A DNA stretch of 64,000 nucleotides from an uncultured Deferribacteres bacterium. GTDB taxonomy: Bacteria > Zhuqueibacterota > JdFR-76 > DREG01. Positions 1 through 64,000 of the stretch are shown here, in pieces (positions within the stretch are counted from its first letter, which is position 1; every line of letters starts with the position of its first letter). Position numbers and translations under genes: made by a program. The stretch covers positions 3,870 to 67,869 of the forward strand of contig CAJVYQ010000022.1 in assembly GCA_913009825.1 (NCBI GenBank). Reading direction: 5' to 3'. The notes beneath the pieces are model-generated. The model ran no database searches, was not told the origin of the DNA, and was given only the letters and a program-made list of their open reading frames with translations.

Positions 1-349
1 AAATATCCGGGAACTTTCCATCGAATTAACCGCATTGGCGGAAAAAGCGAGGAACAGAAAACTATCTCCCGATGATCTTCAGGGTGGGAATTTTTCCGTT
101 TCCAACCTGGGCGGCATCGGCGGAACTTATTTTACGCCGGTGGTTAATGCGCCGGAGGTTGCTGTTTTAGGCGTCTCGCGCTCATCCATGCAGCCGGTGT
201 ATAACGACGGCCAATTTCAACCCAAACTGATGCTTCCGCTCTCCCTGTCTTACGACCACCGGATCATCGATGGCGCAGACGCCGTCCGGTTCCTGCGTTG
301 GGTGGTTGAAGCGCTGGAGAAACCGTTCCTCATTTTATTGGCGGGGTAG
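1..349 (+). CDS. Dihydrolipoamide acyltransferase (E2 of a 2-oxoacid dehydrogenase complex), C-terminal catalytic domain; 5' end lies outside the window
   Basis: Frame 2 is open from base 2 to the stop at 347-349. Translation carries the E2 catalytic signature [18 protein letters not shown] (DHRxxDG). E3 gene follows 35 bp downstream. Confidence 0.9.
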
Positions 350-384
350 CTACCTTTTTTTGAACCGTTATAGTGGAGAAGCAA

Positions 385-1815
385 ATGTCAGATAAACAAA
401 CACAAACTCAATTGGCGGTGATCGGCAGCGGTCCCGGCGGATATGCCGCAGCATTTTTGGCGGCGGATTTGGGCATGGACGTAACACTCATCGACACTGC
501 ACCGAATCCGGGCGGGGTTTGCCTCTACCGGGGGTGTATTCCGTCCAAAGCCCTGCTTCATGTGGCCAAATTGCTGAGCGAAGCAAAAGAAGCAAAAAAC
601 TGGGGCATTTCCTTTTCCGAACCCAAAATTGATTTGCCCCGACTGCGGGAGTGGAAAAACAGTGTGGTGGCACAATTAACCGGCGGACTCGGCCGGTTGA
701 GTAAGCAAAGAAAAGTAAATTTCATCCGTGGAAAAGCAACTTTTAACGATTCCCAATCCCTTAAAATTAACACGGTGGCAGGAGCAGCACAGAAATTGAT
801 CTTTCAACAGGCTGTATTGGCAACCGGTTCTCATCCGGTAACTTTGCCGGGAGTCCCGGTCGATTCCCCGCTGGTGATGGATTCCTCGGCCGCTCTGGCT
901 TTGGAAACATTACCGAAATCCATGTTGGTTGTGGGGGGCGGCTACATCGGTTTGGAACTGGGGACGGTGTATGCTTCCCTGGGGACAAAAGTGACCGTCG
1001 TTGAGATGTTACCTGGCTTGCTTCCGGGTGCCGACCGGGATCTGATTGCAGTTCTGGCTAAAAAACTAAATTCCGCTTTTACGGAGATCATGCTGGAAAC
1101 CACGGTAAAAAATATCCGGGTTAAAAAAAACGGTGTTTCCGTTCAATTCCAAACCGGGAATGGGACGGAGTTGAAAAAAGATTACGAGAAAGTTTTGATC
1201 GCCGTCGGCCGCAAACCCAATTCTGCTAATTTGGGATTGGAAAATACAAAGGTTCAAACCGATGAAAAATGGTTTGTGAAAGTCGATGCCCAGCGAAGAA
1301 CCGGTGATCCGGCCATTTTTGCTATTGGCGATGTTGCCGGGGAACCGATGCTGGCGCACAAGGCTGCTCACGAAGGCCGGACGGCGGTTGAAGTAATTGC
1401 CGGGGGAAAATCTGTTTTCGAACCGCGGGCAATTCCGGCAGTTGTTTTTACCGACCCGGAGTTAGCCTGGTGCGGCTTGACGGAATCGGAAGCGAAGAAA
1501 CAGAAGCGGGAAGTGAGCGTTACCCGCTTTCCGTGGGCCGCTTCCGGCCGGGCTGCAACGCTTGGCAGAAGCGATGGACTGACAAAAATAATATTTGATT
1601 CCCAAACGGAACGGGTATTAGGGGTCGGAATTGTCGGTCCCGGTGCCGGTGAACTGATTTCTGAAGCGGTTCTGGCCGTAGAAATGGCGGCGGTGGCCAA
1701 AGATCTGGAACTGACCATTCATCCCCATCCCACGCTCTCGGAAACGGTGATGGAGTCGGCAGCCATGTTGTTTGGCACCGGCACGCATATCTATCGGCCG
1801 AAGAGGAAGAGATAG
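385..1815 (+). CDS. lpdA: Dihydrolipoyl dehydrogenase (E3)
   Basis: Class I pyridine nucleotide-disulfide oxidoreductase redox motif GGVCLYRGCIPSKALL; FAD and NAD Rossmann motifs (GSGPGG, VVGGGYIGLE). ATG at 385 is preceded by GGAGAAG; the track ORF begins at an upstream GTG (373). Confidence 0.9.
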   Translation: MSDKQTQTQLAVIGSGPGGYAAAFLAADLGMDVTLIDTAPNPGGVCLYRGCIPSKALLHVAKLLSEAKEAKNWGISFSEPKIDLPRLREWKNSVVAQLTGGLGRLSKQRKVNFIRGKATFNDSQSLKINTVAGAAQKLIFQQAVLATGSHPVTLPGVPVDSPLVMDSSAALALETLPKSMLVVGGGYIGLELGTVYASLGTKVTVVEMLPGLLPGADRDLIAVLAKKLNSAFTEIMLETTVKNIRVKKNGVSVQFQTGNGTELKKDYEKVLIAVGRKPNSANLGLENTKVQTDEKWFVKVDAQRRTGDPAIFAIGDVAGEPMLAHKAAHEGRTAVEVIAGGKSVFEPRAIPAVVFTDPELAWCGLTESEAKKQKREVSVTRFPWAASGRAATLGRSDGLTKIIFDSQTERVLGVGIVGPGAGELISEAVLAVEMAAVAKDLELTIHPHPTLSETVMESAAMLFGTGTHIYRPKRKR

Positions 1816-1838
1816 AGACAAGTAAAACCGGGAGATGA

Positions 1839-1973
1839 AAAAAGAATTATGGCAGAACCTGTATGGGCACTTTCAGAACTACGGTTATTATCGATGAAGA
1901 AGGGAAGGTGAAGCATGTGTTCGAAAAAGTGAAAGCAGCAGGACATGCCGGGGAAGTTTTGTCCTGCTTATAG
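1839..1973 (+). pseudogene. C-terminal remnant of a peroxiredoxin (Bcp-like thiol peroxidase)
   Basis: Open frame without usable start translates to ...[40 protein letters not shown], matching the C-terminal ~40 aa of Bcp-type peroxiredoxins; the catalytic N-terminal part is absent. Confidence 0.5.
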
Positions 1974-2072
1974 TTGTGATTTCTGCAGATGAAGTGCAAA
2001 TTTTACTTGCTTTAAAAAGGGAATCCGTTTATATTTCAATAACATTTTAATGCCGGTTTTTTACAGGCAATT

Positions 2073-2147
<75 letters not shown>

Positions 2148-2556
2148 AGAAGTCATCCCGGTTCTAATCGGCATGTCGCCCATAAGTTCAATTTTGGTAG
2201 AAAAAACAGAACAAGTCCGATTAAGTGTCGGGCTTTTTTGTTAGCGGATTTATTTTACGACTTGCAAAATTTACTTGAGCATGATGGCGCTTTTATCAGG
2301 AATTTGTAGTTGTTTGGCATGCCTCAGCCAATGACTTAAATTGTGGACTGATAAGGAAAAAGGCGTTAGCCATCATTACGAGGCAATGGCTGAAGGCGTT
2401 GAAGGGATTTTCAGATGAACCGTTATTGAAAGGAAAATGATCGGATTGAATTTGTTGAGACGTTTCTTTAGTTCAGATAAAGCGCTCCGACAAATCTGGG
2501 CGTTTCTCTTCGGAAAGGTTTAAGTTGGAGACAGGTAATTTCTGGTAGTGAAATTT

Positions 2557-2769
2557 TCATTTGTAGTAAATGGAAATAAACGATCCTTCGCTTGAAATGC
2601 TGCATTGGGAAATTTTTGCATCTTTCCGGTTGGAAATGCGCTTGCGAATCTGTTCTTTTAATTCATCACTCGATCTGAATTGTCCGATGAAAATTACATC
2701 TTCGTCATATTGGCTGTATGGCTGGTTGGATGCTGATTCCATATCTATTTTATCCTGATCCGGTTTCAA
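2557..2769 (-). CDS. Hypothetical small protein (70 aa)
   Basis: ORF with TTG start preceded by GAGGAG (RBS-like); no recognisable domain. May be spurious. Confidence 0.3.
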   Translation of the reverse strand: MKPDQDKIDMESASNQPYSQYDEDVIFIGQFRSSDELKEQIRKRISNRKDAKISQCSISSEGSFISIYYK

Positions 2770-3172
2770 TTTTTCTCCTCAAAATTAGAACGTCTATTTA
2801 TAGGACGCTTAATAAAACAAAATAGTTTACCGTTTTTTTCTTTTTGATAAAATTTGTTGTTGAATGTTAAACAATAAAAATCTTTTTATTCAGATAGATT
2901 TTTTTTGTAACATATTACTTCTTTTTGAAATGAAACGCCCAATTTTCATTCCCGCATGATTTAAGCGGCTGCCTGTTGCAGACAAACCAATAATTAGTGT
3001 TTGTCAAAGAACTAAAATGTAACATTTTTATATAAAATCTTACTAAATAGATAAAATTTTTCTTGACTTTGCATTTTTACATTGGTAAACTTAAGTCAGT
3101 ATTAATAATACCCTATTAAATAATTTTATTTAACGCAATCTAATTGCAAATCGTTTCCCAACCGGAGTATTT

Positions 3173-3538
3173 ATGAGCAGAGGAAAATTAAGATTTATTG
3201 AAGAAATGAGAGGTGACGTTACCGTTCTTCACCTGAACGGAAAATTAATCGGTGATGAGGAAACGAAAAAATTGAGTAACCGTATTAAAGAGTTAATTGC
3301 AACGGGAACAAAGCATTTTGTCATCAATTTGAGTCAGGTGAACTGGATCAACAGCAGCGGAATCGGCGCTTTAATTGCCTGCATGACCAGTGTGCGTAAC
3401 GGCGGCGGCGATTTGCGACTGGCAATTTTGACGAATGCGGCAAAAAAATATTTTAAAATCATGAATTTGGATACTGTCATCAAAATATATGATAACGCAA
3501 ACGATGCGGTTAAAAGTTTCACCGAAGAAAATAGGTAG
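3173..3538 (+). CDS. STAS-domain protein (anti-sigma factor antagonist, SpoIIAA-like)
   Basis: 121 aa; STAS pattern with the conserved phosphorylatable serine context (INLSQVNWINSSGIGALI) and C-terminal LDTVIKIY motif. Confidence 0.8.
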   Translation: MSRGKLRFIEEMRGDVTVLHLNGKLIGDEETKKLSNRIKELIATGTKHFVINLSQVNWINSSGIGALIACMTSVRNGGGDLRLAILTNAAKKYFKIMNLDTVIKIYDNANDAVKSFTEENR

Positions 3539-3853
3539 GCGAAAAGCCGGTAGAATAACACACCGCAACGGTCTGATTTTCCAACTAAACAATATGAATG
3601 AGCAAGAGAAAATGAAGGGGGAAATGCTCTATTCAGCTTACCTCATCACTGTTCTGTTTTTTCTCTTCCTCAGCAAAGGACATGCCTGTACAAATTTTTT
3701 AGTTTGGTGAATGCATATTATTTTTATTTTGTTCTGTGCAGGTAAAAAGTAATATATAAAAAAAATGCTAACCCGGCGCTCATCGTGTCAAGTTAAATCC
3801 GTGTCGTTGGGATTCTCTAAACAGGGATGAAATTCGACATTATTATCCAGTTG

Positions 3854-5017
3854 GTGCGAACTGATCATATCCGGTTCAAGTGCCACCTGCTCAAAGCCTA
3901 ACCAACAAAGCAGTAGTGAACCTCACGTGTAAACTCAGTAATGAGAATGCGAAGCTGAGGGAATCAAGAATGCAGGCTGCGTCACTGAGCCCTGAAATAT
4001 GTATAGTTGTGGTTTTTTAGATAATTCCCGATCTGTATTAGGGAAGAAAGCCGACGGCTTTGAGCTGTCCGGAAGGCAGAAGTCTTGCAAGCGGGGCATA
4101 TTTTCACAGGGATAATCCGGGAACTTGTCTGCCCGTCCGCAGGCGGGAGAGAGCCAACTGTCTCCTTGCAAGATTGCGGTCATGGGAGTACCAATCCGGG
4201 AAGGGCAAACCCCTGGCTTTTGTAAGGTTTTGCTCTACCCTTACAAGAGAGTCCGAGCAGGAATACCACGAATAAGGGAGCATGCGAAGGTATCCGGTAG
4301 CGATAGCTAACAGCGAAGTGGCCGGAGAAGGGCTTTTGGCAGTCTTAGTGGAACATAGTAGTGAAGATTTGTGAGTCATTTCTCACACATCGTGCAGATG
4401 GGGAAGTATACCAAGCCCAAGCGACCCACTGTATCCGCCATCAGACCGGTGGACATTCCCAAAGACAGGAATGGCGAATGTGACACCGGGCATAACGAAC
4501 CACTTTAGGGAATTATAGGAAAAACACAGAGTTTAGCAGCCATATCACCGAAACTGGAGAGAATTGCAGAGCTTGCAGAAACAGATTCAGAGCGGCAGTT
4601 TATTTCCGCAGCACATTTGTTAAACGTTGAATTGCTTTACGAGTCATTCAGGCAATTACGTAAAGACGCTGCGAGTGGCGTATCCGGCGTAACAGCGTAT
4701 GAATATGCAGAACGCTTCGAAGAGAATCTTGGAAATCTACATGACAGATTACGGACGAAGCGTTATATTGCACCGCCGGTAAAAGGAGTGTTGATAGACA
4801 AGGAGAAAGGCAGGCAGCGTCCACTTGGCATCCCAGAGCATGCAATTTGAAAGCATTTGTAAGTGGGCGGCAAAGTTATGCGCTCTGTCCTTTTCGGACA
4901 GAATTATACAACCGCTGATAAGCTATCTCTTAGTGCGGTTGTATACCGAAGAACCGTATGTGGTAATCCCACAAGTACGGATCTGTGGGGGGAGCGGCGA
5001 GTAATCGCCGATTCTAC
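3854..5017 (+). mobile_element. Degenerate group II intron-like element (RT ORF truncated); boundaries approximate
   Basis: GTGCG at 3854 (typical intron 5' end); GC-rich non-coding structured stretch 3860-4520; reverse-transcriptase N-terminal fragment; 34-nt domain-V-like hairpin at 4950-4984 (GAACCGTATGTGG-TAAT-CCCACAAGTACGGATC, 2-nt bulge on the 3' strand); domain-VI-like hairpin 4993-5014 with a bulged A about 7 nt before the proposed 3' end. Confidence 0.5.
4525..4850 (+). pseudogene. Reverse transcriptase (group II intron-type) N-terminal fragment
   Basis: Translation ...LLNVELLYESFRQLRKDAASGVSGVTAYEYAERFEENLGNLHDRLRTKRYIAPPVKGVLIDKEKGRQRPLGIP matches RT domain 0/1 and stops right after GIP; the finger/palm domains and maturase region are missing. 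Confidence 0.55.
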
Positions 5018-5019
5018 CT

Positions 5020-5649
5020 GGAAGCAGGTATGAAGTCAATACTATACTTGCAAAAGTACATACCTTCAGGCATCGGGTTTGTCTGAAAACAATCTACTCC
5101 TGCGGATTACGCCTGAATGAAGGCATTCATCTCCAGGTGTGTGACATCAACAGCGACCCCGAGCAGATGCTCGTCCATGTACGGTTTGCAAAAAGAGGAA
5201 TGCAGAGATTCGTGCCGTTGCCGAGTACCACCTTGAATATGCTCAGAGAACTATGGATGACTCACAAAAATCCTGTATGTTTCTTCCCGGCAACAGGCCG
5301 CGGTAGGGGTAAGACCAGTATGACTTCCGCAACTGAACCGGTCTCCAGAACCACCATACAAGATGCTTTCAGAGCAGCGCTCAAAGAAAGCGGTATCCGT
5401 AAAAGAGCTTCCGTGCATACATTACGTCATTCTTATGCCACTCATCTGTTGGAAAAAGGCGTTAACTTAAGGCTGATCCAGCAGTATCTGGGACATCGTT
5501 CGCCTCGTACCACCGCTATTTATACTCATTTGACCAAAACTGCTTTTGAAGCCGGATACCTGTCTGCTACAGGCAGGCAAGGCCATCGAAGAATTAATGA
5601 CCGATATTTAGCTACGACACAGACAACCTCCCGCGTTAAAAGAAACTAA
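5020..5649 (+). pseudogene. Tyrosine recombinase (phage integrase family), catalytic-domain fragment without N-terminal domain
   Basis: Open frame from 5005; ...CLKTIYSCGLRLNEGIHLQVCDIN...VHVRFAKRGMQRFVPL...HTLRHSYATHLLEKGVNLRLIQQYLGHRSPRTTAIYTHL carries the R..HxxR..Y catalytic signature. The only start is a GTG at 5137; no core-binding domain upstream. Confidence 0.7.
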
Positions 5650-5664
5650 AACATTGAGATTGCT

Positions 5665-6313
5665 ATGTTAGAAATGGCTGATATTTTCCGTCAGTACGGA
5701 CACCAATACATCGATCAATACGGTGAAAAAATGCTGCCGGGACACAAGCGAGTTATCCGTAATCTTCCGGGCCAAGTTCCGCGATGCTCTGAAACAAACC
5801 GACCTGTTTGATAAAGTGCCGCATGTGGTTTGGAAAAAAGATTGGGTGGTTCATGCCAAAGAGGCAGGAAACGGTGAAAACGTGCTCAAGTATTTCGCTC
5901 CTTATGTCTACCGGGTGGCTATCAGCAACAGAAATCTGGTTAAGCTGGAAAACGACCACGTTACCTTCCGGTTTAAGGACAGCAAGACAAAGCAGTGGAA
6001 GATGATGACGTTGCCTGTCTTTAAGTTTATGCATCGTTTCTTACAGCATGTACTGCCGAAAGGGTTCAAGAAAATACGATATTACGGATTCCTCAGTTCC
6101 AACAACAAACTCACGCTGAATCTGCTGAAATACCGACTGGGAACCCCTAAATCCAAAACCGATGAAGTCGGCGATGAACCGGAAAAAGACGGCAACGGGA
6201 TTCATCACACAACAAAAAAACACATCTGTCCCGTGTGTGGAAAACCGATGGTGTTGGTGGCTGTCATTTCCCGGTTCAGCAGAGACCCCCCCGTAAATCG
6301 GGCGGCGGCATAA
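5665..6313 (+). mobile_element. IS91-family transposase gene remnant (internal deletion/frameshift)
   Basis: N-terminal piece MLEMADIFRQYGHQYIDQYGEKMLPGHKRVIRNL (5665-5811) resembles IS91-family N-termini. A second frame (5723-6313) encodes the C-terminal region VLKYFAPYVYRVAISNRNL...VTFRFKD...MMTL...FLQHVLPKGFKKIRYYGFLS. The zinc-finger/HUH core between them is missing. Confidence 0.7.
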
Positions 6314-6630
6314 GTAGTAATAAAACAGACATATATGGCATCGATAGCTTGACTTTTTCAAAAAACGCGATCCGGGGGAACAGGATCCGTATGTCCTTAT
6401 CAGCCAAAATGAGGCGAAATGAACGTATGAAACGGAAATATGGATGTCAAAGAACAGGACAAAAACATGAGACTGAGCTTTTTGTCCGAATATTTGCTCA
6501 AATTGTCAACAATAGCCGGGCTCTGGTCAGAAACAGACCGGTTACGAAAACCTCAATACAGCAAACCAATGTTCCGGACTGAGTTATAAACCGGAAATCT
6601 GCTCTGTACAAGCGGCTTCGTCCAACCCAG

Positions 6631-6757
6631 GATTAGTGTGGTGGCTTCTTGCAATCCGGAACGTCTTCCTTATTTAAAACTTTTGTGATAGTTAAATTAA
6701 CCTCTGCTATTTTACCCGGCGCACCACACTAATCCCTTATTCGTTACTAATCCCTTA
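6631..6757. repeat. 14-bp inverted repeat (GGATTAGTGTGGTG / CACCACACTAATCC) followed by a tandem 18-bp direct repeat (ACTAATCCCTTATTCGTT x2)
   Basis: Read directly from sequence: arms at 6631-6644 and 6722-6735; the tandem repeat lies at about 6720-6757. Confidence 0.5.
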
Positions 6758-6781
6758 TTCGTTTATGTTGCTAATTTATAA

Positions 6782-7588
6782 TTATTGTTTTAACCATTCA
6801 ATTGCACTCTCTAACATCTCATTATTAACTGAATGACCGCCCATAAAATCCCGAAACGTCACATCATAACCAAAATTTGAGAGAACATTCTTCGCTTTAA
6901 TTCCTAATTCATATTTCACCCTTTTATCATCTTTTCCATGAGCAATAAATATCCTTAAACTTTTAGCAGATTTGATATCATCTTTTTCAAGCCAATTATC
7001 ATCTTTTTCACCAGTAAAAGGGGAAATCAACGGTTCTAACAAACCGGGGCCTGAATGAATGATAAGCCCTTCATATAAATTGGGATTTCTTATACCGGCG
7101 ATATACGCAAAAACGGCTCCTTGAGAAAAACCAAATAAATAGATATCTCCAATATTATATTGTTTCTTCAACGACATTGCTAAATCGCTTACGTATTTCA
7201 CAACTAAATTTGATGCACGTTCAATTAATATCTTATTTCCAGTTGGCCATAAGGCCCAATCATATCCCAATTTCTTATCAACTAACCAGGGATAAGGAGC
7301 TTGAGGAACCGCATAAATAAAATCTGTAATATTTAAACTATCCCAAATTGTAATAAACCGTTCAAGACTACTTCCACCACCATGTAAACCTATTACAAGT
7401 ATATACTTATTTTGAGGATCATAATTTACCGGAAGTTTAATGTTACATTTAAAAAGTGCACTACTTTCAAAATAGATCGGGTTTGTTTTGTTATTACGTG
7501 TTGAATCAATCTGGGATTTTTGAGCATAAATGGAAGACGTGAAAGAAAAAACTAAAAAAAAGAAAAACAGATTTTTAGATTTTGTCAT
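6782..7588 (-). CDS. Secreted alpha/beta-hydrolase (phospholipase/carboxylesterase family)
   Basis: N-terminal signal peptide (MTKSKNLFFFFLVFSFTSSIYA); GFSQGA nucleophile elbow (GxSxG); HGGGS oxyanion region; C-terminal HGKDD. Confidence 0.75.
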   Translation of the reverse strand: MTKSKNLFFFFLVFSFTSSIYAQKSQIDSTRNNKTNPIYFESSALFKCNIKLPVNYDPQNKYILVIGLHGGGSSLERFITIWDSLNITDFIYAVPQAPYPWLVDKKLGYDWALWPTGNKILIERASNLVVKYVSDLAMSLKKQYNIGDIYLFGFSQGAVFAYIAGIRNPNLYEGLIIHSGPGLLEPLISPFTGEKDDNWLEKDDIKSAKSLRIFIAHGKDDKRVKYELGIKAKNVLSNFGYDVTFRDFMGGHSVNNEMLESAIEWLKQ

Positions 7589-8060
7589 TTGAACCTCCTC
7601 TTAAATGAATTCAGTTGCAAGTGAATCTATACTTTAGCAACATAACGGTTTGGGTATCAGCCGATTTTACAGCAGGAGACTTACCTCATTAATAGCATAT
7701 AACTACAACCAAAACCGAACTGAAAAACCAAAAAACTACCGGCTGTAAAATTCGGCTGCACACCCTTGTTAGGGCATTACGTTTGAAAATTGAAATGAGC
7801 GCCGTTTTGCCAAATCAATGATTTTATTAACGTATATTTTTTTTATTTCGATTCTTACTTCTTATTTAATTGTAAACTTAATAAATACCATATTTTTCTT
7901 AACGCGACACTGGTGATTCCAACATTATATTTAGAAAAAAATAGAGCGTGAACAACGTATTTGTAAAATAAACCGGAACGAGGATTAAGTCAAGGAATAA
8001 ATTGATGAAAATGGAAAGTTCAGGCAAAAAAAAAGCGAGAAGTATTTCTCGCTTTTTCCG

Positions 8061-8133
8061 CGTCCCCAAGGGGAGTCGAACCCCTGTTGCAGGATCGAAA
8101 ATCCTGAGTCCTGGGCCACTAGACGATGGGGAC
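8061..8133 (-). tRNA. tRNA-Glu (anticodon TTC)
   Basis: Reverse complement reads GTCCCCATCGTCTAGTGGCCCAGGACTCAGGATTTTCGATCCTGCAACAGGGGTTCGACTCCCCTTGGGGACG; anticodon arm CAGGA-TTTTCGA-TCCTG; closely resembles canonical bacterial tRNA-Glu. Confidence 0.85.
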
Positions 8134-8182
8134 GTTCGAGAGTGAATCTATGTTGGTTATGAATCTAATCCATAAATCCATG

Positions 8183-8256
8183 GGTGAGAGACGGGACTTG
8201 AACCCGCGACCGCCAGGGCCACAACCTGGTGCTCTGCCAGTTGAGCTACTCCCACC
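8183..8256 (-). tRNA. tRNA-His (anticodon GTG)
   Basis: Reverse complement G(-1)GTGGGAGTAGCTCAACTGGCAGAGCACCAGGTTGTGGCCCTGGCGGTCGCGGGTTCAAGTCCCGTCTCTCACC; anticodon loop TTGTGGC; extra 5' G typical of tRNA-His. Confidence 0.85.
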
Positions 8257-8343
8257 ATTACCAATTGCCGTTTTTACAAAACGACTACAAATATAAATTG
8301 ATTTTTCCCGAAATGCAAGAAAAAATTCAAAATATTTTTTTAG

Positions 8344-9621
8344 CTAAGCCTTCCAGGTTTTTAAAATCCGGAAGTTTTTTTTACGTTCCGGAAGATTTTT
8401 TACGCCGGTCTTAAAGCCCAATATTTCCAAAGCAGAGGATAGGTTTCCATTTTCTCGCGGCAATATAACCGTTGTGTGATAAAATTCCCGGCGCACAGGA
8501 TACGTCTTCCGCAATTGTTCAAAATAATCCGCAGCGTCGGTTTCATTCAATTGTTGAATCTTCCGCAGATTAACATCATCCGCCCGGATATCGTAAATCT
8601 GTCTGACCGTGTCTGCCAATAAAGATTCAGGCCGGTTTTCCCCACCGGACAATCGGATCTTCTTTTTTTCCGGTTCGGGCAGAGAATTTTCCGGCCGCCA
8701 CCGGGGTCGAATGTGAAATCGCTTGCATACCGCCTGATAGACCTGAAACACACCGTTTACTTTCCCGTCCAGAGAATAGCCGGCAATATGCGGTGTGCCC
8801 AATTCAATTAACGGGAGTAATTCCCGGTCGATGGCCGGTTCATTTTCCCAGACGTCCAGCACGGCGGTTTTTAAGCAGCGGGTCTGCAGCGCTTTTTTTA
8901 CGGCTGCATTATCCACCACGGCGCCGCGGGAGGAATTGATAAGCACACTGCCCGGTTTCATTCTGGCAATCCTGTTTTTATCAAATAAGTGGTATGTTTT
9001 GTCCCGGCCGCTCATGGTTAACGGCACATGCAGTGTGATGATATCCGCCTGCAACAGATCGTTCAGCGGCAAATAATGCGGCGCGCCCGTTTGCCGGGCC
9101 AGAGGCGGATCATTGTGAAGAACGGTCATCCCCAACTCCGCGGCCTTCCGGGCTACAATTTTACCGATATTGCCCATGCCAACCACACTCATTTTCAGAC
9201 CCGACAACTGCCAATCAAACCGGACGGCCAGCTCGAGAACGGCCGCCATCACATATTCGGCCACCGAGTTGGCATTTGAACCGGCGGCGTTGGCAAAAGC
9301 AATTTTTTCTCCGGCAAGATACTTCGTATCTATGTGGTCAACTCCGATGGTAACACTGCACACCATTTTTATTTTTGAACCGTGCAGTAATCTCGCATCT
9401 ACTTTGGTGACAGAACGCACCAGAAGAATATCGGCATTTTTAAGCATGGCGGACTTTATCTCCCGGCCCGGAAAAAGCTCCACGCTGCCAATATGAGCGA
9501 AAGCATCGGCAGCAAAAGGGATGTTTTCATCAGCGACAATTTTTATGTTCAACAAGCCCTCCGCTATTTTGCGCTTGATAAATTGAATTTTTCGGTTTAA
9601 CTTCGTATTGTTTTCAATCAT
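8344..9621 (-). CDS. pdxB: Erythronate-4-phosphate dehydrogenase
   Basis: D-isomer 2-hydroxyacid dehydrogenase fold (GVGNIG NAD motif) plus the PdxB-specific C-terminal domain (TPHIAGYSLDGK, IYDIRADDVNLRKI). Start chosen at the ATG giving MIENN...; the track ORF extends further upstream. Confidence 0.85.
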   Translation of the reverse strand: MIENNTKLNRKIQFIKRKIAEGLLNIKIVADENIPFAADAFAHIGSVELFPGREIKSAMLKNADILLVRSVTKVDARLLHGSKIKMVCSVTIGVDHIDTKYLAGEKIAFANAAGSNANSVAEYVMAAVLELAVRFDWQLSGLKMSVVGMGNIGKIVARKAAELGMTVLHNDPPLARQTGAPHYLPLNDLLQADIITLHVPLTMSGRDKTYHLFDKNRIARMKPGSVLINSSRGAVVDNAAVKKALQTRCLKTAVLDVWENEPAIDRELLPLIELGTPHIAGYSLDGKVNGVFQVYQAVCKRFHIRPRWRPENSLPEPEKKKIRLSGGENRPESLLADTVRQIYDIRADDVNLRKIQQLNETDAADYFEQLRKTYPVRREFYHTTVILPRENGNLSSALEILGFKTGVKNLPERKKNFRILKTWKA

Positions 9622-9706
9622 TGTTTTTACACAGTAGAAAATCAAGAGCAATCTTGCAAGGTTTTTTTGTTTCTCGCCGGAGAAATAAGAAAAACAGGGA
9701 GGCTGC

Positions 9707-10318
9707 GTGGCTGAAGTTTTTCGTATAAATCCCGACAATCCGCAGGGAAGGCTGATCAGAAAAGCTGCCGAAGTGCTGGAACGTGGCGGGGTTATCATTT
9801 ATCCTACGGATACGGTGTACGGTATTGGCTGCGATATTTTCAACAAAAAAGCGATCGAACGAATTTATCAATTGAAGGGCAAAATACGGAAACAGCCGTT
9901 AAGTTTCATTGTGCCCGATCTCAAGGAGATCAGCACGTATGCCATTGTTTCCAACTACGCTTATCGGATTATGCGGAAATTGTTGCCCGGTCCATATACG
10001 TTTGTCTTACCGGCAACAAAGATGGTGCCCAAAAAAATAGCCGAAGTAAATAAAAAATCCATTGGCATCCGCATTCCGGATAATAATGTTTGTCACCTTC
10101 TACTGGAAGAATTTCCGCGTCCGATCATCAGCACCAGCGCCAATTTATCCGGCGCCGATGTCCTGAATGATCCCGAAGTGATCCGGGATGAAATGGGAAA
10201 ATTGGTGGATGTTATTCTGGATTGCGGTATTCTGGGTCTGGATGCTTCAACCGTGATCGATTTGACCGGCGACGATGCAAAAATCCTGCGCCAGGGAAAA
10301 GGCCCGTTCCCTATTTGA
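9707..10318 (+). CDS. tsaC: L-threonylcarbamoyladenylate synthase (YrdC/Sua5 family)
   Basis: YrdC signature IIYPTDTVYGIGCD and STSANLSG; 203 aa; GTG start. Confidence 0.85.
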   Translation: MAEVFRINPDNPQGRLIRKAAEVLERGGVIIYPTDTVYGIGCDIFNKKAIERIYQLKGKIRKQPLSFIVPDLKEISTYAIVSNYAYRIMRKLLPGPYTFVLPATKMVPKKIAEVNKKSIGIRIPDNNVCHLLLEEFPRPIISTSANLSGADVLNDPEVIRDEMGKLVDVILDCGILGLDASTVIDLTGDDAKILRQGKGPFPI

Positions 10319-10332
10319 CCCGGCGCAGAACG

Positions 10333-10390
10333 ATCTGAATTGAGCGATTGTAAGGCGATTCGCCTGTCTGCACAGGCAGGCTGAATCGCC
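10333..10390. repeat. Family-B repeat, truncated copy (CTGAATTGAGCGATTG end plus GGCGATTCGCCTG...CAGGCTGAATCGCC hairpin)
   Basis: Near-identical to the cores at 41359-41416 and, reverse-complemented, 56850-56911. Confidence 0.6.
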
Positions 10391-10982
10391 AACCGGATTT
10401 ATATTAAAAAATGGCAACAATTTAGTTTTTGATTCAATAAAACTTGTGAATAATCCAGGCCACATAGCTTACAAAAATGTTTCATCTGTGCGTATGTGTT
10501 TAAAAACCTTCTTTTCGTTTAAATGAAAATATAGTCACCCAGATGTTTTTTTGTTAAAATATTGTCATCTTTATGATTTTACTTGATATTTTCATTCCTG
10601 TTTTTTATTTTTTCAACACTACCGGATTTGTAAAATTATTTTCACGCTGAGGGTTCAGCAATAAATTCAGGGATTTCGAGAACTTTACTGTAAAATTTTG
10701 CCCGTTCTTTGTTTCACCTGAATTGAGCTATTCTAATGTCATCCAGAAGGAATCTTGTTGGTTTGTGCGTATAATCAACAAGATCCCCCTTGAATGACAA
10801 ACCCCCTGAGGAGTAGTTTTGAGTAAGGAATCGCTCAATTTAGGTGTCAATAAAATATAAAAAAGGTTGTCTTTTACCATAAGAAACAGTTACAGTGTGG
10901 GGTCTGGATCAGGATGATTTGTGAGTGATGGGGAAATTTAGTTTTACATCACAATTGTAGCTATGGAAGAGGAGGTGTTTCA

Positions 10983-11396
10983 ATGTCAAAGACACAATTT
11001 CATGTTTTGTTAGTGGAAGACAATCAGGACCATGTCATCTTGATAAAGGAAATCCTGAATAAAGTGAAGAGGATAACCCGAATTACCTGCATCGGTGACG
11101 GACAGAAAGCAGAAGATTTTCTGGAAAAGGCTAAAAGTAAAATGGATTTTCCCAATTTGATCCTGTTGGATTTGAAGCTGCCCTGCATCAGCGGTTTTGA
11201 ATTATTGAAAATCTGGAAGCAGGATTACATCCTTAAACAGATTCAAACGGTAGTACTTACTACATCGGATATGGAAAAGGACAAAGAGGCCGCATTCGCC
11301 CTGGGTGCGGATAACTATCTTGTAAAGTCCACCAATTTCGACATATTGTACCAGGAGATTAGCGCTCTCACACAAAAGCAACTTGCGCTTCAATAA
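10983..11396 (+). CDS. Stand-alone response-regulator receiver domain protein (CheY-like)
   Basis: REC motifs: acidic pocket LLVEDN, phospho-acceptor region ILLDLKLP, downstream T and K positions; no output domain. Confidence 0.8.
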   Translation: MSKTQFHVLLVEDNQDHVILIKEILNKVKRITRITCIGDGQKAEDFLEKAKSKMDFPNLILLDLKLPCISGFELLKIWKQDYILKQIQTVVLTTSDMEKDKEAAFALGADNYLVKSTNFDILYQEISALTQKQLALQ

Positions 11397-11417
11397 TTCT
11401 TCTCGTTAAATAAAAAA

Positions 11418-12500
11418 TTATACCGCATCCACAATATCACGCCAGATTGTGTCCACAGACTTTTGCGTAGCTTCCGGCAAAAAAAGTCCGGGATATTTTT
11501 CGGCTCCGGCAATGGTCTGGGTAAGCCGTAATTCCTTTTGCCGGACAGAATAGAACCAGCCTTTTTTGCGCACATATCCGGCCAGATAGAGTTGTTCCGT
11601 TTGCCCCGGCGTGGGGATAAACAGGGCTTTCTTACCCAGTTCCGCCAGTTCCATAAGGGTTGAATAACCCGGCCTGCTCACAATCAATTTTGCCCGATTG
11701 TACAATTTTTGTATTTCCATTCTTGGCAAATGAGTATAAATGACGCAATCTTCCTTACTGTCTACCAATTTGCTCTCTTCGCTTTTTCCCAATAGCACAA
11801 CCTTTTTACCGGGAATATCTTCCACCTGTGTTAAAATGATTTTTTCAAAGATGGTCCGCTGCGGTTCCGGACCGGATATCGAGAAAAGGATGTCGATATC
11901 CGCAGCTTCGGCTGTTTTTTTTAAACTGGACAGGATGCCGATATAGTCGTATTTCACATCATACTTTTTTACCTGACTCAGGCTGCCGCTGAGCAAACCG
12001 GTTTCATTGTCCTGCTGATCCGGAATCAAGATGCGGTTGAATTTTCGGTGAAACAGCAGGTTGAATTGTGCCGGTATGGAACGAAAAGCCTGAAACCGGC
12101 GAGGCACGGCAAAATAAATCTGGTGGCTGATAAAAAAAGATGGCACATGAGCATGATAAGCGCCGTAACAGTGATCACCGAAAATTATATCGGGAGAGAA
12201 TGTTTTCACAACCCGGTCGGTGAATTGGTGCTCCGCATGAATTTTCTGCAAAATTGCCGGCGTTTGCAGCAGAAGTTTTAGTAACAGCCAATTGCTCTGT
12301 GTATAGGTGATGCCGTAATCAGGCGTCACAACAAAATCGAGACCGGGGAATTCCCGGCGTAAAAATTGCAGGGCACGACCGTTGCTGCCGATCAAAACCT
12401 GCCAATTTTGCCGGACAAATTTTTTGATTATAGGTGTACTACGGGCAGCATGGCCCAATCCCATATTCAGAACGGTGTAATAAACCCTTCCCGTTTTCAC
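11418..12500 (-). CDS. Glycosyltransferase (GT-B fold, MurG/MGT-like)
   Basis: N-terminal G-loop NMGLGHAARSTPI and C-terminal nucleotide-sugar-binding region (SRPGYSTLMELAELGKKALFIPTPGQTEQ). Confidence 0.65.
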   Translation of the reverse strand: MKTGRVYYTVLNMGLGHAARSTPIIKKFVRQNWQVLIGSNGRALQFLRREFPGLDFVVTPDYGITYTQSNWLLLKLLLQTPAILQKIHAEHQFTDRVVKTFSPDIIFGDHCYGAYHAHVPSFFISHQIYFAVPRRFQAFRSIPAQFNLLFHRKFNRILIPDQQDNETGLLSGSLSQVKKYDVKYDYIGILSSLKKTAEAADIDILFSISGPEPQRTIFEKIILTQVEDIPGKKVVLLGKSEESKLVDSKEDCVIYTHLPRMEIQKLYNRAKLIVSRPGYSTLMELAELGKKALFIPTPGQTEQLYLAGYVRKKGWFYSVRQKELRLTQTIAGAEKYPGLFLPEATQKSVDTIWRDIVDAV

Positions 12501-12720
12501 GTTTGGTATTTTCCCGTCAATTTTCAGGGAAAGCGGTTATTTTAATTACGATGATCATATTTCTGCAAAGTTAAGTCAAAGTTTAGCTTCAATCTGAAGG
12601 TTAGAGATCGATAATGTTACATCTTTCTGTCCTCACAAAACCACAAAGTTCGTAAAAGCGCTTTTGGCAAACTTTGTAGTTCAACAGAAATGATCTGCTG
12701 TTTTATCCAATAGAAGTGTT

Positions 12721-13374
12721 CTATCCGCCGTGATCTTCCATATCATGGATAAGGTTTTCAATCTGCTGCCAGAGAACAGAAATATCCTGCGTCAAAATTA
12801 GAAGATCATGTTTTTTATTCCTCATGTCCATAACCGCATCTTTCAACACGGCTTCCTTCTTGAAACCCAATTTTTCAAACACCCTGATTGCATCTTCCTG
12901 GGTTGACATCACTTGAGCCATTACCATATCGACCCGCAATTTCTGGGCGAGGAAAAAGATTTCCCGGGTCAACAAATAGCCCAACCCTTTTTTGCGATAT
13001 TCATGAGCGGTGACAATTCTCATTTCACCGACATGGCGCGCCCAACCGCGACTGCTGCGATGCAGTGTGGCATTTCCGATAATTTTATCATCCTGAAACG
13101 CCAGGATCGGAATGATGCGGGAAAAATCCAGATTGTCTTCCCAATACTGAATCACTTTCGGATCGGACACATCATCTTTTAAAAAAAGTTTGGCGCGGGG
13201 TTCTAAATTGTTGAAAAATTCAAGCAGCTTTTCACCATCCCCTTTTTTCATAGGACGCAAGGTCACCTGTGTGTCATCCCTTAATTTCAGTTCTTTGGGA
13301 TAGCCGGACAGATCGATTTTTTCCTGCCGTAACGCCTGTTTCTTGTACTGACTGAGTGGAAGCAAAGTTAGCAT
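12721..13374 (-). CDS. GNAT family N-acetyltransferase
   Basis: Acetyl-CoA binding motif A (RKKGLGYLLTREI) in a GNAT-like arrangement. Confidence 0.8.
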   Translation of the reverse strand: MLTLLPLSQYKKQALRQEKIDLSGYPKELKLRDDTQVTLRPMKKGDGEKLLEFFNNLEPRAKLFLKDDVSDPKVIQYWEDNLDFSRIIPILAFQDDKIIGNATLHRSSRGWARHVGEMRIVTAHEYRKKGLGYLLTREIFFLAQKLRVDMVMAQVMSTQEDAIRVFEKLGFKKEAVLKDAVMDMRNKKHDLLILTQDISVLWQQIENLIHDMEDHGG

Positions 13375-13799
13375 ATCGAAATCTCCTGTTTTGTATCATT
13401 ATTAATATTTTGAAATTGTTAATTCAGTTCCTTTCATAAGGTAGATGTTTCGACTCCGTTCCGACAAAAATCAGCGGAACTTCCTGCCTGCTGCGGACGC
13501 GCGCTCAACACGACATGTTTAGAGGCGGTCACCCTGAGCGGAATCGAAGCGTGATTACAGCTAATTCATGAAGCAAACCCGGGTAGTTACATTTTTGAAT
13601 TCAATAAAATGAGTCTTGTCTTTTTTAATGCCGGTTTGAGACCTTTAAGGTTTTTACTAATTTACTGATTGTAAACATCCTATTCTCATGAATAATACCA
13701 GGATTAAACCTGCCGGGTCATTTTAACCGGTTCGCCTTATAATTTTTTCGTGTGTTTTGCGGGCTGAATAATTACCTTTTTTTATGACGGCGTGTCTCC

Positions 13800-14456
13800 T
13801 TAATTCAGTTGCCTGATTTTTTCAACATCGCTTATTTTTCCAATCACTACTAAAATATCACTGTCTTTGATAATATAATCCGCCGCCGGCACCGCCACTA
13901 AATTTTCCGGCACCAGTTCTTTAATGGCGATCACCTGGATATGATGTTTATTTCTAATATCCAGTTCCCGCAGTGTTTTGCGCAGGAATTTAGCCGGCGG
14001 CGCCAGTTCAAAGATGGAATATTCCGGTCCCAGACTTAAAGCATCCAGAATATTCGGATGAACCAGCGTTTGCACAATTTTCAGGGCGGCATCTTTTTCC
14101 GGGAAAATCACATCCGTGGCGCCAATCATATCTAAAATTTTCGCGTGGTCTTCCGTGATGGATTTAACAATAATCTGTTTTACTTTCATCTCTCTGAGGT
14201 AGAGGGTAATCAACACGCTCTGATCAATTTTATCTCCCACACTAACCACCGCAGCATCTATATCCGTTACACCCAACTGCTCCAGGGCATTTTTCTGCGT
14301 GGCATCGGCAATCACCGCTTTTTCTACAAAAGGTTTAATTTTCTCCACCTGATTTTCATCCGCATCGATTGCCAGTACCTCTACGCCATTTTCAGCCAGG
14401 AAACGTGCCACATAGTAGCCAAAACTTCCCAGTCCAATTACGACAAAACTTGCCAT
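13800..14456 (-). CDS. trkA: K+ uptake system NAD-binding subunit (TrkA/KtrA, RCK domain)
   Basis: Rossmann GLGSFG motif at the N-terminus followed by an RCK C-terminal domain; adjacent to trkH. Confidence 0.85.
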   Translation of the reverse strand: MASFVVIGLGSFGYYVARFLAENGVEVLAIDADENQVEKIKPFVEKAVIADATQKNALEQLGVTDIDAAVVSVGDKIDQSVLITLYLREMKVKQIIVKSITEDHAKILDMIGATDVIFPEKDAALKIVQTLVHPNILDALSLGPEYSIFELAPPAKFLRKTLRELDIRNKHHIQVIAIKELVPENLVAVPAADYIIKDSDILVVIGKISDVEKIRQLN

Positions 14457-14480
14457 GCAATACTCCTTGTAATGAAATTA

Positions 14481-15851
14481 TCAACCGACCATCAGGTTCT
14501 CTTTTGCGTAGCGGTAGGGTAATTTTGTCCCCCGCTCTCCGGTTATTGCCATCGCCAGGGTTATGGGCCCCAGGCGCCCGATATACATCAACAGAACCAA
14601 TAAAATACGTCCCGTGTTGGAGAAATCCGCGGTAATACCGGTGGAAAGCCCAACCGTACCGAAAGCCGAAACCACTTCAAACAGAATTTCCAGAAAACTT
14701 CCTTTGGTTTGAAGGTGGGAAAGTCCGCCCACTTCGGTAAACAACAGGATAAGCGTAAACATCGCAATTATGATGAAAGAAAACGCACCGATGGATACTG
14801 CTTTTGAAATTACATCCTGGTCGATGCGGCGATGGAACAGGTGAACATCCTCCCGGTTTCTGAATCTGGCCGCAACCATGGCCGTAAGTACGGCAAACGA
14901 AGTGGTTTTCATGCCGCCGCCGCAGGAAGCGGGAGAAGCGCCGATAAGCATCAGCATGGAAATTAGGAACAGGGAAGAATTGGAAACAGCGCCGATGTCC
15001 ACCGTATTAAATCCCGCGGTTCGACTGGTAACAGATTGAAATAAAGCCGTGAGAATTCTCGAACTCCATGGTAACAGCTGTAACCGGTTAAAAAAATCAA
15101 ACACAAAAAACAGCACAGCACCGGCTATGACCAACCAAAAACTGGTGTGTAAAACCACACGGGTGTGAAAACTGAACTGTGACCGGGCCATTGTCCTTTT
15201 GGTTCTCAGTTTTTTGTACAGGTCGAAAAGAACAATAAAACCAACGCCGCCCAAAAGGATCAGGATAATTGTTGTGAAATTGATAATAAAATCACCCTGG
15301 TAACGTACAAAGCTGTCCGGGAACAGGGAAAAACCGGCATTGCAGAACGCCGAGATAGAATGAAAAACCGAAAAATAAAGCGCTTTGCCACCGGGAAAAT
15401 CTTTGGAGAAGCGCAAAAAATAGAAAAGAACCCCAACCGACTCGATCACAATAGTGACGCCAAAAACTGATTTGAGCAGAGAAGCTAAATCTTTCACCGG
15501 CTGCTGACTGAGTGTTTGCTGCAATAATTCCCGGTCACGGATGCTGAATCTTTTCGAAATCAAAAAAATAAAAAATGTGGAAAAAGTCATAATACCCAAC
15601 CCGCCGATCTGGATCAGGGACATGATTACAATCTGGCCAAAAAGAGTAAGTTTTGCGCTGATATCGATGACGGTCAGGCCGGTCACGCAAGTTGCCGATG
15701 TGGCAGAGAACAACGCTTCGATGAAGGAGAGCGGGTTACCTGCCGCGGCATACGGCAATTTTAACAGCGCCGTGCCCAACAAAATGATTGTTGCAAAACT
15801 GAACAGAAGCAACTGTGTCGGTTTGAGCTTTCCCATCGCGTCAATTACCAC
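14481..15851 (-). CDS. trkH: K+ uptake system membrane subunit (TrkH/KtrB)
   Basis: Multi-pass membrane protein with repeated pore-loop glycine motifs (QIGGLG, NAGFS, GASPASCGGG, TVGLSTG). Confidence 0.85.
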   Translation of the reverse strand: MVIDAMGKLKPTQLLLFSFATIILLGTALLKLPYAAAGNPLSFIEALFSATSATCVTGLTVIDISAKLTLFGQIVIMSLIQIGGLGIMTFSTFFIFLISKRFSIRDRELLQQTLSQQPVKDLASLLKSVFGVTIVIESVGVLFYFLRFSKDFPGGKALYFSVFHSISAFCNAGFSLFPDSFVRYQGDFIINFTTIILILLGGVGFIVLFDLYKKLRTKRTMARSQFSFHTRVVLHTSFWLVIAGAVLFFVFDFFNRLQLLPWSSRILTALFQSVTSRTAGFNTVDIGAVSNSSLFLISMLMLIGASPASCGGGMKTTSFAVLTAMVAARFRNREDVHLFHRRIDQDVISKAVSIGAFSFIIIAMFTLILLFTEVGGLSHLQTKGSFLEILFEVVSAFGTVGLSTGITADFSNTGRILLVLLMYIGRLGPITLAMAITGERGTKLPYRYAKENLMVG

Positions 15852-16875
15852 TCATCAATACACTTACCGGACGCAGCGCCGGGAAATTGGCGGTAACAAT
15901 TTTGATAGTTGCCGCGATGGGAACAGCCAAAATCATGCCTACAATTCCCCACAGAAAACCCCAGAAAATCAAAAACAGGATGACTACTAACGGACTCAAA
16001 TCCAGGCTCTTGCCCATAAATTTAGGTTCGATAATATTGCCCATGGCCATTTGTACCAGCAGCAGCAGTACTGTAATCCACAGCGGGCGGAGGAATGAAT
16101 CAAACTGAAGAAAAGCTACCAAAATGGGTGGTGCCGTGGCAATAATTGACCCGATGTTGGGAATGTAATTCAGGAGAAAGGTCAGCATTCCCCAGACAAC
16201 GGCGAAGTCCACACCAAAAACAAGCAGGATGATGGTGGCGATCAGACCGGTTGCCAGACTGATCAGCGTTTTAGTGATCAGGTATTTTTGAATTTGGTCG
16301 TTGATGTTTTCCATGGCATCACGGATTTGCTGCGATCTTTCCCCTTCAAAAGCTCTTTCAATCCGGCCAACCATATATTCTTTGCCTACCAGGAGGTAAA
16401 CCATAAAAAGCAGCACAATAAAAACATTGCCCAAAAAATTGAAAAAAGAACCGATGCCGCTGGATACAATCGACGGCAGGGACAGGTCTTTGATTGCCGT
16501 AGTCCAATCGATCTCCTTTATTCTTGCGTTCAGTTCCTCCATGGGCATATCAAACATAGTAAGGACATTTTGAAAAATATTCACAAATTTAGTCTCATAT
16601 TTGGGCAGCTCGTCGGCAAAAGAGGTAATGCTGGTGTAAACCAGCAATCCAAGCAAAAACAGAAAGCTGAAGGTTAGAATCAACACCAAAAGAAGGGCAA
16701 GCGATTTGGGGATTTTTATTCCCCGCAGCCAGCGCATGATCGGCTCCAGCAAAATGGACAGGAAAATGGCCACGAAAAACGGTTTGAGAATACTCTGCAA
16801 AAAATAGCAGATGACACCTACCGCTACCATTGCCAATATTCCCAACAAAAACAGCACGGATTTAGATTGATTCAT
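15841..16875 (-). CDS. AI-2E family transporter (PerM/YhhT-like)
   Basis: Eight predicted TM segments and conserved C-terminal region FWGFLWGIVGMILAVPIAATIKIV. Confidence 0.8.
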   Translation of the reverse strand: MNQSKSVLFLLGILAMVAVGVICYFLQSILKPFFVAIFLSILLEPIMRWLRGIKIPKSLALLLVLILTFSFLFLLGLLVYTSITSFADELPKYETKFVNIFQNVLTMFDMPMEELNARIKEIDWTTAIKDLSLPSIVSSGIGSFFNFLGNVFIVLLFMVYLLVGKEYMVGRIERAFEGERSQQIRDAMENINDQIQKYLITKTLISLATGLIATIILLVFGVDFAVVWGMLTFLLNYIPNIGSIIATAPPILVAFLQFDSFLRPLWITVLLLLVQMAMGNIIEPKFMGKSLDLSPLVVILFLIFWGFLWGIVGMILAVPIAATIKIVTANFPALRPVSVLMSGN

Positions 16876-16906
16876 CCTTTATATCCTGTAAAATTCCGGT
16901 TAAATA

Positions 16907-17063
16907 ATTACCTAAATAGAGTCTGTCCGAAAACCCTGCTTTTCTGTCATTCCCGTGAAAACGGGAATCCATAGCATCTCGTATCCTTTAGGTTCCTGCT
17001 TGCGCAGGAATAACGTTTTTTACTGATTTTCAGAGTCTTCGGACAAACACTAAATAGTTTCCT
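16907..17063. repeat. Palindrome-rich intergenic repeat element (MITE-like)
   Basis: Imperfect terminal inverted segments (..AGTCTGTCCGAA / TTCGGACAAACACT..) and internal hairpins (CATTCCCG-TGAAAA-CGGGAATC; TTCCTGC-TTG-GCAGGAA). Confidence 0.5.
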
Positions 17064-17083
17064 GGTCAAAATAGAATTTTATT

Positions 17084-17194
17084 GTAACTATGCAAATAAA
17101 TTGAAGGAACATCCCCCGTACCCCCGGAGTCCCCATTGAGTGGGTACGCAGGGTGAAAAACAACTTCCAATATGGTTTGTATCCTGAATAGTTA
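17084..17194. repeat. Small MITE-like element ending in CTGAATAGTTAC (family C)
   Basis: Begins GTAACTATGCA, ends CTGAATAGTTAC; internal CCCCCGTACCCCC...GGGTACG hairpin; related to the copy at 33767-33852. Confidence 0.55.
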
Positions 17195-17223
17195 CAATTT
17201 ATTTTTTACTCAAAATATCAAAC

Positions 17224-19587
17224 TCAGGATTCCATTTTCTTGCGTAATTCCATGGTTTTTTCGTAAAATTCCACCAAGGTTAATTTTCTGAGAAAGCATA
17301 AACCATGAGTAGCGCGCAGCCGCGGATGAGTATTTTCGTTGAAGAAATCCCGTCCAACGCAGGTTTTGACGGCCAGAAATTGATCCGACTGGATCTTCTG
17401 CGCCAGCCGGGAAAACGGCCCGTCATATTCATAACTGGGAAAGGAAGCGTCTTTTTGTGAGCCGAAACAGTTGCGAAAAGATTCATTCAAAATCGAAGTG
17501 GAATTGAGGGAAACCGGGACAAAAATATTCGCTTCGGACGGGTCAAACCGGTACCAGACATTCCGGTATCCCCACACTTCAAGATCGCTCCGTCCGCTCT
17601 CTTTTTCATAAATTTTCAACGCTTCGCTGATTGTCTGCATCACTTTGTAATGGGTGTCCGGGCCGCTGCCTTCCGGATCGAAAGCGAGGGTGACGATATC
17701 GGGGCGAATTTTTTCCAACTGTTGCAAAACCGGTTTCACATCCCGCTCAATTTCCGGTTCTTCCGTAAAAATTTCACCTTTGTAAAAACCAAGCCGCAAA
17801 TGATTTACCGAACTGGAGTTGAAACCAAAATGGTTCCACAGCAAATCCGCTTCCCATTCACGGGTCATTCCTTTTAACTGCTGGATATAGGTTAAATCTT
17901 TTTTACCCGGATACTGAGTGCGAAAATAGTTGATCAACTCGTTGATGCGGTCTTTCAGGTGGTGGATGCTGTCTTCTTCGAACAGAAAGATGATATTCCT
18001 CAGTGTTCTGCGAGCAAGCGCTTCATTTTTCATGGTGCGGCTGCGAGCGGCAATACCATCCAAATATTGGTAAACATCCCGGTTACGGCCGTTGTCATTC
18101 AATGGATTGAAATAATCTTCTTCCATCATTTGCCGGAAATCGGGTGTGTCGATGTGGCTGAGAAGAATTTCCAGTAAATTCAGAATGTATTTATTCGTGA
18201 CGGCATTGAAACCGCTGGTCATATAGGTGAAATAGTGTTTGTTCAATGGAGTTCTGACCAGGTGAAAAATGAACGGTAAATAGCCCAACATGATATCGTC
18301 ATGGTGCGGCGCGGTATGCATAAAAATTTTATTTTCGATATTGGCCAGCCCCGCTTCAATTTTTTCTTTCAGGCTGTAGACCACTTTGGCAAGTAGTTGC
18401 TGATAATTTTCTCCGGTTTTTTGCAACAGGGCTTTGGCGAAGCGGTTGCCGTTAAAATCGGCACGATTCAAACGGTTCAACCGTTTCCGTTTCTGAAGAG
18501 CAAGATCGATAATCACCTTCTCCGTCTGTTCATCTGTAACAGTTCCTGTGCTCTTGAAATCTTCGTAATTTCTCTCTACCAATCCCTTTGCAGCGCCTTT
18601 GGTTAAATAGAACCGGGCGTTTTCCAGATCCTGCAAAGTGGATGCAGGATACAAATTATCCTTTTCGCTCTGGATTGCCCGGGCCACAATTTTTGCTTTG
18701 GCCTCGCCGGCCGCTATGATGATGGCCACAGCATCCTTGTTGTAAGTAATAGTAGACAGGCCGATGCTGATAACCAATCGGTTTTTTGCCACTTCGATGC
18801 CGCCCAGGTCCGATGCGGCCGCAGCCTGAGTTTCATAGTTGGTTCGGGTTAAGCGGGTGGTGGAATAAAGGTCGGAACCACGAACATTGAAAGCGACGTG
18901 GCCGTCCGGGCCGATACCGCCCAGAAAAAATCCGATGCCGCCCATTGCACGTATCCCGGTCTCGTATACGGTACAGAACCGATCCACCGCTTCAATCACC
19001 GCCTTTTGTCTGCGTTCCCGGCTGTTCGCCGGATGTGTGGTTCGCAGACTCAAATCAACTTTGCCTTCCGGGAAAATGTCCGTTAGTCTCATTCCAACCG
19101 GTGTACCCAAATTCCAACAATTGATGAGCAGCGCTTTGTCCGGATCCAGGCCAAAACCATCGATGTAAAATTTATTTACGTAATAGTAAAAGCTGTTGTG
19201 CTGCTGCGGATTGATAGGATAAAATTCATCGATCTGCACAAAATGGAAACTTTTCATGTCCGGTTTGATTTCCGGATCGACTCCGTTTTCCTGCAGATCT
19301 TTTTTGATTTCCGGTAAACTCCACTTGTTCAGATAATAAGTAACCCACTTGATGAAATGTTCCGGTGTTTTTCCTGTAGGCAGAGAGATGACGCCGCCGG
19401 GATTGTTTTGTACCCATTCGATGAATCGCAGAGCTGTCAATTTACCCAACAGCGGGAAGTTTTCCACCTCGATGATTTTTATTTTTTCCGTTGGCAGGTA
19501 AACTATTTTTCGATTTGAGTGTTTTAAGGCGACCGCCTCCACCTGAGATTCTTCTTTGCCCTTTTTTGTTTTACTGCCGGGACTCAT
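17224..19587 (-). CDS. nagB: Glucosamine-6-phosphate deaminase (NagB domain) fused to an LmbE/PIG-L-like deacetylase domain
   Basis: N-terminal half has NagB motifs (GGIGPDGHVAFN); C-terminal half has an LmbE-like HHDD motif (APHHDDIMLGY). 787 aa. Confidence 0.75.
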   Translation of the reverse strand: MSPGSKTKKGKEESQVEAVALKHSNRKIVYLPTEKIKIIEVENFPLLGKLTALRFIEWVQNNPGGVISLPTGKTPEHFIKWVTYYLNKWSLPEIKKDLQENGVDPEIKPDMKSFHFVQIDEFYPINPQQHNSFYYYVNKFYIDGFGLDPDKALLINCWNLGTPVGMRLTDIFPEGKVDLSLRTTHPANSRERRQKAVIEAVDRFCTVYETGIRAMGGIGFFLGGIGPDGHVAFNVRGSDLYSTTRLTRTNYETQAAAASDLGGIEVAKNRLVISIGLSTITYNKDAVAIIIAAGEAKAKIVARAIQSEKDNLYPASTLQDLENARFYLTKGAAKGLVERNYEDFKSTGTVTDEQTEKVIIDLALQKRKRLNRLNRADFNGNRFAKALLQKTGENYQQLLAKVVYSLKEKIEAGLANIENKIFMHTAPHHDDIMLGYLPFIFHLVRTPLNKHYFTYMTSGFNAVTNKYILNLLEILLSHIDTPDFRQMMEEDYFNPLNDNGRNRDVYQYLDGIAARSRTMKNEALARRTLRNIIFLFEEDSIHHLKDRINELINYFRTQYPGKKDLTYIQQLKGMTREWEADLLWNHFGFNSSSVNHLRLGFYKGEIFTEEPEIERDVKPVLQQLEKIRPDIVTLAFDPEGSGPDTHYKVMQTISEALKIYEKESGRSDLEVWGYRNVWYRFDPSEANIFVPVSLNSTSILNESFRNCFGSQKDASFPSYEYDGPFSRLAQKIQSDQFLAVKTCVGRDFFNENTHPRLRATHGLCFLRKLTLVEFYEKTMELRKKMES

Positions 19588-19655
19588 TTATAAAACTCCA
19601 TACAATCTTTATTAAATCCTTAGCTTGGCGAATGCCGGATTGATTTACCGGATAT

Positions 19656-19669
19656 GTGGATATCCACAA
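19656..19669. promoter_or_regulatory. Perfect 14-bp palindrome TGTGGATATCCACA, candidate operator about 70 bp upstream of the nagB-fusion start
   Basis: Read from sequence; each half-site resembles a DnaA-box-like TTATCCACA (8/9). Function not established. Confidence 0.3.
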
Positions 19670-20085
19670 AATGAAAACAGGCCGGGGAATCTTGTCAAAG
19701 AAATTATTTACTTAGTGTCCGACCGAAAACACTCTTTTTTTCATTTCGATCCGCCAAAAGGTGGAGATAAATCGGTTTAACCCTTTAAGTTATTGTAACA
19801 TACAGATTCCTCGAGTTTTCGTTCAGACACTATTTAGCACTTCTGCTCGAAATTATCTTTCCGAAAAGCAGAGCGGCGAAAAATAACATCCCGGCGGAAG
19901 AATTTTATCCGTAAAAAGGATGATATTTCTTCATCGCCAGAACAGGATTTCGGAATGATAAAAAGTTGAAAGATTACTTTAAATGTAACGGTTCAACCAT
20001 GTTAAAAATAATATTCTTTGCACAAAAATCAAGTTATTTGCAAAATAATGCGGGGATATTGATGAGTTTATTGATTTACTGTAAA

Positions 20086-20183
20086 AAACTGCCAAAGTTT
20101 TTAATCAATTTTGTAAAATGTAATTTATATTTTTAGAACATACAATATATTGATAAATACTTACAAAGAAACTTTGGCAGTTT
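20086..20183. repeat. 15-bp perfect inverted repeat (AAACTGCCAAAGTTT / AAACTTTGGCAGTTT) flanking a 68-nt AT-rich spacer
   Basis: Arms at 20086-20100 and 20169-20183; located about 100 nt downstream of the ald stop. Confidence 0.6.
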
Positions 20184-20287
20184 AGTTAATCAACAGAATC
20201 ATTAATGGTTCAGAAAAAGAGAAAGACTGAAAATTGGAAAAATACCGGCGATGAATGGTTCACCGCCGGTATTCCTTGTTTGTTAAA

Positions 20288-21403
20288 TTAGGAAAGGATA
20301 TCTTCGACCGGAGTTAATTCCATATTAAAAGCTTCTGCAACGCCGGCATACGTTATTTTTCCCAAAACAACGTTGGCGCCTTTTTTGATCTCTTCATTTT
20401 CCAGAATCGCAGTTTTATAACCCTTGTCGGCTATTTCCACGGCATACGGCAGTGTGGCATTTGTCAACGCGATGGTGGACGTTCTGGGCACCGCGCCAGG
20501 CATATTTGCAACACAATAATGAATCACGCCGTCCACTTCAAAAATAGGATCCTGGTGTGTTGTCGGATGGGATGTTGCGACGGAACCGCCCTGGTCGATG
20601 GCGACATCCACAATTACGGCGCCTTTTTTCATCAGCTTTAACATATCTTTTGTGATCATCTTGGGTGCTTTTGCACCGGGGATGAGTACGCTGCCGACAA
20701 CCAGGTCGGCTGTTTTTAGTAACTCGCGCACATTATGAGAATTGGACATCATGGAAATCACATTTTTCGGCATCACATCGTTGAGGTAACGCAACCGTTC
20801 CAGGCTGATATCCAGAATATAAACTTTGGCGCCCAGACCGGCAGCCATTTTTGCGGCATTGGTGCCGACAACGCCGCCGCCGAGGACAACAACCGTGGCA
20901 GGTTCAACGCCGGGAACACCGCCCAACAGAACGCCGTAACCGCCGTAGGTTTTTTCCAGGTATTTCGCGCCTTCCTGTGCTGCCATTCTGCCGGCAACTT
21001 CGCTCATGGGCGTTAACAGAGGTAAATGGCCATTCTCCTGTTCGACGGTTTCGTAGGTAATGGCAATACAGTTTGATTTGATCATGGCATTGGTCAGTTC
21101 TTCCGAAGCGGCAAAGTGAAAATAAGTAAACAGAATCTGGCCTTCTCTGATTAAACCGTATTCCTGCGGCAGCGGTTCTTTTACTTTCATAATCATATCT
21201 GAAATTTCATACACTTCTTTGGCAGATGAGATAATTTCCGCTCCCGCTTCTTTGTACATTTCATCATCAAAACCGCTGCCGACTCCTGCATTGGTTTCCA
21301 CAACCACCCTGTGACCATGGGCAATCAGCGTTTCCACACCAACCGGCAGCAGGGCAACCCTGTTTTCGCTCGGTTTGATCTCTCTCAACAGTCCAACAAT
21401 CAT
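20288..21403 (-). CDS. ald: Alanine dehydrogenase
   Basis: AlaDH/PNT family motifs (MIVGLLREIKPSENRVAL; NAD-binding VVVLGGGVVGTNAAKMAAGLGAKV). Start set at the ATG giving MIVGLL; the track ORF begins 7 codons upstream. Confidence 0.85.
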   Translation of the reverse strand: MIVGLLREIKPSENRVALLPVGVETLIAHGHRVVVETNAGVGSGFDDEMYKEAGAEIISSAKEVYEISDMIMKVKEPLPQEYGLIREGQILFTYFHFAASEELTNAMIKSNCIAITYETVEQENGHLPLLTPMSEVAGRMAAQEGAKYLEKTYGGYGVLLGGVPGVEPATVVVLGGGVVGTNAAKMAAGLGAKVYILDISLERLRYLNDVMPKNVISMMSNSHNVRELLKTADLVVGSVLIPGAKAPKMITKDMLKLMKKGAVIVDVAIDQGGSVATSHPTTHQDPIFEVDGVIHYCVANMPGAVPRTSTIALTNATLPYAVEIADKGYKTAILENEEIKKGANVVLGKITYAGVAEAFNMELTPVEDILS

Positions 21404-21602
21404 TTTTTCCTCCTTACATGACATTAAGTGAAGATCGTCTTATCCCCACCATTTATTTTTTCTTAGTTCTCACTTTTACTGCTCTTCATTTAAAAAATTT
21501 AATATAGATAATTTTATACAGCTAAACAAGTCAATTCGGCAAATCACAGAAACCCGGAAAGATTTTTTTAAGAGAAGAAACTGAATTTAGCTACTCTTTT
21601 TT

Positions 21603-22493
21603 TCAACGTAAAAACAAAATAGCCACACCGGAAACGGTCAGAACCGTGCCGGAGATTGCCCGAAAGCTAAATCTCGTTCCGTGAATCTTCATTTCGAGGG
21701 GAATGATAAACACCGGCATGAGCGACATCAGTGTAGCGGCCACACCGGTATTTGTATGTTTAATGGCAACCATGGATAACCAAACTCCCAAAAACGGGCC
21801 GAAGAAAGTGCCGCCCAATAAAAACAGGACAGCCCGGCCTTTATCACGGAATAGTTTCACCGGATTTTGTATTTTTCCCATCAAAACCGCTGCCGGCCAG
21901 ATAAACAGCGTTGCCGCCGCCATGCGAATGACCGTAGCTAAAAGCGGATTGATCTCCATTTGCAAAGCTGACTTTGCAATGACCAATCCGATTGCCTGTC
22001 CCAGAGCGGCAAATAATGCGAAGACAACTCCCGGAATTGAAATAGTTTGCGCATGATTTTGATGGTCGGATTTCTTTTCTAACAGAACGAGAAAAACACC
22101 CGATATGGTTACCCCGATACCCGCGGCAGCTATAAAACTTACGCTCTCATGTAAAAATAAAAAGGCAATGATGGCCGCCATGGCGGGTGAGAGTGAAAAA
22201 ACCAGCAGCGCAAGGCGTGCGCCAAGATGAACAAAAGCTTCAAAAAGAAAACTATCTCCGGCCGCCAACCCGATAACCCCGCTTAAGGCCAGCATCCATA
22301 TCTGAAAACGGGTCGCGGTAAAATCGCCAAATAACAGCAGATAAGAACTGAATAACAGAATTAATGCCAGCGGGATGCGCAGCAGATTCACCTGAAATGA
22401 ACCAACCCGTTGCGAGGCGGCCGAAAAGAACATGGCTGTGAATGTCCAGGAAACGGAAGTTGTCAGTGCGGCGATTTCACCAAGGCAGGGCAT
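21603..22493 (-). CDS. EamA/DMT-superfamily transporter
   Basis: Ten hydrophobic segments in two EamA-like halves; 10 bp downstream of the Hsp70-like gene on the same strand. Confidence 0.7.
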   Translation of the reverse strand: MPCLGEIAALTTSVSWTFTAMFFSAASQRVGSFQVNLLRIPLALILLFSSYLLLFGDFTATRFQIWMLALSGVIGLAAGDSFLFEAFVHLGARLALLVFSLSPAMAAIIAFLFLHESVSFIAAAGIGVTISGVFLVLLEKKSDHQNHAQTISIPGVVFALFAALGQAIGLVIAKSALQMEINPLLATVIRMAAATLFIWPAAVLMGKIQNPVKLFRDKGRAVLFLLGGTFFGPFLGVWLSMVAIKHTNTGVAATLMSLMPVFIIPLEMKIHGTRFSFRAISGTVLTVSGVAILFLR

Positions 22494-22503
22494 TTGAAAT
22501 TTT

Positions 22504-24207
22504 TTATTCCAACTCGAACAATTTGTCTAATAGTTTTTCTTTTAGATTTTCTAAATCGTCCGGGTTATTTTTCCGCACGGCATTTTTTATCTTTGCAATT
22601 AACATTTCCAACCGGTCTTTGTCATCACCATCCTGCATTTCTGCCGTCAGCTTTTGTGCCTTATTGATCAGTGTAGTGATTGCGCTGTCGGAAGAGAGAC
22701 CCATGGACAGAATTTTATTCCTGGCTTCCTCTTTTTCGGTTTCCGAAAGTTTGATTTGTGACGTTTTAACGGTGATCTGTTCCTTTTTGCCGCTATCCTT
22801 ATGTGTGGCGGAAACATGAAGGATACCGTTTATATCCAGATCGAACCGGACAATTAGCTCCGCCGGTTTATCATCCAAAGACACGGGGATGTTTTCAAAA
22901 ACAAAAGAACCAAGCAAAATGTTTTTGGATGCTGTTTTATGTTCGCCCTGAAATACATCGATTTCCACCTTAGTTTGCAAAGGGTGCATCGTATAATAAA
23001 CTTCCGATTTAGTAACCGGAATAACGGTATTTTTGCGTAGAATGACGCTGTAACGATCCTCCCGAATATTGCCAAATTCCACTTCAACCACTTCGATGCC
23101 AAGAGAGTAAGGCGTAACATCTACAAGGATTGAGTCCACATTTTCCCCGGCAATGATGGCTGCCTGAATCGCTGCGCCGATGGCCACACATTCATCCGGG
23201 TTGATTTCCGAATGCAGTTCCTTCTCCATCATCTCTTTCACAACTTCTGCAACCAAAGGAATTCTGGTTGATCCGCCTACCATGAGCACTTTTTCAATCG
23301 CCTCCGGTTTCAATTCGGAATCATCCAACGCTGTTTTGATGGAATCAAGCGTGGAACGAACGAGGGGATCGATCATATCATTGAATGAATTGCGGGAAAA
23401 TTCCGTATTAATATGGAGAGATTTGTTTTTTCTTTTCGCGATAAATTCTTCCACAATTTGCGTAAAAGGCTGATCGGAAAGGCTGATTTTTGCTTCTTCG
23501 GCCGCTCTGTTAAGCCTGGCGAAAGATTTCATATCCCCGCTCAGATCGATGTTATGAGTTTGTTCGAAATCCCTGATCAGAAATTCAACAATTTTAGCGT
23601 CAAAATCGTCACCGCCCAGGTGGTTGTTGCCGTGGCTCGCCCGCACTTCAACAATACCCGAATTAATTTCAACAACCGAAACATCAAAAGTACCGCCGCC
23701 CAAATCATAAACCATAACAAGCTGATCTTCTTCTTTATTAAGACTGTGAGCAAGAGAAGCGGCTGTCGGTTCATTTATAATTCTTACAACTTCCAGGCCG
23801 GCAATTTCCCCGGCATCTTTAGTAGCCTGGCGTTGCGCATCGCTGAAATAGGCCGGAACGGTAATTACAGCTCTTTCAACGGACTCCTCTAAAAAATCTT
23901 CGGCAATTTTTTTCAACCGCCGCAGAATAATGGCAGATATTTCCTGAGGTTTGTATTCTTTGTCGCCCAAAAGGATTGTCTCTGCACTGCCCATCTTTCT
24001 TTTAACCGATTTGACTGTCTTTTCCGGAAAAAGAGTGTACTGGTTTTTTGCCGCCTGTCCGACTAACAGTTCTCCGTCGGCAGAAAGGCCTACCACAGAA
24101 GGCACCAAATGTTGGTCGCCATCCGGAATTATTTGCGGAATACCATCCACCACAACTGCCGCTAATGAATTTGTTGTTCCCAAATCGATGCCGATTATTT
24201 TGCTCAT
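22504..24207 (-). CDS. Hsp70-family ATPase (DnaK paralog, 567 aa, short C-terminal lid)
   Basis: Intact actin-fold motifs: phosphate-1 IGIDLGTTNS, connect-1 VITVPAYFSDAQRQATKDAG, phosphate-2 DLGGGTFDVSVV, adenosine VLMVGGSTRIPLV. Start overlaps the upstream gene by 4 bp. Confidence 0.85.
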   Translation of the reverse strand: MSKIIGIDLGTTNSLAAVVVDGIPQIIPDGDQHLVPSVVGLSADGELLVGQAAKNQYTLFPEKTVKSVKRKMGSAETILLGDKEYKPQEISAIILRRLKKIAEDFLEESVERAVITVPAYFSDAQRQATKDAGEIAGLEVVRIINEPTAASLAHSLNKEEDQLVMVYDLGGGTFDVSVVEINSGIVEVRASHGNNHLGGDDFDAKIVEFLIRDFEQTHNIDLSGDMKSFARLNRAAEEAKISLSDQPFTQIVEEFIAKRKNKSLHINTEFSRNSFNDMIDPLVRSTLDSIKTALDDSELKPEAIEKVLMVGGSTRIPLVAEVVKEMMEKELHSEINPDECVAIGAAIQAAIIAGENVDSILVDVTPYSLGIEVVEVEFGNIREDRYSVILRKNTVIPVTKSEVYYTMHPLQTKVEIDVFQGEHKTASKNILLGSFVFENIPVSLDDKPAELIVRFDLDINGILHVSATHKDSGKKEQITVKTSQIKLSETEKEEARNKILSMGLSSDSAITTLINKAQKLTAEMQDGDDKDRLEMLIAKIKNAVRKNNPDDLENLKEKLLDKLFELE

Positions 24208-25439
24208 AAATTTTTCTCCTGTTGTTTTACGACAATTACCTCTGCATATCTAATTATTTGTTGCCCCTTTTTATACCCTTTCAGGTGCTCTCTGCTGATA
24301 TAGCCTGCGGGAATATCCTGATTGTTCTCAACCCCAACCGCAATATGCTGTTGCGGATCAAATTTTCCCCCAACACTGAGAATCGGTCGGACCCCTTCGT
24401 CTTGCAGCACTTTTAATAAGCGCCGGTAGATCAGTTCAAGCCCTTCCCGCCAGGTTTGAACTGCTTCCGGCAACGCTTCATTCCCGGCATTCCGGGACAA
24501 AAATATTTTTTGCCAGAATTTTTTCTCTTTCTGTGTCGAATCGACCGACGAGGATGAAAGTTCTTGTCCGGGAATGGTTGCCAGCGCTTCGGCAAAACCA
24601 TCCAAAACGGGGAGAAGGTTTTTAATCAATTGCAAGTTTGCCCCCGATTTCAACTCGTTTTTAAGATCCAGCAATTCTTTTACCATTTTTTCCGTACGCT
24701 GAATCCGCCGCTGTAAATCCGGAAAAATTTGGTTGTCCGTCTCCTGTTTTGTTTCAAACAGCATGTTGATTTTGTAAATTTCACGTCCGAATTTCTTCAG
24801 GTTTTTTGCCAGGCCGGAAAGTTCCGTTTGAAAAACCGACAAATCCTGCCCAGATAAAAAAGCGCCGACTCGAATAAGTTCGTCTAACCGCTTATCAAAC
24901 AGCTCCCGGGATTTGTTTGTTATGTTTTCTATTTTATCTTCGTACTGTTGGAACAGGGTCGCGCTGATTTCGGGATGATCCCCGGCAATAAGAAGCATTT
25001 CTTTTTTCAAAGAATCGAACCGATCCCGAAGATAACCGATCGCTGCAGTTGAGGAAAGTAGTGTATCCAGCTTGCGCATTTCCCGGAATACAGTGCCGGA
25101 CGGAGAAGATTTTACTGTCCGGGCTATGTATCGAATCATAGTCAGGGTATTATTTTTTACGATCCGTTTTTTATGGAGGAAATGAAAATACCTGCGGAAT
25201 TTGTATGAAATCGTATTCCTGTGTCGGACGGAAAGCTGCAAGGTTCGTTGATAAAAGAAGTCGTCGAAAAGTTCAACCACTCCGTCATTTTTGAAATCAT
25301 AAATATCCCCGGCAGTAAAAAATGCAGTAAACCGTTCCAATTCGTGTTGATATTCGCAACAGGTTCTCTGAGATATGCCGGTTTTTTGTAATTTTTTCAG
25401 AAATAAAGCAACAGTTAATTGTATTTCCACAACGTACAA
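24204..25439 (-). CDS. GrpE-domain protein with a ~120-aa N-terminal extension and central coiled-coil region
   Basis: C-terminus LPVLDGFAEAL...GGKFDPQQHIAVGVENNQDIPAGYISREHLKGYKKGQQIIRYAEVIV fits the GrpE dimerisation helix and beta-domain. N-terminal ~100 aa loosely resembles a tyrosine-recombinase core-binding (SAM-like) domain (weak, by eye). Confidence 0.65.
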   Translation of the reverse strand: MYVVEIQLTVALFLKKLQKTGISQRTCCEYQHELERFTAFFTAGDIYDFKNDGVVELFDDFFYQRTLQLSVRHRNTISYKFRRYFHFLHKKRIVKNNTLTMIRYIARTVKSSPSGTVFREMRKLDTLLSSTAAIGYLRDRFDSLKKEMLLIAGDHPEISATLFQQYEDKIENITNKSRELFDKRLDELIRVGAFLSGQDLSVFQTELSGLAKNLKKFGREIYKINMLFETKQETDNQIFPDLQRRIQRTEKMVKELLDLKNELKSGANLQLIKNLLPVLDGFAEALATIPGQELSSSSVDSTQKEKKFWQKIFLSRNAGNEALPEAVQTWREGLELIYRRLLKVLQDEGVRPILSVGGKFDPQQHIAVGVENNQDIPAGYISREHLKGYKKGQQIIRYAEVIVVKQQEKNL

Positions 25440-25793
25440 CTACTCTGGTTTTATTGTTGAATAGTCTTCACTGAAATCTGTTTTATATAAATCTGAAAAC
25501 AGATATTCGACGGCGATTAAAAAATCCGTAAAAGTAACTTCCGTAAAATAAGAATCCGGATTGTCAGCCTCCGGTGGCAAAATAAAACTCCCTGCCGGTT
25601 CTTTCAGTATGGAAAAATCGGTTTTAACACGAGCCGGTGTGGATTTAATCTGTTCATAAGCATGCCTGATCGTCTTGAATTTTTCCGGTTCCTTTTCGGG
25701 CGGATATTTTCTAACCAGACGAAAATAAGCTTTCTTGATCTCCGGCGGTGAGGCATTTTGAGAAATATTCAGTGTTTTATACGGATCCATCAA
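25440..25793 (-). CDS. J-domain-like protein with non-canonical PPE in place of HPD
   Basis: DPYKTLNISQNASPPEIKKAYFRLVRKYPPEKEPEKFKTIRHAYEQI aligns to J-domain helices II-III, but the HPD tripeptide position reads PPE. 117 aa; abuts the flanking genes. Confidence 0.65.
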   Translation of the reverse strand: MMDPYKTLNISQNASPPEIKKAYFRLVRKYPPEKEPEKFKTIRHAYEQIKSTPARVKTDFSILKEPAGSFILPPEADNPDSYFTEVTFTDFLIAVEYLFSDLYKTDFSEDYSTIKPE

Positions 25794-28045
25794 TTATCCC
25801 CGGAAAATTGTAATTCTTTGAATAAATCCAACTCTTTACGCATTTTTTTGTGCAGATCAAATACATCTTCAAATCGTTCCGACAGACCGGCTTTTTCAGC
25901 CAGGAATTCCGCGGCCAACTTATGTTCTCTTGATTTTTTCGTCTTGTTCTGCAGCATGTAAACGAAACTCAGATCGATATGAGCATAGATATGGTTTGGT
26001 TCCAGTTTAATACATTTTTTGAAATATTTTTCCGCTTCCGGCAGGTCATCGGCTAAGTATTTTTTGCCAATTTTATAATACCATTCTGCATTTTGGGGAT
26101 CGATTGCAAGCGCTTTTTTAAAATAGCTTTTCGCTTTTCGCCTGGATTTTTCGAAAAGCAACTTTCCCAGTTCAATTAACAGCAGAGGGTCGTTTTTTGC
26201 CAATTTCTCCGCTTTGCTTAAAAAGAAATTCGCTTCCCCGGAATGTTCAAATTCCAGGTACGCCTGACCTGCCTCCATATAAACAACAGGATTATCCGGG
26301 TCGGTTTGGACATAGCTCATGAATAGCGATCGCACGGCTTTCAGGTCATCATATTCCTCTAAATAAAGTTGTGCCAATTCAAAATATCCGCCGAAATCGG
26401 CAGGACTTAATTCGATCTGTTGTTTGTATAATTGAACCGCTTTTTCGATATTGTCTTCTTCAGTCCACTGATTATAAGCCAGTTCATTAATCACCGAAGC
26501 AAGCTGCTTTTTTGCACCAACATTGCCCGGATCAATTTCCAGCACTTTGTTCAGCGTTTCAATTGCTTTGGTCTCATTCCATTCCATCTCCTGAACAAAA
26601 GCCAAATCGAGCATTGCCTGAATATTTTCCGGGTCTTTCAGAAGTAAGTTTTCTAATAACCGGCGCGCGCTGCTCCATTTTTCCAAATCTATGAAAGCTT
26701 CCGCCAATTGAATCTGAATTTGTGAATCATCCGGCTTTAAAGCCGCTAATTTTTGCAATACTTTTAACGAACGGCCGGAATTATTACTATTCTCGTAATT
26801 TTCAATTAGATGCCGGTAGGAAACAGTGAGGAATTCTATCCTTGCTTTGTCATCCGGATGTTTGCGAAGTTCATTTTCATGGAACTGACAAACTTTATTC
26901 CAGTAAATATTGGCTCGTTTCGCGTCCGCCAATTTGTCATAAGCGATAGCTACGTTATGAAACGCATTCAAATCTTCTTTGGCACAAGACAACTGCCACA
27001 TATTAAGCGCTTCCTCCCAGTGATTATTTAGCGCCAGATCGTTTGCCTGCAGAAAACAAACCCGCTCAAGATTTGACAGCGTTGCCTGATGATCCGGTTG
27101 CAAAGATAAAATTGCTCTGAACCATTCTTTGCTCTTTTCCCAATCTTTTTTTCGGGCATACTCCAATCCCTTTCGCCACAAAAGAATCATCAGATTACGG
27201 GAGTAGCGTTCAATAGTAAAACCGTTTTTAAACGCCCGCAGCCAATATTTGTCACACAGATCCCGCTCATTTCTTTTCAGATGAAGCAAACCGGTAAAAT
27301 AATAAAGCAGAGAAGTCAGACGTAATTTGTCATCCCCTTTTATCCTCCGGTAACTCATATCGAACCATGTTTTTGATTCTTCCGTTGAACCCTTTTTAAG
27401 GAATAGCAAACCGGTAAAAAATTGTCCGGTTTTTGTTTGGCGCAGGTTTTCCGGGAATATTTCAAAAGGATGCTGCGCGGTTCCGGCTTTCAATTTATGC
27501 AAAACGGAAAGAATCCCGCTTAAAAAAGGTTCAGCACCCGTTTCGGATAATTCAGATAACTTTTGCGTGTGACCGGATTTAAGATAGGCCATGGCAAGAT
27601 GAAAACCATATCTTTTATTTTCCGGTTCCAGTTCGACGGCCTTGCGATAGGCGTTGCGGGCTTTTTTGTCATTGCCCAAATGTTTATAAGCCAAACCGAG
27701 ATGAAAATAAGTAATGGCCTGATTTTCCTGCAAAGAAATCGCCTGGGAAAGTTCTGCAACAATCAAATGATATTTTTGGGCGACATCCCGGTCACGATAA
27801 TAACCAATTCCGAGGCGAAAATGAGCTTCGGCAAACAATGGCGCAAGTTCGACCGGTCTTTGGTGTGTTGGAATTCTGTTCCATTCACCAACAGCCTTCC
27901 GGAATTTCCCTGCTGCAAAATATTTTTTCCCGGCTGTAAAAAGATGGGAATATTTTCCTTTTAATTGAGCAGCGGTGAAATGATTTCCCGTTCCGCCCGG
28001 TTTATCCGTTTGCGCTTGTTCTTTTTTCTTTTTTTTTCTGCTCAT
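25790..28045 (-). CDS. Large TPR-repeat protein (751 aa) with a lysine-rich N-terminus
   Basis: Many TPR-like 34-residue repeats (recurring W-LG-Y/A-P patterns, e.g. AITYFHLGLAYKHLGNDKKARNAYRKAVELEP). First gene of the four-gene minus-strand operon. Confidence 0.8.
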   Translation of the reverse strand: MSRKKKKKEQAQTDKPGGTGNHFTAAQLKGKYSHLFTAGKKYFAAGKFRKAVGEWNRIPTHQRPVELAPLFAEAHFRLGIGYYRDRDVAQKYHLIVAELSQAISLQENQAITYFHLGLAYKHLGNDKKARNAYRKAVELEPENKRYGFHLAMAYLKSGHTQKLSELSETGAEPFLSGILSVLHKLKAGTAQHPFEIFPENLRQTKTGQFFTGLLFLKKGSTEESKTWFDMSYRRIKGDDKLRLTSLLYYFTGLLHLKRNERDLCDKYWLRAFKNGFTIERYSRNLMILLWRKGLEYARKKDWEKSKEWFRAILSLQPDHQATLSNLERVCFLQANDLALNNHWEEALNMWQLSCAKEDLNAFHNVAIAYDKLADAKRANIYWNKVCQFHENELRKHPDDKARIEFLTVSYRHLIENYENSNNSGRSLKVLQKLAALKPDDSQIQIQLAEAFIDLEKWSSARRLLENLLLKDPENIQAMLDLAFVQEMEWNETKAIETLNKVLEIDPGNVGAKKQLASVINELAYNQWTEEDNIEKAVQLYKQQIELSPADFGGYFELAQLYLEEYDDLKAVRSLFMSYVQTDPDNPVVYMEAGQAYLEFEHSGEANFFLSKAEKLAKNDPLLLIELGKLLFEKSRRKAKSYFKKALAIDPQNAEWYYKIGKKYLADDLPEAEKYFKKCIKLEPNHIYAHIDLSFVYMLQNKTKKSREHKLAAEFLAEKAGLSERFEDVFDLHKKMRKELDLFKELQFSGDN

Positions 28046-28391
28046 AAAATGAGATGACCGGTTTGTAAAAAAAGTGCTGTTTAAAAATAAAAATACTGAA
28101 AAATGTTTTTATCAGTACTAAAAATGTTACCCAAAATCGAGCTGTGAGTTAGCAATTAATATAAAAAATAATTCTCCCTTTAACAATAATATTGTTACGT
28201 TTTTACCACATCGTGCATCACCAGAATAAAGAATGCAAAAAACGCAGCCATCCGGCGATAGCTGTGTAGAAAAATTGAACATTTTGAACTCCCTTTTTGT
28301 ATTGGTAGTTAAATTTATAATTGAAAACAGACGGCATAGTCAAATTTAGCAAACTGTTGCCACAATTTGCAGTCGAAAAAGGAGGTTCAAA

Positions 28392-29129
28392 ATGAGAAGA
28401 AAAATATTATTCACGGCCTTTCTCACACTATTTGTATCCTTTTCCTTGCCGGCACAACAGACTTTTGAAAAGGATCTTATTAAAACATCTGCGGGTGATT
28501 TAGAGATCACATTTATCGGTCATGCCGCGTTGATGTTTCAATTTAAAGGTAAAATTATACATATCGATCCGGTAGCAAAATATGCAGATTATTCTCAAAT
28601 GCCCAAAGCGGATCTGATTTTGGTGACACACAAGCATGGAGACCATCTTGATGCCAACGTAATTAAAACATTGACTAAAAAGAATACCCAGATCATTTAT
28701 ACTGGATCCTGTGTACAAAAAGGGGTGAGTGGGATGATTATGAAAAATGGCGACACAAAGACTGTTTTGGGAGTTAAAATCCATGCTGTTCCCGCTTACA
28801 ATCAGGTTCACAAGAGGAAGAACGGACAGCCGTTTCATCCCGAAGGAGTAGGTAACGGCTACATTCTCACCTTCGGCAATAAAAGAGTTTATATCGCCGG
28901 CGACACGGAAAACACACCGGAAATGAAAGCGTTAAAGAATATCGACATCGCTTTTCTACCGATGAATCTTCCTTATACTATGACGCCGGAAATGGTTGCA
29001 GATGCGGCAAAAGCTTTCCAGCCGAAAATTTTGTATCCTTATCACTATGGCAAAACCGATCCGCAGAAATTAGTCGACCTGCTTAAAAATGAACCGGGAA
29101 TCGAAATCAGAATTCGTAGACTGAGATGA
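28392..29129 (+). CDS. Secreted MBL-fold metallo-hydrolase
   Basis: Signal peptide; metallo-beta-lactamase metal-binding motif THKHGDHLD and downstream D/H ligands. Confidence 0.75.
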   Translation: MRRKILFTAFLTLFVSFSLPAQQTFEKDLIKTSAGDLEITFIGHAALMFQFKGKIIHIDPVAKYADYSQMPKADLILVTHKHGDHLDANVIKTLTKKNTQIIYTGSCVQKGVSGMIMKNGDTKTVLGVKIHAVPAYNQVHKRKNGQPFHPEGVGNGYILTFGNKRVYIAGDTENTPEMKALKNIDIAFLPMNLPYTMTPEMVADAAKAFQPKILYPYHYGKTDPQKLVDLLKNEPGIEIRIRRLR

Positions 29130-29166
29130 AATAATTGGTTGCAACTTCGCAAAGAATCAGAATGGG

Positions 29167-30486
29167 ATGGTTAAAATGAACTGTAAATTTCGTTTTTTAG
29201 CACTACTTACCTTTTTGCTGTTTTTGCCGGTCACAAATTTGATTGGCGCCGAATCGAACGTGCCAAATTACGCAGATGAAGACCGGGAGCCGGATCATCT
29301 GCAGGAAAAAGCGGCAAAGATATTTCTGGATGTGCCCGGTTATTACCAGGATTATATTAAAACGGAAATCCCATTCGTCAATTATGTGCGGGACAGAAAA
29401 CTGGCACAAGTCCATATCATGATGACATCACAACGAACCGGCAGCGGCGGCAATGAATACACGTTTACATTCACCGGATTGAAAAACTTCGCCGCCCTCA
29501 GCGACACAATGAAATATGTTTCGCGTCAGATGGATACACGGGATATGACACGGCAAGGCATGGTCAAAATACTTAAATTAGGTTTGATGCCTTACATTGC
29601 CAAAACACCCCAGGCAAAATATCTCCACATTTCTTACAGAGTAAAATCGAACCCGATGGATGTGATTGATAAATGGAATTTCTGGGTGTTCAATATTAAC
29701 ACCGATGGTAATCTTGACCTGGAGGAGAGTAAGAAAAATTACCGGCTTGGCGGTTCGCTTTCCGCCAACCGTGTTACTCCCAATTGGAAGATGAGTTTTT
29801 CTCTGAACACCCGGTACAATGAAACCAATATCGAGACATCCGAAGGGTCTATTTCAAGTATTACAAGATCGCCCGGTTTCAGGGGGATCATTGTAAAAAG
29901 TTTGGGAGAGCATTGGTCCGTTGGCGGGTACGCCTCGGCCAGGTCATCGGTTTATTCAAACTTGAATTATTCTTACGGATTTGCGCCGGCGCTGGAGTTT
30001 AATGTGTTTCCCTATTCCATTTCAACCCGAAAGGAATTTCGCTTTCTCTATCGACTTGGCTATAACAATCTTCATTATAATGAAGAGACTATTTTTGATA
30101 AAATGAATGAAGCATTATTCAGCGAAAGTTTGTCTTCTACTCTGGAGATCAAAGAGAAATGGGGTTCGACCTCTACCACGTTGAGAGGTTCCCATTTTTT
30201 TCATGATTTCAGCAAAAACAAATTAGAAATGTCCGGCAATTTAAACATCCGGCTATTCGAAGGAATTTCAATCGATATAAGCGGTAGTATTTCCCGGGTT
30301 CACGACCAGTTGTCATTACCCAAAAAAGGCGCGACGTTGGAAGAAGTTCTGTTGCGCCGGAAACAATTGGCTTCCGAATGGGGAGTATCGACAAGAATCG
30401 GCTTGCGCTACACATTCGGTTCAATTTACAGCAATGTGGTAAATCCGCGTTTCGGTTCCGGCGGCAGGCATAGAAGATACTATTGA
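29167..30486 (+). CDS. Hypothetical exported protein, possible outer-membrane beta-barrel
   Basis: Signal peptide; alternating hydrophobic beta-strand patterns; C-terminal aromatic residues. No known catalytic motif. Confidence 0.55.
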   Translation: MVKMNCKFRFLALLTFLLFLPVTNLIGAESNVPNYADEDREPDHLQEKAAKIFLDVPGYYQDYIKTEIPFVNYVRDRKLAQVHIMMTSQRTGSGGNEYTFTFTGLKNFAALSDTMKYVSRQMDTRDMTRQGMVKILKLGLMPYIAKTPQAKYLHISYRVKSNPMDVIDKWNFWVFNINTDGNLDLEESKKNYRLGGSLSANRVTPNWKMSFSLNTRYNETNIETSEGSISSITRSPGFRGIIVKSLGEHWSVGGYASARSSVYSNLNYSYGFAPALEFNVFPYSISTRKEFRFLYRLGYNNLHYNEETIFDKMNEALFSESLSSTLEIKEKWGSTSTTLRGSHFFHDFSKNKLEMSGNLNIRLFEGISIDISGSISRVHDQLSLPKKGATLEEVLLRRKQLASEWGVSTRIGLRYTFGSIYSNVVNPRFGSGGRHRRYY

Positions 30487-30819
30487 TCTGTTCTGTAGTT
30501 TTTCGGGATCCTGTGATTGTCAAACATCTGCTGGCCGGTGTGCAGTTTGTGCTGGGCGATCTGGAGGCGGATGCTTCGCCGCGGCTGGATTGATGGCTCT
30601 GTTGTTATTCAACCCGGCTCTCTTTCGCCACAAAGATGCCGGGCCACGAAGTTTGAAAAATTTATAGTTACTAATTTACTCAAATTTTATTATGGTCATG
30701 TAAATCATATTAAACAAAAATTGAACCCATCCCGCCGCCGGTTTTTACGGAAAATGAGTTACGGTTTCACCGTTGCAACATTGGGAGGGAACGTGGAATA
30801 TTTAATACAATTCGAGTCT

Positions 30820-31150
30820 GTAAAAATTGCCCGTATCGAGATATTCCCCATTGTCTCTCCCATGGCTGGCCGGTTCAAATTTTTTGAAATCCCCCACGGA
30901 CACATGCCGGACTCCTGTTTCCGGGCAGTGGACTAACCGATCCGGATATTTCTCTTGCCGCGACGCCGGCCTTATTCGGCGCTTTTCAATATAAACTGCC
31001 GGCGGCGTTGAACGGCCCGCAATTTATCAACTACCCGATCCTGAAAAATCCGTTTATCCCCCGTCTTGTCAAGTTGACCGTTCCCGATGAACCGGGGCTG
31101 GGCGTTGAAATGGATATGGAGAAGATGAAGCGAATCATGATTGAAATTTA
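30820..31150 (+). pseudogene. Enolase-superfamily (mandelate racemase/muconate lactonizing enzyme-like) gene remnant
   Basis: N-terminal-like VKIARIEIFPIVSPMAGRFK and, in another frame, C-terminal-like ...LTVPDEPGLGVEMDMEKMKRIMIEI*; the whole barrel domain between them is absent. Confidence 0.4.
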
Positions 31151-31273
31151 AGAATTCGCCATATTTTTTCTGCAGATTTATCAGTTTTTTGTAGGTTGAA
31201 AAAATAATCATTGACTTTTTAGAGATTTCTTGTTAAGATAGCAACATTCTCAAACCAACAGAATGGAGGAATT

Positions 31274-32026
31274 ATGAAGAGATTCATCATTTTAAACATT
31301 GCCATCGTTTTGGGGGCTATGTTTCTTATGGGTTCTGCCTTCGCTCAGGAAGAAAATTATATTGCATCAGGTGATTCTGCCTGGAAGAAATTTGATAATC
31401 AGGCCGCTCTGGAGTACTATAAAGATGCGTTGGCGAATGATACCGGAAATTATGATGCGCTGTGGCGAATCAGCCGCGCTTATGTGGATATTGGCGAACA
31501 TCTGCCTAAAAATCAGCAACTTGGCTATTACGAAAAAGCGCGGTTGTTTGCCGACAGCGCCGTAACAGTTAATCCCAATAAAAACGAGGGATATACCCGT
31601 CGTGCCATCGCGGTCGGTCGGGTTGCTCTGTTCAAGGGTGTGTTTAAATCGATTGGCCTGGTGAAAAAAGTGAAAGCTGATTGCGAGAAGGCATTGTCCA
31701 TCGATCCCAATGATCAGATAGCCCTGTACGTTTTTGCCCGGTCTCATCAGAAAGTGGCCGATAAATCCAAATTCTTCCGTGTGCCCTTAGGGCTTGGTTG
31801 GGCCAGCAACAAAAAAGCCCGGAAATTGTACGAAAAAGCGATTGCCCTGGAACCGGAATCTGTGATGTTCAATCTGGATTATGCCCGGCTTTTGGTTAAA
31901 ACCAAAAAATATGATGAGGCGAAAAAGGTACTGATTAAATTGCAGAGTTTTCCTATTAAAGATGAAGATGATGAAGAAAACAAAACCGCGGCAAAGAAGC
32001 TACTGGAGGAGATCAAAAATAAATAA
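31274..32026 (+). CDS. Secreted TPR-like repeat protein
   Basis: Signal peptide (MKRFIILNIAIVLGAMFLMGSAFA) followed by TPR-like helical repeats. Confidence 0.65.
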   Translation: MKRFIILNIAIVLGAMFLMGSAFAQEENYIASGDSAWKKFDNQAALEYYKDALANDTGNYDALWRISRAYVDIGEHLPKNQQLGYYEKARLFADSAVTVNPNKNEGYTRRAIAVGRVALFKGVFKSIGLVKKVKADCEKALSIDPNDQIALYVFARSHQKVADKSKFFRVPLGLGWASNKKARKLYEKAIALEPESVMFNLDYARLLVKTKKYDEAKKVLIKLQSFPIKDEDDEENKTAAKKLLEEIKNK

Positions 32027-32056
32027 ACCGGTTTGTCGATCGGTTTAGCGAGATCA

Positions 32057-32093
32057 AACCTTCCGGGTTTTAAAAACCCGGAAGGTTTTTTTT
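32057..32093 (+). terminator. Rho-independent terminator
   Basis: AACCTTCCGGGTTT-TAAA-AACCCGGAAGG stem-loop followed by an 8-T tract, directly downstream of the 31274-32026 CDS. Confidence 0.8.
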
Positions 32094-32160
32094 ACGCCCA
32101 AAAGTTTTTTACTTGTCATTTCTGTGAAATCACCATATATTCATCCCTGTTTTATTTGAA

Positions 32161-32260
32161 CCTGAATTGAGCGATTATGAACTTCGGACTATCACTGTCA
32201 AGTGAAATGTCATTCAGTTTAGGTTGAAGTTACAAAAATAACTTCCTTAGACATTTCAGG
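32161..32260. repeat. Family-B-related repeat (CCTGAATTGAGCGATTA end, CATTTCAGG-like inverted end)
   Basis: Shares the CCTGAATTGAGCGATT terminus with copies at 10333, 41359 and 56777; the inverted end is degenerate. Confidence 0.4.
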
Positions 32261-32453
32261 TTTTGTAAACCTAAAAGGTCTTTTATCTAGAGGCTGAACG
32301 AAAAGTATCTAAATTGTATATCAAACATCTTGTTTGAATTATAATCTTATTGAGAAGCAGGAAACTAAACAGTTTATAAAACAAGCAAGATGCATGTTTT
32401 CCACTTTTCGTTAAGACACTATATAGTTGAAGTCATAAAAGAATGAGGAATCC

Positions 32454-33542
32454 ATGCAATTCGGCCTAATTGGTTATCTTAATTCCGGGAGGAAAACGAT
32501 TTTTGAACTGCTGACAGGCAAGCCTCTCAGCGAGAAATATTCCGGGAGTATCGGTGAAGCAATCCCCGGCATCGTCCATATTCGCGATCAGCGGCTGGAA
32601 AAACTGTCCCAACTTTATCAACCGCAAAAAACAACACCGGCAACTGTGGAATTCTTTTTAGCGCCGGACTTTGTCCACAAATCGGACAGCAGCGGGAAGA
32701 ATGCGCCGGCGGCCATGTTTCAGGTTCTCGAGCGGATGGATGTCATCGGTTTGGTTGTCCGGGATTTTGCTGACGATGCCGTTTTCTATGTGGAGGGAAG
32801 CGTGGATGCTGTTCGTGACATCCGCGTTATGCAGGATGAATTGTTGATTCATGATCAGATTTTTCTGGAAAAACGGATCGAACGGATTCGGAAAGATATG
32901 AAATCAAAAACAATGCCGGAAAAAGTAAAAGAGATGGAGTTACTGGAAAACCTGTTGCGTCAAGTGGAAGATGAAAAACCGCTGCGTTCATACTCCTTCA
33001 AAAAAGATGATTTGCAAACGCTGACCAGCTACCCTCTGCTCACCAGAAAGCCAATGATGATTATTCTCAATGTCAATGAAGACAAATTGTCCGGTTCAAC
33101 CAAATTAGCGGAATTGCAGGAAGAGTTCGCTGCGCATCGTTATACCTGGCTGCAACTGTCGGCAAAATTGGAAAATGAATTGTCACATCTGGACCCGGCT
33201 GATCGTGTCGAATTTTTTAAAGAATTGGGTATTGAAACATCGGCTTTGGAAAAACTGACACGGACAGCTTATGAAATGCTGGGTTTGATCTCCTATTTTA
33301 CGGTTGGCAAGGATGAAGTTCGATCATGGATGGTGCGCAAAGACAGCACCGCATCCCGGGCAGCCAGGGTGATCCACGCAGATATCGAACGCGGTTTCAT
33401 TCGCGCAGAATTGATGAAATATGATGATCTGATCCGTGCAGGCAGCGAGCAGAAAGTAAAAGACGCAGGGAAGTTTTATTTGAAGGGGAAAGATTACATT
33501 GTGGAAGATGGCGACATTTTCAGTTTTCGGTTTAATGTGTAG
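32454..33542 (+). CDS. ychF: YchF/Obg-like ribosome-binding ATPase homolog with atypical P-loop
   Basis: C-terminal TGS domain matches YchF (ISYFTVGKDEVRSWMVRKDSTASRAARVIHADIERGFIRAE...GKDYIVEDGDIFSFRFNV); G4 NVNE as in YchF. Walker A reads GYLNSGRKT rather than GxxxxGKS/T. Confidence 0.75.
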   Translation: MQFGLIGYLNSGRKTIFELLTGKPLSEKYSGSIGEAIPGIVHIRDQRLEKLSQLYQPQKTTPATVEFFLAPDFVHKSDSSGKNAPAAMFQVLERMDVIGLVVRDFADDAVFYVEGSVDAVRDIRVMQDELLIHDQIFLEKRIERIRKDMKSKTMPEKVKEMELLENLLRQVEDEKPLRSYSFKKDDLQTLTSYPLLTRKPMMIILNVNEDKLSGSTKLAELQEEFAAHRYTWLQLSAKLENELSHLDPADRVEFFKELGIETSALEKLTRTAYEMLGLISYFTVGKDEVRSWMVRKDSTASRAARVIHADIERGFIRAELMKYDDLIRAGSEQKVKDAGKFYLKGKDYIVEDGDIFSFRFNV

Positions 33543-33766
33543 ATAGGCGCGGAGCGATTTTTGCAAAAAATTTGGGAAATATTCTCGGTGTTACATCGAT
33601 TGCAATGTGACAAATGACAGCAGCAAAAAGGATGTGGACAATGAAGTCGCTGGGACTGTGAACATTCGATGAAGTGTATCCATTTTTCTTGCGATTTATA
33701 CAGTAAAGTTCTCCCGGAGATTTTTACTCATTAAGTTATCCGACTTAGAATATTCTTAACTATTCA

Positions 33767-33852
33767 GGTAAAGTGAGGAAACACCCCCATTGAGGAAAGT
33801 ACGGGGGTGTAAAAAAACTTCCAACACAATCACATATTATTCTGAATAGTTA
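33767..33852. repeat. Small MITE-like element with TAACTATTCAG / CTGAATAGTTA ends (family C)
   Basis: Inverted termini and internal ACCCCCATTGAGGAAAGTACGGGGGTG hairpin; related to 17084-17194. Confidence 0.55.
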
Positions 33853-33859
33853 TGAATAT

Positions 33860-34209
33860 TTGTAACTATTCAGTTCACGTCTGTCTGACACAGGCAGAAA
33901 GCACACGAAACAATCGAATGATCTCATCTAACTTTTTTCCTGTTTTTTTTTGAGTCTTTCGCGGGCTGCCTGAGTAGTGACAATACCGTAACACTTTAGT
34001 TTTTTGAACAAATCCGCTTTCTCTGCGCTCTCTGCGTCTCTGCGTTTTAAAGCGCCTGTTTTTTTAACGCAGAGACGCGGAGGGCGCAGAGAAATTGAAA
34101 AAATCGTCTGCCTATTCAACCCGCGAAACACACGAAATCATACGAATAGGACAAAATAGTTAACGATTCGCGTTTTTTAGCGATATTAGCGGGCAACCTG
34201 AGTAGTTAT
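33860..34209. repeat. MITE-like element, ~350 bp, copy 1 (12-bp terminal inverted repeats TTGTAACTATTCAG ... CTGAgTAGTTA)
   Basis: Near-identical over ~350 bp to 40705-41055, same orientation. Internal long palindrome CTCTGCGCTCTCTGCGTCTCTGCG...CGCAGAGACGCGGAGGGCGCAGAG. No ORF. Confidence 0.8.
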
Positions 34210-34312
34210 GAATATTTATATATTTTAAAGAATCATCTGCATGAGGATTTTTTAATCGACAAATATCAAACCTAAACTGAGTTATTCTTCTATAATCATA
34301 TTAAAAAAAAAG

Positions 34313-34414
34313 GTAACTATTCAGCATTGTGTTCTTTTATGCAGGGCGATTCGCTGAATCGCCTTAGCGAGACAGCGTCTCGCTCTACAAAGAATACTGA
34401 GCCTGAATAGTTAC
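34313..34414. repeat. Small MITE-like element with GTAACTATTCAG / CTGAATAGTTAC perfect 12-bp ends
   Basis: Ends read directly; internal GGCGATTCGCTGAATCGCC hairpin related to the family-B core. Confidence 0.6.
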
Positions 34415-34830
34415 GGAAAAAAGTGTTATTTTGGCTAAAAGGAGGGTTAATTATCAATAATAAAATGGTTTATGATATATGCTATAATATTATAATATGT
34501 TGACATTTATGCTATTTATTACTACATTTATTAATAATAAACGCATACAGACAATTATTATCATAATTATAACAATTGTCATGTGTACAATAATGAACAT
34601 AATAAACCCTCTGTAGTTAAGGATTCACAAAATTATTTCGCCGCACTTATCGGGAGAGATTAGAAGCAAGACAGGGGGATCTAAATTACCCGGAGACAGC
34701 AGATGTATCCCGGTTTGGCGAAACAACAGGAATTTACCACCATGCATGGCGGTATTTTTCTTTTTTACATCTGATTATGTAACTTCGTCTTCCTGATCTA
34801 TTTTCCACCATTGATTTTTATGGTTCCAAA

Positions 34831-35242
34831 ATGATTCTCAAAACATCCTATTGTATGTCTTATCCTGGCTTAAAACTATTAGGCCAAAACCGTCTTTGTA
34901 ATATTGATGATTTTAGTTTTGATTATGGTTGGGGCTTGTTTGCCGGTTTATTGCCGGAACGTTTCGTCTTTGATTCCAGGTTGACCACGTATGAAAATTT
35001 AAACCGGTTGAATCAGAAAGGAATATTATTCATCACCTTAAAACGGCAAGGAAGCAAAACCAAAAACCATAGCTGAAAAATTTATCGATGTTAAAGCTGA
35101 TGTAAACATTAATGACGACTCTGTAGTGGTAAAACTAGCTAAAAAACCTGAAATGCCGTTGGTAATGGATTGGATTAATTCTATAGATACTATCCGAATC
35201 CCTTGGTGGAATAATAAAAAATTAGTTTTCGAATTTGAATAA
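34831..35242 (+). pseudogene. Frameshifted ORF remnant of unknown function (possibly a transposase C-terminus)
   Basis: Two consecutive frames (...FAGLLPERFVFDSRLTTYENLNRLNQKGILFITLKRQGSKTK then EKFIDVKADVNINDDSVVVKLAKKPEMPLVMDWINSIDTIRIPWWNNKKLVFEFE*) with no N-terminal coding region; sits between MITEs and an AT-rich tract. Confidence 0.3.
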
Positions 35243-35440
35243 ACGCGAGGGTTTATTTTATGTGTAAAAATCCCCGGTAAATTTGTAGAATATTCAACAA
35301 CGAAGGGGAAATAATTCCTTTTGGGAGCTCCTGTCGGTTGGGTTGGCAATGGGTTCAGTTTTGGCAAGATGACCGGCATATTATTTGCTCAAAATGCGAT
35401 AAAGTAATGAAAAATTCAAGCATAGTGGATTATTTAGATT

Positions 35441-36415
35441 GTGAAAATGAACGATTCGGAAATATTTGACAGTATCATCATTGGCGCCGGGCCGGCGGGG
35501 ATGACCGCTGCTATTTTTGCCCGGACAAAAAACCTGCATGTTCTGATCATGGAAGGAGGAAAGGCCGGAGGTCAGCTCATCAACCTCTATCCTTACAAGC
35601 CGGTTTATAACTATCCGGGTTATGCGCAAATAACCGCAGGCAAACTTGCGCGGCAAATGATTCGCCAGGTACAGCGATTCGATATCCCGATTGTTGAAAA
35701 TTCTCCCGTTCTTGACATCAGAAAATCAGAGAACGGCGATTTTGAAATCTCAGGAAAGCATTCATTGGTAAAAACGAAAACAATCATTCTGGCGAGCGGA
35801 TTGGGTTTAAGCGAACCGAGGAAATTGAATGTCCCCGGTGAGGATGAACTGAAAGGTTGCGGAATTGAATATACAATTGACGATATTGCGAGCTGGGCCG
35901 GAAAGGAGATCGCCGTTATCGGCGGCGGCAACAGCGCCATCGACAATGCCCTGCTTCTGCAGGAGAAAAATGCCGGAGTTACTTTAATCCACCGTTCGCA
36001 TAAATTAAGGGCAGAAGCAGCCAATGTGGAAAAATTACAACAGAACGATGCCCAAATGCTTCTGGGTTGGCAAACCGTCCGTTTCCAAAAAGAAAACGAT
36101 AGTAAAATTTCCATGAAAATGGAAAATAGCGTGAACAAACAAAGCATGTGCCTCACATTTGATAAAATATTGATTAACGCCGGTCTAAAACCGAACACGG
36201 AACTTTTAGAAAAGACAGGTTTGGAAAAAGCGGGCAAACAGATACAGGTAGATACCGAGATGCAGACATCTGTTCCGGGTATCTTCAGCTGCGGCGATGC
36301 TGTGTTCTATCCCGGCAAAGTCCGGTTGATCGTTACAGCCATCGGCGAGGCAGCAACGGCAGTGAACAGCATGCAAAAATATTTGAATCTGAAATACTCA
36401 CATCTGGGAAAATAA
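35441..36415 (+). CDS. Thioredoxin-reductase-like flavoprotein lacking the CxxC redox centre (TrxR-like FNR/YpdA-type)
   Basis: FAD motif IIGAGPAG and NAD(P) motif IAVIGGGNSA present; the position of the TrxR CATCDG disulfide reads TIDDIASWAG. Confidence 0.75.
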   Translation: MKMNDSEIFDSIIIGAGPAGMTAAIFARTKNLHVLIMEGGKAGGQLINLYPYKPVYNYPGYAQITAGKLARQMIRQVQRFDIPIVENSPVLDIRKSENGDFEISGKHSLVKTKTIILASGLGLSEPRKLNVPGEDELKGCGIEYTIDDIASWAGKEIAVIGGGNSAIDNALLLQEKNAGVTLIHRSHKLRAEAANVEKLQQNDAQMLLGWQTVRFQKENDSKISMKMENSVNKQSMCLTFDKILINAGLKPNTELLEKTGLEKAGKQIQVDTEMQTSVPGIFSCGDAVFYPGKVRLIVTAIGEAATAVNSMQKYLNLKYSHLGK

Positions 36416-37140
36416 TGAGACTCCTCATGACAGCTAAATCAAAACTAAACAGAACCTTGCTGATATTATTCCCCCGGCCTAATTTGGGATGGAAAATCAT
36501 CGATTTGTTTTCACAAAACAGATTTCGGACAGTTGCCGTCTTCGATAAGGAAACGACACGGAAAGACTTTGTTTCAATGTTCGACGATACGGTGGGAATA
36601 ATTACAACTGTTCGCCGGCAAACATTTGAATCCGAATTCTGGCAAAATTTGTCCCGGCAAACAATGAATGAAATGCTGGCCGCACCTGTAATTATTTATT
36701 GCGCCGGGCAGGATTTCATGAAAATAAATGTCAAGGGAGCCGGAGAAGAATGGAAAATCGATCACAAAAGCGATCAGCAAAAAAGGTTGACTTTTATCGA
36801 TCAGTTAATGAACCGGTTTAAATCAAAATCGCTGCGATTATGGTTCAATCTGGCTTCCGGCACGAGCGGGAAAGAAAGTGAAGGGGAGGTTTATTGCAAC
36901 ACCCGTTACGGCATGATTGGATTCAATAAAATTTTTGATTTAAATCCGAAATTTGCCAATATTAAAATGGTCAATATTTGCCTGACTTACTTTCATCATC
37001 AGCTCAAAAATGAACCAATGAAGAACTGCGCTTATTGTGCTGCAGAACATTTCCCTGATGCCCTAAAATTCATTCGTGATGAGACCGGTTTGGGAGAATA
37101 TCTGTTGCAGGAAAGTGAAAAATTGATCGACCCTGCGTAA
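36415..37140 (+). CDS. Hypothetical protein, translationally coupled to the TrxR-like flavoprotein
   Basis: Start overlaps the upstream stop (ATAATGA); 241 aa; no confidently recognisable motif. Confidence 0.55.
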   Translation: MRLLMTAKSKLNRTLLILFPRPNLGWKIIDLFSQNRFRTVAVFDKETTRKDFVSMFDDTVGIITTVRRQTFESEFWQNLSRQTMNEMLAAPVIIYCAGQDFMKINVKGAGEEWKIDHKSDQQKRLTFIDQLMNRFKSKSLRLWFNLASGTSGKESEGEVYCNTRYGMIGFNKIFDLNPKFANIKMVNICLTYFHHQLKNEPMKNCAYCAAEHFPDALKFIRDETGLGEYLLQESEKLIDPA

Positions 37141-37673
37141 AAATCAGCGCCTGATTGGGAACTTGTCAGCCAAGGTGAAACCGTATTTAAAATTGATCCA
37201 TTAAAATAAAGTCAACCCAACTTTCGCACTTCATCGCAGCTAAAAATAATTTAAAAAGTGAAGTTAGTTATTAATAAACAGTCAGTTGCATATATTTTCA
37301 ATGATTTTAATATAGTCCATAAGTCCTTAAAAAACAACGAAGATATGTTAACATGCGGAAAGTAGTGCATGACCATAAAGAAGATACAGACCGCCGGGAA
37401 ATGGGATTCCGCCGGAAAACAGGTTTAATGATTCAAAGAGGAAACAGAAGACAAGGCTGATGTTGCTGAAGTCTTTATAGACGATGTAGAAGAAGGAGTG
37501 ATTGCCGTCAGATAGTCGTGGCGTTGGTTCTTAACGGCGAGGGTTTTATCCGCCGCTATCGTATCTTTAATGGCAAGAAAGATGAGCGATGTCAACTCTT
37601 TAGAACATATTCTAAAAGCTCTCAAAGAAGATTTTTAAAGGCAGTGAAATCTCTACAATAATAATGGATCCCG

Positions 37674-39260
37674 TCAATTGCGACGACGATTCCGGTGGCT
37701 TCCCTGTTTTCTGTGTTTTGCCGGTGAACCTTTTTCTTTGCCGAATTTTCCTGTTGCCAGCGCTTTTTTTTGCTCTTCTCTGCCGCGGAATGTCTTTTCC
37801 ACAAAACAGGGTTCACCCGTGAACGGATCCCGCTCCGTCCAGTACATCACAGAAGAATAAGTAGACGGCGTGGGAGTAAATATTTGCACCTGCCGGGGTA
37901 CAAGTTTCAGGTTTTTAAGTGCGAAAGTTTTTAATGCGGTCATATCGGCAAACATACAGCCGGGATGTGCCGCGATGATGTAGTAAGTGAGAAACTGATC
38001 TTTTCCCGCCTCTTTCGTCAATCTGAAAAATAGTTCACGGAATTGCAATAAAATGTCCGCACCCGGTTTGCCCATCTTTTCCAGAACATGGCCTTCCGTG
38101 TGTTCGGGCGCTATTTTCATCTGACCGGAAACATGATGCCGGACTACTTCCCGGAGATATTTTTCACCGTTTTTTTCATCTGCCAAAATCATATCATGGC
38201 GGATGCCGGATGCAACCACCACTTTGCGAACACCTTTTATTTTGCGCAACTTTTGCAGAAGAGAAATTTGCCGATTATGATTGATGGGCAGTAGAGAGCA
38301 CATTTGGGGGTAAACACATCGCTTTTTAGCACAAACACCTTTTTTTAATTTTTTATCGCATTCGAAACCATACATGTTTGCCGTCGGCCCGCCAACATCA
38401 TGGATGGTGCCTTTGAATTTGGCATGTACAGCGATCTGTTTCGCTTCGGCAAGAATGGAATCATGACTGCGCCACCGCACAGTCCGGCCTTCGTGAACGG
38501 CGATAGCGCAAAAGTTGCATTCTCCGTAACAGCCGCGGTGAGCGGCAATGGAAAAACGGATGGTTTCCAACGCTTTTACGTCCTCCGGTTTTCCGTAGTA
38601 CGGATGGAGCTCCCGCTCGAAATTCAGGTTGTAAACGGCATCCAGTTCTTCGCCGGAAAGATAAACGGCGGGAGGATTTTGAATCAGGTAGCGGGAATCC
38701 TGTTTTTGTGCCAGCCTTTCAGCGGTGAGGGGATCGGTATTGCGATAAAAAAGATGGAACATTTCGGTAAACGCATTTTTATCAGCAGCAGCTTCCTGAA
38801 ATGAAGGCAATTTGATGCAGTTTTCCGGGATTTCCTTTGCAGCGTAACACAGGCCGTTCACCGTACGCGGGTCCCGGGAGTTTTTGAGTGCGTCTGCTAA
38901 TTGAACCACGGAACGTTCGGCCATACCATAAAGGAGATAGTCGGCTTTGGCATCGAACAGAATCGATTTTCTGATCTTATCGGACCAGAAATCGTAATGG
39001 GCAATTCGCCGTAAACTGGTTTCTATGCCGCCCAATACAATGGGTTTTGTATTTTTAAAATAGCGCCGGATCAGATTGCTGTAAACTATAACCGCACGGT
39101 CCGGCCGCCGGTTATTTTTACCTCCGGGAGTGTAATCGTCCCGCTTTCTTCTTTTCCCCCCGGCAGTGCGGTTGGCAACCATGGAATCGATGCAGCCGCC
39201 GGTGACGCCCCAGAATAGCCGGGGTTCGCCCAAACGGGTGATATCGGCAGCCGAAGTCAC
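37674..39260 (-). CDS. YgiQ-family radical SAM protein
   Basis: CxxxCxxC cluster (RGCYGECNFCAI) embedded in a YgiQ/UPF0313-like N-terminal domain; characteristic basic C-terminal tail (KHRKQGSHRNRRRN). Confidence 0.8.
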   Translation of the reverse strand: MTSAADITRLGEPRLFWGVTGGCIDSMVANRTAGGKRRKRDDYTPGGKNNRRPDRAVIVYSNLIRRYFKNTKPIVLGGIETSLRRIAHYDFWSDKIRKSILFDAKADYLLYGMAERSVVQLADALKNSRDPRTVNGLCYAAKEIPENCIKLPSFQEAAADKNAFTEMFHLFYRNTDPLTAERLAQKQDSRYLIQNPPAVYLSGEELDAVYNLNFERELHPYYGKPEDVKALETIRFSIAAHRGCYGECNFCAIAVHEGRTVRWRSHDSILAEAKQIAVHAKFKGTIHDVGGPTANMYGFECDKKLKKGVCAKKRCVYPQMCSLLPINHNRQISLLQKLRKIKGVRKVVVASGIRHDMILADEKNGEKYLREVVRHHVSGQMKIAPEHTEGHVLEKMGKPGADILLQFRELFFRLTKEAGKDQFLTYYIIAAHPGCMFADMTALKTFALKNLKLVPRQVQIFTPTPSTYSSVMYWTERDPFTGEPCFVEKTFRGREEQKKALATGKFGKEKGSPAKHRKQGSHRNRRRN

Positions 39261-39536
39261 ATTCGGTTGGGCGATAATGCCAACACGGTAACCGGCATGG
39301 AGAAGAACCTTACCGATGACTGCAACTCCGATAAACGGCGAATCGATGTAACTGTCACCGGTTATCAGGATGATGTCAAACCGGTTCCAGCCGTATTTTT
39401 TCAGTTCTTCTCTTGTGGTCGGTAGAAAAATAAAATGACTCCGGTTTACTTTGACAACATCTTCCTTATTATTTATTCCGGAAAATTCCGCTTGCCTCCA
39501 AGCATTTTTACCATTGCACCCAAAAGGTTCAGAAAC

Positions 39537-39878
39537 TCACTTCCTTATATTTACAGGGTACGCTTCCAGGCCGGCTTTCATTGCTCCTTCCACAGTGCCG
39601 TCGACATGTTCCACACCGGGGAAGAACCATTCATCGGGATCATATTTTTCCCGGCTCCATCTGAAAATGGCAAAATCCCATTTATTCATTTTACCGGTAT
39701 AGGTGAGATGACAGATCTGATCGGGCCGGCCGGTTTCATCCCGGTCGAGATAAAGATATTTTCCTCTGTATCGCGCGGAATAGCGGCAATTCTTGTTTTT
39801 CAAATGTTCTTTGTTAAATTTTTTGATAATCTTTTCCACTTTTTGTTTAATGCCATCCGGAATTGGTTTTTCTTGCAT
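39537..39878 (-). CDS. Hypothetical protein (113 aa)
   Basis: Clean ORF on the minus strand; the overlapping + strand ORF (39435-39890) has no domain and is taken as its shadow. Confidence 0.5.
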   Translation of the reverse strand: MQEKPIPDGIKQKVEKIIKKFNKEHLKNKNCRYSARYRGKYLYLDRDETGRPDQICHLTYTGKMNKWDFAIFRWSREKYDPDEWFFPGVEHVDGTVEGAMKAGLEAYPVNIRK

Positions 39879-39917
39879 GGTTTCTCCTAGGTAATCAGAT
39901 TTTATTTTTGATCTGCC

Positions 39918-40142
39918 TTATTTTTCAGGAAATTTGCCGCCGGCCACGTCTTTAATGAAATCGATAACGCCGTTCATAAAAACTTCCTGATCGTCCCACA
40001 TGTCGAGATGGCTGCCGTTGGGGCAATACAGGGATCGGCCGTTTTGCACTAGTTTGCTCATCTCTTCCATCTCTTCAGGATTCATGGTGTCGTGGCCGGC
40101 CCCGCCGTGCAACAACAGGACTTTAACGGGACTGTTGCCGAA
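39918..40142 (-). pseudogene. Alpha/beta-hydrolase C-terminal fragment
   Basis: Translation ...VKVLLLHGGAGHDTMNPEEMEEMSKLVQNGRSLYCPNGSHLDMWDDQEVFMNGVIDFIKDVAGG resembles the last ~70 aa of alpha/beta hydrolases including the catalytic His region; upstream frame closed by stop codons. Confidence 0.45.
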
Positions 40143-40240
40143 CGGTTTCTATCTGTGTCAACGGTTTTTCAGAAAGGGTTACAATTTAGTTTTTTGAAAA
40201 ATTTTATCAAACTCCTATTTAAAGTGCTGAAATCATAGTT

Positions 40241-40314
40241 GGAGGAAGAAACCTCCCCCGGCTCCTTCTTTATTAAGGAGGGGAAATTCCTCCCCTTCCC
40301 AAGGGGAGGTTAGG
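40241..40314. repeat. GC-rich nested palindromic element
   Basis: Complementary pairs GGAGGAAG/CTCCTTC, CTCCCCC/GGAGGGG and a perfect 9-bp stem CCTCCCCTT-CCC-AAGGGGAGG. Confidence 0.4.
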
Positions 40315-40704
40315 ATGAGTTGTAACATATTTTTCAATGAACTAAAGTGTTACCGGAAAGGTTGTTTTTTGCGGGATATTTTTCTCCTGGACAGTAATAT
40401 TTTTATCATCAGAAAGACAAACAAAATAATGATCCCGCCGTTGATCAAATCTCCCCGCCGTTGCGCTTTGCGCATCTGCTCTGCGTGAAATTTCAGCAAG
40501 TCCAATTGAACGGAGATTCTTTCTTGCTCCCGGCTCAGCGAATCCAATTTTTTACTGATTATTTTACTTTTAGAGTGGGAGCCGCGCACCGTCTCCGGGT
40601 TTTGCGCGCCCGGCGTATCGGTTGTTGGCAGTAAAATTGTGTCCATCGGTTTCAAATTGAAAAGACCCTGAATTTTTTTTAAATTCCCGGTTGAGCAAAT
40701 CATT

Positions 40705-41055
40705 TTGTAACTATTCAGCTCACGTCTGTCCGACACAGGCAGAAAGCGCACGAAACAATCGAATGATCTCATCTAACTTTTTTCCTGTTTTATTTTTGTG
40801 TCTTTCGCGGGCTGCCTGAGTAGTGACAATACCGTAACACTTTAGTTTTTTGAACAAATCCGCTTCCTCTGCGCTCTCTGCGTCTCTGCGTTTTAAAGCG
40901 TCTGTTTTTTTAACGCAGAGACGCAGAGGGCGCAGAGAAATTGAAAAGATCGTCTGCTTATTCAGCCCGCGAATTACACGAAATCATACGAATAGGACAA
41001 AATAGTTAACGATTCGCGTTTTTTAGCGATATTAGCGGGCAACCTGAATAGTTAC
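40705..41055. repeat. MITE-like element, ~350 bp, copy 2 (ends TTGTAACTATTCAG ... CTGAATAGTTAC)
   Basis: Near-identical to 33860-34209; perfect 12-bp terminal inverted repeats in this copy. Confidence 0.8.
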
Positions 41056-41358
41056 ATCATTTTATTTATTTATGAATTTATTTTGCGTGCTAAACCGGAG
41101 ACAGCCTGTTTTGAGCATCATTACCTTTTGCCCGGCAGAACCCAATTTTCAGCGCTCAATTCATAAATAAAAAATAATAAAAATTATTTCGGTCAAACGC
41201 AATGGAAATATTGAAAAATTTGCAACTGTTCAGAGGAATGCAAACGGAAGCTAAAAGCGCTGTAAACAGGGCCGGTTCAGCGAATCGACCGACAAATCCT
41301 CTATTCGGGATCTGGTGTATTTTATGCGTTGCATGATTCCCAATCCGGATTATTTAGA

Positions 41359-41487
41359 CCTGAATTGAGCGATTGTAGGGCGATTCGCCTGTCTGCACAG
41401 GCAGGCTGAATCGCCAGACGTATTTGTATTAAAAATGAAAATCCGTTTAGTAACAAAAACAAGGTCAAAAACAAGAGAATCGCTCAA
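41359..41487. repeat. Family-B MITE-like element with 17-bp terminal inverted repeats (CCTGAATTGAGCGATTG ... GAATCGCTCAATTCAGG)
   Basis: Ends and internal GGCGATTCGCCTGTCTGCACAGGCAGGCTGAATCGCC hairpin read directly; same core as 10333-10390 and, inverted, 56850-56911. Confidence 0.7.
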
Positions 41488-41796
41488 TTCAGGTTAGATA
41501 TAACAAGTTAAGCTGTTGTTGGTAAAAAACAAATTTCTAAACGCAGAGTTCCCCAGGAACGTAGTGAATAGCAATTTCCCTTTTCCGGTAATTTCTGGTT
41601 TACAGCTATCTCTGATTGGAATAAACAGGTAAGATTTTCTCTGCGTATCTCTACGGACTCTGCGTTCATTATTTTTCTGAATCGTTCCGGCCAAATTAAT
41701 AAAATGGCCTCGGCAAGCCTGTACTTGATTTTTCCCATATTTTCCCCTAAATTGTAAAATAAAAATAGATACTTAAACCATTTTATAGGAAATTTT

Positions 41797-43167
41797 ATGC
41801 CGGACCTGTTTAATTCCGCGCCATCAAAAATAAAAAACGAAAATAAGCCAACGGAGCGGCTATCTCAACCGTTGGCAGACCGGATGCGTCCACAGAATAT
41901 GACGGAAATTGTCGGGCAGGATCATATTTTGGGCAAGGGGAAAATTCTGCGCCGGGCGATTGAAAAGGATCAACTGTTTTCCATGATATTCTGGGGGCCG
42001 CCCGGTGTGGGGAAAACGACCCTGGCAAGAGCCGTTGCCAATGAAACCCGCAGTGTGTTTTATTCTTTCAGCGCCGTAACCGCCGGTGTTAAAGAAGTAC
42101 GACAAGCGTTGGAAAAAGCAAAGTTTAATCTGCAAAAATTACGCAAACGGACGGTGTTGTTCATCGATGAGATTCATCGTTTCAACAAAGCGCAGCAGGA
42201 TGCGCTGCTGCACGAGGTGGAAGACGGCACTATTTACCTGTTTGGCGCCACAACCGAAAATCCTTCTTTTGAAGTGATTGTGCCTCTTTTGTCCCGGTGC
42301 CGTGTGTTTCAGTTGAATCCTCTGAATGATGCTGCTGTTCTGGCACTTTTAGACCGTGCTGTAGCGGAAGATGTCCATCTTGCCGAAAAAGAGATTGAAT
42401 TTGTCTCCACTGCGAAAAAGTTGCTGGTACAGTTTGCCTCCGGCGATGCGCGGATGGCGTTGAATGCGCTGGAACTGGCGGTAAAAATCTGTGCGCCGGA
42501 TAAAAGCGGAAATATAAAAATCACACCGGAAATTGTTACGGAAGCATTTCAAAGCAAGGCGCTGTTTTACGATAAAAAAGGGGAGTACCATTACGATGTT
42601 ATTTCCGCCTTCATCAAAAGTATCCGCGGGTCCGATCCGGATGCGGCGCTGTACTGGTTGGCGCGTATGATCCATGCCGGCGAGGACGCCAAATTTATCG
42701 CCAGAAGGATGGTTATTCTGGCTTCGGAGGACATCGGCAATGCAGACCCGCAGGCGCTGGTAGTGGCGACTTCCGGCTTTACCGCTGTAAATTATATCGG
42801 CATGCCGGAGGGACAATTGGTGCTGGCACAGGTTGCCACTTACCTGGCTTCTGCGCCCAAAAGCAACGCCTCCTATCTGGGAATCAAACAGGCGTTGGCG
42901 GATATCAAAAATGAAAAAATGCAGCCTGTGCCGCTGCATATCAGAAATGCGCCAACCGGTTTGATGGCTGAGTTGGGTTACGGTAAAGAGTACAAATACC
43001 CTCACGATTACGACGGTCATTTTGTGGAACAAAATTATCTGCCCGAGGGAATAAAGGATAAAATCTATTACAACCCTGCATCACAGGGATATGAAAAAAA
43101 ATTGAAAGAATATTTAGCGTGGATATGGAAAAAGAGAAAGGAAAAAGATACTGACGATGACAAATGA
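41797..43167 (+). CDS. rarA: Replication-associated recombination protein A (AAA+ ATPase)
   Basis: Walker A GPPGVGKTT, Walker B LFIDEIHRF, sensor and C-terminal MgsA/RarA-specific region. Confidence 0.9.
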   Translation: MPDLFNSAPSKIKNENKPTERLSQPLADRMRPQNMTEIVGQDHILGKGKILRRAIEKDQLFSMIFWGPPGVGKTTLARAVANETRSVFYSFSAVTAGVKEVRQALEKAKFNLQKLRKRTVLFIDEIHRFNKAQQDALLHEVEDGTIYLFGATTENPSFEVIVPLLSRCRVFQLNPLNDAAVLALLDRAVAEDVHLAEKEIEFVSTAKKLLVQFASGDARMALNALELAVKICAPDKSGNIKITPEIVTEAFQSKALFYDKKGEYHYDVISAFIKSIRGSDPDAALYWLARMIHAGEDAKFIARRMVILASEDIGNADPQALVVATSGFTAVNYIGMPEGQLVLAQVATYLASAPKSNASYLGIKQALADIKNEKMQPVPLHIRNAPTGLMAELGYGKEYKYPHDYDGHFVEQNYLPEGIKDKIYYNPASQGYEKKLKEYLAWIWKKRKEKDTDDDK

Positions 43168-44125
43168 TTTTAAAGTAATTGGTATTGACCTTGGCGGTAC
43201 GAATTTGAAATATGGGATTTTTACACCATCCGGGGAGTTGGACAATTTGGCATACCGTCCGGCAGAGGCACAACGGGGGCCGGAGCGTGTCATTGAAAAG
43301 ATAATCGATTCTATTGATCAAACTCTTACCGGTTCGGAAGGAAAGAGTATTTCCGGTATTGGCGTCGGCGTGCCGGGTCAGGTGGACCGAATAACCGGCG
43401 TGGTGCGGAACCCGCCGAATTTCCCGGGCTGGGAAAGTGAAAACCTGCGGGAGATTATTGAAAGAAAGTTCGATTTACCCACATATATCGACAACGATGC
43501 AAATGCAGCTGCTCTGGGCGAAAGCGTTTGGGGAGGAGGAAAAAATTCCCGCTATTTTGCTTTAATTACACTGGGCACCGGAGTCGGTTGTGGCCTGATT
43601 TTGGACAATAAAGTTTATCACGGTGTCACCGGAGCGGCCGGCGAATTTGGCCACACCGTCATCAAATATGACGGTCCGGTTTGTCTGTGCGGGCAGCGCG
43701 GCTGCATTGAACGATATGTCGGCGCGCAGTGGATTGTGAAACGGGCTGTCAACCATTTGTCAAACTATCCGGAATCCGCCCTCGGCCGGTACGTTCGGGG
43801 GGAGAAAGTTTCTCCCAAAGTCATTTCCAGGCTGGCCAATGAGGGGGATTGTTTGTGCCGGCGAGTCATAGAAGATACGGGTGATTTTTTGGGTATTGCA
43901 CTTGGCTCACTTGTAAATCTGTTGAATCCGGATCTTATTTTGATTGGCGGCGGTGTTGCCAATGCCGGCACATTGTTATTTGATGCCGCCGGGAGATCTC
44001 TGCGAAAATTTTCATTGCCGGTCCCACGGGCAACCGTTAAAATTGAACACGCTGTTTTGGGAGAAAATGCCGGGGTGATCGGCGCTGCCCAGTTGGCAAT
44101 CGACAACCTCAAAAATTCCGTATGA
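43157..44125 (+). CDS. ROK-family sugar kinase (glucokinase-like)
   Basis: ATP-binding IGIDLGGTN; ROK zinc motif GHTVIKYDGPVCLCGQRGCIERY; start overlaps rarA by 11 bp. Confidence 0.8.
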   Translation: MTNDFKVIGIDLGGTNLKYGIFTPSGELDNLAYRPAEAQRGPERVIEKIIDSIDQTLTGSEGKSISGIGVGVPGQVDRITGVVRNPPNFPGWESENLREIIERKFDLPTYIDNDANAAALGESVWGGGKNSRYFALITLGTGVGCGLILDNKVYHGVTGAAGEFGHTVIKYDGPVCLCGQRGCIERYVGAQWIVKRAVNHLSNYPESALGRYVRGEKVSPKVISRLANEGDCLCRRVIEDTGDFLGIALGSLVNLLNPDLILIGGGVANAGTLLFDAAGRSLRKFSLPVPRATVKIEHAVLGENAGVIGAAQLAIDNLKNSV

Positions 44126-46692
44126 AACGGTTCAAACCAAATATTCTTTTCATTTTGTTGGTTTACAGCTCAACTACACTTTCGCTTTACGCCCGGCAAG
44201 CAAAAACAGATACTCTGAAAAATTATTCCATCGTGCAACATACCGATCTGGACACAACTATCTTTTATCAGGCGCAGCAAAAGGAGATCGATGTAAAAAC
44301 AAAAATAACCCGTCTGATCGGTCAGGCGGAAGTAACTTATCGGAATATGCGACTTACCGCCGGACTGATTACCATCGATTGGGATAAAAATTTGCTCATT
44401 GCCGAAACATTACCGGACAGTCTGGCAGCCGAGGATTCGGTGCGGAAGGACAGCTCGTCGCTGGGCTATCCCACGGTCACAGAAGGCGGACAAACCATGA
44501 CAGGGGAGAAGATGTTCTTCAATTTTAAAACCAAAAAAGCCCGGATCATCCGCGGCAGAACCCAGTTTCAGGAAGGATATTACAGCGGCAAGCGGATCAA
44601 AAAAGTGAGAGAGGGTGTGTACTATGTGAAGGACGGCATGTTTACCACCTGTGATCTGGATACTCCCCATTATCATTTTGCCATTAAACAGATGGAAATG
44701 ATTTATAAGGATAAAGTGATTGCTAAACCGGTTATTTTTTATATACATAATATTCCGGTTGCCGTTTTGCCGTTTGCGGTGTTTCCCAATCGCAAGGGAC
44801 GGCATTCCGGCATATTGGTGCCCCGCTACGGCCAAAGTTACACCGAGGGCAGATACCTGCGCGGGTTGGGATACTACTGGGCGGCAAGCCAATACTGGGA
44901 CACTAAGCTGGAGATGGATTTTTTTGAGAAAACCGGTTTCATGTTTCACAGCACTACTAATTATGCCGTGCGTTACTTGCTGCGCGGCACGGTTTCAGGG
45001 TCTTTGCTGCGCAAAAGTTTTAGCGGAGAGAAGCAATCCCGCTGGGATTTAACTTTCAATCATTCGCAAACGTTGTCGCAAACTATGAATATTTCCGCGT
45101 ATGGTTCCTTTGTCAGCGATGGGAATTATTACAACGATTTCAGCGGCAACCGGGCACAGCGGTTACAGCGGGAGATGCGCTCCAATGCAACCCTCACTAA
45201 AAGCTGGCCGGGATCAAAAAACAGCGTGACTGTTAATGTTTCCCGCAGCCAGTATCTGGACACCGGAAGTTGGCGGGAGACGTTGCCGCAGGTAAATTTC
45301 CGGCACGGGCAGGAGGCGCTGATCAATCTGTTCCGGTCGAAAAAATCACGTAAATCTTCCTCTTTCGACCGGCATTGGTATGAAAACATCTATTTTTCTT
45401 TGAATTCACGAATGTTGAACACCCGCGCCAGCACACGTAGCAGCAAAGATGCTCCGTTTCAAAATTTAAAATATTTTGGTATGAACCATCGCATTACCGT
45501 TAACAGTCCCTTTCGTTTGTTCCGGTATTTTACGTTCAGCCAGAATTTAAGCTACGCCGAATTATGGCAGGATCGCAGTAAAAAATATTCTTTGAACCGT
45601 GAAACCAACCGGATCGAGTCGGAAGATAAACCGGGTTTTGCCGCGCGCCGGACTTTTAACCTGTCTGTCAGCGCCAACACAAAAATTTACGGCATTTTCC
45701 CGGTGAACCGCTGGAGCATCATCGGATTTCGTCATGTCATCACGCCCAATGTTTCCCTTGGGTTTCAGCCGGATTTTTCGGACCCTGTTTTCGGCTATTA
45801 CCAGGAGATTGAAGATACCACCGGACGGGTTTACAAGCGAGACCGTTTTACAGGCGGACAATTTGGCGCCACTCCTTCCACCGGTCGCCACAGTCTCAGC
45901 TTTAATGTGAATAACCTGTTTCAGATGAAACGGCTGGTTGACGGGAAGGAGAAAAAAACGGATCTGTTCACTTACAACCTATCGTCCAATTATAATTTTG
46001 AACTCGATTCACTGCGATTCGCCCCGTTGTCCTCCTCTTTGCGGGCCAGCCCCAGCCGGATTTTCAATTTCACCATCAATATGTCGCACACTTTTTATAA
46101 ATATGATTTGACGGCCAAACGACAGACCGGTCAATCCCTTGCGTCCGAAAATCTCTGGCATCCGTTACGTTTAACCAACCTGACGTTAAGCTCTTCGCTG
46201 CGTCTCACCAACAAATTATTTGAATTTGGCAAAAAAGCCGTTTCCACCAAAGGTTCGGAAACAGACACGACGGCCGGAGAATTTGTAGAACCGGTGGGTG
46301 GGAATTTCGCTGCCGGTAACCGCTTTGAAAACAGCGGCCGATGGACTTCTGAAAAAATTCCCTGGACAGCCAATTTTTCGTTTAGTTACAATGAAAGACG
46401 GTTCAACCCGGAAAAGGTTATAAAAAGTATATGGCTCAATCTGGACGGGAATTTAAAGCTGACAAAAAAGTGGCGTATTCAGTATCACGCCAGAATGGAT
46501 TTGAAGAAGAAATCGCTCATCTCCCAGGATTTTCGTATTTACCGCGACCTGCATTGCTGGGAAGCGAGCTTTACCTGGACGCCCACCGGGCCGTATAAAC
46601 GGTATTATTTACGCATCAACATCAAATCCAGCATGCTGAAGGATATTAAGCTGGAAAAGCGGGGAGGGCGCGGGTCTATTTTTGGTTATTAG
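44122..46692 (+). CDS. Large outer-membrane protein, putative LPS-assembly protein LptD (OstA-like)
   Basis: Signal peptide, N-terminal OstA-like region, then ~650 aa of amphipathic beta-strand pattern ending in aromatic residues; ATGA overlap with the upstream gene. Confidence 0.55.
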   Translation: MKRFKPNILFILLVYSSTTLSLYARQAKTDTLKNYSIVQHTDLDTTIFYQAQQKEIDVKTKITRLIGQAEVTYRNMRLTAGLITIDWDKNLLIAETLPDSLAAEDSVRKDSSSLGYPTVTEGGQTMTGEKMFFNFKTKKARIIRGRTQFQEGYYSGKRIKKVREGVYYVKDGMFTTCDLDTPHYHFAIKQMEMIYKDKVIAKPVIFYIHNIPVAVLPFAVFPNRKGRHSGILVPRYGQSYTEGRYLRGLGYYWAASQYWDTKLEMDFFEKTGFMFHSTTNYAVRYLLRGTVSGSLLRKSFSGEKQSRWDLTFNHSQTLSQTMNISAYGSFVSDGNYYNDFSGNRAQRLQREMRSNATLTKSWPGSKNSVTVNVSRSQYLDTGSWRETLPQVNFRHGQEALINLFRSKKSRKSSSFDRHWYENIYFSLNSRMLNTRASTRSSKDAPFQNLKYFGMNHRITVNSPFRLFRYFTFSQNLSYAELWQDRSKKYSLNRETNRIESEDKPGFAARRTFNLSVSANTKIYGIFPVNRWSIIGFRHVITPNVSLGFQPDFSDPVFGYYQEIEDTTGRVYKRDRFTGGQFGATPSTGRHSLSFNVNNLFQMKRLVDGKEKKTDLFTYNLSSNYNFELDSLRFAPLSSSLRASPSRIFNFTINMSHTFYKYDLTAKRQTGQSLASENLWHPLRLTNLTLSSSLRLTNKLFEFGKKAVSTKGSETDTTAGEFVEPVGGNFAAGNRFENSGRWTSEKIPWTANFSFSYNERRFNPEKVIKSIWLNLDGNLKLTKKWRIQYHARMDLKKKSLISQDFRIYRDLHCWEASFTWTPTGPYKRYYLRINIKSSMLKDIKLEKRGGRGSIFGY

Positions 46693-47275
46693 GGGAACGG
46701 ACGATGTAGCCGCGTTCTTTCAGCTTTTTCTTGAGCATTTCCCGGGCGCGGAATATTCTTGCTTTAACTGTGCCGATGGGAACCTGTAAAATGGCGCTGA
46801 TCTCTTCGTACGATTTATCCTCTTTATGACGCATATTGATGACAGAACGGTATTTTTCCGGCAGGGTCTCGATGGCGCCTAAGATTATGGATGTGCTTTC
46901 GCTGGAAATAGCAGATTGTTCCGGTGTGTAGTGTTTATCGGCAAATTCCCTGTTTACCTCGCCGTTTTTTGTCTTCACCGGGGAGTCTAAAGAATATGTG
47001 CTCAGTTTCCTTTTCCTAAGTGTGTCGATACAGTTATTGGTGGCGATTTTGAACAACCAGGTGGAAAATGCGAATTCTTCATTGAAGGTATGTAATGCGT
47101 TGAAGGCTTTGATGAATGTTTCCTGCAGAATATCTTCCGCTTCCTGCCGGTTTTCAATCATACGGTAGATTAAATTGTATACGCTGCCGCGATATTTTTT
47201 CACTAATTCATCGTATGCTTTCTGGTCGCCCTGCAGAGCGGTATGGATCAGTATTCGATCGACTTCGTGAATCAC
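46676..47275 (-). CDS. ECF-type RNA polymerase sigma factor (sigma-70 family)
   Basis: Region 2 (DILQETFIKAF...FSTWLFKIATNNCID) and region 4 HTH (EEISAILQVPIGTVKARIFRAR). Confidence 0.85.
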   Translation of the reverse strand: MIHEVDRILIHTALQGDQKAYDELVKKYRGSVYNLIYRMIENRQEAEDILQETFIKAFNALHTFNEEFAFSTWLFKIATNNCIDTLRKRKLSTYSLDSPVKTKNGEVNREFADKHYTPEQSAISSESTSIILGAIETLPEKYRSVINMRHKEDKSYEEISAILQVPIGTVKARIFRAREMLKKKLKERGYIVRSPNNQK

Positions 47276-47822
47276 AAATCACCTGTTGTTTAGCGTATGT
47301 GAATGATTTGAGCTAAATGATAATGTAAATATTTATGTTTTTATTTTTAATAAGACAAACAGGATTCAACCCGGATAATTCGTGAATTTTTGCCACAAAG
47401 GCACCAAGCCACTAAGAATAGAAAAATTAAAATCACTTAATGTCTTAAACTTAATTTTATTCTAATGTTATCTCATATAACATCTTGTTTTATTTGATTT
47501 TTGTGCCTTTGTGGCCAATGAATTTCTCAGGTTAAAAGATTTTTTATCCTGTGCATCCTGCTAATCCCACCAAATAAAGAGTAGCACCGGAAATTATTTT
47601 TTTAGAAATGTGCCGCTAAGCGATAACAAAACAAAATAATCATTTTCCCGGCATGAACTTAATTTAAACGTTTCCTCACTTTTTAGCAAGTATAAAATCG
47701 TTGCAAATCATGTTTAAATTCTTTATTATTTCTCTGACTTAAGCTGCCGGCTGCTTACTGAAAAGGAATTGGCTGACGACTAACGGCGTTTATTGATTAC
47801 CGATTTAAGGAAAACGCATAGC

Positions 47823-48194
47823 ATGCTTGGCGTGGGAATTGATATTTCGGAAGTAGACCGCATACGGAAAATCACCAACCGTTTCGGGAAGCGATTTCTT
47901 GATCGTATTTACACGCCGGGGGAACTTGAATATTGCTCCATTTCCGGTAGCGGCCGTTACCGTTTCACGTCTCTTGCCGCCCGGTTTGCGGCAAAGGAAG
48001 CTTTTTACAAAGCTGCATTTCCCCTGTTGCGGCATGCAATCTTATGGCACGCCTGTGAAGTGATCAACGATACCGATGGTGTGCCGCAAATGAAAATTGC
48101 AGAAAATATTTTAAAGGAACTTCATTCGCAAAAAATTCATGTTTCCCTGTCTCACAGCGACCGGTACGCGGTGGCAATTGTGATGATCGAATAA
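47823..48194 (+). CDS. acpS: Holo-ACP synthase (4'-phosphopantetheinyl transferase)
   Basis: MLGVGIDISEVDRI...FAAKEAFYKA...VSLSHSDRYAVAIV matches AcpS across its length. Confidence 0.85.
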   Translation: MLGVGIDISEVDRIRKITNRFGKRFLDRIYTPGELEYCSISGSGRYRFTSLAARFAAKEAFYKAAFPLLRHAILWHACEVINDTDGVPQMKIAENILKELHSQKIHVSLSHSDRYAVAIVMIE

Positions 48195-48231
48195 ATATTG
48201 GAAATTTTGGCGGAAAAGGAGAGAAGATACA

Positions 48232-49827
48232 ATGGAATTTATTCTTTCTGTTGAAGAAATGAGACGCGCGGATGCCGTTGCCATTGAAAAATTGAAAATT
48301 CCCGGCATAATTTTAATGGAAAATGCCGGTTTGAAAACGGCGCAATATATTGCCGAACGGTTCGCACCGCTATCCCGGAAAAAAGTGGGGATTTTTTGCG
48401 GCAAGGGCAATAACGGCGGTGATGGGTTTGTTGTCGGCCGGCATTTACATCAGATGAGCGCTAAGGTAAATTTTTGGCTTGTCGGGAAAAAAGAGGATCT
48501 GCATGGCGATGCTCTCATCAATATGAGGATTGCTGACCAGATGGGATTGACAATCCGGGAAATAGAAACCTGGCAATCTGAAGTAACCTCTTGCGGTTAC
48601 GATCTTTTAATCGATGCGCTTTTGGGCACCGGCTTGAAAGGGGAAGTGCGCGGCATTTACGCGGAAATCATCAAAAGTATCAACCAATTTCCCGGAAATG
48701 TGGCTGCTGTGGATACACCCTCCGGATTGAATTGTGACAGCGGTAAACCGCTGGGCGATTGTGTTTGTGCAGATATTACGGTTACCATGGGCAATATCAA
48801 AACCGGAATGCTCTTTTACCCCGGGCGGGAATACACCGGAGAATTGGCCATCGCCGATCTGAGTGTGCCCGCGTCCGTATTCCGGCAAATCCATTCGCAA
48901 AAACAGCTTTATAGTATTGACAATTACATTGCTCTGCTGCCGTCCCGTTCCGCCGATGCCTATAAAAATACATTTGGCAAAGTACTAGTGCTGGCCGGTT
49001 CCACCGGACTCACCGGCGCTGCCAGCCTGTGTTCCCAGGCGGCATTGCGTTCCGGCGCCGGGATGGTTATTCTGGGCTGCCCGGACAAATTGAATTCAAT
49101 TTTTGAAGAAAAATTGACAGAGGTCATGACCGATCCTCTGCCCTGCACGGATAATGGTTGTTTACAGGCCTCCGCTTTCGATGCTGTGGCCGGCTCTCTG
49201 GCCTGGAGCCATGTAATTGCGTTGGGTCCCGGATTGTCTACTCACCCGGAAACACGCAAGTTTGTGCACCGGGTTCTGCGGGAACAATCCCGGCCGATGG
49301 TCATCGATGCCGACGGGCTGAATAATCTGGCGGAGGCCGCCGAATTATTGGCAGAATATAAAGGAGAACTGGCGCTGACACCACACGTGGGTGAGTTGTC
49401 CCGGCTGACCGGTCTGAAAATTGCGGAGATTCAGGAATCACCGGTAGAGATTGTAAAAAAATACGCACAAAAATGGGATGCTGTTTTGTTGCTGAAGGGA
49501 GCGCCCACTATCATTGGCGACAGGGAGGGAAATATTTATTTCAATCCTTCCGGTAATTCCGGACTGGCAACGGCTGGATCCGGAGATGTGCTTACCGGCC
49601 TGATCACCGGATTTTTGGCCCAGGGATTGAAAGCGAAAAATGCGGCTCTTCTGGGCGCCTTTGTGCACGGTTTAAGCGGCGATCATGCCGCAATGGCGAA
49701 AGGGCAGCGGGGTTTGATTGCCGGTGATCTGCTGAATCATATTCCGGACGTACTTGTCGATCTGGAAGCGCGGAATTATGAATCAATTGCTAACTATTTT
49801 TTGGAATACCACCTGCGGTTGTTTTAA
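48232..49827 (+). CDS. nnr: Bifunctional NAD(P)H-hydrate repair enzyme (epimerase + ADP-dependent dehydratase)
   Basis: YjeF-N motif FCGKGNNGGDGFVVGRHL and YjeF-C carbohydrate-kinase domain (GSGDVLTGLITGFLAQG). Confidence 0.85.
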   Translation: MEFILSVEEMRRADAVAIEKLKIPGIILMENAGLKTAQYIAERFAPLSRKKVGIFCGKGNNGGDGFVVGRHLHQMSAKVNFWLVGKKEDLHGDALINMRIADQMGLTIREIETWQSEVTSCGYDLLIDALLGTGLKGEVRGIYAEIIKSINQFPGNVAAVDTPSGLNCDSGKPLGDCVCADITVTMGNIKTGMLFYPGREYTGELAIADLSVPASVFRQIHSQKQLYSIDNYIALLPSRSADAYKNTFGKVLVLAGSTGLTGAASLCSQAALRSGAGMVILGCPDKLNSIFEEKLTEVMTDPLPCTDNGCLQASAFDAVAGSLAWSHVIALGPGLSTHPETRKFVHRVLREQSRPMVIDADGLNNLAEAAELLAEYKGELALTPHVGELSRLTGLKIAEIQESPVEIVKKYAQKWDAVLLLKGAPTIIGDREGNIYFNPSGNSGLATAGSGDVLTGLITGFLAQGLKAKNAALLGAFVHGLSGDHAAMAKGQRGLIAGDLLNHIPDVLVDLEARNYESIANYFLEYHLRLF

Positions 49828-49861
49828 ATTAGCAGTTGCAGGATAAATGTAAACGACAATT

Positions 49862-50347
49862 TTGCTGAAACCGAAGAATTTTCAGAAACGGATTGGAGTT
49901 GCGGTGAGGGAAAAAAAGAACGGGGGAATTCGGTTTGTATATTTTGTTTTACCGGTTTTGCTGTACGCTGCGGCAATTTTTTATGTGTCTTCTCTGGAGA
50001 CGGTTTCTCTCCCGGATTTGCATATCAGTCTGGAAGATAAATTGCTTCATGCCATTGCGTATTTTCTGTTTGGCATGCTGCTGATCCGGGCATTCCATTT
50101 TGGCGGTGCCAGAACGTTGTCGAAGAAACTGATTGTAGCGGTAATGTTGCTTGGCTTTGTTTATGGCCTGTCCGATGAAATTCACCAATATTTCGTTCCG
50201 GGCAGGTCGTCGGAAGTTTTGGACTGGCTGGCAGATGCCATTGGAATTATGTTTGGAGTTCTGTTTTATATCCGGTTCAGCAAGTTTGAGATGCAGCTAA
50301 CCCGCGCTGTCACCAGGAATTTAAATTACCATGGAACAGAAAAATAA
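49862..50347 (+). CDS. VanZ-family membrane protein
   Basis: Four TM segments with the conserved D-E-x-H-Q pattern (LSDEIHQYFVPGRSSEVLDWLAD). Confidence 0.6.
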   Translation: MLKPKNFQKRIGVAVREKKNGGIRFVYFVLPVLLYAAAIFYVSSLETVSLPDLHISLEDKLLHAIAYFLFGMLLIRAFHFGGARTLSKKLIVAVMLLGFVYGLSDEIHQYFVPGRSSEVLDWLADAIGIMFGVLFYIRFSKFEMQLTRAVTRNLNYHGTEK

Positions 50348-51362
50348 AGGACTTACAAGGTCGGCCATTGTCTTTTTCCTGATTATGATCGGCATTATAT
50401 TTTTGGGAACAGTCGGTTTCAGTATTGTTGAAAAATGGAATTGGCTGGATTCACTTTACATGACGCTGATTACCGTTACCACAGTCGGGTTTGGCGAAGT
50501 TCATCCGTTGTCTGAAAACGGCCGTCTCATCACACTGCTGATTTTGGCTGGCGGTTTAATTACTTTTTCAGTGGGTGTCTCAACCCTAACGCGGTTTGTA
50601 GTCGAAAAAGAATTAGGCACAATTTTTTGGAGAAAGCGAATGGAAAAAGATTTAAAAAATCTTAAAAACCATGTGATTATCTGTGGTTGTGGGGACACCG
50701 GTAAAATTACCCTTAGAGAATTTGTCCGTAGCAAACAAAAATTTGTTCTCATTGAAAGAAACCCGGAAATTATCAATCAATTGAAAGAGATCTATCCGGA
50801 AATGTTAATTATTGAAGGCGACGCCACCAAAAATGAGGTGCTGCAGGAGGCCGGCATCGAAAATGCAAAAGGTGTGATTACTACACTATCCAGCGACACA
50901 GAAAATCTCTTTGTCACCATTTCCGCTAAAACATTGAACAAAAATATTAAAATGGTGGCTCGCGCCGTTGATGAGGATACGCAGAGTAAATTATACCAGG
51001 TTGGCGCCGATTACGTAATTTCTCCCAATATCATCGAAGGGCTGAGAATGGCTTCGGTAATGTTACGGCCAACGGTGGTGTCTTTTCTGGAGGTGATGAC
51101 GTTGGGAGAAGATATCGATCTGTTTCTGGAAGAAGTGTCCATTCAAAGCGCTGCCCAAATGAAAAACAAAACATTAGCGGAAGCGCAAATTCCACAAATA
51201 ATTGGTCTTATCGTAATTGCCATGCGTAAAAATGACGGTAAATTTTTATACAATCCCCAATCGGATACGCTGTTGGAGGCTGGAGATACCCTCATCGTTT
51301 TGGGCAAACCGGCACAAGTTGATCAATTGAGGCATTATCTGGTAAAAGGGAAAGTTAAGTAA
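50331..51362 (+). CDS. Potassium channel with cytoplasmic RCK (TrkA-N/TrkA-C) domains
   Basis: Two TM helices flanking a pore loop with filter TTVGFGE; Rossmann VIICGCGDTG and RCK-C region. Confidence 0.8.
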   Translation: MEQKNKGLTRSAIVFFLIMIGIIFLGTVGFSIVEKWNWLDSLYMTLITVTTVGFGEVHPLSENGRLITLLILAGGLITFSVGVSTLTRFVVEKELGTIFWRKRMEKDLKNLKNHVIICGCGDTGKITLREFVRSKQKFVLIERNPEIINQLKEIYPEMLIIEGDATKNEVLQEAGIENAKGVITTLSSDTENLFVTISAKTLNKNIKMVARAVDEDTQSKLYQVGADYVISPNIIEGLRMASVMLRPTVVSFLEVMTLGEDIDLFLEEVSIQSAAQMKNKTLAEAQIPQIIGLIVIAMRKNDGKFLYNPQSDTLLEAGDTLIVLGKPAQVDQLRHYLVKGKVK

Positions 51363-51373
51363 TTGGAGATATC

Positions 51374-51997
51374 ATGAAAATTCGCTGGTTTCTTTTTATG
51401 GCAATTTTACTGGGAGGCGTCACCTTTTCCGGTCAAGCTCAGTCATTCGGCTATGCTAAAATCCGGCTGGGTGTTAACGGCGGCATCTTCCGTATTAGTG
51501 TAGATAAATATCCAGATTTCTATGGCAGCCGGGTTGGTTATCCGTTTGGCGGTTCGGTCAGTTACGCCATCTCACCTTCTTTTCATATAACTTTGCAGGC
51601 CAAACAGTACCAAAAAGCAGCAACAAAATATGATAACTCAGAAAGAAAAAATCTGAACCGGGTTTGGCGGGAACGCTGGATCGGTTTGGGAATTCAACAA
51701 TACTCCATTTCATTCAATGAAAAGATGCGCTCTTATTTGGGATTCGGTCTGGCATTTTTTTTCATCGAAGAGAAAAAAGAGGGAAATTTTCTTTCCCGGT
51801 TGGGCTACGGTAACGGGAAAATACAGCCCACCGGTTTCTATCTGAGCGTTGGTTTTGAACGGTTCCTTTTGGAACGAGTTACATTGGGGCTTGAAATTGA
51901 ACTGTCTTCCGCCGGTGTTGGCAAAGGAGGCGGACTGGAAGCACAAAGCATCGGCGGAATTTATGCCGGAATCGGGTTGAACTGGCTTATTTTTTAG
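51374..51997 (+). CDS. Outer-membrane beta-barrel protein (OmpW/porin-like small barrel)
   Basis: Signal peptide, alternating hydrophobic strands, C-terminal ...NWLIF. Confidence 0.55.
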   Translation: MKIRWFLFMAILLGGVTFSGQAQSFGYAKIRLGVNGGIFRISVDKYPDFYGSRVGYPFGGSVSYAISPSFHITLQAKQYQKAATKYDNSERKNLNRVWRERWIGLGIQQYSISFNEKMRSYLGFGLAFFFIEEKKEGNFLSRLGYGNGKIQPTGFYLSVGFERFLLERVTLGLEIELSSAGVGKGGGLEAQSIGGIYAGIGLNWLIF

Positions 51998-52094
51998 TTC
52001 AGTTAAAATTTTTGTTGACTTTTGCGAAAAATTGTTTAATCTTAAATGCAGCACAAATAAACGGATTTTAATCTTACGAAAGGAGGTGATTTAG

Positions 52095-52244
52095 GTGGCA
52101 GAAACAGCATATTGTGTGAAATGTAAAGCTAAACGTGAGATGAAAGATGCTCAGAAGGTGACCATGAAAAATGGCCGGCCGGCAATGAAAGGAACATGCA
52201 CAGTTTGTGGGACGGGAATGTATAAAATTCTTCCTTCCAAGTAA
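52095..52244 (+). CDS. Small zinc-ribbon protein (49 aa, CxxC...CxxC)
   Basis: GTG start 9 nt after AGGAGG; translation VAETAYCVKCKAKREMKDAQKVTMKNGRPAMKGTCTVCGTGMYKILPSK; followed by a terminator. Not in the ORF track, which lists an antisense ORF here instead. Confidence 0.55.
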   Translation: MAETAYCVKCKAKREMKDAQKVTMKNGRPAMKGTCTVCGTGMYKILPSK

Positions 52245-52296
52245 GTGTGTTTGATTTGTAAAATCAATTTTTCGTTGAGAGGGATTGTTTGTCATA

Positions 52297-52328
52297 CGAA
52301 AAGCGGAATTGTAAAATTCCGCTTTTTT
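52297..52328. terminator. Bidirectional rho-independent terminator
   Basis: AAGCGGAATT-GTAA-AATTCCGCTT hairpin with an A-tract upstream and a T-tract downstream; sits between the convergent zinc-ribbon gene (+) and dnaE2 (-). Confidence 0.75.
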
Positions 52329-52329
52329 G

Positions 52330-55300
52330 TTATCCGGTCATGGCATAAAATGTTTTATCTGCTATCGCGAACTGCCGCTTTACCGGAAACAGTCGCAGGG
52401 GGATCACTTTTTCCGCAATGAGATTCACTTCGCCGGGAACCCGTGATTGAATTTGTCCGATAATCTGCACTGGCCCGGACAAGTTGGTTTCTCTGCCGAA
52501 TTTTTGATATACGGCGGGAAAGAGCACAACCTCGATGGTACCCCACAAATCTTCGATGGTAAGAAATTTCATATATTCATGTTTCGATGTTGATAACCGC
52601 CGCGACATAATAACCCAGCCGACAACCGTAACTTTTTCTCCTTTCTTTTGCAGCAGATCTACGGACTGTGTAAAATCAATTCCCGGATTGTTTTCTATGA
52701 ACAGAGAAAGTGGATGTGCCGTAACGGAAAATTTCAGCAGTTCCAGTTCATTCAGAATTTTCCGGTATTTGGGATAAGGGGGTAAATTCAGATCGGTAGA
52801 GAATGCCTCCGCCAAATATTTTCTCCGGTGATTTTTGAAAAACAGTTTTATTTTCATCAGGATGACAGCTTCACTGTTTTCAAAAAACCGGAAGCCGTTA
52901 CAGCGTGCCAGATTTTCTGCTTCCCGTTGATTCATTCCCGTTCGTAAAATCACATCGTAGAAATCACGGAAATCTTTTTGCCTTCGTTCCTTAATTATTT
53001 TTTGAATGGTCGACCGGCGCAATTCGGAAATAAAGGATAATCCTACCCGGATTCCGTTATTTTCAACCGTAAAAAGGGAATCGGATTTCAATATGTCCGG
53101 CGGGAGAATTTTGATACCAAGCCGGCGCGCTTCTTCCAGATAAGCGAAGCGGGGATAAAAACCGCCGTCGTTATTGAAAATGGCGGTCATATATTCCGCC
53201 GGGAAATGTTTTTTCAAATAGGCGGTTTGATATGCCAGCAGGCCATACGTGGAACTGTGCGCTTTATTAAACCCGTATCCGGCAAAATGATTGAGCCACT
53301 CCCATATTTTTTCCGCTGTTCCTTTGTCGATCCCTTTCCTTTCGGCGCCCCGGATGAATTTTTGCTGCATCGGTAAAAGGATGTCGTTATTGCGTGATTT
53401 TGTCATCGCCCGGCGCAAAACATCCGCTTCGCCCAATGTAAAACCGGCAATAGCCTGAGCCGCTAACAGAACCTGCTCCTGATAAAGGATGATGCCGTAT
53501 GTGCTTTGCAAAATGGATTTGAGGCTGGGATGTAAATAGGTTGTTTCTTCCAATCCGGCGCGACGGCGAATATAAACGTCTTTCATCCCGCCTTCAGCAG
53601 GGCCGGGTCGGATAAGGGAGATGGCGGCGATCACGTCATCCAGATTTTCGATTTGCATTTTGCGGATCAGTCCCCGCATTCCCGGACTTTCCAACTGAAA
53701 ACAGCCGATAGTGTCCGCCGCTTCGATGAAGGCGATGGTGCCGGGATCATCTTCCGGGATGCCGTTTATGTCGATTTTTATTTTGCGGTGCTGCTCTACC
53801 AATTTTACGGTTTCCGTGATCACACTCAGAGAACGAACACCCAGCAGATCTATTTTTACCAGGCCCAATTTTTCAATGGAATACATATCGTGCTGTGTGG
53901 TGATCAGTCCGCCGCCGGCCACTTCCAGTGGCGTAAAATGAGTAAGCCTGTCTGGCGCAACGACCGTGCCGCCCGGATGAACAGAAAGGTGACGCGGAAA
54001 ACCGGCGATGAAACGGGCCATACGATCAATCTTTTCCAGAACGGTTTCCTTATCCGGTTTGCCATTCTCCTGTGTTCGGGATTGTGACAACAAATTCGCT
54101 TGGCTGGTCAGGTGGGCGCATTCCGGAATATCGGTAATGGCGTGAGGAAGTTCCGTAATGCTGCGATGAGGAAGATTTTTGGTAATCCGCTTGATCTCGG
54201 TTTCCGGTAACCCCATAATTTTGGCAATTTCCCGGATGGAAGAACGCATTTGGAATGTAACAAATGTGGCAATCAAAGCGGTTTTTTCATGCGAGTATTT
54301 CTGATAAACGTATTTAAGCACTTTTTCACGGTTTTTCCAGCAGATATCCAAATCGATATCCGGAGCGTCGGTTCTTTCCGGATTGAGGAACCGTTCGAAG
54401 TACAGTTCATAGCGGATCGGATCTACTTGTGTAATGTCCAAAACATACGCCACCAGACTATCTGCAGCGGAGCCCCGGCCAACACAGGGTATGTTCTCTC
54501 TGCGGCAAAAATCGACAATCTCTTTGACAATCAGAAAATATTCTACAAAACCAAGGTTGGCAATGGTGTTCAATTCATGAGTTAATCGTTGTCTTGCTTC
54601 TGTGGTTACCGGTTGATAACGTTTTTTTAATCCGGAGTTGCATAATTTTTGTAATCGTTGAAATGCTGTTTCACCGGGATTCAAGTCGATTGCCGGGAAA
54701 ACAGGTTTGCCGAGAGAAAATTGGAAATCACATTTTTGCGCAATTTCCAGTGTGTTCAAAAGCGCTTCAGGGGAACTGCGGAAGCGTTTTCCGATCAGGA
54801 ACGGGGATTTGAGATATTGTTCGGAATGGCCGAATTCTGCAACCCGGTTGATTAGCTTATTCTCATCGATTGCCCGTAAAACCAGCCAGATTTCGTATTC
54901 CTGTGAGCGTAGTAGATGCACATCATTGGTCGCCACCGTATTAATTTTTAGCGCTTTGGCCAGATCGGTTGAGTAAATGAGAGAGAAATCATCCCGGGAA
55001 TGAAAACTTTGTAATTCCATGTAAAAATCATCTTTAAAAATTTCTTTCCACAAGAGTGCATTGTGGAAAGCCCGACGACGATTTCTTCTCTTTAAATGAC
55101 GGTAAATACTGCTCTTTTTCCCGCCGGAAAGGCAGATGAGCCCTCCACACCGTTCCGCAATGATGTGTGGATTCATGCGGAAATTGCGATGTCCGCCCTG
55201 CAAATTTCCACGGCTGATGATTTCACAAAGATTCCGGTAACCGGTTTGATTTTTCACCAGAAGAATCAGCGAGGATTCATCTTCCAAAATAATTTCCGCC

Positions 55301-55497
55301 CCGATAATCGGTTTGATCCCCGCCTCCTGTGCCAATTCAAAAAATTCCACCGAGCCGGACAGATTATTTGTGTCGGTTAGTGCCACGGCATTCATGTCCA
55401 GATCGCGTGTGCGGGCAACTAAATTTTGTAGTGTGATGGTGCTGTCGAGCAGTGAAAAGTTACTGTGACAGTGAAGGTGTATGAAGGATGTAGCCAT
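52330..55497 (-). CDS. dnaE2: Error-prone DNA polymerase (DnaE2/ImuC-type Pol III alpha paralog)
   Basis: N-terminal PHP domain (HLHCHSNFSLLDS), Pol III alpha palm/fingers; 1055 aa (shorter than replicative DnaE); immediately downstream of, and overlapping, a Y-family polymerase gene. Confidence 0.75.
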   Translation of the reverse strand: MATSFIHLHCHSNFSLLDSTITLQNLVARTRDLDMNAVALTDTNNLSGSVEFFELAQEAGIKPIIGAEIILEDESSLILLVKNQTGYRNLCEIISRGNLQGGHRNFRMNPHIIAERCGGLICLSGGKKSSIYRHLKRRNRRRAFHNALLWKEIFKDDFYMELQSFHSRDDFSLIYSTDLAKALKINTVATNDVHLLRSQEYEIWLVLRAIDENKLINRVAEFGHSEQYLKSPFLIGKRFRSSPEALLNTLEIAQKCDFQFSLGKPVFPAIDLNPGETAFQRLQKLCNSGLKKRYQPVTTEARQRLTHELNTIANLGFVEYFLIVKEIVDFCRRENIPCVGRGSAADSLVAYVLDITQVDPIRYELYFERFLNPERTDAPDIDLDICWKNREKVLKYVYQKYSHEKTALIATFVTFQMRSSIREIAKIMGLPETEIKRITKNLPHRSITELPHAITDIPECAHLTSQANLLSQSRTQENGKPDKETVLEKIDRMARFIAGFPRHLSVHPGGTVVAPDRLTHFTPLEVAGGGLITTQHDMYSIEKLGLVKIDLLGVRSLSVITETVKLVEQHRKIKIDINGIPEDDPGTIAFIEAADTIGCFQLESPGMRGLIRKMQIENLDDVIAAISLIRPGPAEGGMKDVYIRRRAGLEETTYLHPSLKSILQSTYGIILYQEQVLLAAQAIAGFTLGEADVLRRAMTKSRNNDILLPMQQKFIRGAERKGIDKGTAEKIWEWLNHFAGYGFNKAHSSTYGLLAYQTAYLKKHFPAEYMTAIFNNDGGFYPRFAYLEEARRLGIKILPPDILKSDSLFTVENNGIRVGLSFISELRRSTIQKIIKERRQKDFRDFYDVILRTGMNQREAENLARCNGFRFFENSEAVILMKIKLFFKNHRRKYLAEAFSTDLNLPPYPKYRKILNELELLKFSVTAHPLSLFIENNPGIDFTQSVDLLQKKGEKVTVVGWVIMSRRLSTSKHEYMKFLTIEDLWGTIEVVLFPAVYQKFGRETNLSGPVQIIGQIQSRVPGEVNLIAEKVIPLRLFPVKRQFAIADKTFYAMTG

Positions 55498-56677
55498 TTT
55501 TATCCATCCTGTATTTTGATTTTAAAATATGTGTTTTCGCCGGCAGCATGGCTGTGAAGCCGAAGCGATTGCGTATTTCATCGACGCTGTTCAGTAATTT
55601 TTTATTTTTACCGTCCATTGTAAAAAAGTCGGGCTGCCGGTTTTCCGGTTCAATCTCAGAGACGGAAATGTGAACGTGCCGGATACGGATTCTTCGTTCC
55701 TGCAACCGGTTGTAGAGCCGGTGTACCATGGTATTCAGAACGGCGGCGTCTTGTGTGTGTAACGGTAATTTTTGACCGATGGAAGAAATTTTAAAATCCG
55801 AGTACCGCACACGTAAATGGATGCAGCCACAGGTTAATTGCTGTTTTCGTAATTTCATGGCAATTCGTTCACAAAGGTACTGAAAGGTGGCCATCGCCAC
55901 TTGTATATCCTGTGTGTCTTCTTCAAAGGTTGTTTCACGGCTGATTTGTTTCGGTATATGCAGCGGCTTCACTTCACGCGGATCGATGGCGTTTGCATAT
56001 TGCCAGATTTTAAGTCCGTTGGCGCCCAACAACTGTTGGAGTGCCGGTTTGGGAATCTTTGCCAGTTGGCCGACAGTCTGAATACCCATTTGGAATAGAA
56101 GTGTTTCCGTAACCCGGCCAATTCCTAAAATTTCCGCAACCGGCAGAGGATTGAGAAATTTCCGCTCCCTGCCCGCCGGGACATAGGTGACCCCTCTTGG
56201 TTTGTGCTGCGCCGAGGCGATTCTGCTGATCAATTTTGAGGAACCGATGCCGATTGAGACAGGTATGTTAAGCTTTTCATCAATTGTTTTCTGCATCTCT
56301 CCGGCCGCCGTTTGCGGATCGGCAAATTTTCGCTGTGTACCGGTCATATCAATGTAAGCGTCATCCAGGGAAGTGAATTCGACCAGGGGAGAATAACCGG
56401 AAAGGATTTTCAGAATTTCTTTGGATATAAATTTGTAATGGAGAAAATTTCCTTTTAAAAAAACGGCCTGCGGACAGATCCGTTTGGCCTCGTGGAGCGG
56501 CATACCGGTTTTTACACCCAACGCTCTTGCTTCGTAACTGCCGGTATGGACAACGCCGCGCTGGTGGGCGTAACCGCCCACAATAACCGGCTTGCCGCAC
56601 AGGAAAGGGTTGAGACTCTGTTCTGCAGAGGCAAAAAACGCATCCACATCGAGGTGGAAAATAAGTTTCTGTTGCAT
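55460..56677 (-). CDS. dinB: Y-family DNA polymerase (DinB/Pol IV-like)
   Basis: Catalytic acidic residues present (IFHLDVDAFFASAE, SLDDAYIDMT), unlike ImuB; HhH region; overlaps the dnaE2 start by 38 bp. Start set at the second ATG (MQQKLIFHLDVD). Confidence 0.75.
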   Translation of the reverse strand: MQQKLIFHLDVDAFFASAEQSLNPFLCGKPVIVGGYAHQRGVVHTGSYEARALGVKTGMPLHEAKRICPQAVFLKGNFLHYKFISKEILKILSGYSPLVEFTSLDDAYIDMTGTQRKFADPQTAAGEMQKTIDEKLNIPVSIGIGSSKLISRIASAQHKPRGVTYVPAGRERKFLNPLPVAEILGIGRVTETLLFQMGIQTVGQLAKIPKPALQQLLGANGLKIWQYANAIDPREVKPLHIPKQISRETTFEEDTQDIQVAMATFQYLCERIAMKLRKQQLTCGCIHLRVRYSDFKISSIGQKLPLHTQDAAVLNTMVHRLYNRLQERRIRIRHVHISVSEIEPENRQPDFFTMDGKNKKLLNSVDEIRNRFGFTAMLPAKTHILKSKYRMDKNGYILHTPSLSQ

Positions 56678-56776
56678 GAAAATCTCCAATAATAGTGAAC
56701 ACACGACCACTTGTTAGAGTATATAAATGTTCACCTGAAAAGTCAAGTATTTTTTAATAATTTGGCTTTATTTTTT

Positions 56777-56911
56777 CCTGAATTGAACAGTTCTCTTGTT
56801 TTCAAGCTTGTTTTTGTTACGAAGAAAATTTTCATTTTTAATGTAAATCCGGTTGGCGATTCAGCCTGCCTGTGCAGACAGGCGAATCGCCCTACAATCG
56901 CTTAATTCAGG
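56777..56911. repeat. Family-B MITE-like element, inverted orientation (CCTGAATTGAACAGTTC ... CAATCGCTTAATTCAGG)
   Basis: Terminal inverted repeats plus the reverse complement of the family-B core hairpin (GGCGATTCAGCCTGCCTGTGCAGACAGGCGAATCGCC). Confidence 0.7.
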
Positions 56912-57088
56912 TTTAAAAAAATTGAGGTAACCAAAATTATTCGTAATACTTTAGTTCTTTGAAAAAAGTTGATTTGTTGTTAGCCTCTTTTATTTTCTTT
57001 AAATTTCTTTCCGGTTCTTTTTATGGCTATTTAACCGGCAATAAACTATATTTTCCACGGAATTTTTTTTACAAACCATACAAAAGGT

Positions 57089-58378
57089 ATGCAAATGAGA
57101 CAAAATTGTATAAAGCTGAGAGTCCTCTTAATTTTCGCTTTCTCCATTTTGCTAATTGTTCCTCTTTTCAGTCAGGAAACCGGTTTGAAGAAACAGGCGA
57201 TGGCAAAATTCAGGCAGGGCGATTACGTGAAAGCGATAGAACTGCTGGAAGAAGCAAAAATTAAGGCGCCGAAGGATGCGGAAATTTATTACTACCTGGG
57301 TTATTTTTCTCACTACCTTGCTTACGATTATCGTCCGTTGATCGGGTATAATGTGGACTATTCCGATAACGTTTTACGGTATCTGTTAAAAGCTGTCGAA
57401 CTGAATCCGCATTTTGGTAACGCCTATTATTTTATCGGCGCTGAATATGGTGCAAGGGCGATCGGGGCTTTACAGAATGAAGATAAACATCGGTACAAAA
57501 CAGCATACCGGATGGCGTTCAAATATGAAGCCTTTCCACTTTGGTTGCTTGAGTATGGGCGCAACATATTAAACTCCTGTGACAAAAATGCCGTCCTTTT
57601 CGTCGGCGGTGATGCGGAATTCAATCCGTCGCAATACCTGCAGGTAGTGGAACATTTTCGAACGGATGTGACCGTAATCCCCATTGCGCTTTTGGACAGA
57701 CCATGGTATGTAGAAACGCTGTGTAAAGGCGTTGCCGGCGTGCTGAAAAAAGCGCCGCTCGGTTTCACTCACGAGCAAATTTTGAATATGCATCCGTACA
57801 AATGGGACACTTTAACAATTACAATTCCTATCAGCGATGCGCTGAAAAATGAGTTGCAGCTATCTCCGGCAGCCACAATGAAATGGAACATTCTTCCTGA
57901 TTTAAAATCCGATAGAGGCCCACGACTGAGCGCAGGCAGAGCGGTATTGGCAAATATCGTTGAAACCAACAAGTGGCAAAGACCAATCTGTTTCTCCCTG
58001 GGTTGTCATCCCTATTTTTTGGCAGGGCTGGATGATTATTTTCAACTTTACGGGGTGGTCAATCGATTGTTACCGGTGAAAACTAAAAACTCAATTTATC
58101 GGATTTCTCCACGGAGAGTAGAAAAAATTCTGTCAGACGTTCGAAATATCAAAGATTTTTATGATGTAAAATCGCATGATATGCCCCGTGTGTCAAATAT
58201 TTTATTGAATTATTATGTGGTTTTATACAGATTAGCTGCGCACTATAAAGAACAGAATCAGAAAGGGAAAATTAAAAAGATCGTAATTTATATAAAAAAA
58301 TATTTATCTCCGGATATTTTCCCGGGGGGACGGGAATTGATGAAAAGAATAGTTGAAATCGGAGATATGCATTTTTAA
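57089..58378 (+). CDS. Hypothetical exported protein with N-terminal TPR-like region
   Basis: Signal peptide/TM (LRVLLIFAFSILLIVPLFSQ), TPR-like helices, large C-terminal domain without recognised motifs. Confidence 0.55.
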   Translation: MQMRQNCIKLRVLLIFAFSILLIVPLFSQETGLKKQAMAKFRQGDYVKAIELLEEAKIKAPKDAEIYYYLGYFSHYLAYDYRPLIGYNVDYSDNVLRYLLKAVELNPHFGNAYYFIGAEYGARAIGALQNEDKHRYKTAYRMAFKYEAFPLWLLEYGRNILNSCDKNAVLFVGGDAEFNPSQYLQVVEHFRTDVTVIPIALLDRPWYVETLCKGVAGVLKKAPLGFTHEQILNMHPYKWDTLTITIPISDALKNELQLSPAATMKWNILPDLKSDRGPRLSAGRAVLANIVETNKWQRPICFSLGCHPYFLAGLDDYFQLYGVVNRLLPVKTKNSIYRISPRRVEKILSDVRNIKDFYDVKSHDMPRVSNILLNYYVVLYRLAAHYKEQNQKGKIKKIVIYIKKYLSPDIFPGGRELMKRIVEIGDMHF

Positions 58379-58455
58379 CCTTACTTAATTTTGTATCTCA
58401 ACTGTGAACTTTTTGTACTAAGAGTAAAGATTTCTGAACCGCTGCAAGTTTTTGT

Positions 58456-58896
58456 TTAGACCTTAACCCAGGAAGTACCCGACTTTTCCAGACTGTAATA
58501 GACCTTAATATCTTCCGTTTCCTCAAAGACCTGGGGAACCACCTGGAGTTCCATGCCGATCTCGATCTCCTCTTCTTTAATGGACTCGCCAAACCATGCC
58601 AATGCTCTGCCACCCTCTTCCATATCTACTACGCCCACGATGTAAGGGGCGGCATCCTCAAAACCGGTAGGCGCTGCCTCGACCTTTGTGAAGCTGTTGA
58701 GCCAGGCTTTCCCGCTCATCTCAAAAAACTCGAAATCCCCGCTCATGCACTTATCACAGTCGGCCCTGGGAGGAAAGGAGATAGAACCGCATTTTTTACA
58801 TTTCGATCCCATTAGATGACCGTCTTTTAGATAGCGGGCAAAGTCGCTTACTTTGGTATAAGGCGAATAATTAACTTTTCCGAACCATTTGAACAT
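58456..58896 (-). CDS. Zn-ribbon/OB-fold protein (DUF35-like; partner of thiolase-like enzymes)
   Basis: Rubredoxin-like CxxC...CxxC (KCKKCGSISFPPRADCDKC) followed by an OB-fold region; 4 bp downstream of the thiolase gene. Confidence 0.75.
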   Translation of the reverse strand: MFKWFGKVNYSPYTKVSDFARYLKDGHLMGSKCKKCGSISFPPRADCDKCMSGDFEFFEMSGKAWLNSFTKVEAAPTGFEDAAPYIVGVVDMEEGGRALAWFGESIKEEEIEIGMELQVVPQVFEETEDIKVYYSLEKSGTSWVKV

Positions 58897-58899
58897 TGT

Positions 58900-60057
58900 T
58901 TAATCCCTCCTCAAAACCTGGACAAAGCAGTACTGACCGATGCCTCCCACGTTGTGGGTGAGACCAATATCGGCGTTGGGGACCTGGCGCTCCCCGGCTT
59001 CGCCCCGTAATTGTTTGGCAATTTCATAAGTCATAGATACACCTGTGGCACCGATGGGATGCCCCTTTGCTTTTAACCCACCATCAACATTGACCGCCAC
59101 TTTCCCCCCGATATAGGTCTTGCGTTCGGCAATGAATCTCCCGCCTTCCCCTTTTTTGCAAAAGCCCAGGTCTTCATAAGCCATAATTTCGGCAATGGTA
59201 AAACAGTCGTGCACGTCGGCTACTTTAATATCGTCCGCCGTCACACCAGCCATCCGGTAAGCTTGGGCTGCGGCGGCTTCGGCACTGGGCAGGCTCGTCA
59301 GGCCCGGTCGTTTTAACACCGACATACTGGCAGTGGCACACCCCATACCGTCCAGCCAGACCGTCTTTTGAGAAATCTCCCTGGCTCTATCTTCGCAAGC
59401 CAGGATAATACATGCAGCGCCGTCCGCATTAGCACAGCAATCGTACACCTGCAGCGGTGATGCCACCTGGGCGGATGCCTTCGCTTTATCCATGGTGATC
59501 TCTTTGCGGAACAGGGCGTTGGGATTCTTTGCACCGTAAAAATGATTCTTTATGGCCACCTGGAACATCTGTTCGCGGGTGGTGCCGAATTCATGTATAT
59601 GCCGTTGGGCAAACAAGGCGTAGTAAGCGGGAAACGTTGTTCCAAAGACCGACTCCCACTGCACCTCACCAACCCTGCCCATGAGAGCCAGGATTTCCGG
59701 TGTGCTCAATTCCGTCATTTTCTGGCACCCGATGACTGCGACAATATCATGGACTCCCGCCTTAATTGACATCCACGCCGTGCGAATGGCTGCGCTTCCG
59801 GAAGCACAAGCCACCTCGGTGAGCCAGGTGGGTTTGGGCACAAGCCCCAGGTACTCCTGCACTACTCCCGCCAGGGAACGCTGCTTGTGGTATTCGGGAA
59901 CGGAACCGATAACCGACGCGTCCAGTTCTTTACGCTCGATCCCGGCATCTTCCAGCGCCGCTGCGAAGGCCTCGAAAGCCAGCTCCTGCACCGTAGCGTC
60001 GCTGCGCCTGCCGAATACGCCGTGACCTAAACCAATAATTCCGACTCGTTTCGTCAT
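58900..60057 (-). CDS. Thiolase-like protein (SCP-x/archaeal-type)
   Basis: Thiolase fold with active-site cysteine context (TEVACASGSAAI) and C-terminal GHPIGATG; lacks the classical biosynthetic thiolase signature. Confidence 0.75.
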   Translation of the reverse strand: MTKRVGIIGLGHGVFGRRSDATVQELAFEAFAAALEDAGIERKELDASVIGSVPEYHKQRSLAGVVQEYLGLVPKPTWLTEVACASGSAAIRTAWMSIKAGVHDIVAVIGCQKMTELSTPEILALMGRVGEVQWESVFGTTFPAYYALFAQRHIHEFGTTREQMFQVAIKNHFYGAKNPNALFRKEITMDKAKASAQVASPLQVYDCCANADGAACIILACEDRAREISQKTVWLDGMGCATASMSVLKRPGLTSLPSAEAAAAQAYRMAGVTADDIKVADVHDCFTIAEIMAYEDLGFCKKGEGGRFIAERKTYIGGKVAVNVDGGLKAKGHPIGATGVSMTYEIAKQLRGEAGERQVPNADIGLTHNVGGIGQYCFVQVLRRD

Positions 60058-60068
60058 TTACCGTCTCC

Positions 60069-60818
60069 TTAAATATACTGTCCGCCATCCACCTGGATAA
60101 CTTCGCCGGTGATGTGACGGGACCTATCCGAGCAAAGGAAAACCACCACATTTGCACACTCTTCGGGAGAGGCGATCCTTCCCAGCACGGTTTCATCCAC
60201 CGCCTTATTAAGAAACTCGGGCGGAATTTTTCGTGCCATCTCCGTCATCACCATGCCGGGCGCGACCACGTTGACATTCACGTTGAACTTTCCCAGTTCC
60301 CTTGCCAGGGATTTGCTCATTGCTATTTCGCCGCCCTTGGAGGCAGAGTAATTGACCTGACCAAACTTTCCCCTAAGCCCGTTGATGGAAGAAATATTCA
60401 CGATCTTACCGCTCTTTTGTGTCTTAAACACTGCCGCCGCCGCTCTGTTATAGTTGAAATAACCTTTCAGGTTCACGTTAATCACCCTATCCCATTGTTC
60501 CTCTGACATTTTCCAGATAACCCCGTCCCAATTAATCCCGGCATTACAGACCATTATATCCAACCGACCGAACTCCCTGACGACCGTATTTATCATATTT
60601 TGGCCGTCATTGTAACTGGCTACATCCGCTTTTACAGCCAATCCTTTGCAGCCCATCTCCTCGATCTTACAGATTACCTCTTTGGCTTCGGCATCGTGAC
60701 GCCGGTAGTTGATGGCAACATTACATCCCTCCTTTGCCAGTCCAAGGGCAATGGCAGCGCCGATTCCCAGACTGCCGCCGGTAACAATAGCACTTTTACC
60801 ATCCAAACCTAAATCCAT
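60069..60818 (-). CDS. Short-chain dehydrogenase/reductase (FabG-like)
   Basis: TGGSLGIG cofactor motif, NAG, S...YSASK catalytic tetrad, PG motif NVVAPGMVMTEM. Confidence 0.85.
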   Translation of the reverse strand: MDLGLDGKSAIVTGGSLGIGAAIALGLAKEGCNVAINYRRHDAEAKEVICKIEEMGCKGLAVKADVASYNDGQNMINTVVREFGRLDIMVCNAGINWDGVIWKMSEEQWDRVINVNLKGYFNYNRAAAAVFKTQKSGKIVNISSINGLRGKFGQVNYSASKGGEIAMSKSLARELGKFNVNVNVVAPGMVMTEMARKIPPEFLNKAVDETVLGRIASPEECANVVVFLCSDRSRHITGEVIQVDGGQYI

Positions 60819-61089
60819 AATTTATTTCTCCTCTTTTGTGCTATATGCAGTTTTTGCAGTTGAGAAAAAAATATTTTTCCCTGAATTTCCATTTTTTTTA
60901 TTGATAAATCGTAATTATTCAGCTAGCTAAATTTAACCACAGAGGTCGCAGAGAACGCGGAGTTTTTTTAAGCATTTTTATACCTTCATCAGAAAATTTG
61001 CTGTTTTCCTGAATTTAGCAAACATAGAAAACTAAATTTATTTTCTCAGCGTCCTCTGCGCTCTCCACGGTGAATAGCTGCGCTAAATC

Positions 61090-62847
61090 TTATGACTCAC
61101 GTAAATCAATAACATGGGCATCATCGGGCAAACCTTCAAATTGACCTTTAATCATGCAGTCGATGTACTCTTTATAATTTTTTTCTATGCTTCTCGGAAT
61201 AATCTTAAAAGAGGGAGTTAACTCATTCTTCTCTAAACTTAATTCCTGATCAATGAGAACCGCTTTTTCGATCCGTTCAAAATCCACGTTTAAGTGGCGG
61301 TTTATCTTGTGAAGGCATTCAGAAAAACATGTCGTCAGCAAATCTGATGTCCCGGGATGATTACATTCTGATTCATCCAGCACACTGATCCCGGTTGAAT
61401 CCAGAAGCTCATAGTTTGGGAAAAGCAAAGCAACAGGATGATCCTGTCCGGCGCCAAAAATGTAAGCATGTTTTATAAACTTACATAGATTTCCGATATT
61501 TCTTTCAAGCATTGAAGGAAATACTTTTTCACCATTATTTAATTTGAATATTCGATCTTTTCTTGCCTTGATTTTTAGACCGTCAGGGATGATTTCGCCA
61601 ATGTCGCCGGTCTTAAACCAACCGTCTTTATCAAGAACTTTAGCCGTTTCATCCGGCATGTTAAAATAACCTTGCATTACATTAGCCCCCCGGACTAAAA
61701 TTTCATCATCATCGCCTAATTTAATTTCTACACCGGGGATTGGAAATCCAACAACACCCGGTTTCCGATGGAGCAGCAGTTTTGTCAATGTGCAACAGGG
61801 TGAGGTTTCGGTTAGCCCCCATCCTTCGACGACGGGAATATCCTTTTGTTTAAAAACATCGGAAATAGCGAGAGACAAAGGCGCTGCTGCGGTAAACACA
61901 AATTTCAAATCTTTGTGAAAAAAAATATCTTCCGATTCTTTTGAAACCAGCACGCGGGAGATGATTTCTTTATACACCTTGGGTACACTAAAATAGATGT
62001 GTGGTTTAATTTCCGAAAAATTCTTAAACAAAATATCAATATCTTTGCCCCAGGAATCATCGACTGCCAGACAACCTCCCGAATGCAGGGCAAAGAAACG
62101 TTCAAACAGTCCGCCAAAGCTATGATGCCAGGGTAGATAGCACAAAAATCTCATGCCGGGGTCTGGATTCCACAGTGTCCGCAGCGCGCTTTGTTGAGAG
62201 AGTATATTATAATGCGTAAGTCTAACCCCTTTCGGAAAACGAGTGGTGCCCGATGTGAACATGATCAGACACGTATCGGTAGGTGCGATGTCTAAAAATA
62301 ACTTTTCAATGTTTTTCCTGTCCGCGGGAGACAGTTTGACTTTTCTCATAATATCATCGAAAAACTCAACATGTTTCTCAAAAGGATAAAACTTCCTCGG
62401 AAACTCCGGTGTTTCCATCACGACGAGATGCTTGTTTGCCACCGGCAAGTATTCAAGCCGCCAATAATTCACCAGAATGAGCATTTTAACTTCGGAAAAT
62501 TTAAGTAACTCGGACATCATCTTTTCTGTATAGCGATGAAAAATCGGAACGCTGATAAAGCCTGATGCCATGATTGCCATCTCAACGACTAAACGGTCGT
62601 AATAGTTACGACTGATCACGGCAATCCGATCTCCTTTCTTCAGTCCTTTATTTTTTAAGTAAAAAGAAAACTTGCAAATATCATTAACAAGCTTGGTCCA
62701 TGTCCAATATTGAAATTGGGCATCCATTTTCTGAGCAAATGCGGGCAGATCGCTATAGTTATCCTGATTGTTTAAGAACATGGTACCGATATTTTTGGTG
62801 ATTTTTCCCAATGGGAATTGTGAAGTTAAATAGTTGTTTTTAATCAT
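61090..62847 (-). CDS. AMP-dependent synthetase/ligase (acyl-CoA synthetase family)
   Basis: AMP-binding signature IMFTSGTTRFPKGV, downstream GWGLTE and C-terminal lysine region. Confidence 0.8.
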   Translation of the reverse strand: MIKNNYLTSQFPLGKITKNIGTMFLNNQDNYSDLPAFAQKMDAQFQYWTWTKLVNDICKFSFYLKNKGLKKGDRIAVISRNYYDRLVVEMAIMASGFISVPIFHRYTEKMMSELLKFSEVKMLILVNYWRLEYLPVANKHLVVMETPEFPRKFYPFEKHVEFFDDIMRKVKLSPADRKNIEKLFLDIAPTDTCLIMFTSGTTRFPKGVRLTHYNILSQQSALRTLWNPDPGMRFLCYLPWHHSFGGLFERFFALHSGGCLAVDDSWGKDIDILFKNFSEIKPHIYFSVPKVYKEIISRVLVSKESEDIFFHKDLKFVFTAAAPLSLAISDVFKQKDIPVVEGWGLTETSPCCTLTKLLLHRKPGVVGFPIPGVEIKLGDDDEILVRGANVMQGYFNMPDETAKVLDKDGWFKTGDIGEIIPDGLKIKARKDRIFKLNNGEKVFPSMLERNIGNLCKFIKHAYIFGAGQDHPVALLFPNYELLDSTGISVLDESECNHPGTSDLLTTCFSECLHKINRHLNVDFERIEKAVLIDQELSLEKNELTPSFKIIPRSIEKNYKEYIDCMIKGQFEGLPDDAHVIDLRES

Positions 62848-62853
62848 ATATAA

Positions 62854-63720
62854 TCAGCCTCCTTTTTCTTCTGAGGATTGAATAGATTGCTCTCTCAATT
62901 TTACATGACGAAAAGCGCCCCAGATTGCCGTCCCAATTGCGCCGGCAAAAACAGAAAGTTTATGAGTACAAAAACAAACGTTCATTTTCTCGTTTTCAGC
63001 CAATTCATGCATGGCTGCCACAAAACCTTTATTATTAGCTAATCCGCCGGTGATCATAACTTCGCCGCTTGCATTAAGACTGCGAAGTAAATTAATGAGC
63101 CGTCGTCCCATGGAAAGATGGATCCCCTTTAAAATATCGCCGGCAGGGATACCGCGACTGACCATGTTGATCACATCAGTTTCCGCGAGAACGGCGCAGA
63201 TTCCTGAAACCATCTCCGGCGAGGTGGATTGCATGGAAAGATCGCCCACATCTTCGAGAGGAATCCCCAGATAACGCGATATGTTTTCCAGGAATTGACC
63301 CGATCCCGAGGCGCACTGTGATGTCATTTTATATGCCAACACCTTTGAACGTGAGTCTACAACAAGAGCTTTGGCATGCAAAGCCCCCACATCTATAATC
63401 GCCCGGACATCCGGATTCAAAAACAAAGCGCCTCGTGAGTGAGACGTCATCGAGTAGAAATGTCCTCTCCGAAAATCCACCATCTCACCTTCACCGGTTG
63501 TGGCAATATAGGCAATGTCGCCGGTGGTCAGCTCTGCTTTCGACAATACATGTTCATAAGACTGTGAGATGACCTGCTTCGTATCTCTCTTCCTGATTTT
63601 GTTTAAATCTGTAGCAAGCAATTTTCCATTTTTACCGTTGTTATCAAATTCCATCACCACCGTTTTAATCGAGTTTGAACCGACATCGATTCCGGCGGTA
63701 TAAATTGTTTTCAGCCACAT
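62854..63720 (-). CDS. BadF/BadG/BcrA/BcrD-type ATPase (CoA-substrate-specific enzyme activase, HgdC-like)
   Basis: N-terminal ASKHA motif AGIDVGSNSIK, central GEGEM and C-terminal ITGGLANN. Confidence 0.7.
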   Translation of the reverse strand: MWLKTIYTAGIDVGSNSIKTVVMEFDNNGKNGKLLATDLNKIRKRDTKQVISQSYEHVLSKAELTTGDIAYIATTGEGEMVDFRRGHFYSMTSHSRGALFLNPDVRAIIDVGALHAKALVVDSRSKVLAYKMTSQCASGSGQFLENISRYLGIPLEDVGDLSMQSTSPEMVSGICAVLAETDVINMVSRGIPAGDILKGIHLSMGRRLINLLRSLNASGEVMITGGLANNKGFVAAMHELAENEKMNVCFCTHKLSVFAGAIGTAIWGAFRHVKLREQSIQSSEEKGG

Positions 63721-63905
63721 ATTTTTTCCGGTTTTTTTATTTTTTACCTAAATTGAGTGATTCTTAGCTTGAAACAACCACCCAAAGAGTTTTGTCATTC
63801 TGCCTGCCCGACCACAGGCGGGAAAGAATCTCGCTAGTTCTGTTCACTAAACCAACAAGATTCCTACGGAATGACATTAAAATCGCCCAATTTATTTTTC
63901 AGTTA

Positions 63906-64000
63906 TTACTTGCTGTTTCCGGCAAAAAGCGCCGCTCCGCAAGCGCCGGTATAGATGCTGTCCGGACTGACATTGATTTTAATATTACCGTAATTCTCTA
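63906..64000 (-). CDS. 3' end of a gene whose start lies outside the window (possibly another BadF/BcrAD-type ATPase)
   Basis: Minus-strand frame open to the window edge, ending ...ENYGNIKINVSPDSIYTGACGAALFAGNSK**. Confidence 0.3.
   Translation of the reverse strand, partial: ENYGNIKINVSPDSIYTGACGAALFAGNSK

Follow-up and report, generated by a model that had tools for sequence, protein, structure and literature searches.

Two adjacent hairpins at positions 4950-5017 lie between a truncated reverse transcriptase (RT) gene and a recombinase-like reading frame, and raise the question of what kind of RNA this DNA once encoded and how far it extended. They belong to a window of 64,000 nucleotides (64 kb), by which we mean the whole stretch of DNA that was analysed; all features described here are on its forward (+) strand. 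The original prediction read the hairpins as the end of a group II intron that spans 3854-5017 and sits within, or is fused to, another mobile-element gene. We find that both hairpins are the catalytic domain V and the branch-site domain VI of a broken, RT-deleted group II intron. The 4950-5017 segment contains these two domains and all of the 3' bases of the intron except the last five, and it is very probably the 3' end of a decayed, non-functional bacterial intron relic. The locus is ordinary mobile-element wreckage, not a working or new system, and the intron family is one already known.

Identity of the two hairpins as group II intron domains V and VI

In group II introns, domain V forms a hairpin roughly 34 nt long whose 3' strand has a 2-nt bulge, and in domain VI an A bulges out 6-8 nt before the 3' splice site. 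The sequence GAACCGTATGTGGTAATCCCACAAGTACGGATC at 4951-4983, which occurs once in the 64-kb window against 0 expected from 100 shuffles, folds as a domain V of 33 nt with a 5-nt loop and, at 4973-4974, a 2-nt bulge (AA) that adjoins a U.G pair; AAC at 4952-4954 takes the place of the AGC triad, with A4953 opposite A4981. Domain VI occupies 4987-5019 and has a GUAA loop (5001-5004), a G.A mismatch (4994/5011) and a bulged branch-site A at 5016. The 86-nt segment 4940-5025 has a folding energy of -33.4 kcal/mol (z = -3.2), and none of 200 shuffles is as stable.

Comparison with 26 relatives bears out this fold. The 12 pairs of helix 1, in domain V, are paired in 99% of alignment cells, with three pairs changed on both sides, while helix 2, in domain VI, is paired in 97.8% of cells and has 9 of its 14 pairs changed on both sides. 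Over both domains 98.4% of cells are paired and 12 pairs are compensatory; these values are reached by 0 of 500 shuffles, and slid controls are only 33-52% paired. A5016 is bulged in all 26 aligned sequences and is followed by a conserved 6-nt tail, CCYGGA. [quoted passage not shown]

A reverse transcriptase remnant and subthreshold Rfam matches

The truncated RT gene about 100 nt before domain V belongs with the hairpins, as had been supposed. What remains of this RT/maturase gene (4398-4850) is the N-terminal part of about 110 codons, ending at a stop at 4848-4850, and it is 72% identical to residues 38-147 of a 475-aa RT from a relative (L016) that passes both TIGR04416 group_II_RT_mat (348 bits, cut-off 300) and Pfam RVT_1. 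The remnant carries an in-frame TAG at 4506-4508, and its start ATG has mutated to ATA at 4515-4517. At the internal deletion junction (4838-4855) about 990-1016 nt of the RT gene have been removed. In blastn comparisons, window positions 4146-4837 correspond to positions 62-766 of a second relative (L003) and 4856-5023 to its positions 1783-1951, and matches to L016 place the breakpoints identically; we placed the deletion from these coordinates, as a global MAFFT alignment of the window with L016 misplaced the large gap. The 4856-5023 segment is 83% identical to the region downstream of intact RT genes, and no homologous coding frame crosses 4850-5020. Intact members of the family are about 2.24 kb long and encode a 475-aa RT/maturase without an endonuclease domain.

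An Rfam scan of the whole window at default gathering thresholds reported three tRNAs only and not the intron, because the match to RF00029 (Intron_gpII) falls below the gathering score of 40. Searching with intron models therefore gave a divided answer: the window itself stays under the gathering threshold, and its matches appear at an E-value threshold. RF00029 then aligns end to end with 4949-5017 (31.1 bits, E 9e-4), and RF02005 (group-II-D1D4-6) aligns, likewise end to end, with 3877-4119 (38.9 bits, E 3.5e-9; gathering score 49). Relatives do exceed the gathering scores. Eight of them score 88-120 bits over the full length of RF02005, and three (L053, L077 and L084) pass RF00029 at 42-45 bits as well as RF02005. 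The window copy lies under both scores because of its deletions, its insertion and the AAC/A.A positions in domain V that it shares with its family. The intron lineage is IIB-like, as modelled by RF02005; the basal helices of domain I, formed by the first ~95 nt of the intron, lie outside that model.

Intron ends and exon recognition

The intron most likely extends from 3783 to 5022, as judged from family covariation, EBS1-IBS1 pairing and the junctions between tandem copies; we annotate this as the best-estimate extent of a degenerate, ORF-deleted group II intron (RF02005/IIB-like). Both ends first given for it, 3854 and 5017, were wrong. An alternative 5' end at 3785 is obtained if GUGUC is taken as the intron start. 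In copies found in unrelated contexts, homology begins and stops at identical points, and copies joined head to tail run from CCCGGA directly into UCGUGUCC. Two such junctions give the unit ends, with CCCGGA followed by TCGTGTCC in L072 and by TTGTGTC in L077. At the 3' end, the tail GGA (5020-5022) closes the intron 6 nt after the branch-site A, and CCYGGA following 5016 is conserved in every context. A5023 is exon position +1, which is A in 24 of 31 copies; native 3' exons are of the A-SCWGACGG type. At the 5' end, UCGUGUC is conserved across 78 copies (U1 in 76, C2 in 74, G3 in 77, Y4 and G5 in all 78). This comparatively placed 5' end matches GUGYG at positions 3-5, and would match at 4 of 5 positions if the start lay 2 nt later. 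A UCGUG start, placed in this way, would be unusual relative to GUGYG.

The 5' exon and target site (3768-3782) comprises CTAACC at 3768-3773, which corresponds to the family motif YTAACMA, and IBS1, GCTCA, at 3778-3782. The same pattern, YTAACMA-N-IBS1, lies upstream of more than 100 copies in unrelated contexts. EBS1 (TGAGC, 4061-4065) lies within a hairpin at 4050-4078 (GCCGAC...GGAAGGC), and in the window UGAGC is complementary to GCUCA of IBS1 over 5 bp. Among 61 distinct copies, the duplex score between the EBS1 loop and the flank averages 5.49, compared with 4.22 +/- 0.12 (maximum 4.56) when flanks are permuted, so that the observed mean is about 10 sd above the permuted mean; the pairing always stops 2 nt before GUGYC. 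Joining the flanks of 15 complete copies restored an interrupted gene in none of them, and the intron family thus sits in intergenic DNA.

Two other placements of EBS1, in a CCAACUG hairpin or in the stretch GAGACCAGGGCAUG, were rejected, as neither covaries with the flank. The D5-D6-D1 junctions in L072 and L077 also brought to mind circularly permuted group II RNAs (PMC8637638), a reading that we set aside because both are plain head-to-tail arrays of full copies.

The first part of domain I, at 3783-3853, is a basal module. It starts with the UCGUGUC end and supplies the 5' strands for three long-range helices, nested in one another, as well as a local stem-loop whose 8x8 internal loop is conserved (TCGTTGGGATT...ATGAAATTCGA). 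RNAalifold on 29 diverse relatives gives covarying pairs in this module (AU7/CG13/GC8; GC14/AU13; GC8/AU20; GC22/AU4), and the nested helices have a contiguous 3' strand within domain I. Family-wide, the module is more conserved than the sequence past 3854. The domain I core (3877-4119, the RF02005 match) is damaged. At 4085-4090 a deletion of about 43-46 nt has removed the conserved CACCACCGGGGTCT, which is the 3' strand of the long-range helix GAGCCCCG/CGGGGUC in the alignments with L001/L002 and L016 and in the structure lines of RF02005. A 20-nt insertion in domain I, GTCTGCCCGTCCGCAGGCGG (4126-4145), is a copy of a short repeat present elsewhere in the window.

The junction with an IS91-family element

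As predicted, the intron and a gene from a different mobile element are physically joined. Directly 3' of it lies an IS91-family element (5023-6746) that is 5'-truncated and internally deleted, and that resembles elements of this family with an upstream tyrosine recombinase gene, represented here by an intact 2.57-kb contig (L004) whose recombinase and IS91/Y2 transposase genes encode 294 and 373 aa. By blastn, L004 positions 436-1152 match window 5022-5757 and positions 1624-2566 match 5756-6699, with 93% and 88% identity over the two stretches; unlike L004, the window element lacks the equivalent of positions 1-435 and 1153-1623. An insertion of 19 nt (5559-5577) puts its tyrosine-recombinase gene fragment (5023-5611) out of frame, and its transposase gene (5665-6313) is missing 471 nt at about 5757. 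The proteins are recognised by Pfam (Phage_integrase, 1.3e-33; Y2_Tnp, 6e-36), and the transposase passes NCBIfam NF033538 transpos_IS91 (150.7 bits, cut-off 125).

Homology to the insertion sequence (IS) starts at 5022-5023, where the first shared Arg codon differs by a synonymous change from AGA to AGG. The frame said to run from 5005 is open, its preceding stop being the TAA at 5002-5004 in the domain VI loop, but only from 5022-5023 onward does it resemble a real recombinase gene. Because the truncated IS begins exactly at the intron 3' end, the junction is chimeric. The 5' flank of the intron is a typical target site of the intron family and not IS sequence, and the first ~435 nt of the IS are lacking at the intron end; the two flanks are therefore of different origin. 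These missing ~435 nt, which include the N-terminal domain of the recombinase, are absent from the whole 64-kb window by blastn.

We infer that one intron copy may have occupied a native intergenic site while a second retrotransposed into the recombinase gene of the IS. The native 5' flank could then have been linked to a 3' flank of IS origin, with loss of the intervening DNA, either because the two copies recombined or because a deletion stopped at the intron boundary. Neither a second intron copy nor the reciprocal junction is present within the 64-kb window. The idea that the 3' exon of L003 also encodes the recombinase, read as PG(S/T)R(Y/L)E, was rejected, since the shared sequence is only CTGGAA, that is, the intron tail and exon position +1.

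A probably inactive intron copy

The window copy of the intron is very probably dead. It carries several lesions: the RT gene has lost about 1 kb, its start codon is mutated and an in-frame stop lies before it; domain I lacks one strand of a long-range helix and has gained 20 nt; and domain VI contains the G.A mismatch. It is the damage to domain I that leads us to predict inactivity of the RNA itself.

An ORF-less copy could in principle still function if full-length copies elsewhere in the genome supplied the RT for its splicing and mobilisation in trans, and this is probably the case for many short members of the family. Many ORF-less members of the family (about 905-1120 nt) do keep an intact domain I and score ~100 bits on RF02005, and the window copy retains domain V, the branch-site A, the 5-bp EBS1-IBS1 pairing and a target-like 5' flank. 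We nevertheless consider trans activity of this copy improbable. It lacks the conserved CACCACCGGGGUCU strand and reaches only 38.9 bits on RF02005, its domain I holds a foreign insertion of 20 nt, its domain VI stem is mismatched, and its deletion end-points are unlike those of the recurrent ORF-less forms. Moreover, its 3' exon is a truncated IS, so that splicing would have nothing to restore.

An alternative placement of the intron

A different reading places the intron at 3854-5017 (GUGCG ... UAC, with branch point A5011), interrupting a recombinase gene that splicing would restore. Several features invite it. GTGCG at 3854-3858 agrees with the GUGYG consensus, the RF00029 alignment stops at 5017 and takes A5011 as the bulged A, and the frame is open from 5005 into the recombinase domain. 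The sequences that precede GUGCG are complementary to two domain I loops: AUUAUCC (3842-3848) to GGAUAAU (4110-4116), and CAGUUG (3848-3853) to CAACUG (about 4153-4159). Standard annotation would take them, together with GUGCG, as IBS2, IBS1 and the 5' splice site.

This reading is already largely refuted, and we give it only a very slim chance. The recombinase N-terminal half is found neither upstream nor elsewhere in the window, and the proposal that splicing would repair the gene fails with it, the 5' flank not being IS sequence. Joining 3853 to 5018 gives no homologous frame; there is a stop at 3769-3771, and relatives carry indels in the stretch. A5011 falls where most relatives in alignment A3 have a paired C, and the sequence conserved in all contexts continues after 5016 as CCYGGA. 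With regard to the 5' end, the 70 nt upstream of 3854 travel with the intron into unrelated sites and tandem copies, and form the basal helices of domain I. GTGCG itself belongs to a hairpin of domain I, on its loop side. The helix, GUGGG/CCCAC in relatives, covaries (ACAGG/CCTGT in L044) and takes inserts ranging from 7 to about 90 nt, and in other subfamilies the position is occupied by GTGAT, GTGAG, GTGCA, ATGAT and similar sequences. Nor is there covariation between the CAACUG-type loop and its supposed IBS1, as L044, L050 and L056 share the loop and differ in 'IBS1'. The canonical-looking GUGCG and its 'IBS-like' neighbours are thus a decoy, a lesson for method: the true ends and the branch-site A are recognisable only through comparison of many copies.

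A reading of the hairpins as stem-loops arisen by chance, or as a transcription terminator following a pseudogene, with no relation to intron catalysis, has next to no likelihood and is already refuted: G+C-rich hairpins are frequent in intergenic DNA and the default Rfam scan gave no intron match, but RF00029 aligns end to end (E 9e-4), 4856-5023 is 83% identical to the region 3' of intact RT genes, covariation is extensive, and a T-run after the hairpins is absent.

Relation to known group II introns

The decayed intron belongs to a lineage represented by more than 120 copies, which come from sediment, marine and hot-spring metagenomes and from metagenome-assembled genomes (MAGs) labelled Calditrichia, Desulfobacterales, Thermodesulfobacteriota and Deltaproteobacteria. 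A blastn search of the intron against PLSDB plasmids gave no match. The textbook group II core has an AGC/G.U catalytic triad, a 5' GUGYG and a 3' AY. AAC instead of the AGC triad would normally point to an inactive domain V. Of 36 distinct domain V sequences in this family, 35 carry AAC facing an A or a G, and the window copy shows AAC with the A.A mismatch 4953/4981. On the evidence of these aligned copies, the AAC domain V is a feature of the lineage and not damage to the window copy. The abundance of the family and its intact RTs suggest that AAC may be compatible with catalysis. It is possible, though we lean against it, that the lineage represents an active class defined by AAC with a purine-purine mismatch, a 5' UCGYG and a 3' ...GGA; standard annotation probably mistakes its first ~70 nt for exon.

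We found no description of an AAC domain V or of a UCGUG start in the literature searched. If the lineage splices by branching, the G of the triad and the first-position G would be dispensable or co-variable in a natural ribozyme, and if an AAC domain V with a non-GU 5' end is both undescribed and functional, it would be relevant to research on the catalytic core that group II introns share with the spliceosome.

Among known systems, RmInt1 (class D, in ISRm2011-2) is likewise an endonuclease-less intron set against an IS gene, with EBS-IBS pairing driving target choice. RmInt1, however, lies within an intact IS target with both exon halves present, whereas only the 3' side of the window intron is IS and the usual sites of its family are short intergenic motifs.

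Group II intron copies that are degenerate or lack the ORF were reportedly described from bacterial genomes by Simon and colleagues in 2008, and are also the subject of Mohr et al. 2010 (PMC2882425). As in the copies treated there, the domain IV ORF has been lost and domains I-III, V and VI kept, with several copies per environment or genome that are presumably served in trans by full-length ones. The window copy differs from those copies in its further damage to the ribozyme and in its chimeric 3' flank, and for this reason we regard it as a relic and not as trans-dependent.

Another comparison is with bacterial introns of the IIB-like classes E and F, among them Pe.th.I2 and Ge.ur.I1-1 (Nagy et al. 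2013, PMC3753933). A 5-nt domain V loop is described as an idiosyncrasy of IIE/IIF introns, and IIF introns have 6 nt between the branch-site A and the 3' splice site (PMC3753933). The window family may be related to these classes, with which it has in common the 5-nt loop, a 475-aa RT without an endonuclease domain and the 6-nt tail; the ribozyme is also small after removal of the ORF, and its layout is IIB-like. The ends differ: PMC3753933 gives GUGYG-type 5' ends and an AC 3' end, whereas the window family has UCGUG and ...GGA, as well as AAC in domain V.

The locus itself is of little import, as a very probably dead intron beside a dead IS whose value lies mainly in annotation. It occupies an intergenic region downstream of a STAS-domain gene, where it marks a past rearrangement.

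Identity and state of the intron

The element at 3783-5022 is a degenerate group II intron of a known kind, now a relic, and it is fused to the sequence that follows, itself the relic of an IS91-type element; the finding is ordinary and brings corrected coordinates. The two hairpins that the original prediction had likened to domains V and VI are present, GAACCGTATGTGGTAATCCCACAAGTACGGATC at 4951-4983 and its neighbor at 4987-5019. The domain V motif occurs once in the window versus none expected by chance, the 86 nt holding the hairpins have a folding energy of -33.4 kcal/mol (z = -3.2), and an intron model aligns across it. An Rfam default scan of the window returned three tRNAs only and no intron model. 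Both intron models matched there only at an E-value threshold, below their gathering scores, and each was aligned end to end: Intron_gpII (RF00029) at 4949-5017 (31.1 bits, E 9e-4; gathering score 40) and group-II-D1D4-6 (RF02005) at 3877-4119 (38.9 bits, E 3.5e-9; gathering score 49). Between these matches runs an open frame, GIIGKTQSL...RPLGIPEHAI, with a stop at 4848-4850. Because RF02005 scores of 88-120 bits are reached by eight relatives, three of which also exceed the RF00029 threshold, the element belongs to a known Rfam-modelled type of group II intron. The observation is confirmed, and its interpretation is supported in part.

Five short metagenomic proteins are 72-88% identical to the window reverse transcriptase (RT) frame. 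One related contig, L001, aligns at 2179-3264 with window 3780-4837. In another, L003, positions 62-766 align with window 4146-4837 and 1783-1951 with window 4856-5023, so that about 1 kb holding the RT gene in L003 is absent from the window. A domain V pattern scan of species-representative genomes gave seven loci in metagenome-assembled genomes (L012-L018), one of which, L016, holds a full-length copy (positions 4540-6782). The 475-aa protein encoded there scores above the cut-off of NCBIfam TIGR04416 (group II intron RT/maturase; 348 bits versus 300) and also passes Pfam RVT_1, and the window RT fragment is 72% identical to its residues 38-147.

The RT gene has suffered a deletion of about 990-1016 nt (breakpoints 4838 and 4855), its likely start codon reads ATA where ATG is expected (4515-4517), and a TAG at 4506-4508 cuts its upstream extension. 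Domain I has lost some 43-46 nt near 4085-4090, including CACCACCGGGGUCU, the 3' strand of the RF02005-model helix GAGCCCCG/CGGGGUC, and carries a 20-nt insertion at 4126-4145; domain VI is damaged by a G.A mismatch. Since its domain I is damaged, unlike that of ORF-less relatives, we regard the window copy, as judged from sequence, as dead. ORF-less members of this kind, with domain I intact, are many and measure about 905-1120 nt (L017, L018, L027, L032, L066, L067, L068, L072, L077, L085, and L116), and a 432-nt mini-copy, L120, joins domain I straight to domains V and VI.

The motif TGTCTGC-N-GCAGGC occurs five times in the window versus 0 expected, at 4126-4144, 5561-5578, 10365-10381, and 41390-41406 on the forward strand and at 56864-56880 on the reverse strand. 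Two copies are 19-20-nt insertions, one breaking intron domain I and the other the IS recombinase gene, and the other three form the center of an approximately 80-nt repeated intergenic palindromic element (...GGCGATTCGCC TGTCTGCACAGGCAGGC TGAATCGCC...).

Domains V and VI and the 3' boundary

For 26 distinct copies, a pairing scheme for domains V and VI was drawn up and tested against 500 shuffles and slid controls. Pairing held in 98.4% of cells, with both-sided changes in twelve pairs; 0/500 shuffles attained the observed values, and slid controls were 33-52% paired. The bulged branch-point A had been placed at 5011, a position that forms a G.A mismatch in the window; of the other 25 sequences, most have a G-paired C there and three have U or G. 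The residue bulged in all aligned sequences is A5016. The six bases after it, CCYGGA, are kept whatever the genomic context; 24/31 copies have A as the seventh base, and no preference is seen at the eighth. This puts the end of the intron at 5022, at most 5023, rather than at 5017 as first proposed.

An AAC in place of the AGC triad (window 4952-4954), with A or G facing its middle A, occurs in 35/36 distinct domain V sequences and is a lineage feature, not damage of the window copy. The intron lineage (L012-L138) also ends in ...GGA and has the predicted 5' end UCGYG (window 3783-3787). Nagy et al. (PMC3753933) list a 5-nt domain V loop as a peculiarity of classes IIE and IIF, and in their IIF introns six bases separate branch point and 3' splice site. 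Such a loop, a 6-nt tail, and the lack of an endonuclease domain are common to these classes and the window lineage. AGC and CGC are the only forms of the triad given by Zimmerly and Semper in their 2015 review (PMC4424553), and neither the AAC triad nor the UCGUG start was described in the literature that our search, of limited range, covered. Because such a search yields absence of evidence only, we doubt that they are truly undescribed; they are a family-level curiosity that deserves a specialist's attention.

L049 and L057 represent different intron subfamilies; in both, domain VI gives way after its first few bases (TGTGGGG and TGAGGGG, respectively) to one and the same foreign sequence (ACTGGCTTCATAATACACACCTCCGTACG...), which suggests that another element inserts there, just after domain V. 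L083 is likewise broken off after TGTGGGG, by sequence unlike that of L049 and L057.

The 5' boundary and exon pairing

The original prediction began the intron at the GTGCG at 3854, a placement at odds with the family. In copies from unrelated contexts, homology begins about 70 nt farther upstream. When metagenomes were scanned for TCGTTGGGATT-N8-16-ATGAAATTCGA, a motif taken from that stretch, >120 loci were returned, and among them the stretch is better conserved than the sequence after it; subfamilies part after the shared GTG (GTGAT, GTGAG, GTGCG, GTGCA, and others). According to RNAalifold on 29 diverse copies, the stretch makes a local stem-loop and also contributes one side, the 5' strand, of each of three nested long-range helices; the opposite 3' strands lie one after another in domain I (GGGUAGC-UCGGG-AA-CUGG), and covariation is seen in every helix (AU7/CG13/GC8; GC14/AU13; GC8/AU20; GC22/AU4/GU3). 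The GUG of 3854 falls in the next, covarying hairpin (GUGGG/CCCAC; ACAGG/CCUGU in the copy L044), which bears inserts of 7 to about 90 nt.

In 61 distinct copies, the loop of the GCCGAC...GGAAGGC hairpin (window 4050-4078) is complementary to the unit's upstream flank, as in GUUAUCCAC/GUGGAUAAC, CGGCUCA/UGAGCCG, and CCAGUGG/CCACUGG. Duplex scores average 5.49 versus 4.22 +/- 0.12 under flank permutation, and the pairing nearly always stops two bases short of GUGYC. Two contigs hold head-to-tail copies, in which ...CCCGGA is joined exactly to UCGUGUCC... or to UUGUGUC... (in DNA, CCCGGA to TCGTGTCC and to TTGTGTC; L072, reverse strand, about 1060, and L077, reverse strand, about 85), junctions of the kind that a second insertion would produce where an occupied site keeps its IBS1 intact. 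Taken together, homology start, nested helices, loop-flank pairing, and tandem junctions lead us to infer that 3782 is the last base of the 5' exon and 3783 the first of the intron; the intron may instead start at GUGUC, at 3785. The predicted start, UCGUGUC, is conserved at U1 in 76/78, C2 in 74/78, G3 in 77/78, Y4 in 78/78, and G5 in 78/78.

The pairing AUUAUCC/GGAUAAU (window 3842-3848 with 4110-4116) is a domain I helix that covaries family-wide as GUUACCC/GGGUAGC. Together with CAGUUG/CAACUG (3848-3853 with about 4153-4159) and the GUGCG that follows, it mimics an IBS2-IBS1-GUGYG layout, a trap for automated boundary calling.

The junction with the IS91-type remnant

From its tenth residue onward, the open frame that starts at 5005 is matched by Pfam Phage_integrase (1.3e-33). 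The best homologue, P0006 (97% identity, 294 aa, with an N-terminal SAM-like domain), lies on contig L004 in a 2.57-kb IS91-type unit, where the recombinase gene precedes a 373-aa Zn_Tnp_IS91/Y2_Tnp transposase gene. By blastn, L004 436-1152 matches window 5022-5757 and 1624-2566 matches 5756-6699; L004 1-435, the N-terminal part of the recombinase, and 1153-1623, 471 nt of the transposase gene, have no match in the window. The recombinase gene is thrown out of frame by 19 inserted nucleotides at 5559-5577. The first shared codons are AGC AGG TAT in the window versus AGC AGA AAT in L004; because AGG versus AGA is a synonymous Arg change and the next residue varies among homologues too, it is confirmed that IS-derived sequence starts at the intron's last base. 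Bases 5005-5021 of the open frame, which had been counted as recombinase, are domain VI, read through by chance. No homologous protein-coding frame spans 4850-5020, and Pfam matches none of the small ORFs across 4825-5033.

Family insertion sites (L016-L138) share YUAACMA-N3-4-(7-nt IBS1) before the intron and A-SCWGACGG after it, are otherwise unrelated, and are intergenic wherever long flanks exist. The window 5' flank, GCUAACC...GCUCA, fits the YUAACMA-N-IBS1 target pattern and pairs with the same copy's EBS1. The 3' flank (A|GCAG...) is IS sequence, though similar to the family 3'-exon preference. The simplest history we infer involves two intron copies, one at its native intergenic site and one retrotransposed into an IS recombinase gene, whose flanks would then have been joined by homologous recombination between the copies or by a deletion ending at the intron boundary. 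Neither a second intron copy nor the reciprocal product was found in the window. A STAS-domain gene (3173-3538) lies just upstream of the intron, and three tRNA genes lie around the mobile-element remnants, at 2073-2146 on the forward strand and at 8061-8133 and 8183-8255 on the reverse strand.

Follow-up and report, generated by a model that had tools for sequence, protein, structure and literature searches.

The window analyzed here, a 64,000-nucleotide stretch of DNA from an uncultured Deferribacteres bacterium, carries four co-directional genes on its minus strand that abut or overlap one another. The first gene of the operon encodes a TPR scaffold protein (25790..28045; 751 amino acids [aa]); it is followed by genes for a small J-domain protein (25440..25790; 116 aa), a GrpE-domain protein that is the putative nucleotide-exchange factor (24204..25430; 408 aa), and an HscC-like Hsp70 (22504..24207; 567 aa). 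A preliminary description, made from the sequence alone, had reported a tightly coupled four-gene operon that provides every Hsp70-cycle component alongside a TPR protein, and had proposed profile searches on the four products. The observation holds: the ORFs lie where it placed them, each matched its Pfam family (TPR, DnaJ, GrpE, and HSP70), and the four genes are real.

The gene junctions needed partial revision. Of two ATGA junctions originally claimed, the one at 24204-24207 is exact, with the start of the Hsp70 gene overlapping the GrpE stop, but positions 25790-25793 read TTGA. A TTG start at 25793 would overlap the TGA stop of the TPR gene by 4 nt, whereas the alternative ATG at 25790 overlaps it by 1 nt (TGATG). 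We place the J start at this ATG because homologues point there, as does the gene call in the database (P0004); the J protein is small, as first described, but has 116 aa rather than 117. The reported adjacency at 25439/25440 exists in that a TTG at 25439 directly adjoins the J stop codon (TAG, 25440-25442), but homologues support GTG at 25430 over this TTG as the start of the GrpE-like protein (P0001, 408 aa).

Upstream (5′) of the TPR gene, a candidate sigma-70-like promoter (28158..28186, minus strand) is weak, being a consensus match only (9 of 12 positions), and such sites are no commoner in the region than in shuffled sequences. No CIRCE element was found anywhere within the 64-kb window. 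The neighboring genes have housekeeping roles (TrkAH, alanine dehydrogenase, EamA, YchF, and LptD) and include transporters and metabolic enzymes.

The Hsp70 and GrpE-domain proteins

The Hsp70 (22504-24207) matches Pfam HSP70 at 1e-158. Its best NCBIfam matches are DnaK models, but it falls below the cutoffs of the DnaK equivalogs NF001413 (580.2 vs 648 bits) and TIGR02350 (564.9 vs 822.55 bits) and below all other DnaK and HscA cutoffs in NCBIfam, a collection that contains no HscC model. A Chloroflexi orthologue scores the same on the DnaK model (579.7 bits), whereas Escherichia coli HscC reaches 385 bits, so that the window Hsp70 scores much closer to the DnaK models than HscC does. Orthologues are named merely “Hsp70 family protein” by NCBI and “molecular chaperone DnaK” by JGI pipelines.

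Identity to E. coli DnaK is 43%, but the alignment ends at residue 483, while identity to E. coli HscC is 36% end to end, and the two proteins are collinear through the lid. Canonical DnaK has about 610 to 640 aa, its helical lid is complete, and it ends in a disordered tail. The window protein is short with a reduced lid, as the preliminary description held: it has lost the helix-B region and lacks the tail. When it was aligned with DnaK, HscC, and HscA of E. coli, four HscC-type indels emerged, namely, deletion of the segment corresponding to DnaK 76-101, deletion of the D211 loop, an 8-aa insertion in loop L1,2 of SBD-beta, and the helix-B deletion. HscC-type Hsp70s are defined by a length of 550 to 580 aa, the DnaK 76-101 deletion, a 4- to 8-aa L1,2 insertion, and deletion of lid helix B (Mayer 2021, PMC8215388), and the window Hsp70 shows every one of these length and indel features. 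Proteins of this type also lack the “GrpE signature” loop of subdomain IIB and are thought to function without a nucleotide-exchange factor; the window Hsp70, in contrast, retains the loop, and the GrpE gene overlaps its start.

The ATPase domain and linker are intact. Across the clade of orthologues, all catalytic residues of the ATPase are invariant, as are the J-contact residues R167, N170, T173, E206, and E217, and the IIB loop keeps its full length and contains a conserved PLHL motif. The window protein ends in LLDKLFELE-COOH (22507-22533), corresponding to a conserved ...LLDLLYELEE-COOH that is absent from a minority of orthologues; this motif probably forms the terminus of the final lid helix and not a disordered tail. 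In a neighbor-joining tree whose internal branches are short and carry no support values, the clade was sister to a group comprising E. coli HscC and Hsp70s linked to J-TPR fusion proteins, with DnaK outside. Since that tree includes only one DnaK and one HscA as references, assignment to the HscC lineage rests mainly on the shared indels and the type of J-domain.

The GrpE-domain protein (ORF 24204-25439) matches Pfam GrpE (PF01025) at 3.1e-23 over residues 232 to 405 (about 24225-24746, minus strand), with 82.7 bits against a gathering threshold of 25.8, covering positions 24 to 165 of the 165-position profile; it scores below all NCBIfam GrpE equivalog cutoffs. The N-terminal extension reported earlier is present, but in place of a single extension of ~280 aa we found a SAM-like domain of the tyrosine recombinase type in the first ~100 aa (about 25131-25430, minus strand), followed by ~100 to 130 aa of predicted long helices. 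NCBIfam returned weak matches to XerC/XerD N-terminal domains, 7 of 8 members of the protein family matched PF02899 (best, 2.6e-9), and an N-terminal profile retrieved XerD (1a0p) from the PDB at 2e-4. We considered and rejected the possibility that the protein is itself a tyrosine recombinase, as Pfam gave no match to the integrase catalytic domain and the remainder is helical and GrpE-like. An integrase-type SAM-like domain is rare on a GrpE protein: full-length relatives formed only five clusters among 1.84 billion representatives.

The J-domain and TPR proteins

The J protein (25440-25793 with the longer start) matches Pfam DnaJ (PF00226) at 1.1e-11 and 45.1 bits, against a gathering threshold of 27.8, with the J-domain at residues 1 to 61. 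Its AF2 model (pLDDT 81, and ~90 over residues 1 to 60) contains the four J-domain helices, and the top Foldseek matches in the PDB were all J-domains (TM 0.66 to 0.79, target normalized; rmsd, 1.2 to 2.3 Å). As reported earlier, PPE occupies the HPD position (25695-25703). In the family alignment, the P-E of this loop is invariant in 30 members, flanking J-domain residues are strongly constrained, and P, T, S, or N stands at the His position; the tripeptides in GrpE-linked loci are PPE (30), SPE (7), TPE (3), and GPE (1), none with His.

The J-domain was the sole Pfam match, with no G/F, zinc-finger, or C-terminal client-binding domain, and the translation contains no hydrophobic C-terminal segment. 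The C-terminal half carries a conserved motif, SDLxKTDFxxDY. The protein is thus a soluble stub, and its translation is coupled to that of the separate TPR gene. Its J-domain aligns without gaps to that of E. coli DjlC (the cognate J protein of HscC), which reads CHPETDPQGFKALRQAYEE and has HPE at the tripeptide; alignment with DnaJ, in contrast, requires a 6-aa gap. The window J-domain and DjlC share a short loop between helices II and III that ends in Glu rather than Asp, and they differ in the replacement of His by Pro in the window.

The TPR protein matched 23 TPR-type Pfam families (best, 6e-30), and inspection of the translation by eye found no evident signal peptide or transmembrane segment. 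Its leading position, length of 751 aa, and poly-lysine N terminus (MSRKKKKKE, about 28019-28039) are as first described. Among orthologues, which have 600 to 860 aa and whose genes immediately precede J in 36 of 41 loci, a basic N terminus is a trend only: the N-terminal 50 aa are enriched in K/R on average, the mean K/R count of the best 12-aa window is 4.75 vs 3.2, and only 9 of 32 reach at least 6.

Conservation and relatives of the module

The preliminary description had suggested asking whether the gene order is conserved in other genomes, and it is. TPR-J-GrpE-Hsp70 occurred on one strand in ~42 of the 80 loci examined, representing at least 42 species-level genomes. Hosts are mostly Chloroflexota but include Calditrichota, Acidobacteriota, Latescibacterota, Spirochaetota, and Bacillota, and one locus comes from a 6.8-Mb genome. 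Across 41 loci, the TPR gene recurred 36 times, Hsp70 35, GrpE 33, and J 29; no other gene recurred, the flanks were unrelated, and no conserved neighbor hinted at a client. The arrangement is far beyond chance, given that the order recurs so often and in several phyla and that these are the sole conserved genes. The GrpE gene always precedes the Hsp70 gene in module loci, and a Chloracidobacterium locus has the order GrpE-Hsp70-TPR-J, in which both pairs are kept. No plasmid or phage copies were found.

In 38 other loci, an xPE J-domain is fused to TPR repeats and encoded directly after an HscC-like Hsp70; a J-TPR fusion (P0036) also falls within the short-J family itself. These uncharacterized pairs, found in Lachnospiraceae, Oscillospiraceae, Nostocales, Planctomycetota, and others, share with the module the xPE signature, the TPR repeats, an HscC-like Hsp70, and a related C-terminal motif, LxDLL[FY][ED]LE. 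They differ in that J and TPR form a single 400- to 520-aa protein whose gene follows that of the Hsp70; this protein often bears a C-terminal SEC-C motif, and no GrpE gene is adjacent. The window instead encodes J and TPR separately, before GrpE-Hsp70.

The preliminary description did not recognize the arrangement as a described system, but it is recognizable: its Hsp70 and J-domain probably belong to the HscC/DjlC lineage, and J and TPR partnerships with such Hsp70s are common. E. coli HscC has the same size range of 550 to 580 aa, the DnaK 76-101 and D211-loop deletions, an enlarged L1,2, and a short lid (PMC8215388), and the E. coli locus (djlB-ybeT-ybeU-djlC-hscC) includes a gene for a TPR-like (Sel1) repeat protein, ybeT. 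The preliminary description had named a described HscC-type system with the same partners as a refutation, and this applies only by half: the lineage is HscC-like, but the partners are not those of the described E. coli system. The module has a GrpE gene as an obligate member and an Hsp70 with the IIB loop, which is missing from E. coli HscC; DjlC is ~480 aa long and tail-anchored by a C-terminal transmembrane helix, whereas the window J protein is a soluble 116 aa; the His of the DjlC tripeptide HPE is replaced by Pro, Ser, or Thr; and a separate, giant TPR protein of 700 to 860 aa is conserved as a partner whose translation is coupled. The module is widely conserved and so far undescribed and, given its kinship with E. 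coli HscC/DjlC, only partly new.

A comparable set of parts is known from cyanobacteria, where DnaK1, the TPR-containing DnaJ3, and GrpE couple type IV pili to polysaccharide secretion; Myxococcus SglK is cited as a related case (McDonald et al. 2022, PMC9239167; reviewed in PMC12288463). That system is marked by physical interaction with PilB/Hfq and a motility/polysaccharide phenotype, and the likeness is by parts list only (a dedicated Hsp70 paralogue, a J-domain, TPR repeats, and GrpE). In Nostoc, grpE and dnaK1 are neighbors while dnaJ3 lies apart, and the cell has a single, general GrpE; in Myxococcus, the GrpE-like partner of SglK is GrpS. The 64-kb window showed no pil or polysaccharide genes. 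The cyanobacterial case shows that these parts can be devoted to a single cellular process instead of folding in general.

A proposed specialized Hsp70 machine

We propose, with a probability of roughly 65%, that the four genes form a self-contained, chromosomal, specialized Hsp70 machine of the HscC/DjlC lineage, neither housekeeping DnaK nor a defense system, in which TPR and J proteins make up a split targeting co-chaperone. The dedicated, client-specific chaperone suggested in the preliminary description is the best reading. Judged from its residues and the predicted J fold, the machine looks active: catalytic and J-contact positions are invariant, and so is P-E. The analysis established the gene structure, domains, J fold, residue and module conservation, and J-TPR fusions in relatives; physical interaction among the module proteins and ATPase stimulation by the His-less J-domain are inferences.

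In the mechanism we envisage, TPR and J proteins would be made together from the overlapping stop and start. The TPR scaffold may bind a client or cellular site and possibly the acidic C-terminal LLDLLYELEE of the Hsp70. The J-domain would dock on the conserved J-binding face, with the xPE loop triggering ATP hydrolysis in the manner of the DjlC HPE loop acting on HscC in E. coli, and the Hsp70 would then clamp the client. A preference for basic segments is suggested by the acidic residues in its enlarged, HscC-type L1,2 loop. The module's own GrpE homologue, whose translation is coupled to that of the Hsp70, would release ADP and reset the cycle, and in the sub-lineage of the window its SAM-like domain probably adds a tether to nucleic acid or protein.

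The strongest competing idea, which we nevertheless consider improbable, is that the J-like protein is a nonstimulating regulator or decoy resembling Pam16/Tim16 that, lacking His, binds the Hsp70 or the TPR protein but does not set off hydrolysis. An Hsp70 switch would then regulate the TPR protein or hold it as a constitutive client, and the TPR protein would not be an adaptor. An xPE J-domain might not stimulate the ATPase, because His33 of HPD is held to be essential and HPE is the only tolerated variant known (PMC13254874), and the His is missing from every family member. The TPR protein could be a substrate, since its N termini are often basic and HscC-type substrate-binding domains favor positive charge (PMC8215388). 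However, no second, HPD-bearing J protein is encoded by the module in the 41 loci, the constrained P-E with its flanks and the invariant Hsp70 J-contacts are the pattern expected of a working interface, and the closest characterized relative does stimulate its Hsp70: HPE in DjlB/DjlC supports stimulation of the ATPase of HscC, which prefers positively charged peptides (PMC8215388, PMC13254874).

We think it quite unlikely that this is the housekeeping DnaK/DnaJ/GrpE heat shock operon of a divergent lineage with a TPR gene upstream by happenstance. All three canonical component types are present, and the 43% identity to DnaK, the NCBIfam matches, and the JGI label point that way, but every part deviates from its housekeeping counterpart, as the preliminary description stated. 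The Hsp70 (580 bits against a DnaK cutoff of 648) is under every DnaK equivalog cutoff and has a short lid without the tail; the J protein lacks the G/F, zinc-finger, and C-terminal domains as well as HPD; the TPR gene accompanies the other three in different phyla; and the window has no CIRCE. Orthologous operons also occur in genomes of 6 to 6.8 Mb, and a survey found DnaK-derived paralogues only beside a bona fide DnaK (PMC13580251).

Least probable, by a small margin, is an antiphage or conflict module, for example, kin of the themes attached to GAP1-N2 GTPase systems, in which HSP70, GrpE, and J- or TPR-fused proteins occur (Kaur et al. 2020, PMC7159879): the patchy spread over phyla suggests horizontal transfer, and the TPR protein weakly matches the candidate PADLOC model PDC-M71B (1e-12), but PADLOC-DB 2.0 gave no match for the Hsp70 or J protein and one at noise level for the GrpE-like protein (DruC, E 0.005), no conserved GTPase, effector, nuclease, protease, or EAD-type domain lies beside the module in the 41 loci, and the housekeeping neighbors and lack of plasmid or phage copies leave the signaling or defense alternative first raised without support. 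A GAP1-N2 GTPase-centered system in particular was rejected, as neither a GTPase nor an FNIII-repeat neighbor recurs in those loci.

Returning to the specialized machine, a further proposal is distinctly tentative: that the module defines an Hsp70 family with His-less J-domains (xPE, with x being P, S, or T) and a TPR partner that recognizes the C-terminal LLDLLYELEE. Eukaryotic TPR co-chaperones recognize the C-terminal EEVD of Hsp70. Hop, CHIP, and DNAJC7/DNAJC3 resemble the module in combining TPR repeats, J-domains, and an Hsp70 ending in an acidic/hydrophobic motif. The resemblance is purely an analogy, and nothing points to a carboxylate-clamp TPR in the module. If true, the proposal would make this family a prokaryotic counterpart of the eukaryotic TPR/EEVD principle, with GrpE proteins that carry client- or nucleic acid-tethering domains.

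Gene structure and recurrence of the operon

Four minus-strand reading frames between 22504 and 28045 are assigned by Pfam, in order, to TPR, DnaJ, GrpE, and HSP70, as the preliminary description had proposed. The TPR gene (25790-28045) encodes a 751-aa protein matching many TPR families (best, 6e-30), and the J gene (25440-25793) encodes 117 aa from a TTG or 116 aa from an ATG at 25790, matching DnaJ above the threshold (1e-11). The GrpE-like gene (24204-25439) yields 411 aa from a TTG or 408 aa from a GTG at 25430, with the GrpE match confined to residues 232-405 (3e-23), and the Hsp70 gene (22504-24207) encodes 567 aa (HSP70, 1e-158). Two ATGA overlaps had been described. The one at the GrpE/Hsp70 junction (24204-24207) is real; at the TPR/J junction the bases read AATTGATGG, which is TTGA, or a 1-nt TGATG overlap if the homologue-supported ATG is used. 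Direct adjacency of the J and GrpE-like genes holds in part: a TTG immediately follows the J stop codon TAG, but homologues and the database copy start at the GTG 9 nt farther on. The PPE tripeptide of the J protein (25695-25703) and the Lys-rich N terminus of the TPR protein are as originally reported.

Conservation of the gene order, suggested earlier as a check, was found on contigs carrying J relatives, where the order TPR, J, GrpE, Hsp70 recurs with unrelated flanks. With the GrpE-like protein as query, a word-indexed search returned a single full-length relative (P0002, 35% identity over its whole length), the gene for which is flanked on its contig by a gene for a PPE-bearing J protein of 114 aa and one for an Hsp70 of 567 aa. 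A two-sequence J profile recovered about 34 metagenomic relatives of 111 to 131 aa, and scanning one genome per GTDB species with a J profile gave 80 loci. In 42 of these, tblastn with the four window proteins showed the J, GrpE, and Hsp70 genes sharing a strand, and TPR was directly upstream in nearly all of them. Most of the 42 are from Chloroflexota; the remaining four-gene loci belong to Calditrichota, Acidobacteriota, Latescibacterota, Spirochaetota, Bacillota, and one Pseudomonadota MAG. The nearest operon is in a Calditrichota MAG (58 to 66% identity).

Clustering of all ORFs across 41 loci showed the four genes, and no others, to be inherited together (TPR in 36, Hsp70 in 35, GrpE in 33, and J in 29; next-best family, 6). 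When all neighbors in these 41 loci were clustered in search of a client gene in cis, no conserved family was found besides the four genes. One 6.8-Mb genome has an operon in which every junction overlaps and GrpE is minimal (195 aa). The order is permuted to GrpE-Hsp70-TPR-J in a Chloracidobacterium MAG (L016, 3370-8174) with both pairs kept, which suggests two submodules, (GrpE+Hsp70) and (TPR+J). An Hsp70 search returned 504 clusters at E < 1e-150; given this number and the recurrence of loci across phyla, the module is common among environmental bacteria. An orthologous Hsp70 (P0292, 54% identity) was deposited on a 1.9-kb contig of a "Candidatus Bathyarchaeia archaeon" MAG; either the gene was transferred horizontally into archaea or the contig was misbinned.

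The other 38 of the 80 loci (L025, L032, L034, L039, L043-L048, L051-L053, L055-L056, L058-L062, L064-L069, L071-L073, L075-L076, L078-L082, and L084-L085) encode an HscC-like Hsp70 followed by a protein of 400 to 520 aa that starts with the same J-domain, its His replaced (xPE), and continues into TPRs, in some cases with a terminal SEC-C motif. Hosts of this apparently uncharacterized fusion arrangement include gut Firmicutes, Nostocales, Planctomycetota, and Armatimonadota. The SecA-type SEC-C zinc motif was terminal in two of six long J proteins scanned (Roseburia and Spirochaetaceae), a hint that they are targeted to the ribosome, SecB, or the membrane. One member of the short-J family (P0036) is likewise fused to TPR. 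These "Rosetta stone" fusions and the overlap between the TPR and J genes argue that the J stub and the TPR protein act as one cochaperone.

An HscC-like Hsp70 and the adjacent His-less J protein

The window Hsp70 is 36% identical to Escherichia coli HscC end to end, including the lid, whereas its 43% identity to E. coli DnaK covers an alignment that extends only to residue 483. In common with HscC, it lacks DnaK residues 76 to 101 and the D211 loop, carries the helix-B deletion, and has an enlarged L1,2 loop of SBD-beta (+8 aa; the arch has acidic residues), and these indels are the ones used to define HscC (PMC8215388). Unlike E. coli HscC, it retains the subdomain-IIB loop of the "GrpE signature" region, where a PLHL motif is conserved. 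The linker is invariant across the clade, as are the catalytic residues D8, K70, E171, D194, T199, and D201 (DnaK numbering) and the residues that contact J (R167, N170, T173, E206, and E217). Most orthologues end in a conserved motif, ...ELLDLLYELEE-COOH, which is FELE in the window. In an NJ tree with few outgroups, the window Hsp70 clade is monophyletic, its sister group comprises the fusion-locus Hsp70s and E. coli HscC, and DnaK falls outside; this topology is only suggestive of placement on the HscC side.

Modeling of the J protein with AlphaFold from a 30-sequence alignment (pLDDT, 81) gave four J-domain helices at residues 3 to 61 and an extra helix at 87 to 98, and its best matches among PDB folds are all J-domains. 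The J protein cognate to HscC in E. coli is DjlC, which has the sequence ...CHPETDPQGFKALRQAYEE; the window protein, ...KYPPEKEPEKFKTIRHAYEQ, aligns with it free of gaps, whereas DnaJ requires a 6-residue gap. DjlB and DjlC carry HPE, termed "the only replacement tolerated" (PMC13254874; PMC10410713). Among the J relatives of 111 to 131 aa the P-E pair is invariant, the His position holds P, T, S, or N, and a C-terminal motif is conserved. Tripeptide counts were PPE 30, SPE 7, TPE 3, and GPE 1 in the GrpE-linked loci and PPE 19, SPE 15, TPE 6, and PPD 2 in the fusion loci.

In this large family, which spans phyla, an invariant P-E without His, always next to a dedicated Hsp70 with intact J-contact residues, points to selection rather than decay. 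We infer that the His-less J-domain would stimulate its Hsp70; the alternative, that the J-like protein is a decoy regulator, seems to us unlikely.

TPR and GrpE-like proteins and genomic surroundings

The TPR protein consists of TPRs throughout (600 to 860 aa among orthologues) and appears to be cytosolic, as neither a signal peptide nor a transmembrane segment is evident on reading its sequence. Its basic N terminus is frequent among orthologues but not universal, so we treat this trait as a trend. A search for a carboxylate clamp was uninformative, as conservation fell on the usual positions of the TPR consensus (W/A/N-L-A). On the opposite strand, 3 kb upstream of the operon, lies a gene for a second TPR protein of 250 aa (31274-32026, plus strand).

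All of the clade shows a conserved GrpE region. The N-terminal ~100 aa of the window GrpE-like protein form, according to sequence profiles, a tyrosine-recombinase-type SAM-like domain, with XerC/XerD N-terminal matches, PF02899 in seven of eight members (best, 2.6e-9), and XerD at 2e-4 in a profile comparison with PDB. This fusion is rare (5 full-length clusters among 1.84 billion representatives) and limited to the sub-lineage of the window; in Chloroflexi orthologues the N terminus is different, being of low complexity or helical. An AlphaFold model from a two-sequence alignment was unusable (pLDDT, 42). Our profile of the N-terminal domain (A5) also matched the first 104 residues of PDB 9i5v chain 14 (401 aa; E, 1.5e-5), labeled "ribosome-associated translation inhibitor RaiA." The matched stretch is XerC/XerD-like, and the chain may be a fused or misannotated integrase-RaiA gene model.

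The window comes from the chromosome of a Gram-negative bacterium and carries genes for LptD, an OMP beta-barrel protein, TrkAH, YchF, and a DnaE2-like polymerase; Rfam detected three tRNAs only, and the same DNA is present in a marine metagenome (L090). An EamA-family transporter gene (21603-22493, minus strand) starts 10 nt after the Hsp70 stop codon and is followed by alanine dehydrogenase (20288-21424, minus strand). Promoter and terminator scans performed at chance level, and the first terminator-like site past the operon lies beyond alanine dehydrogenase (20246-20265). Both genes may be cotranscribed with the operon in this genome; the arrangement also occurs in L090 and is not kept in other loci. 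An AI-2E family transporter gene lies within 6 to 7 kb of the operon in the window (15841-16875, minus strand) and in two other loci (L001, 5549-6619; L005, 12142-13209). This gene (3 of 41 loci) and a GNAT acetyltransferase gene (2 of 41) recur in close relatives only, probably as residual synteny rather than a functional link.

Four ORFs had no Pfam match (at 1e-5 or 1e-6): 17224-19587 (minus strand, 787 aa), 29167-30486 (plus, 439 aa), 57089-58378 (plus, 429 aa), and 36415-37140 (plus, 241 aa). The 787-aa ORF also follows the operon in L090. At 52330-56710 (minus strand), a gene for a 416-aa Y-family (IMS) polymerase-like protein is followed, with a 38-nt overlap, by one for a 1,055-aa protein of the DNA polymerase III alpha type (PHP, finger, HHH, and OB domains); the two look like a DnaE2/ImuB-type damage-inducible mutagenesis pair. 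Two 2-kb stretches of low G+C content (2001-4000 and 6001-8000; 37%, against 47 to 51% around them) lie one near tRNA-Val and the other beside a tRNA-Glu/tRNA-His pair.

Proposed cycle, alternatives, and significance

Documented here are the parts, folds, conserved interfaces, and co-inheritance. The most likely mechanism, we propose, is a dedicated Hsp70 cycle in which the TPR and J proteins would choose and load a client, the Hsp70 would clamp it, and GrpE would reset the cycle. The four proteins presumably contact one another, with the TPR protein recognizing the acidic C terminus of the Hsp70 and the SAM-like domain serving as a putative tether. By analogy with HscC (PMC8215388), the Hsp70 may prefer basic segments.

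We do not favor a housekeeping DnaK system. The window Hsp70 falls below every NCBIfam DnaK and HscA cutoff; in this collection, which has no HscC model, it scores 580 against the DnaK model (cutoff, 648), and E. coli HscC scores 385. The architecture and the conserved TPR gene also argue against that reading, as does the absence of any CIRCE element (HrcA heat shock control) within 3 mismatches anywhere in the window. A defense module, raised in the preliminary description, is disfavored as well: PADLOC matched neither the Hsp70 nor the J protein and matched the GrpE-like and TPR proteins only weakly, to single models; there is no GTPase or effector, the neighbors are housekeeping genes, and neither plasmids nor phages yielded a match to the J protein.

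Two functional precedents exist in which comparable sets of parts serve one process. In Myxococcus, GrpS is the GrpE-like partner of SglK. SglK is cited in work on the other precedent, the DnaK1/TPR-DnaJ3/GrpE system of cyanobacteria, through which type IV pili are coupled to polysaccharide secretion (PMC9239167, PMC12288463). No account of a TPR-J(xPE)-GrpE-Hsp70 operon turned up in full-text literature searches; the operon is a variant of the HscC/DjlC kind and not a separate kind of system. Bacterial Hsp70 paralogues are largely unexplored according to recent reviews (PMC13580251). The xPE J family has probably been overlooked systematically, because large J-protein surveys drop non-HPD sequences (PMC10410713).

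An xPE J protein paired with a dedicated Hsp70 across phyla offers a clean pair for biochemistry. The presence of a GrpE-like partner contradicts the generalization that HscC-type Hsp70s need no nucleotide exchange factors, and the partnership of TPR, J, and Hsp70, usually deemed eukaryotic, is common in bacteria in fused or split form.

Follow-up and report, generated by a model that had tools for sequence, protein, structure and literature searches.

A GrpE paralog with an N-terminal recombinase-type core-binding domain, encoded in a four-gene Hsp70 cassette from uncultured bacteria

GrpE, the co-chaperone that resets Hsp70, is considered to vary less in its modules than any other of the best-known bacterial Hsp70 cofactors. 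It consists of a helix and a beta domain preceded by a short tail, and it is usually the J-domain proteins that are credited with directing the Hsp70 cycle to its targets. The canonical protein has about 180-210 residues and a short disordered N-terminal tail of well conserved length, which is located near the groove where Hsp70 binds polypeptides (review PMC8215388). A GrpE-like protein with a different N-terminal region, here called CB-GrpE, is encoded in the 64,000-nucleotide stretch of DNA analysed in this work (the window). Like canonical GrpE (E. coli, 1DKG; Geobacillus kaustophilus GrpE-DnaK, 4ANI), CB-GrpE contains the long helix as well as the LLPVLD motif and those of the C-terminal beta domain, and its gene adjoins an Hsp70 gene. 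Unlike canonical GrpE, it carries about 200 additional residues at the N-terminus, a folded recombinase core-binding (CB) domain among them, as well as a bundle insertion of about 40 residues.

In Myxococcus xanthus a second GrpE, MXAN_6672 (GrpS), is co-transcribed and interacts with MxDnaK2/SglK (PMC11019930). The passages cited here describe an operon of just two genes, MXAN_6672 and mxdnaK2, with no J-domain gene beside either MxDnaK gene, and mention neither a recombinase domain nor a TPR or J-like gene. The likeness to the CB-GrpE cassette would be one of logic, a specialised Hsp70 having an exchange factor of its own. In eukaryotes the C-terminal EEVD of Hsp70 is clamped by TPR co-chaperones such as CHIP and Hop; the EEVD-TPR interaction is the subject of PMC8913300. 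In the CB-GrpE cassette a large TPR protein is likewise found together with an Hsp70 that ends in the conserved acidic motif (F/Y)ELE-COOH. This is a pure analogy, and the motif differs. The GAP1-N2 GTPase-centred conflict systems (Kaur et al. 2020, PMC7159879), in which HSP70, GrpE and proteins fused to DnaJ or TPR occur, resemble the cassette as non-housekeeping neighbourhoods combining Hsp70, GrpE, J domain and TPR, but no GTPase, FNIII, vWA or effector domain was found in the genes examined about 10 kb either side of the cassette.

The N-terminal domain of CB-GrpE is comparable to the Xer-type CB domains (XerD, 1A0P; the stand-alone CB domain 3NRW; the lambda Int CB domain, 2OXO/1Z1B), with which it has in common the sequence signature, the four-helix fold and the basic helices B and D. 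Unlike the Xer recombinases, CB-GrpE has no catalytic domain or catalytic residues and is fused to a chaperone cofactor. Structural neighbours of the domain also include SPbeta MrpR (8A0A), the DNA-bound phi3T SroF (9RD5), a DNA-bound plant ALOG domain (8P5Q) and yeast Ndc10 (3SQI). We take these four to be recombinase-derived transcription or kinetochore DNA-binding proteins, and we know of none tied to a chaperone cofactor. A search of the accessible literature has revealed no description of the fusion or of the four-gene cassette, and CB-GrpE is, as far as could be found, undescribed.

The features of the locus, with their positions in the window, are the following:

22504..24207, minus strand: Hsp70/DnaK paralog of 567 aa ending in LLDKLFELE (Pfam HSP70, E 1e-158)
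24204..25430, minus strand: CB-GrpE coding sequence, 408 aa plus stop, most likely with a GTG start at 25430 (open reading frame, deposited protein P0001, homologue N-termini)
24204..24818, minus strand: GrpE moiety, residues 205-408 (Pfam GrpE and PDB GrpE matches)
24819..25136, minus strand: family-specific helical linker, residues 99-204, of different length among family members
25137..25430, minus strand: tyrosine-recombinase core-binding domain (Phage_int_SAM_1 type), four-helix bundle, residues 1-98
25440..25790, minus strand: small J-like protein of 116 aa (Pfam DnaJ), with PPE in place of HPD and a conserved C-terminal stretch of about 55 aa
25790..28045, minus strand: TPR protein of 751 aa, first gene of the cassette, with multiple TPR Pfam families, a polybasic N-terminus and no apparent signal peptide
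28046..28264, minus strand: upstream non-coding region, tentative, from consensus scans only

The mechanical open reading frame at 24204..25439 on the minus strand has a TTG start and a product of 411 aa, the length adopted in the sequence-only reading that first drew attention to the gene. The deposited protein P0001 has 408 aa and begins with MEIQL, and the N-termini of the homologues (MELQ, VEIR, MEIR, MNIS, MLLR, MELY) all fall at this same position, so the mechanical 5' end is 9 nt too long and translation most likely begins at the GTG at 25430. The reading frame on the minus strand is real, and the length becomes 408 aa. The stop codon overlaps the start codon of the Hsp70 gene (ATGA overlap).

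The C-terminal part of CB-GrpE was recognised by Pfam PF01025 with E 5.3e-24 (85.2 bits, cut-off 25.8) over residues 229-402, which cover profile positions 24-165 of 165, the C-terminal beta domain included, and the solved GrpE chains 4ANI (2.4e-8), 3A6M and 1DKG were also matched. This moiety is composed of a long helix with GRExYKxN, a four-helix-bundle region that holds the insertion, and the C-terminal beta domain. In the alignment of the fusion family there is little or no variation in the motifs LLPVLDG and FDPxxHIAVG...LKGY...IRYAEVxV. The last 130 residues or so had been read as GrpE-like, an identity borne out by these matches, but the homology extends further, starting at about residue 205 and including the long helix. 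With the NCBIfam GrpE equivalogs, the best model gave 61.7 bits when its cut-off is 137, and all of about 20 models were far under their cut-offs; the nearest plain GrpEs found were ordinary hrcA-grpE genes. Judged by its sequence, CB-GrpE is a divergent GrpE paralog and not the housekeeping GrpE. Exchange factors of the GrpE type are homodimers that speed up the release of ADP from Hsp70, and CB-GrpE probably works as one.

The first 100 residues or so had been described as loosely resembling the SAM-like domain of tyrosine recombinases, and the resemblance has turned out to be a good deal stronger. Comparison of the CB region with recombinases by hhalign gave a probability of 99.4% (E 1.3e-21), and the full-length comparison 98.9%. 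An exhaustive HMM search with residues 1-230 returned the fusion family first and then proteins aligned only to residues 1 to about 100; all 50 of these non-family matches carry Phage_int_SAM_1, and 36 of the 50 also carry the catalytic Phage_integrase domain. The best NCBIfam matches of the domain were XerC, XerD and XerA, the window protein reaching XerC with E 8.7e-5 over residues 13-140. Pfam SAM_1 was matched individually by 11 of 13 family members at E <= 0.05, and two relatives, P0008 (35.6 bits, over the gathering score) and P0059, pass or are pre-annotated, whereas the window protein alone scored 15.2 bits (E 0.026), below the threshold of 22.3. In sequence, the Xer recombinases are also much nearer to the domain than any MRG-type domain is. 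By these profile comparisons, residues 1 to about 98 are homologous to the CB domain of Xer-type tyrosine recombinases, and the N-terminus is neither a generic coiled coil nor a low-complexity region.

Structure-based comparisons were carried out as well, and the four-helix fold of CB domains was found in the N-terminal domain. Searches of PDB sequences gave weak matches with the single N-terminal sequence and with a two-sequence profile (an Xer-like N-terminus in 9i5v_14; BAR and ROP coiled coils), and a seven-sequence profile reached XerD at E 0.016 only. An AF2 run on a two-sequence alignment had a full-length pLDDT of 42 and was used for secondary structure alone; it contained the same four CB helices (pLDDT 56-81). 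The high-confidence CB structure was predicted from a recombinase-dominated alignment and is not independent of the sequence homology.

A match to Phage_integrase (PF00589) was absent from the whole of CB-GrpE in the Pfam analysis. That residues 99-204 might conceal a degenerate catalytic domain was considered and ruled out by hhalign, which gave this region alone a probability of 0.1% against recombinases; the full-length hhalign alignment reached column 166, an extension that found no support once residues 99-204 were tested alone. The exhaustive search returned no protein outside the fusion family matching these residues. Most of the linker is missing from P0008 (312 aa) and from the protein of locus L015. 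The sequence-only reading had placed a long coiled coil after the first domain; in AF2 models residues 112-285, approximately, are helical at low confidence, and residues 99-115 or so are poorly conserved, with pLDDT 48-58. CB-GrpE is not a recombinase, since it has no PF00589 match, its residues 99-204 are unlike a catalytic domain and the remainder is GrpE. Its architecture is almost certainly that of a GrpE with an N-terminal recombinase core-binding domain and without a catalytic domain.

The same architecture was found in 13 distinct proteins encoded on independent contigs from different samples (metagenomes), one of them in a Calditrichaeota MAG, with a mean pairwise identity of 31-44% per region, 31% for the CB domain. 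The known set comprises about 13 sequences, all from uncultured bacteria, and a scan of GTDB representative contigs returned only an unrelated Methanolobus GrpE. The dN/dS values were similar in the two parts, 0.07-0.39 for the CB domain and 0.15-0.30 for the GrpE part, and the CB domain is under purifying selection. These data bear on whether the fusion is an artefact of mis-assembly, of a frameshift or of a wrong start, or else a decaying recombinase remnant upstream of grpE. The subthreshold SAM_1 score of the window protein, the 9-nt error of the mechanical start and the very small number of homologues could be taken in that sense. Against this, a single reading frame of constant architecture on independent contigs, the coincident N-termini of the homologues, the low dN/dS of the CB domain and the operon-like packing of the genes all speak for a genuine fusion. 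An artefact, which the sequence-only reading had named as what would overturn it, is refuted by the conservation of the fusion and is extremely improbable.

At every fusion locus the gene order is TPR protein, small J-like protein, CB-GrpE and Hsp70 paralog, as far as the contigs reach, and the genes are tightly packed or overlapping, operon-like. The J-like gene lies directly upstream of CB-GrpE at every locus, a TPR orthologue is found upstream of it at all loci with long enough contigs, and the Hsp70 gene follows downstream of CB-GrpE wherever a locus continues far enough. The TPR proteins have Lys-rich N-termini and DLF-type C-termini. The Hsp70 paralog gave 580 bits on the NCBIfam DnaK model, under the equivalog cut-off of 648. 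The cassette is present in MAGs labelled Calditrichaeota, Chloroflexi and Blastocatellia, with housekeeping flanking genes that differ between loci. A defence system was considered and rejected, the PADLOC matches of the cassette proteins being limited to a generic one for TPR (PDC-M71B) and a marginal one for DruC (E 0.005). A mobile element was rejected as well: the neighbours are housekeeping genes (AlaDH, EamA, MBL, YchF, TrkAH, LptD, DnaE2/ImuB), Rfam detected tRNAs only, and no recombinase, recombination site or mobile element was found near the cassette.

Sister cassettes of the type TPR-J(xPE)-GrpE-Hsp70 (Caldilineaceae GCA_018003515.1, L017, L018, L020, L023), found for example in Chloroflexi, encode GrpEs with unrelated extensions and without the CB domain or any other Pfam domain. 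The CB domain is thus a clade-specific addition, and the constant partners (TPR protein, J-like protein and Hsp70) do not need it. A targeting or regulatory role of the N-terminus, as already suggested from the sequence, would fit such a clade-specific addition maintained by purifying selection. A targeting or adaptor role of the CB domain seems somewhat favoured, and most likely it would tether the exchange factor, a dimer, to DNA or a partner protein.

In recombinases the CB domain and the catalytic domain clamp DNA jointly, and the CB domain alone binds weakly (lambda Int, Xer). In CB-GrpE, the charges of the CB helices match those of recombinases, with A and C acidic and B and D basic; helix D has a net charge of +1 to +9 in all 13 members, with a mean of +4.0, when compared to +3.6 in 50 recombinases. 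The CB signature is also kept (S20, R/K22, Y27, E30-L31 and R79-x-F-F-x-x-L85), the R79 position being Leu in the group of P0006, L013 and L092. The Thr of the recombinase S-x-x-T, nearly invariant in recombinases, varies in the fusion family (T/S/I/G). Summed over the whole CB domain, the net charge lies between -2 and +6 and, unlike the pattern by helix, was uninformative. Inverted repeats, AT-rich, occur upstream of TPR genes (28094-28117 in the window, 937-983 in L002 and 5826-5861 in L004) and were examined as a CB target and rejected: they have no common motif, and the half-site TACTGAWAAA of the window repeat is found nowhere else in the window. Comparison of the upstream regions of the loci gave no conserved candidate DNA site near the cassettes. 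That the CB domain binds DNA as its target is, on this sequence evidence, a tentative proposal.

The domain could instead have been exapted for protein-protein contact with no nucleic-acid binding, docking the exchange factor on a client or on another factor, like the structurally related eukaryotic MRG domains. This alternative, which we consider possible but rather unlikely, would agree with the loss of the recombinase Thr, the near-neutral overall charge of several members and the failure to find a DNA target near the cassettes. The cassette, moreover, already has a typical protein-binding scaffold in the large TPR protein. It agrees less well with the closeness of the sequence to Xer recombinases and not to MRG-type domains, or with helices B and D, DNA-contacting in recombinases, being still basic in 13 of 13 members; the TPR, J-like and Hsp70 partners are also kept in sister cassettes that lack the CB domain.

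The N-terminal module could also be an intramolecular regulator without an external ligand, either a folded substitute for the tail that competes for the client groove or a stability or thermosensor element. The canonical GrpE tail near the substrate groove prevents clients from rebinding and a thermosensor function belongs to the GrpE helices (PMC8215388), the poorly conserved residues 99-115 could serve as a tail, and the linker varies in length. A plain tail or helix would be enough for such a function, and sister cassettes manage with unrelated extensions. The recombinase signature and charge polarity kept at only 31% mean CB identity argue for a ligand-binding surface, and the intramolecular role is considered improbable.

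The reading preferred here, to which we give a probability of about 50%, is that CB-GrpE is the dedicated exchange factor of a specialised Hsp70 machine with the CB domain as its targeting module, DNA or another nucleic acid being the most likely target. The TPR scaffold, the J-like protein, the GrpE and the Hsp70 paralog would form a single specialised four-gene machine, and in one bacterial clade, with the Calditrichaeota MAG as its only named member, the GrpE would have gained an Xer-type CB domain at its N-terminus. The helical linker of variable length would join this domain to the GrpE dimerisation helix, and the GrpE part would open the nucleotide cleft of the adjacent Hsp70, like canonical GrpE. 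Because the N-termini of the GrpE homodimer point at the client-binding site of Hsp70, two CB domains would be presented beside the client. With their basic helices B and D these domains may bind DNA or other nucleic acid in the manner of recombinases, which would place nucleotide exchange and the release or capture of clients at DNA-bound protein complexes. A more specific version, in which the domesticated recombinase domain holds the exchange factor on particular DNA sites or structures and the private Hsp70 machine remodels or dismantles DNA-bound complexes there, is possible but rather unlikely. DnaK, DnaJ and GrpE act in the initiation of lambda and plasmid replication, and a DNA-tethered CB-GrpE would be a hard-wired version of this.

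In CB-GrpE the exchange factor itself bears a folded, conserved foreign domain from a site-specific recombinase, which suggests that client release and exchange could be spatially targeted too. If the tethering to DNA is true, CB-GrpE would be, to our knowledge, the first bacterial chaperone cofactor into which the core-binding domain of a recombinase has been exapted. The protein opens to experiment the role of the GrpE N-terminus near the client site and the exaptation of recombinase domains.

The upstream region of the cassette in the window contains a terminator-like hairpin (28264-28245), a promoter-like site (28186-28158) and the inverted repeat at 28094-28117, with 10-nt arms. The J-like protein was recognised by Pfam DnaJ with E 1.1e-11 (45.1 bits, threshold 27.8), and PPE, TPE or SPE is aligned to H33-P34-D35 of E. 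coli DnaJ in the 8 loci compared (8/8). The HPD tripeptide is invariant in J domains and needed to stimulate the Hsp70 ATPase, its His being supposedly indispensable, and the cassette protein, which lacks this His, makes it possible to ask whether a J domain works without it.

The protein under study (CB-GrpE), in which the core-binding (CB) domain of a tyrosine recombinase is joined to a divergent GrpE, represents a real, conserved and rare domain architecture that is apparently undescribed. Its gene belongs to a cassette of four genes packed tightly or overlapping on the minus strand (28045 to 22504), preceded by a terminator-like hairpin, a promoter-like site and an inverted repeat:

28094-28117, 10-nt inverted repeat, TACTGAAAAA-N4-TTTATCAGTA, ~50-70 nt before the start codon of the TPR gene
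25790-28045 (-), TPR protein
25440-25790 (-), small J-like protein
24204-25430 (-), CB-GrpE
22504-24207 (-), Hsp70 paralog

A mechanical ORF (24204..25439, minus strand; 5' codons TTG TAC GTT GTG GAA ATA) starts with TTG and encodes 411 aa, the length and 5' end adopted in the sequence-only reading. These had to be corrected, since the deposited protein (P0001) has 408 aa with the N-terminus MEIQL and the N-termini of all relatives coincide with the equivalent residue; therefore, the real CDS is predicted to be 24204..25430. The J-domain gene is located 9 nt upstream of this CDS, and the CB-GrpE stop overlaps the ATG of the Hsp70 gene.

The first ~100 aa had been proposed to resemble the SAM-like N-terminus of recombinases. 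Single-sequence searches with the window protein gave only hints, both with Pfam Phage_int_SAM_1 (E 0.026) and with the NCBIfam models XerC (E 8.7e-5, residues 13-140), XerD (6.7e-4) and XerA (3.5e-3). An exhaustive HMM search carried out with a profile of residues 1-230 against 1.84 billion representative proteins revealed five clusters covering the whole profile, one shorter variant (P0008, 312 aa) and another 50 proteins with a match confined to positions 1 to ~100. All these 50 proteins contain Phage_int_SAM_1, and 36 of them also the catalytic Phage_integrase domain. In the reverse search, an HMM of those recombinases alone gave 58 bits (E 2.7e-17) for the window protein. Profile-profile comparison (hhalign) of the CB region of 13 members with 22 full-length recombinases gave 99.4% probability (E 1.3e-21, 97 columns), with 98.9% for the full-length comparison, and 11 of 13 members matched Pfam SAM_1 singly, P0008 with 35.6 bits, above the gathering score. 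The AF2 model of residues 1-115 displays four helices, with pLDDT ~95 over residues 1-90 from an alignment dominated by recombinases, and a Foldseek search with this model agreed with the CB fold (TM 0.65-0.71); the same helices had come out at a pLDDT of only 56-81 in a previous run on two family sequences. The family-level evidence is decisive, and residues 1 to ~98 are assigned to the recombinase CB domain, within the Phage_int_SAM_1 family, as the sequence-only reading had anticipated. Among PDB sequences, 9i5v chain 14 matched the CB profile of the family best (E 1.3e-4). This 401-aa chain, named 'Ribosome-associated translation inhibitor RaiA', has an N-terminus resembling a Xer-type core-binding domain and may represent a further fusion, natural or at the level of annotation, between a recombinase module and an unrelated protein.

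The GrpE-like C-terminus also held, with a Pfam GrpE match at residues 229-402 of the window protein (E 5.3e-24) and matches to the solved GrpE chains 4ANI, 3A6M and 1DKG. In family alignments the GrpE-type long helix begins at about residue 205, and its motif G-R-E-x-Y-K-x-N...E-x-K-Q-E is common to cassette GrpEs without the N-terminal domain. CB-GrpE scores far under every cut-off of the NCBIfam GrpE equivalogs and is classified as a divergent paralog, a member of the GrpE family outside the housekeeping equivalog.

Residues 99-204 did not resemble recombinases in the hhalign comparison (probability 0.1%) and had no match outside the family in the exhaustive HMM search; a tyrosine recombinase identity was ruled out by this missing catalytic domain. 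The region, predicted by AF2 to be helical with low confidence, is regarded as a variable linker. It is mostly deleted in P0008 (L004 9016-9954; ~84 aa) and in the L015 protein (L015 6673-7650; ~77 aa), at different places, and the CB and GrpE end domains are kept in every member. These deletions indicate that the spacer length is not critical.

Thirteen distinct CB-GrpE proteins were found (window and metagenome loci L001-L007, L012, L013, L015, L016 and L092), with mean pairwise identities of 31% in the CB domain, 34% in the linker and 44% in the GrpE part. In seven closer pairs, dN/dS was 0.07-0.39 for the CB region and 0.15-0.30 for the GrpE region. The number of distinct proteins and the CB dN/dS rule out an artefact of assembly as well as a decaying remnant, and the conserved homologs dispose of a two-gene fusion artefact. 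The structural half of the earlier interpretation is confirmed.

The order J-like gene, CB-GrpE and Hsp70 paralog (566-589 aa) was found in every locus, headed by the TPR gene (732-779 aa) wherever the contig reaches far enough. Flanking genes are housekeeping and differ from locus to locus, and neither a recombinase nor a mobile element nor any sign of a defence system was found near the cassette. Unrelated AT-rich inverted repeats occupy the upstream position in L002 (937-983) and L004 (5826-5861), with no motif common to the three, and the half-site of the window repeat has no further copy within the window.

The small J-like protein family is much larger than the CB-GrpE family (103 clusters at 90% identity), and the few members with a name derive from MAGs labelled Calditrichaeota, Chloroflexi, Caldilineaceae, Anaerolineales and Blastocatellia. 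The window J-like protein shares 58% identity with the Calditrichaeota one, and the Calditrichaeota MAG contig L092 encodes a CB-GrpE of ~426 aa. Within contig reach, GCA_018003515.1 (L093, Caldilineaceae), L018 and L023/L024 contain TPR, J-like, GrpE and Hsp70 genes in cassette order, and L017 and L020 contain the J-like and GrpE genes alone before the contig end. The GrpEs of these loci (188-408 aa) carry no CB and no other Pfam domain, so the CB domain is a clade-specific gain in a cassette GrpE that already existed.

GrpE works as a homodimer and opens the nucleotide cleft of Hsp70. As a rule its N-terminus is a short, disordered tail with a conserved length; this tail is located close to the client groove of Hsp70 and competes against the rebinding of clients (PMC8215388). 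CB-GrpE would serve as a private exchange factor of its own Hsp70, for which Myxococcus MXAN_6672 with MxDnaK2 is a precedent (PMC11019930). With the fusion, the private Hsp70 would have two CB domains beside its client site, where they would more likely add a clade-specific target; a role as glue for the TPR, J-like and Hsp70 proteins is unlikely because these three do not differ in cassettes that lack CB. Per-helix charge mirrors that of genuine recombinases (acidic helices A and C, basic helices B and D), with a net positive helix D in each of the 13 members (mean +4.0 vs +3.6 in recombinases), and the CB signature residues are mostly retained, so DNA or another nucleic acid would be the most likely target. 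This step is weak, since the conserved Thr of S-x-x-T is lost in the family, R79 is changed to Leu in one subgroup, isolated CB domains are weak DNA binders and no target site was found near the cassettes; the CB domain may instead be a protein adaptor or an intramolecular regulator. The targeting or regulatory role proposed by the sequence-only reading is a well-motivated hypothesis.

In the cassette J-like proteins of every locus (window, L001-L007, L012-L018, L092-L094), the HPD tripeptide (E. coli DnaJ H33-P34-D35) is replaced by PPE, TPE or SPE. The adjacent Hsp70 keeps what we take to be the HPD-contacting residues (E. coli DnaK numbering), R167 in EVVRIINEPT, the linker Leu in ILVDVTP, Gln in AAIQAA and Pro in NTVIP. 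Without the His, ATPase stimulation is lost in every system tested (PMC8215388), so the J-like protein would be either a J domain that works in an unusual way or a regulator that does not stimulate. Many larger J-proteins (~400-510 aa; L019, L021-L022, L025-L068, L071-L074, L077, L081, L086, L091) likewise have xPE or xPD, a set that gives no frequency estimate because the search pattern itself demanded xPE. Many of their genes are found ~1.7-2.3 kb past the start of an Hsp70 paralog, some with a ~200-aa GrpE further upstream (grpE-hsp70-J order), and J domains that lack the His and are linked to Hsp70 paralogs appear to be widespread.

Tails were compared in the window and orthologues (L001-L007, L015, L016, L018, L075, L092, L093). 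The C-terminus of the Hsp70 paralogs is acidic and conserved, ...LLDK(L/M)(F/Y)ELE (LLFEAEE, MYEDRD or LFYLED in sister cassettes), whereas the TPR proteins begin with a polybasic stretch (MSRKKKKKEQ..., MAGKKKRARNR...) and finish in an acidic C-terminus of DLF/ELF type. An acidic Hsp70 tail with a TPR partner may be analogous to the eukaryotic EEVD tail bound by TPR co-chaperones. GTPase-centred conflict systems include Hsp70, GrpE, DnaJ and TPR components (PMC7159879); in contrast, the cassette neighbours that were examined contain no GTPase or effector domain. Neither the fusion nor the cassette was described in the literature searched, and the prokaryotic Hsp70 types in a 2021 review are DnaK, HscA and HscC only.

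An EamA-family transporter gene (21603-22493, minus strand) starts just 10 nt past the Hsp70 stop and may be co-transcribed with the window cassette; it is absent after Hsp70 in the loci with downstream genes listed (L001, L004, L007, L092, L093). At 52330-56710 (minus strand), a gene of the IMS family (impB/mucB/samB; 416 aa) overlaps the start of another that encodes a DNA polymerase III alpha-type protein (1055 aa); the pair is probably an imuB-dnaE2-type mutagenesis cassette and appears unrelated to CB-GrpE. Rfam detected no rRNA in the window, where its sole matches were three tRNA genes:

2073-2146 (+), tRNA
8061-8133 (-), tRNA
8183-8255 (-), tRNA
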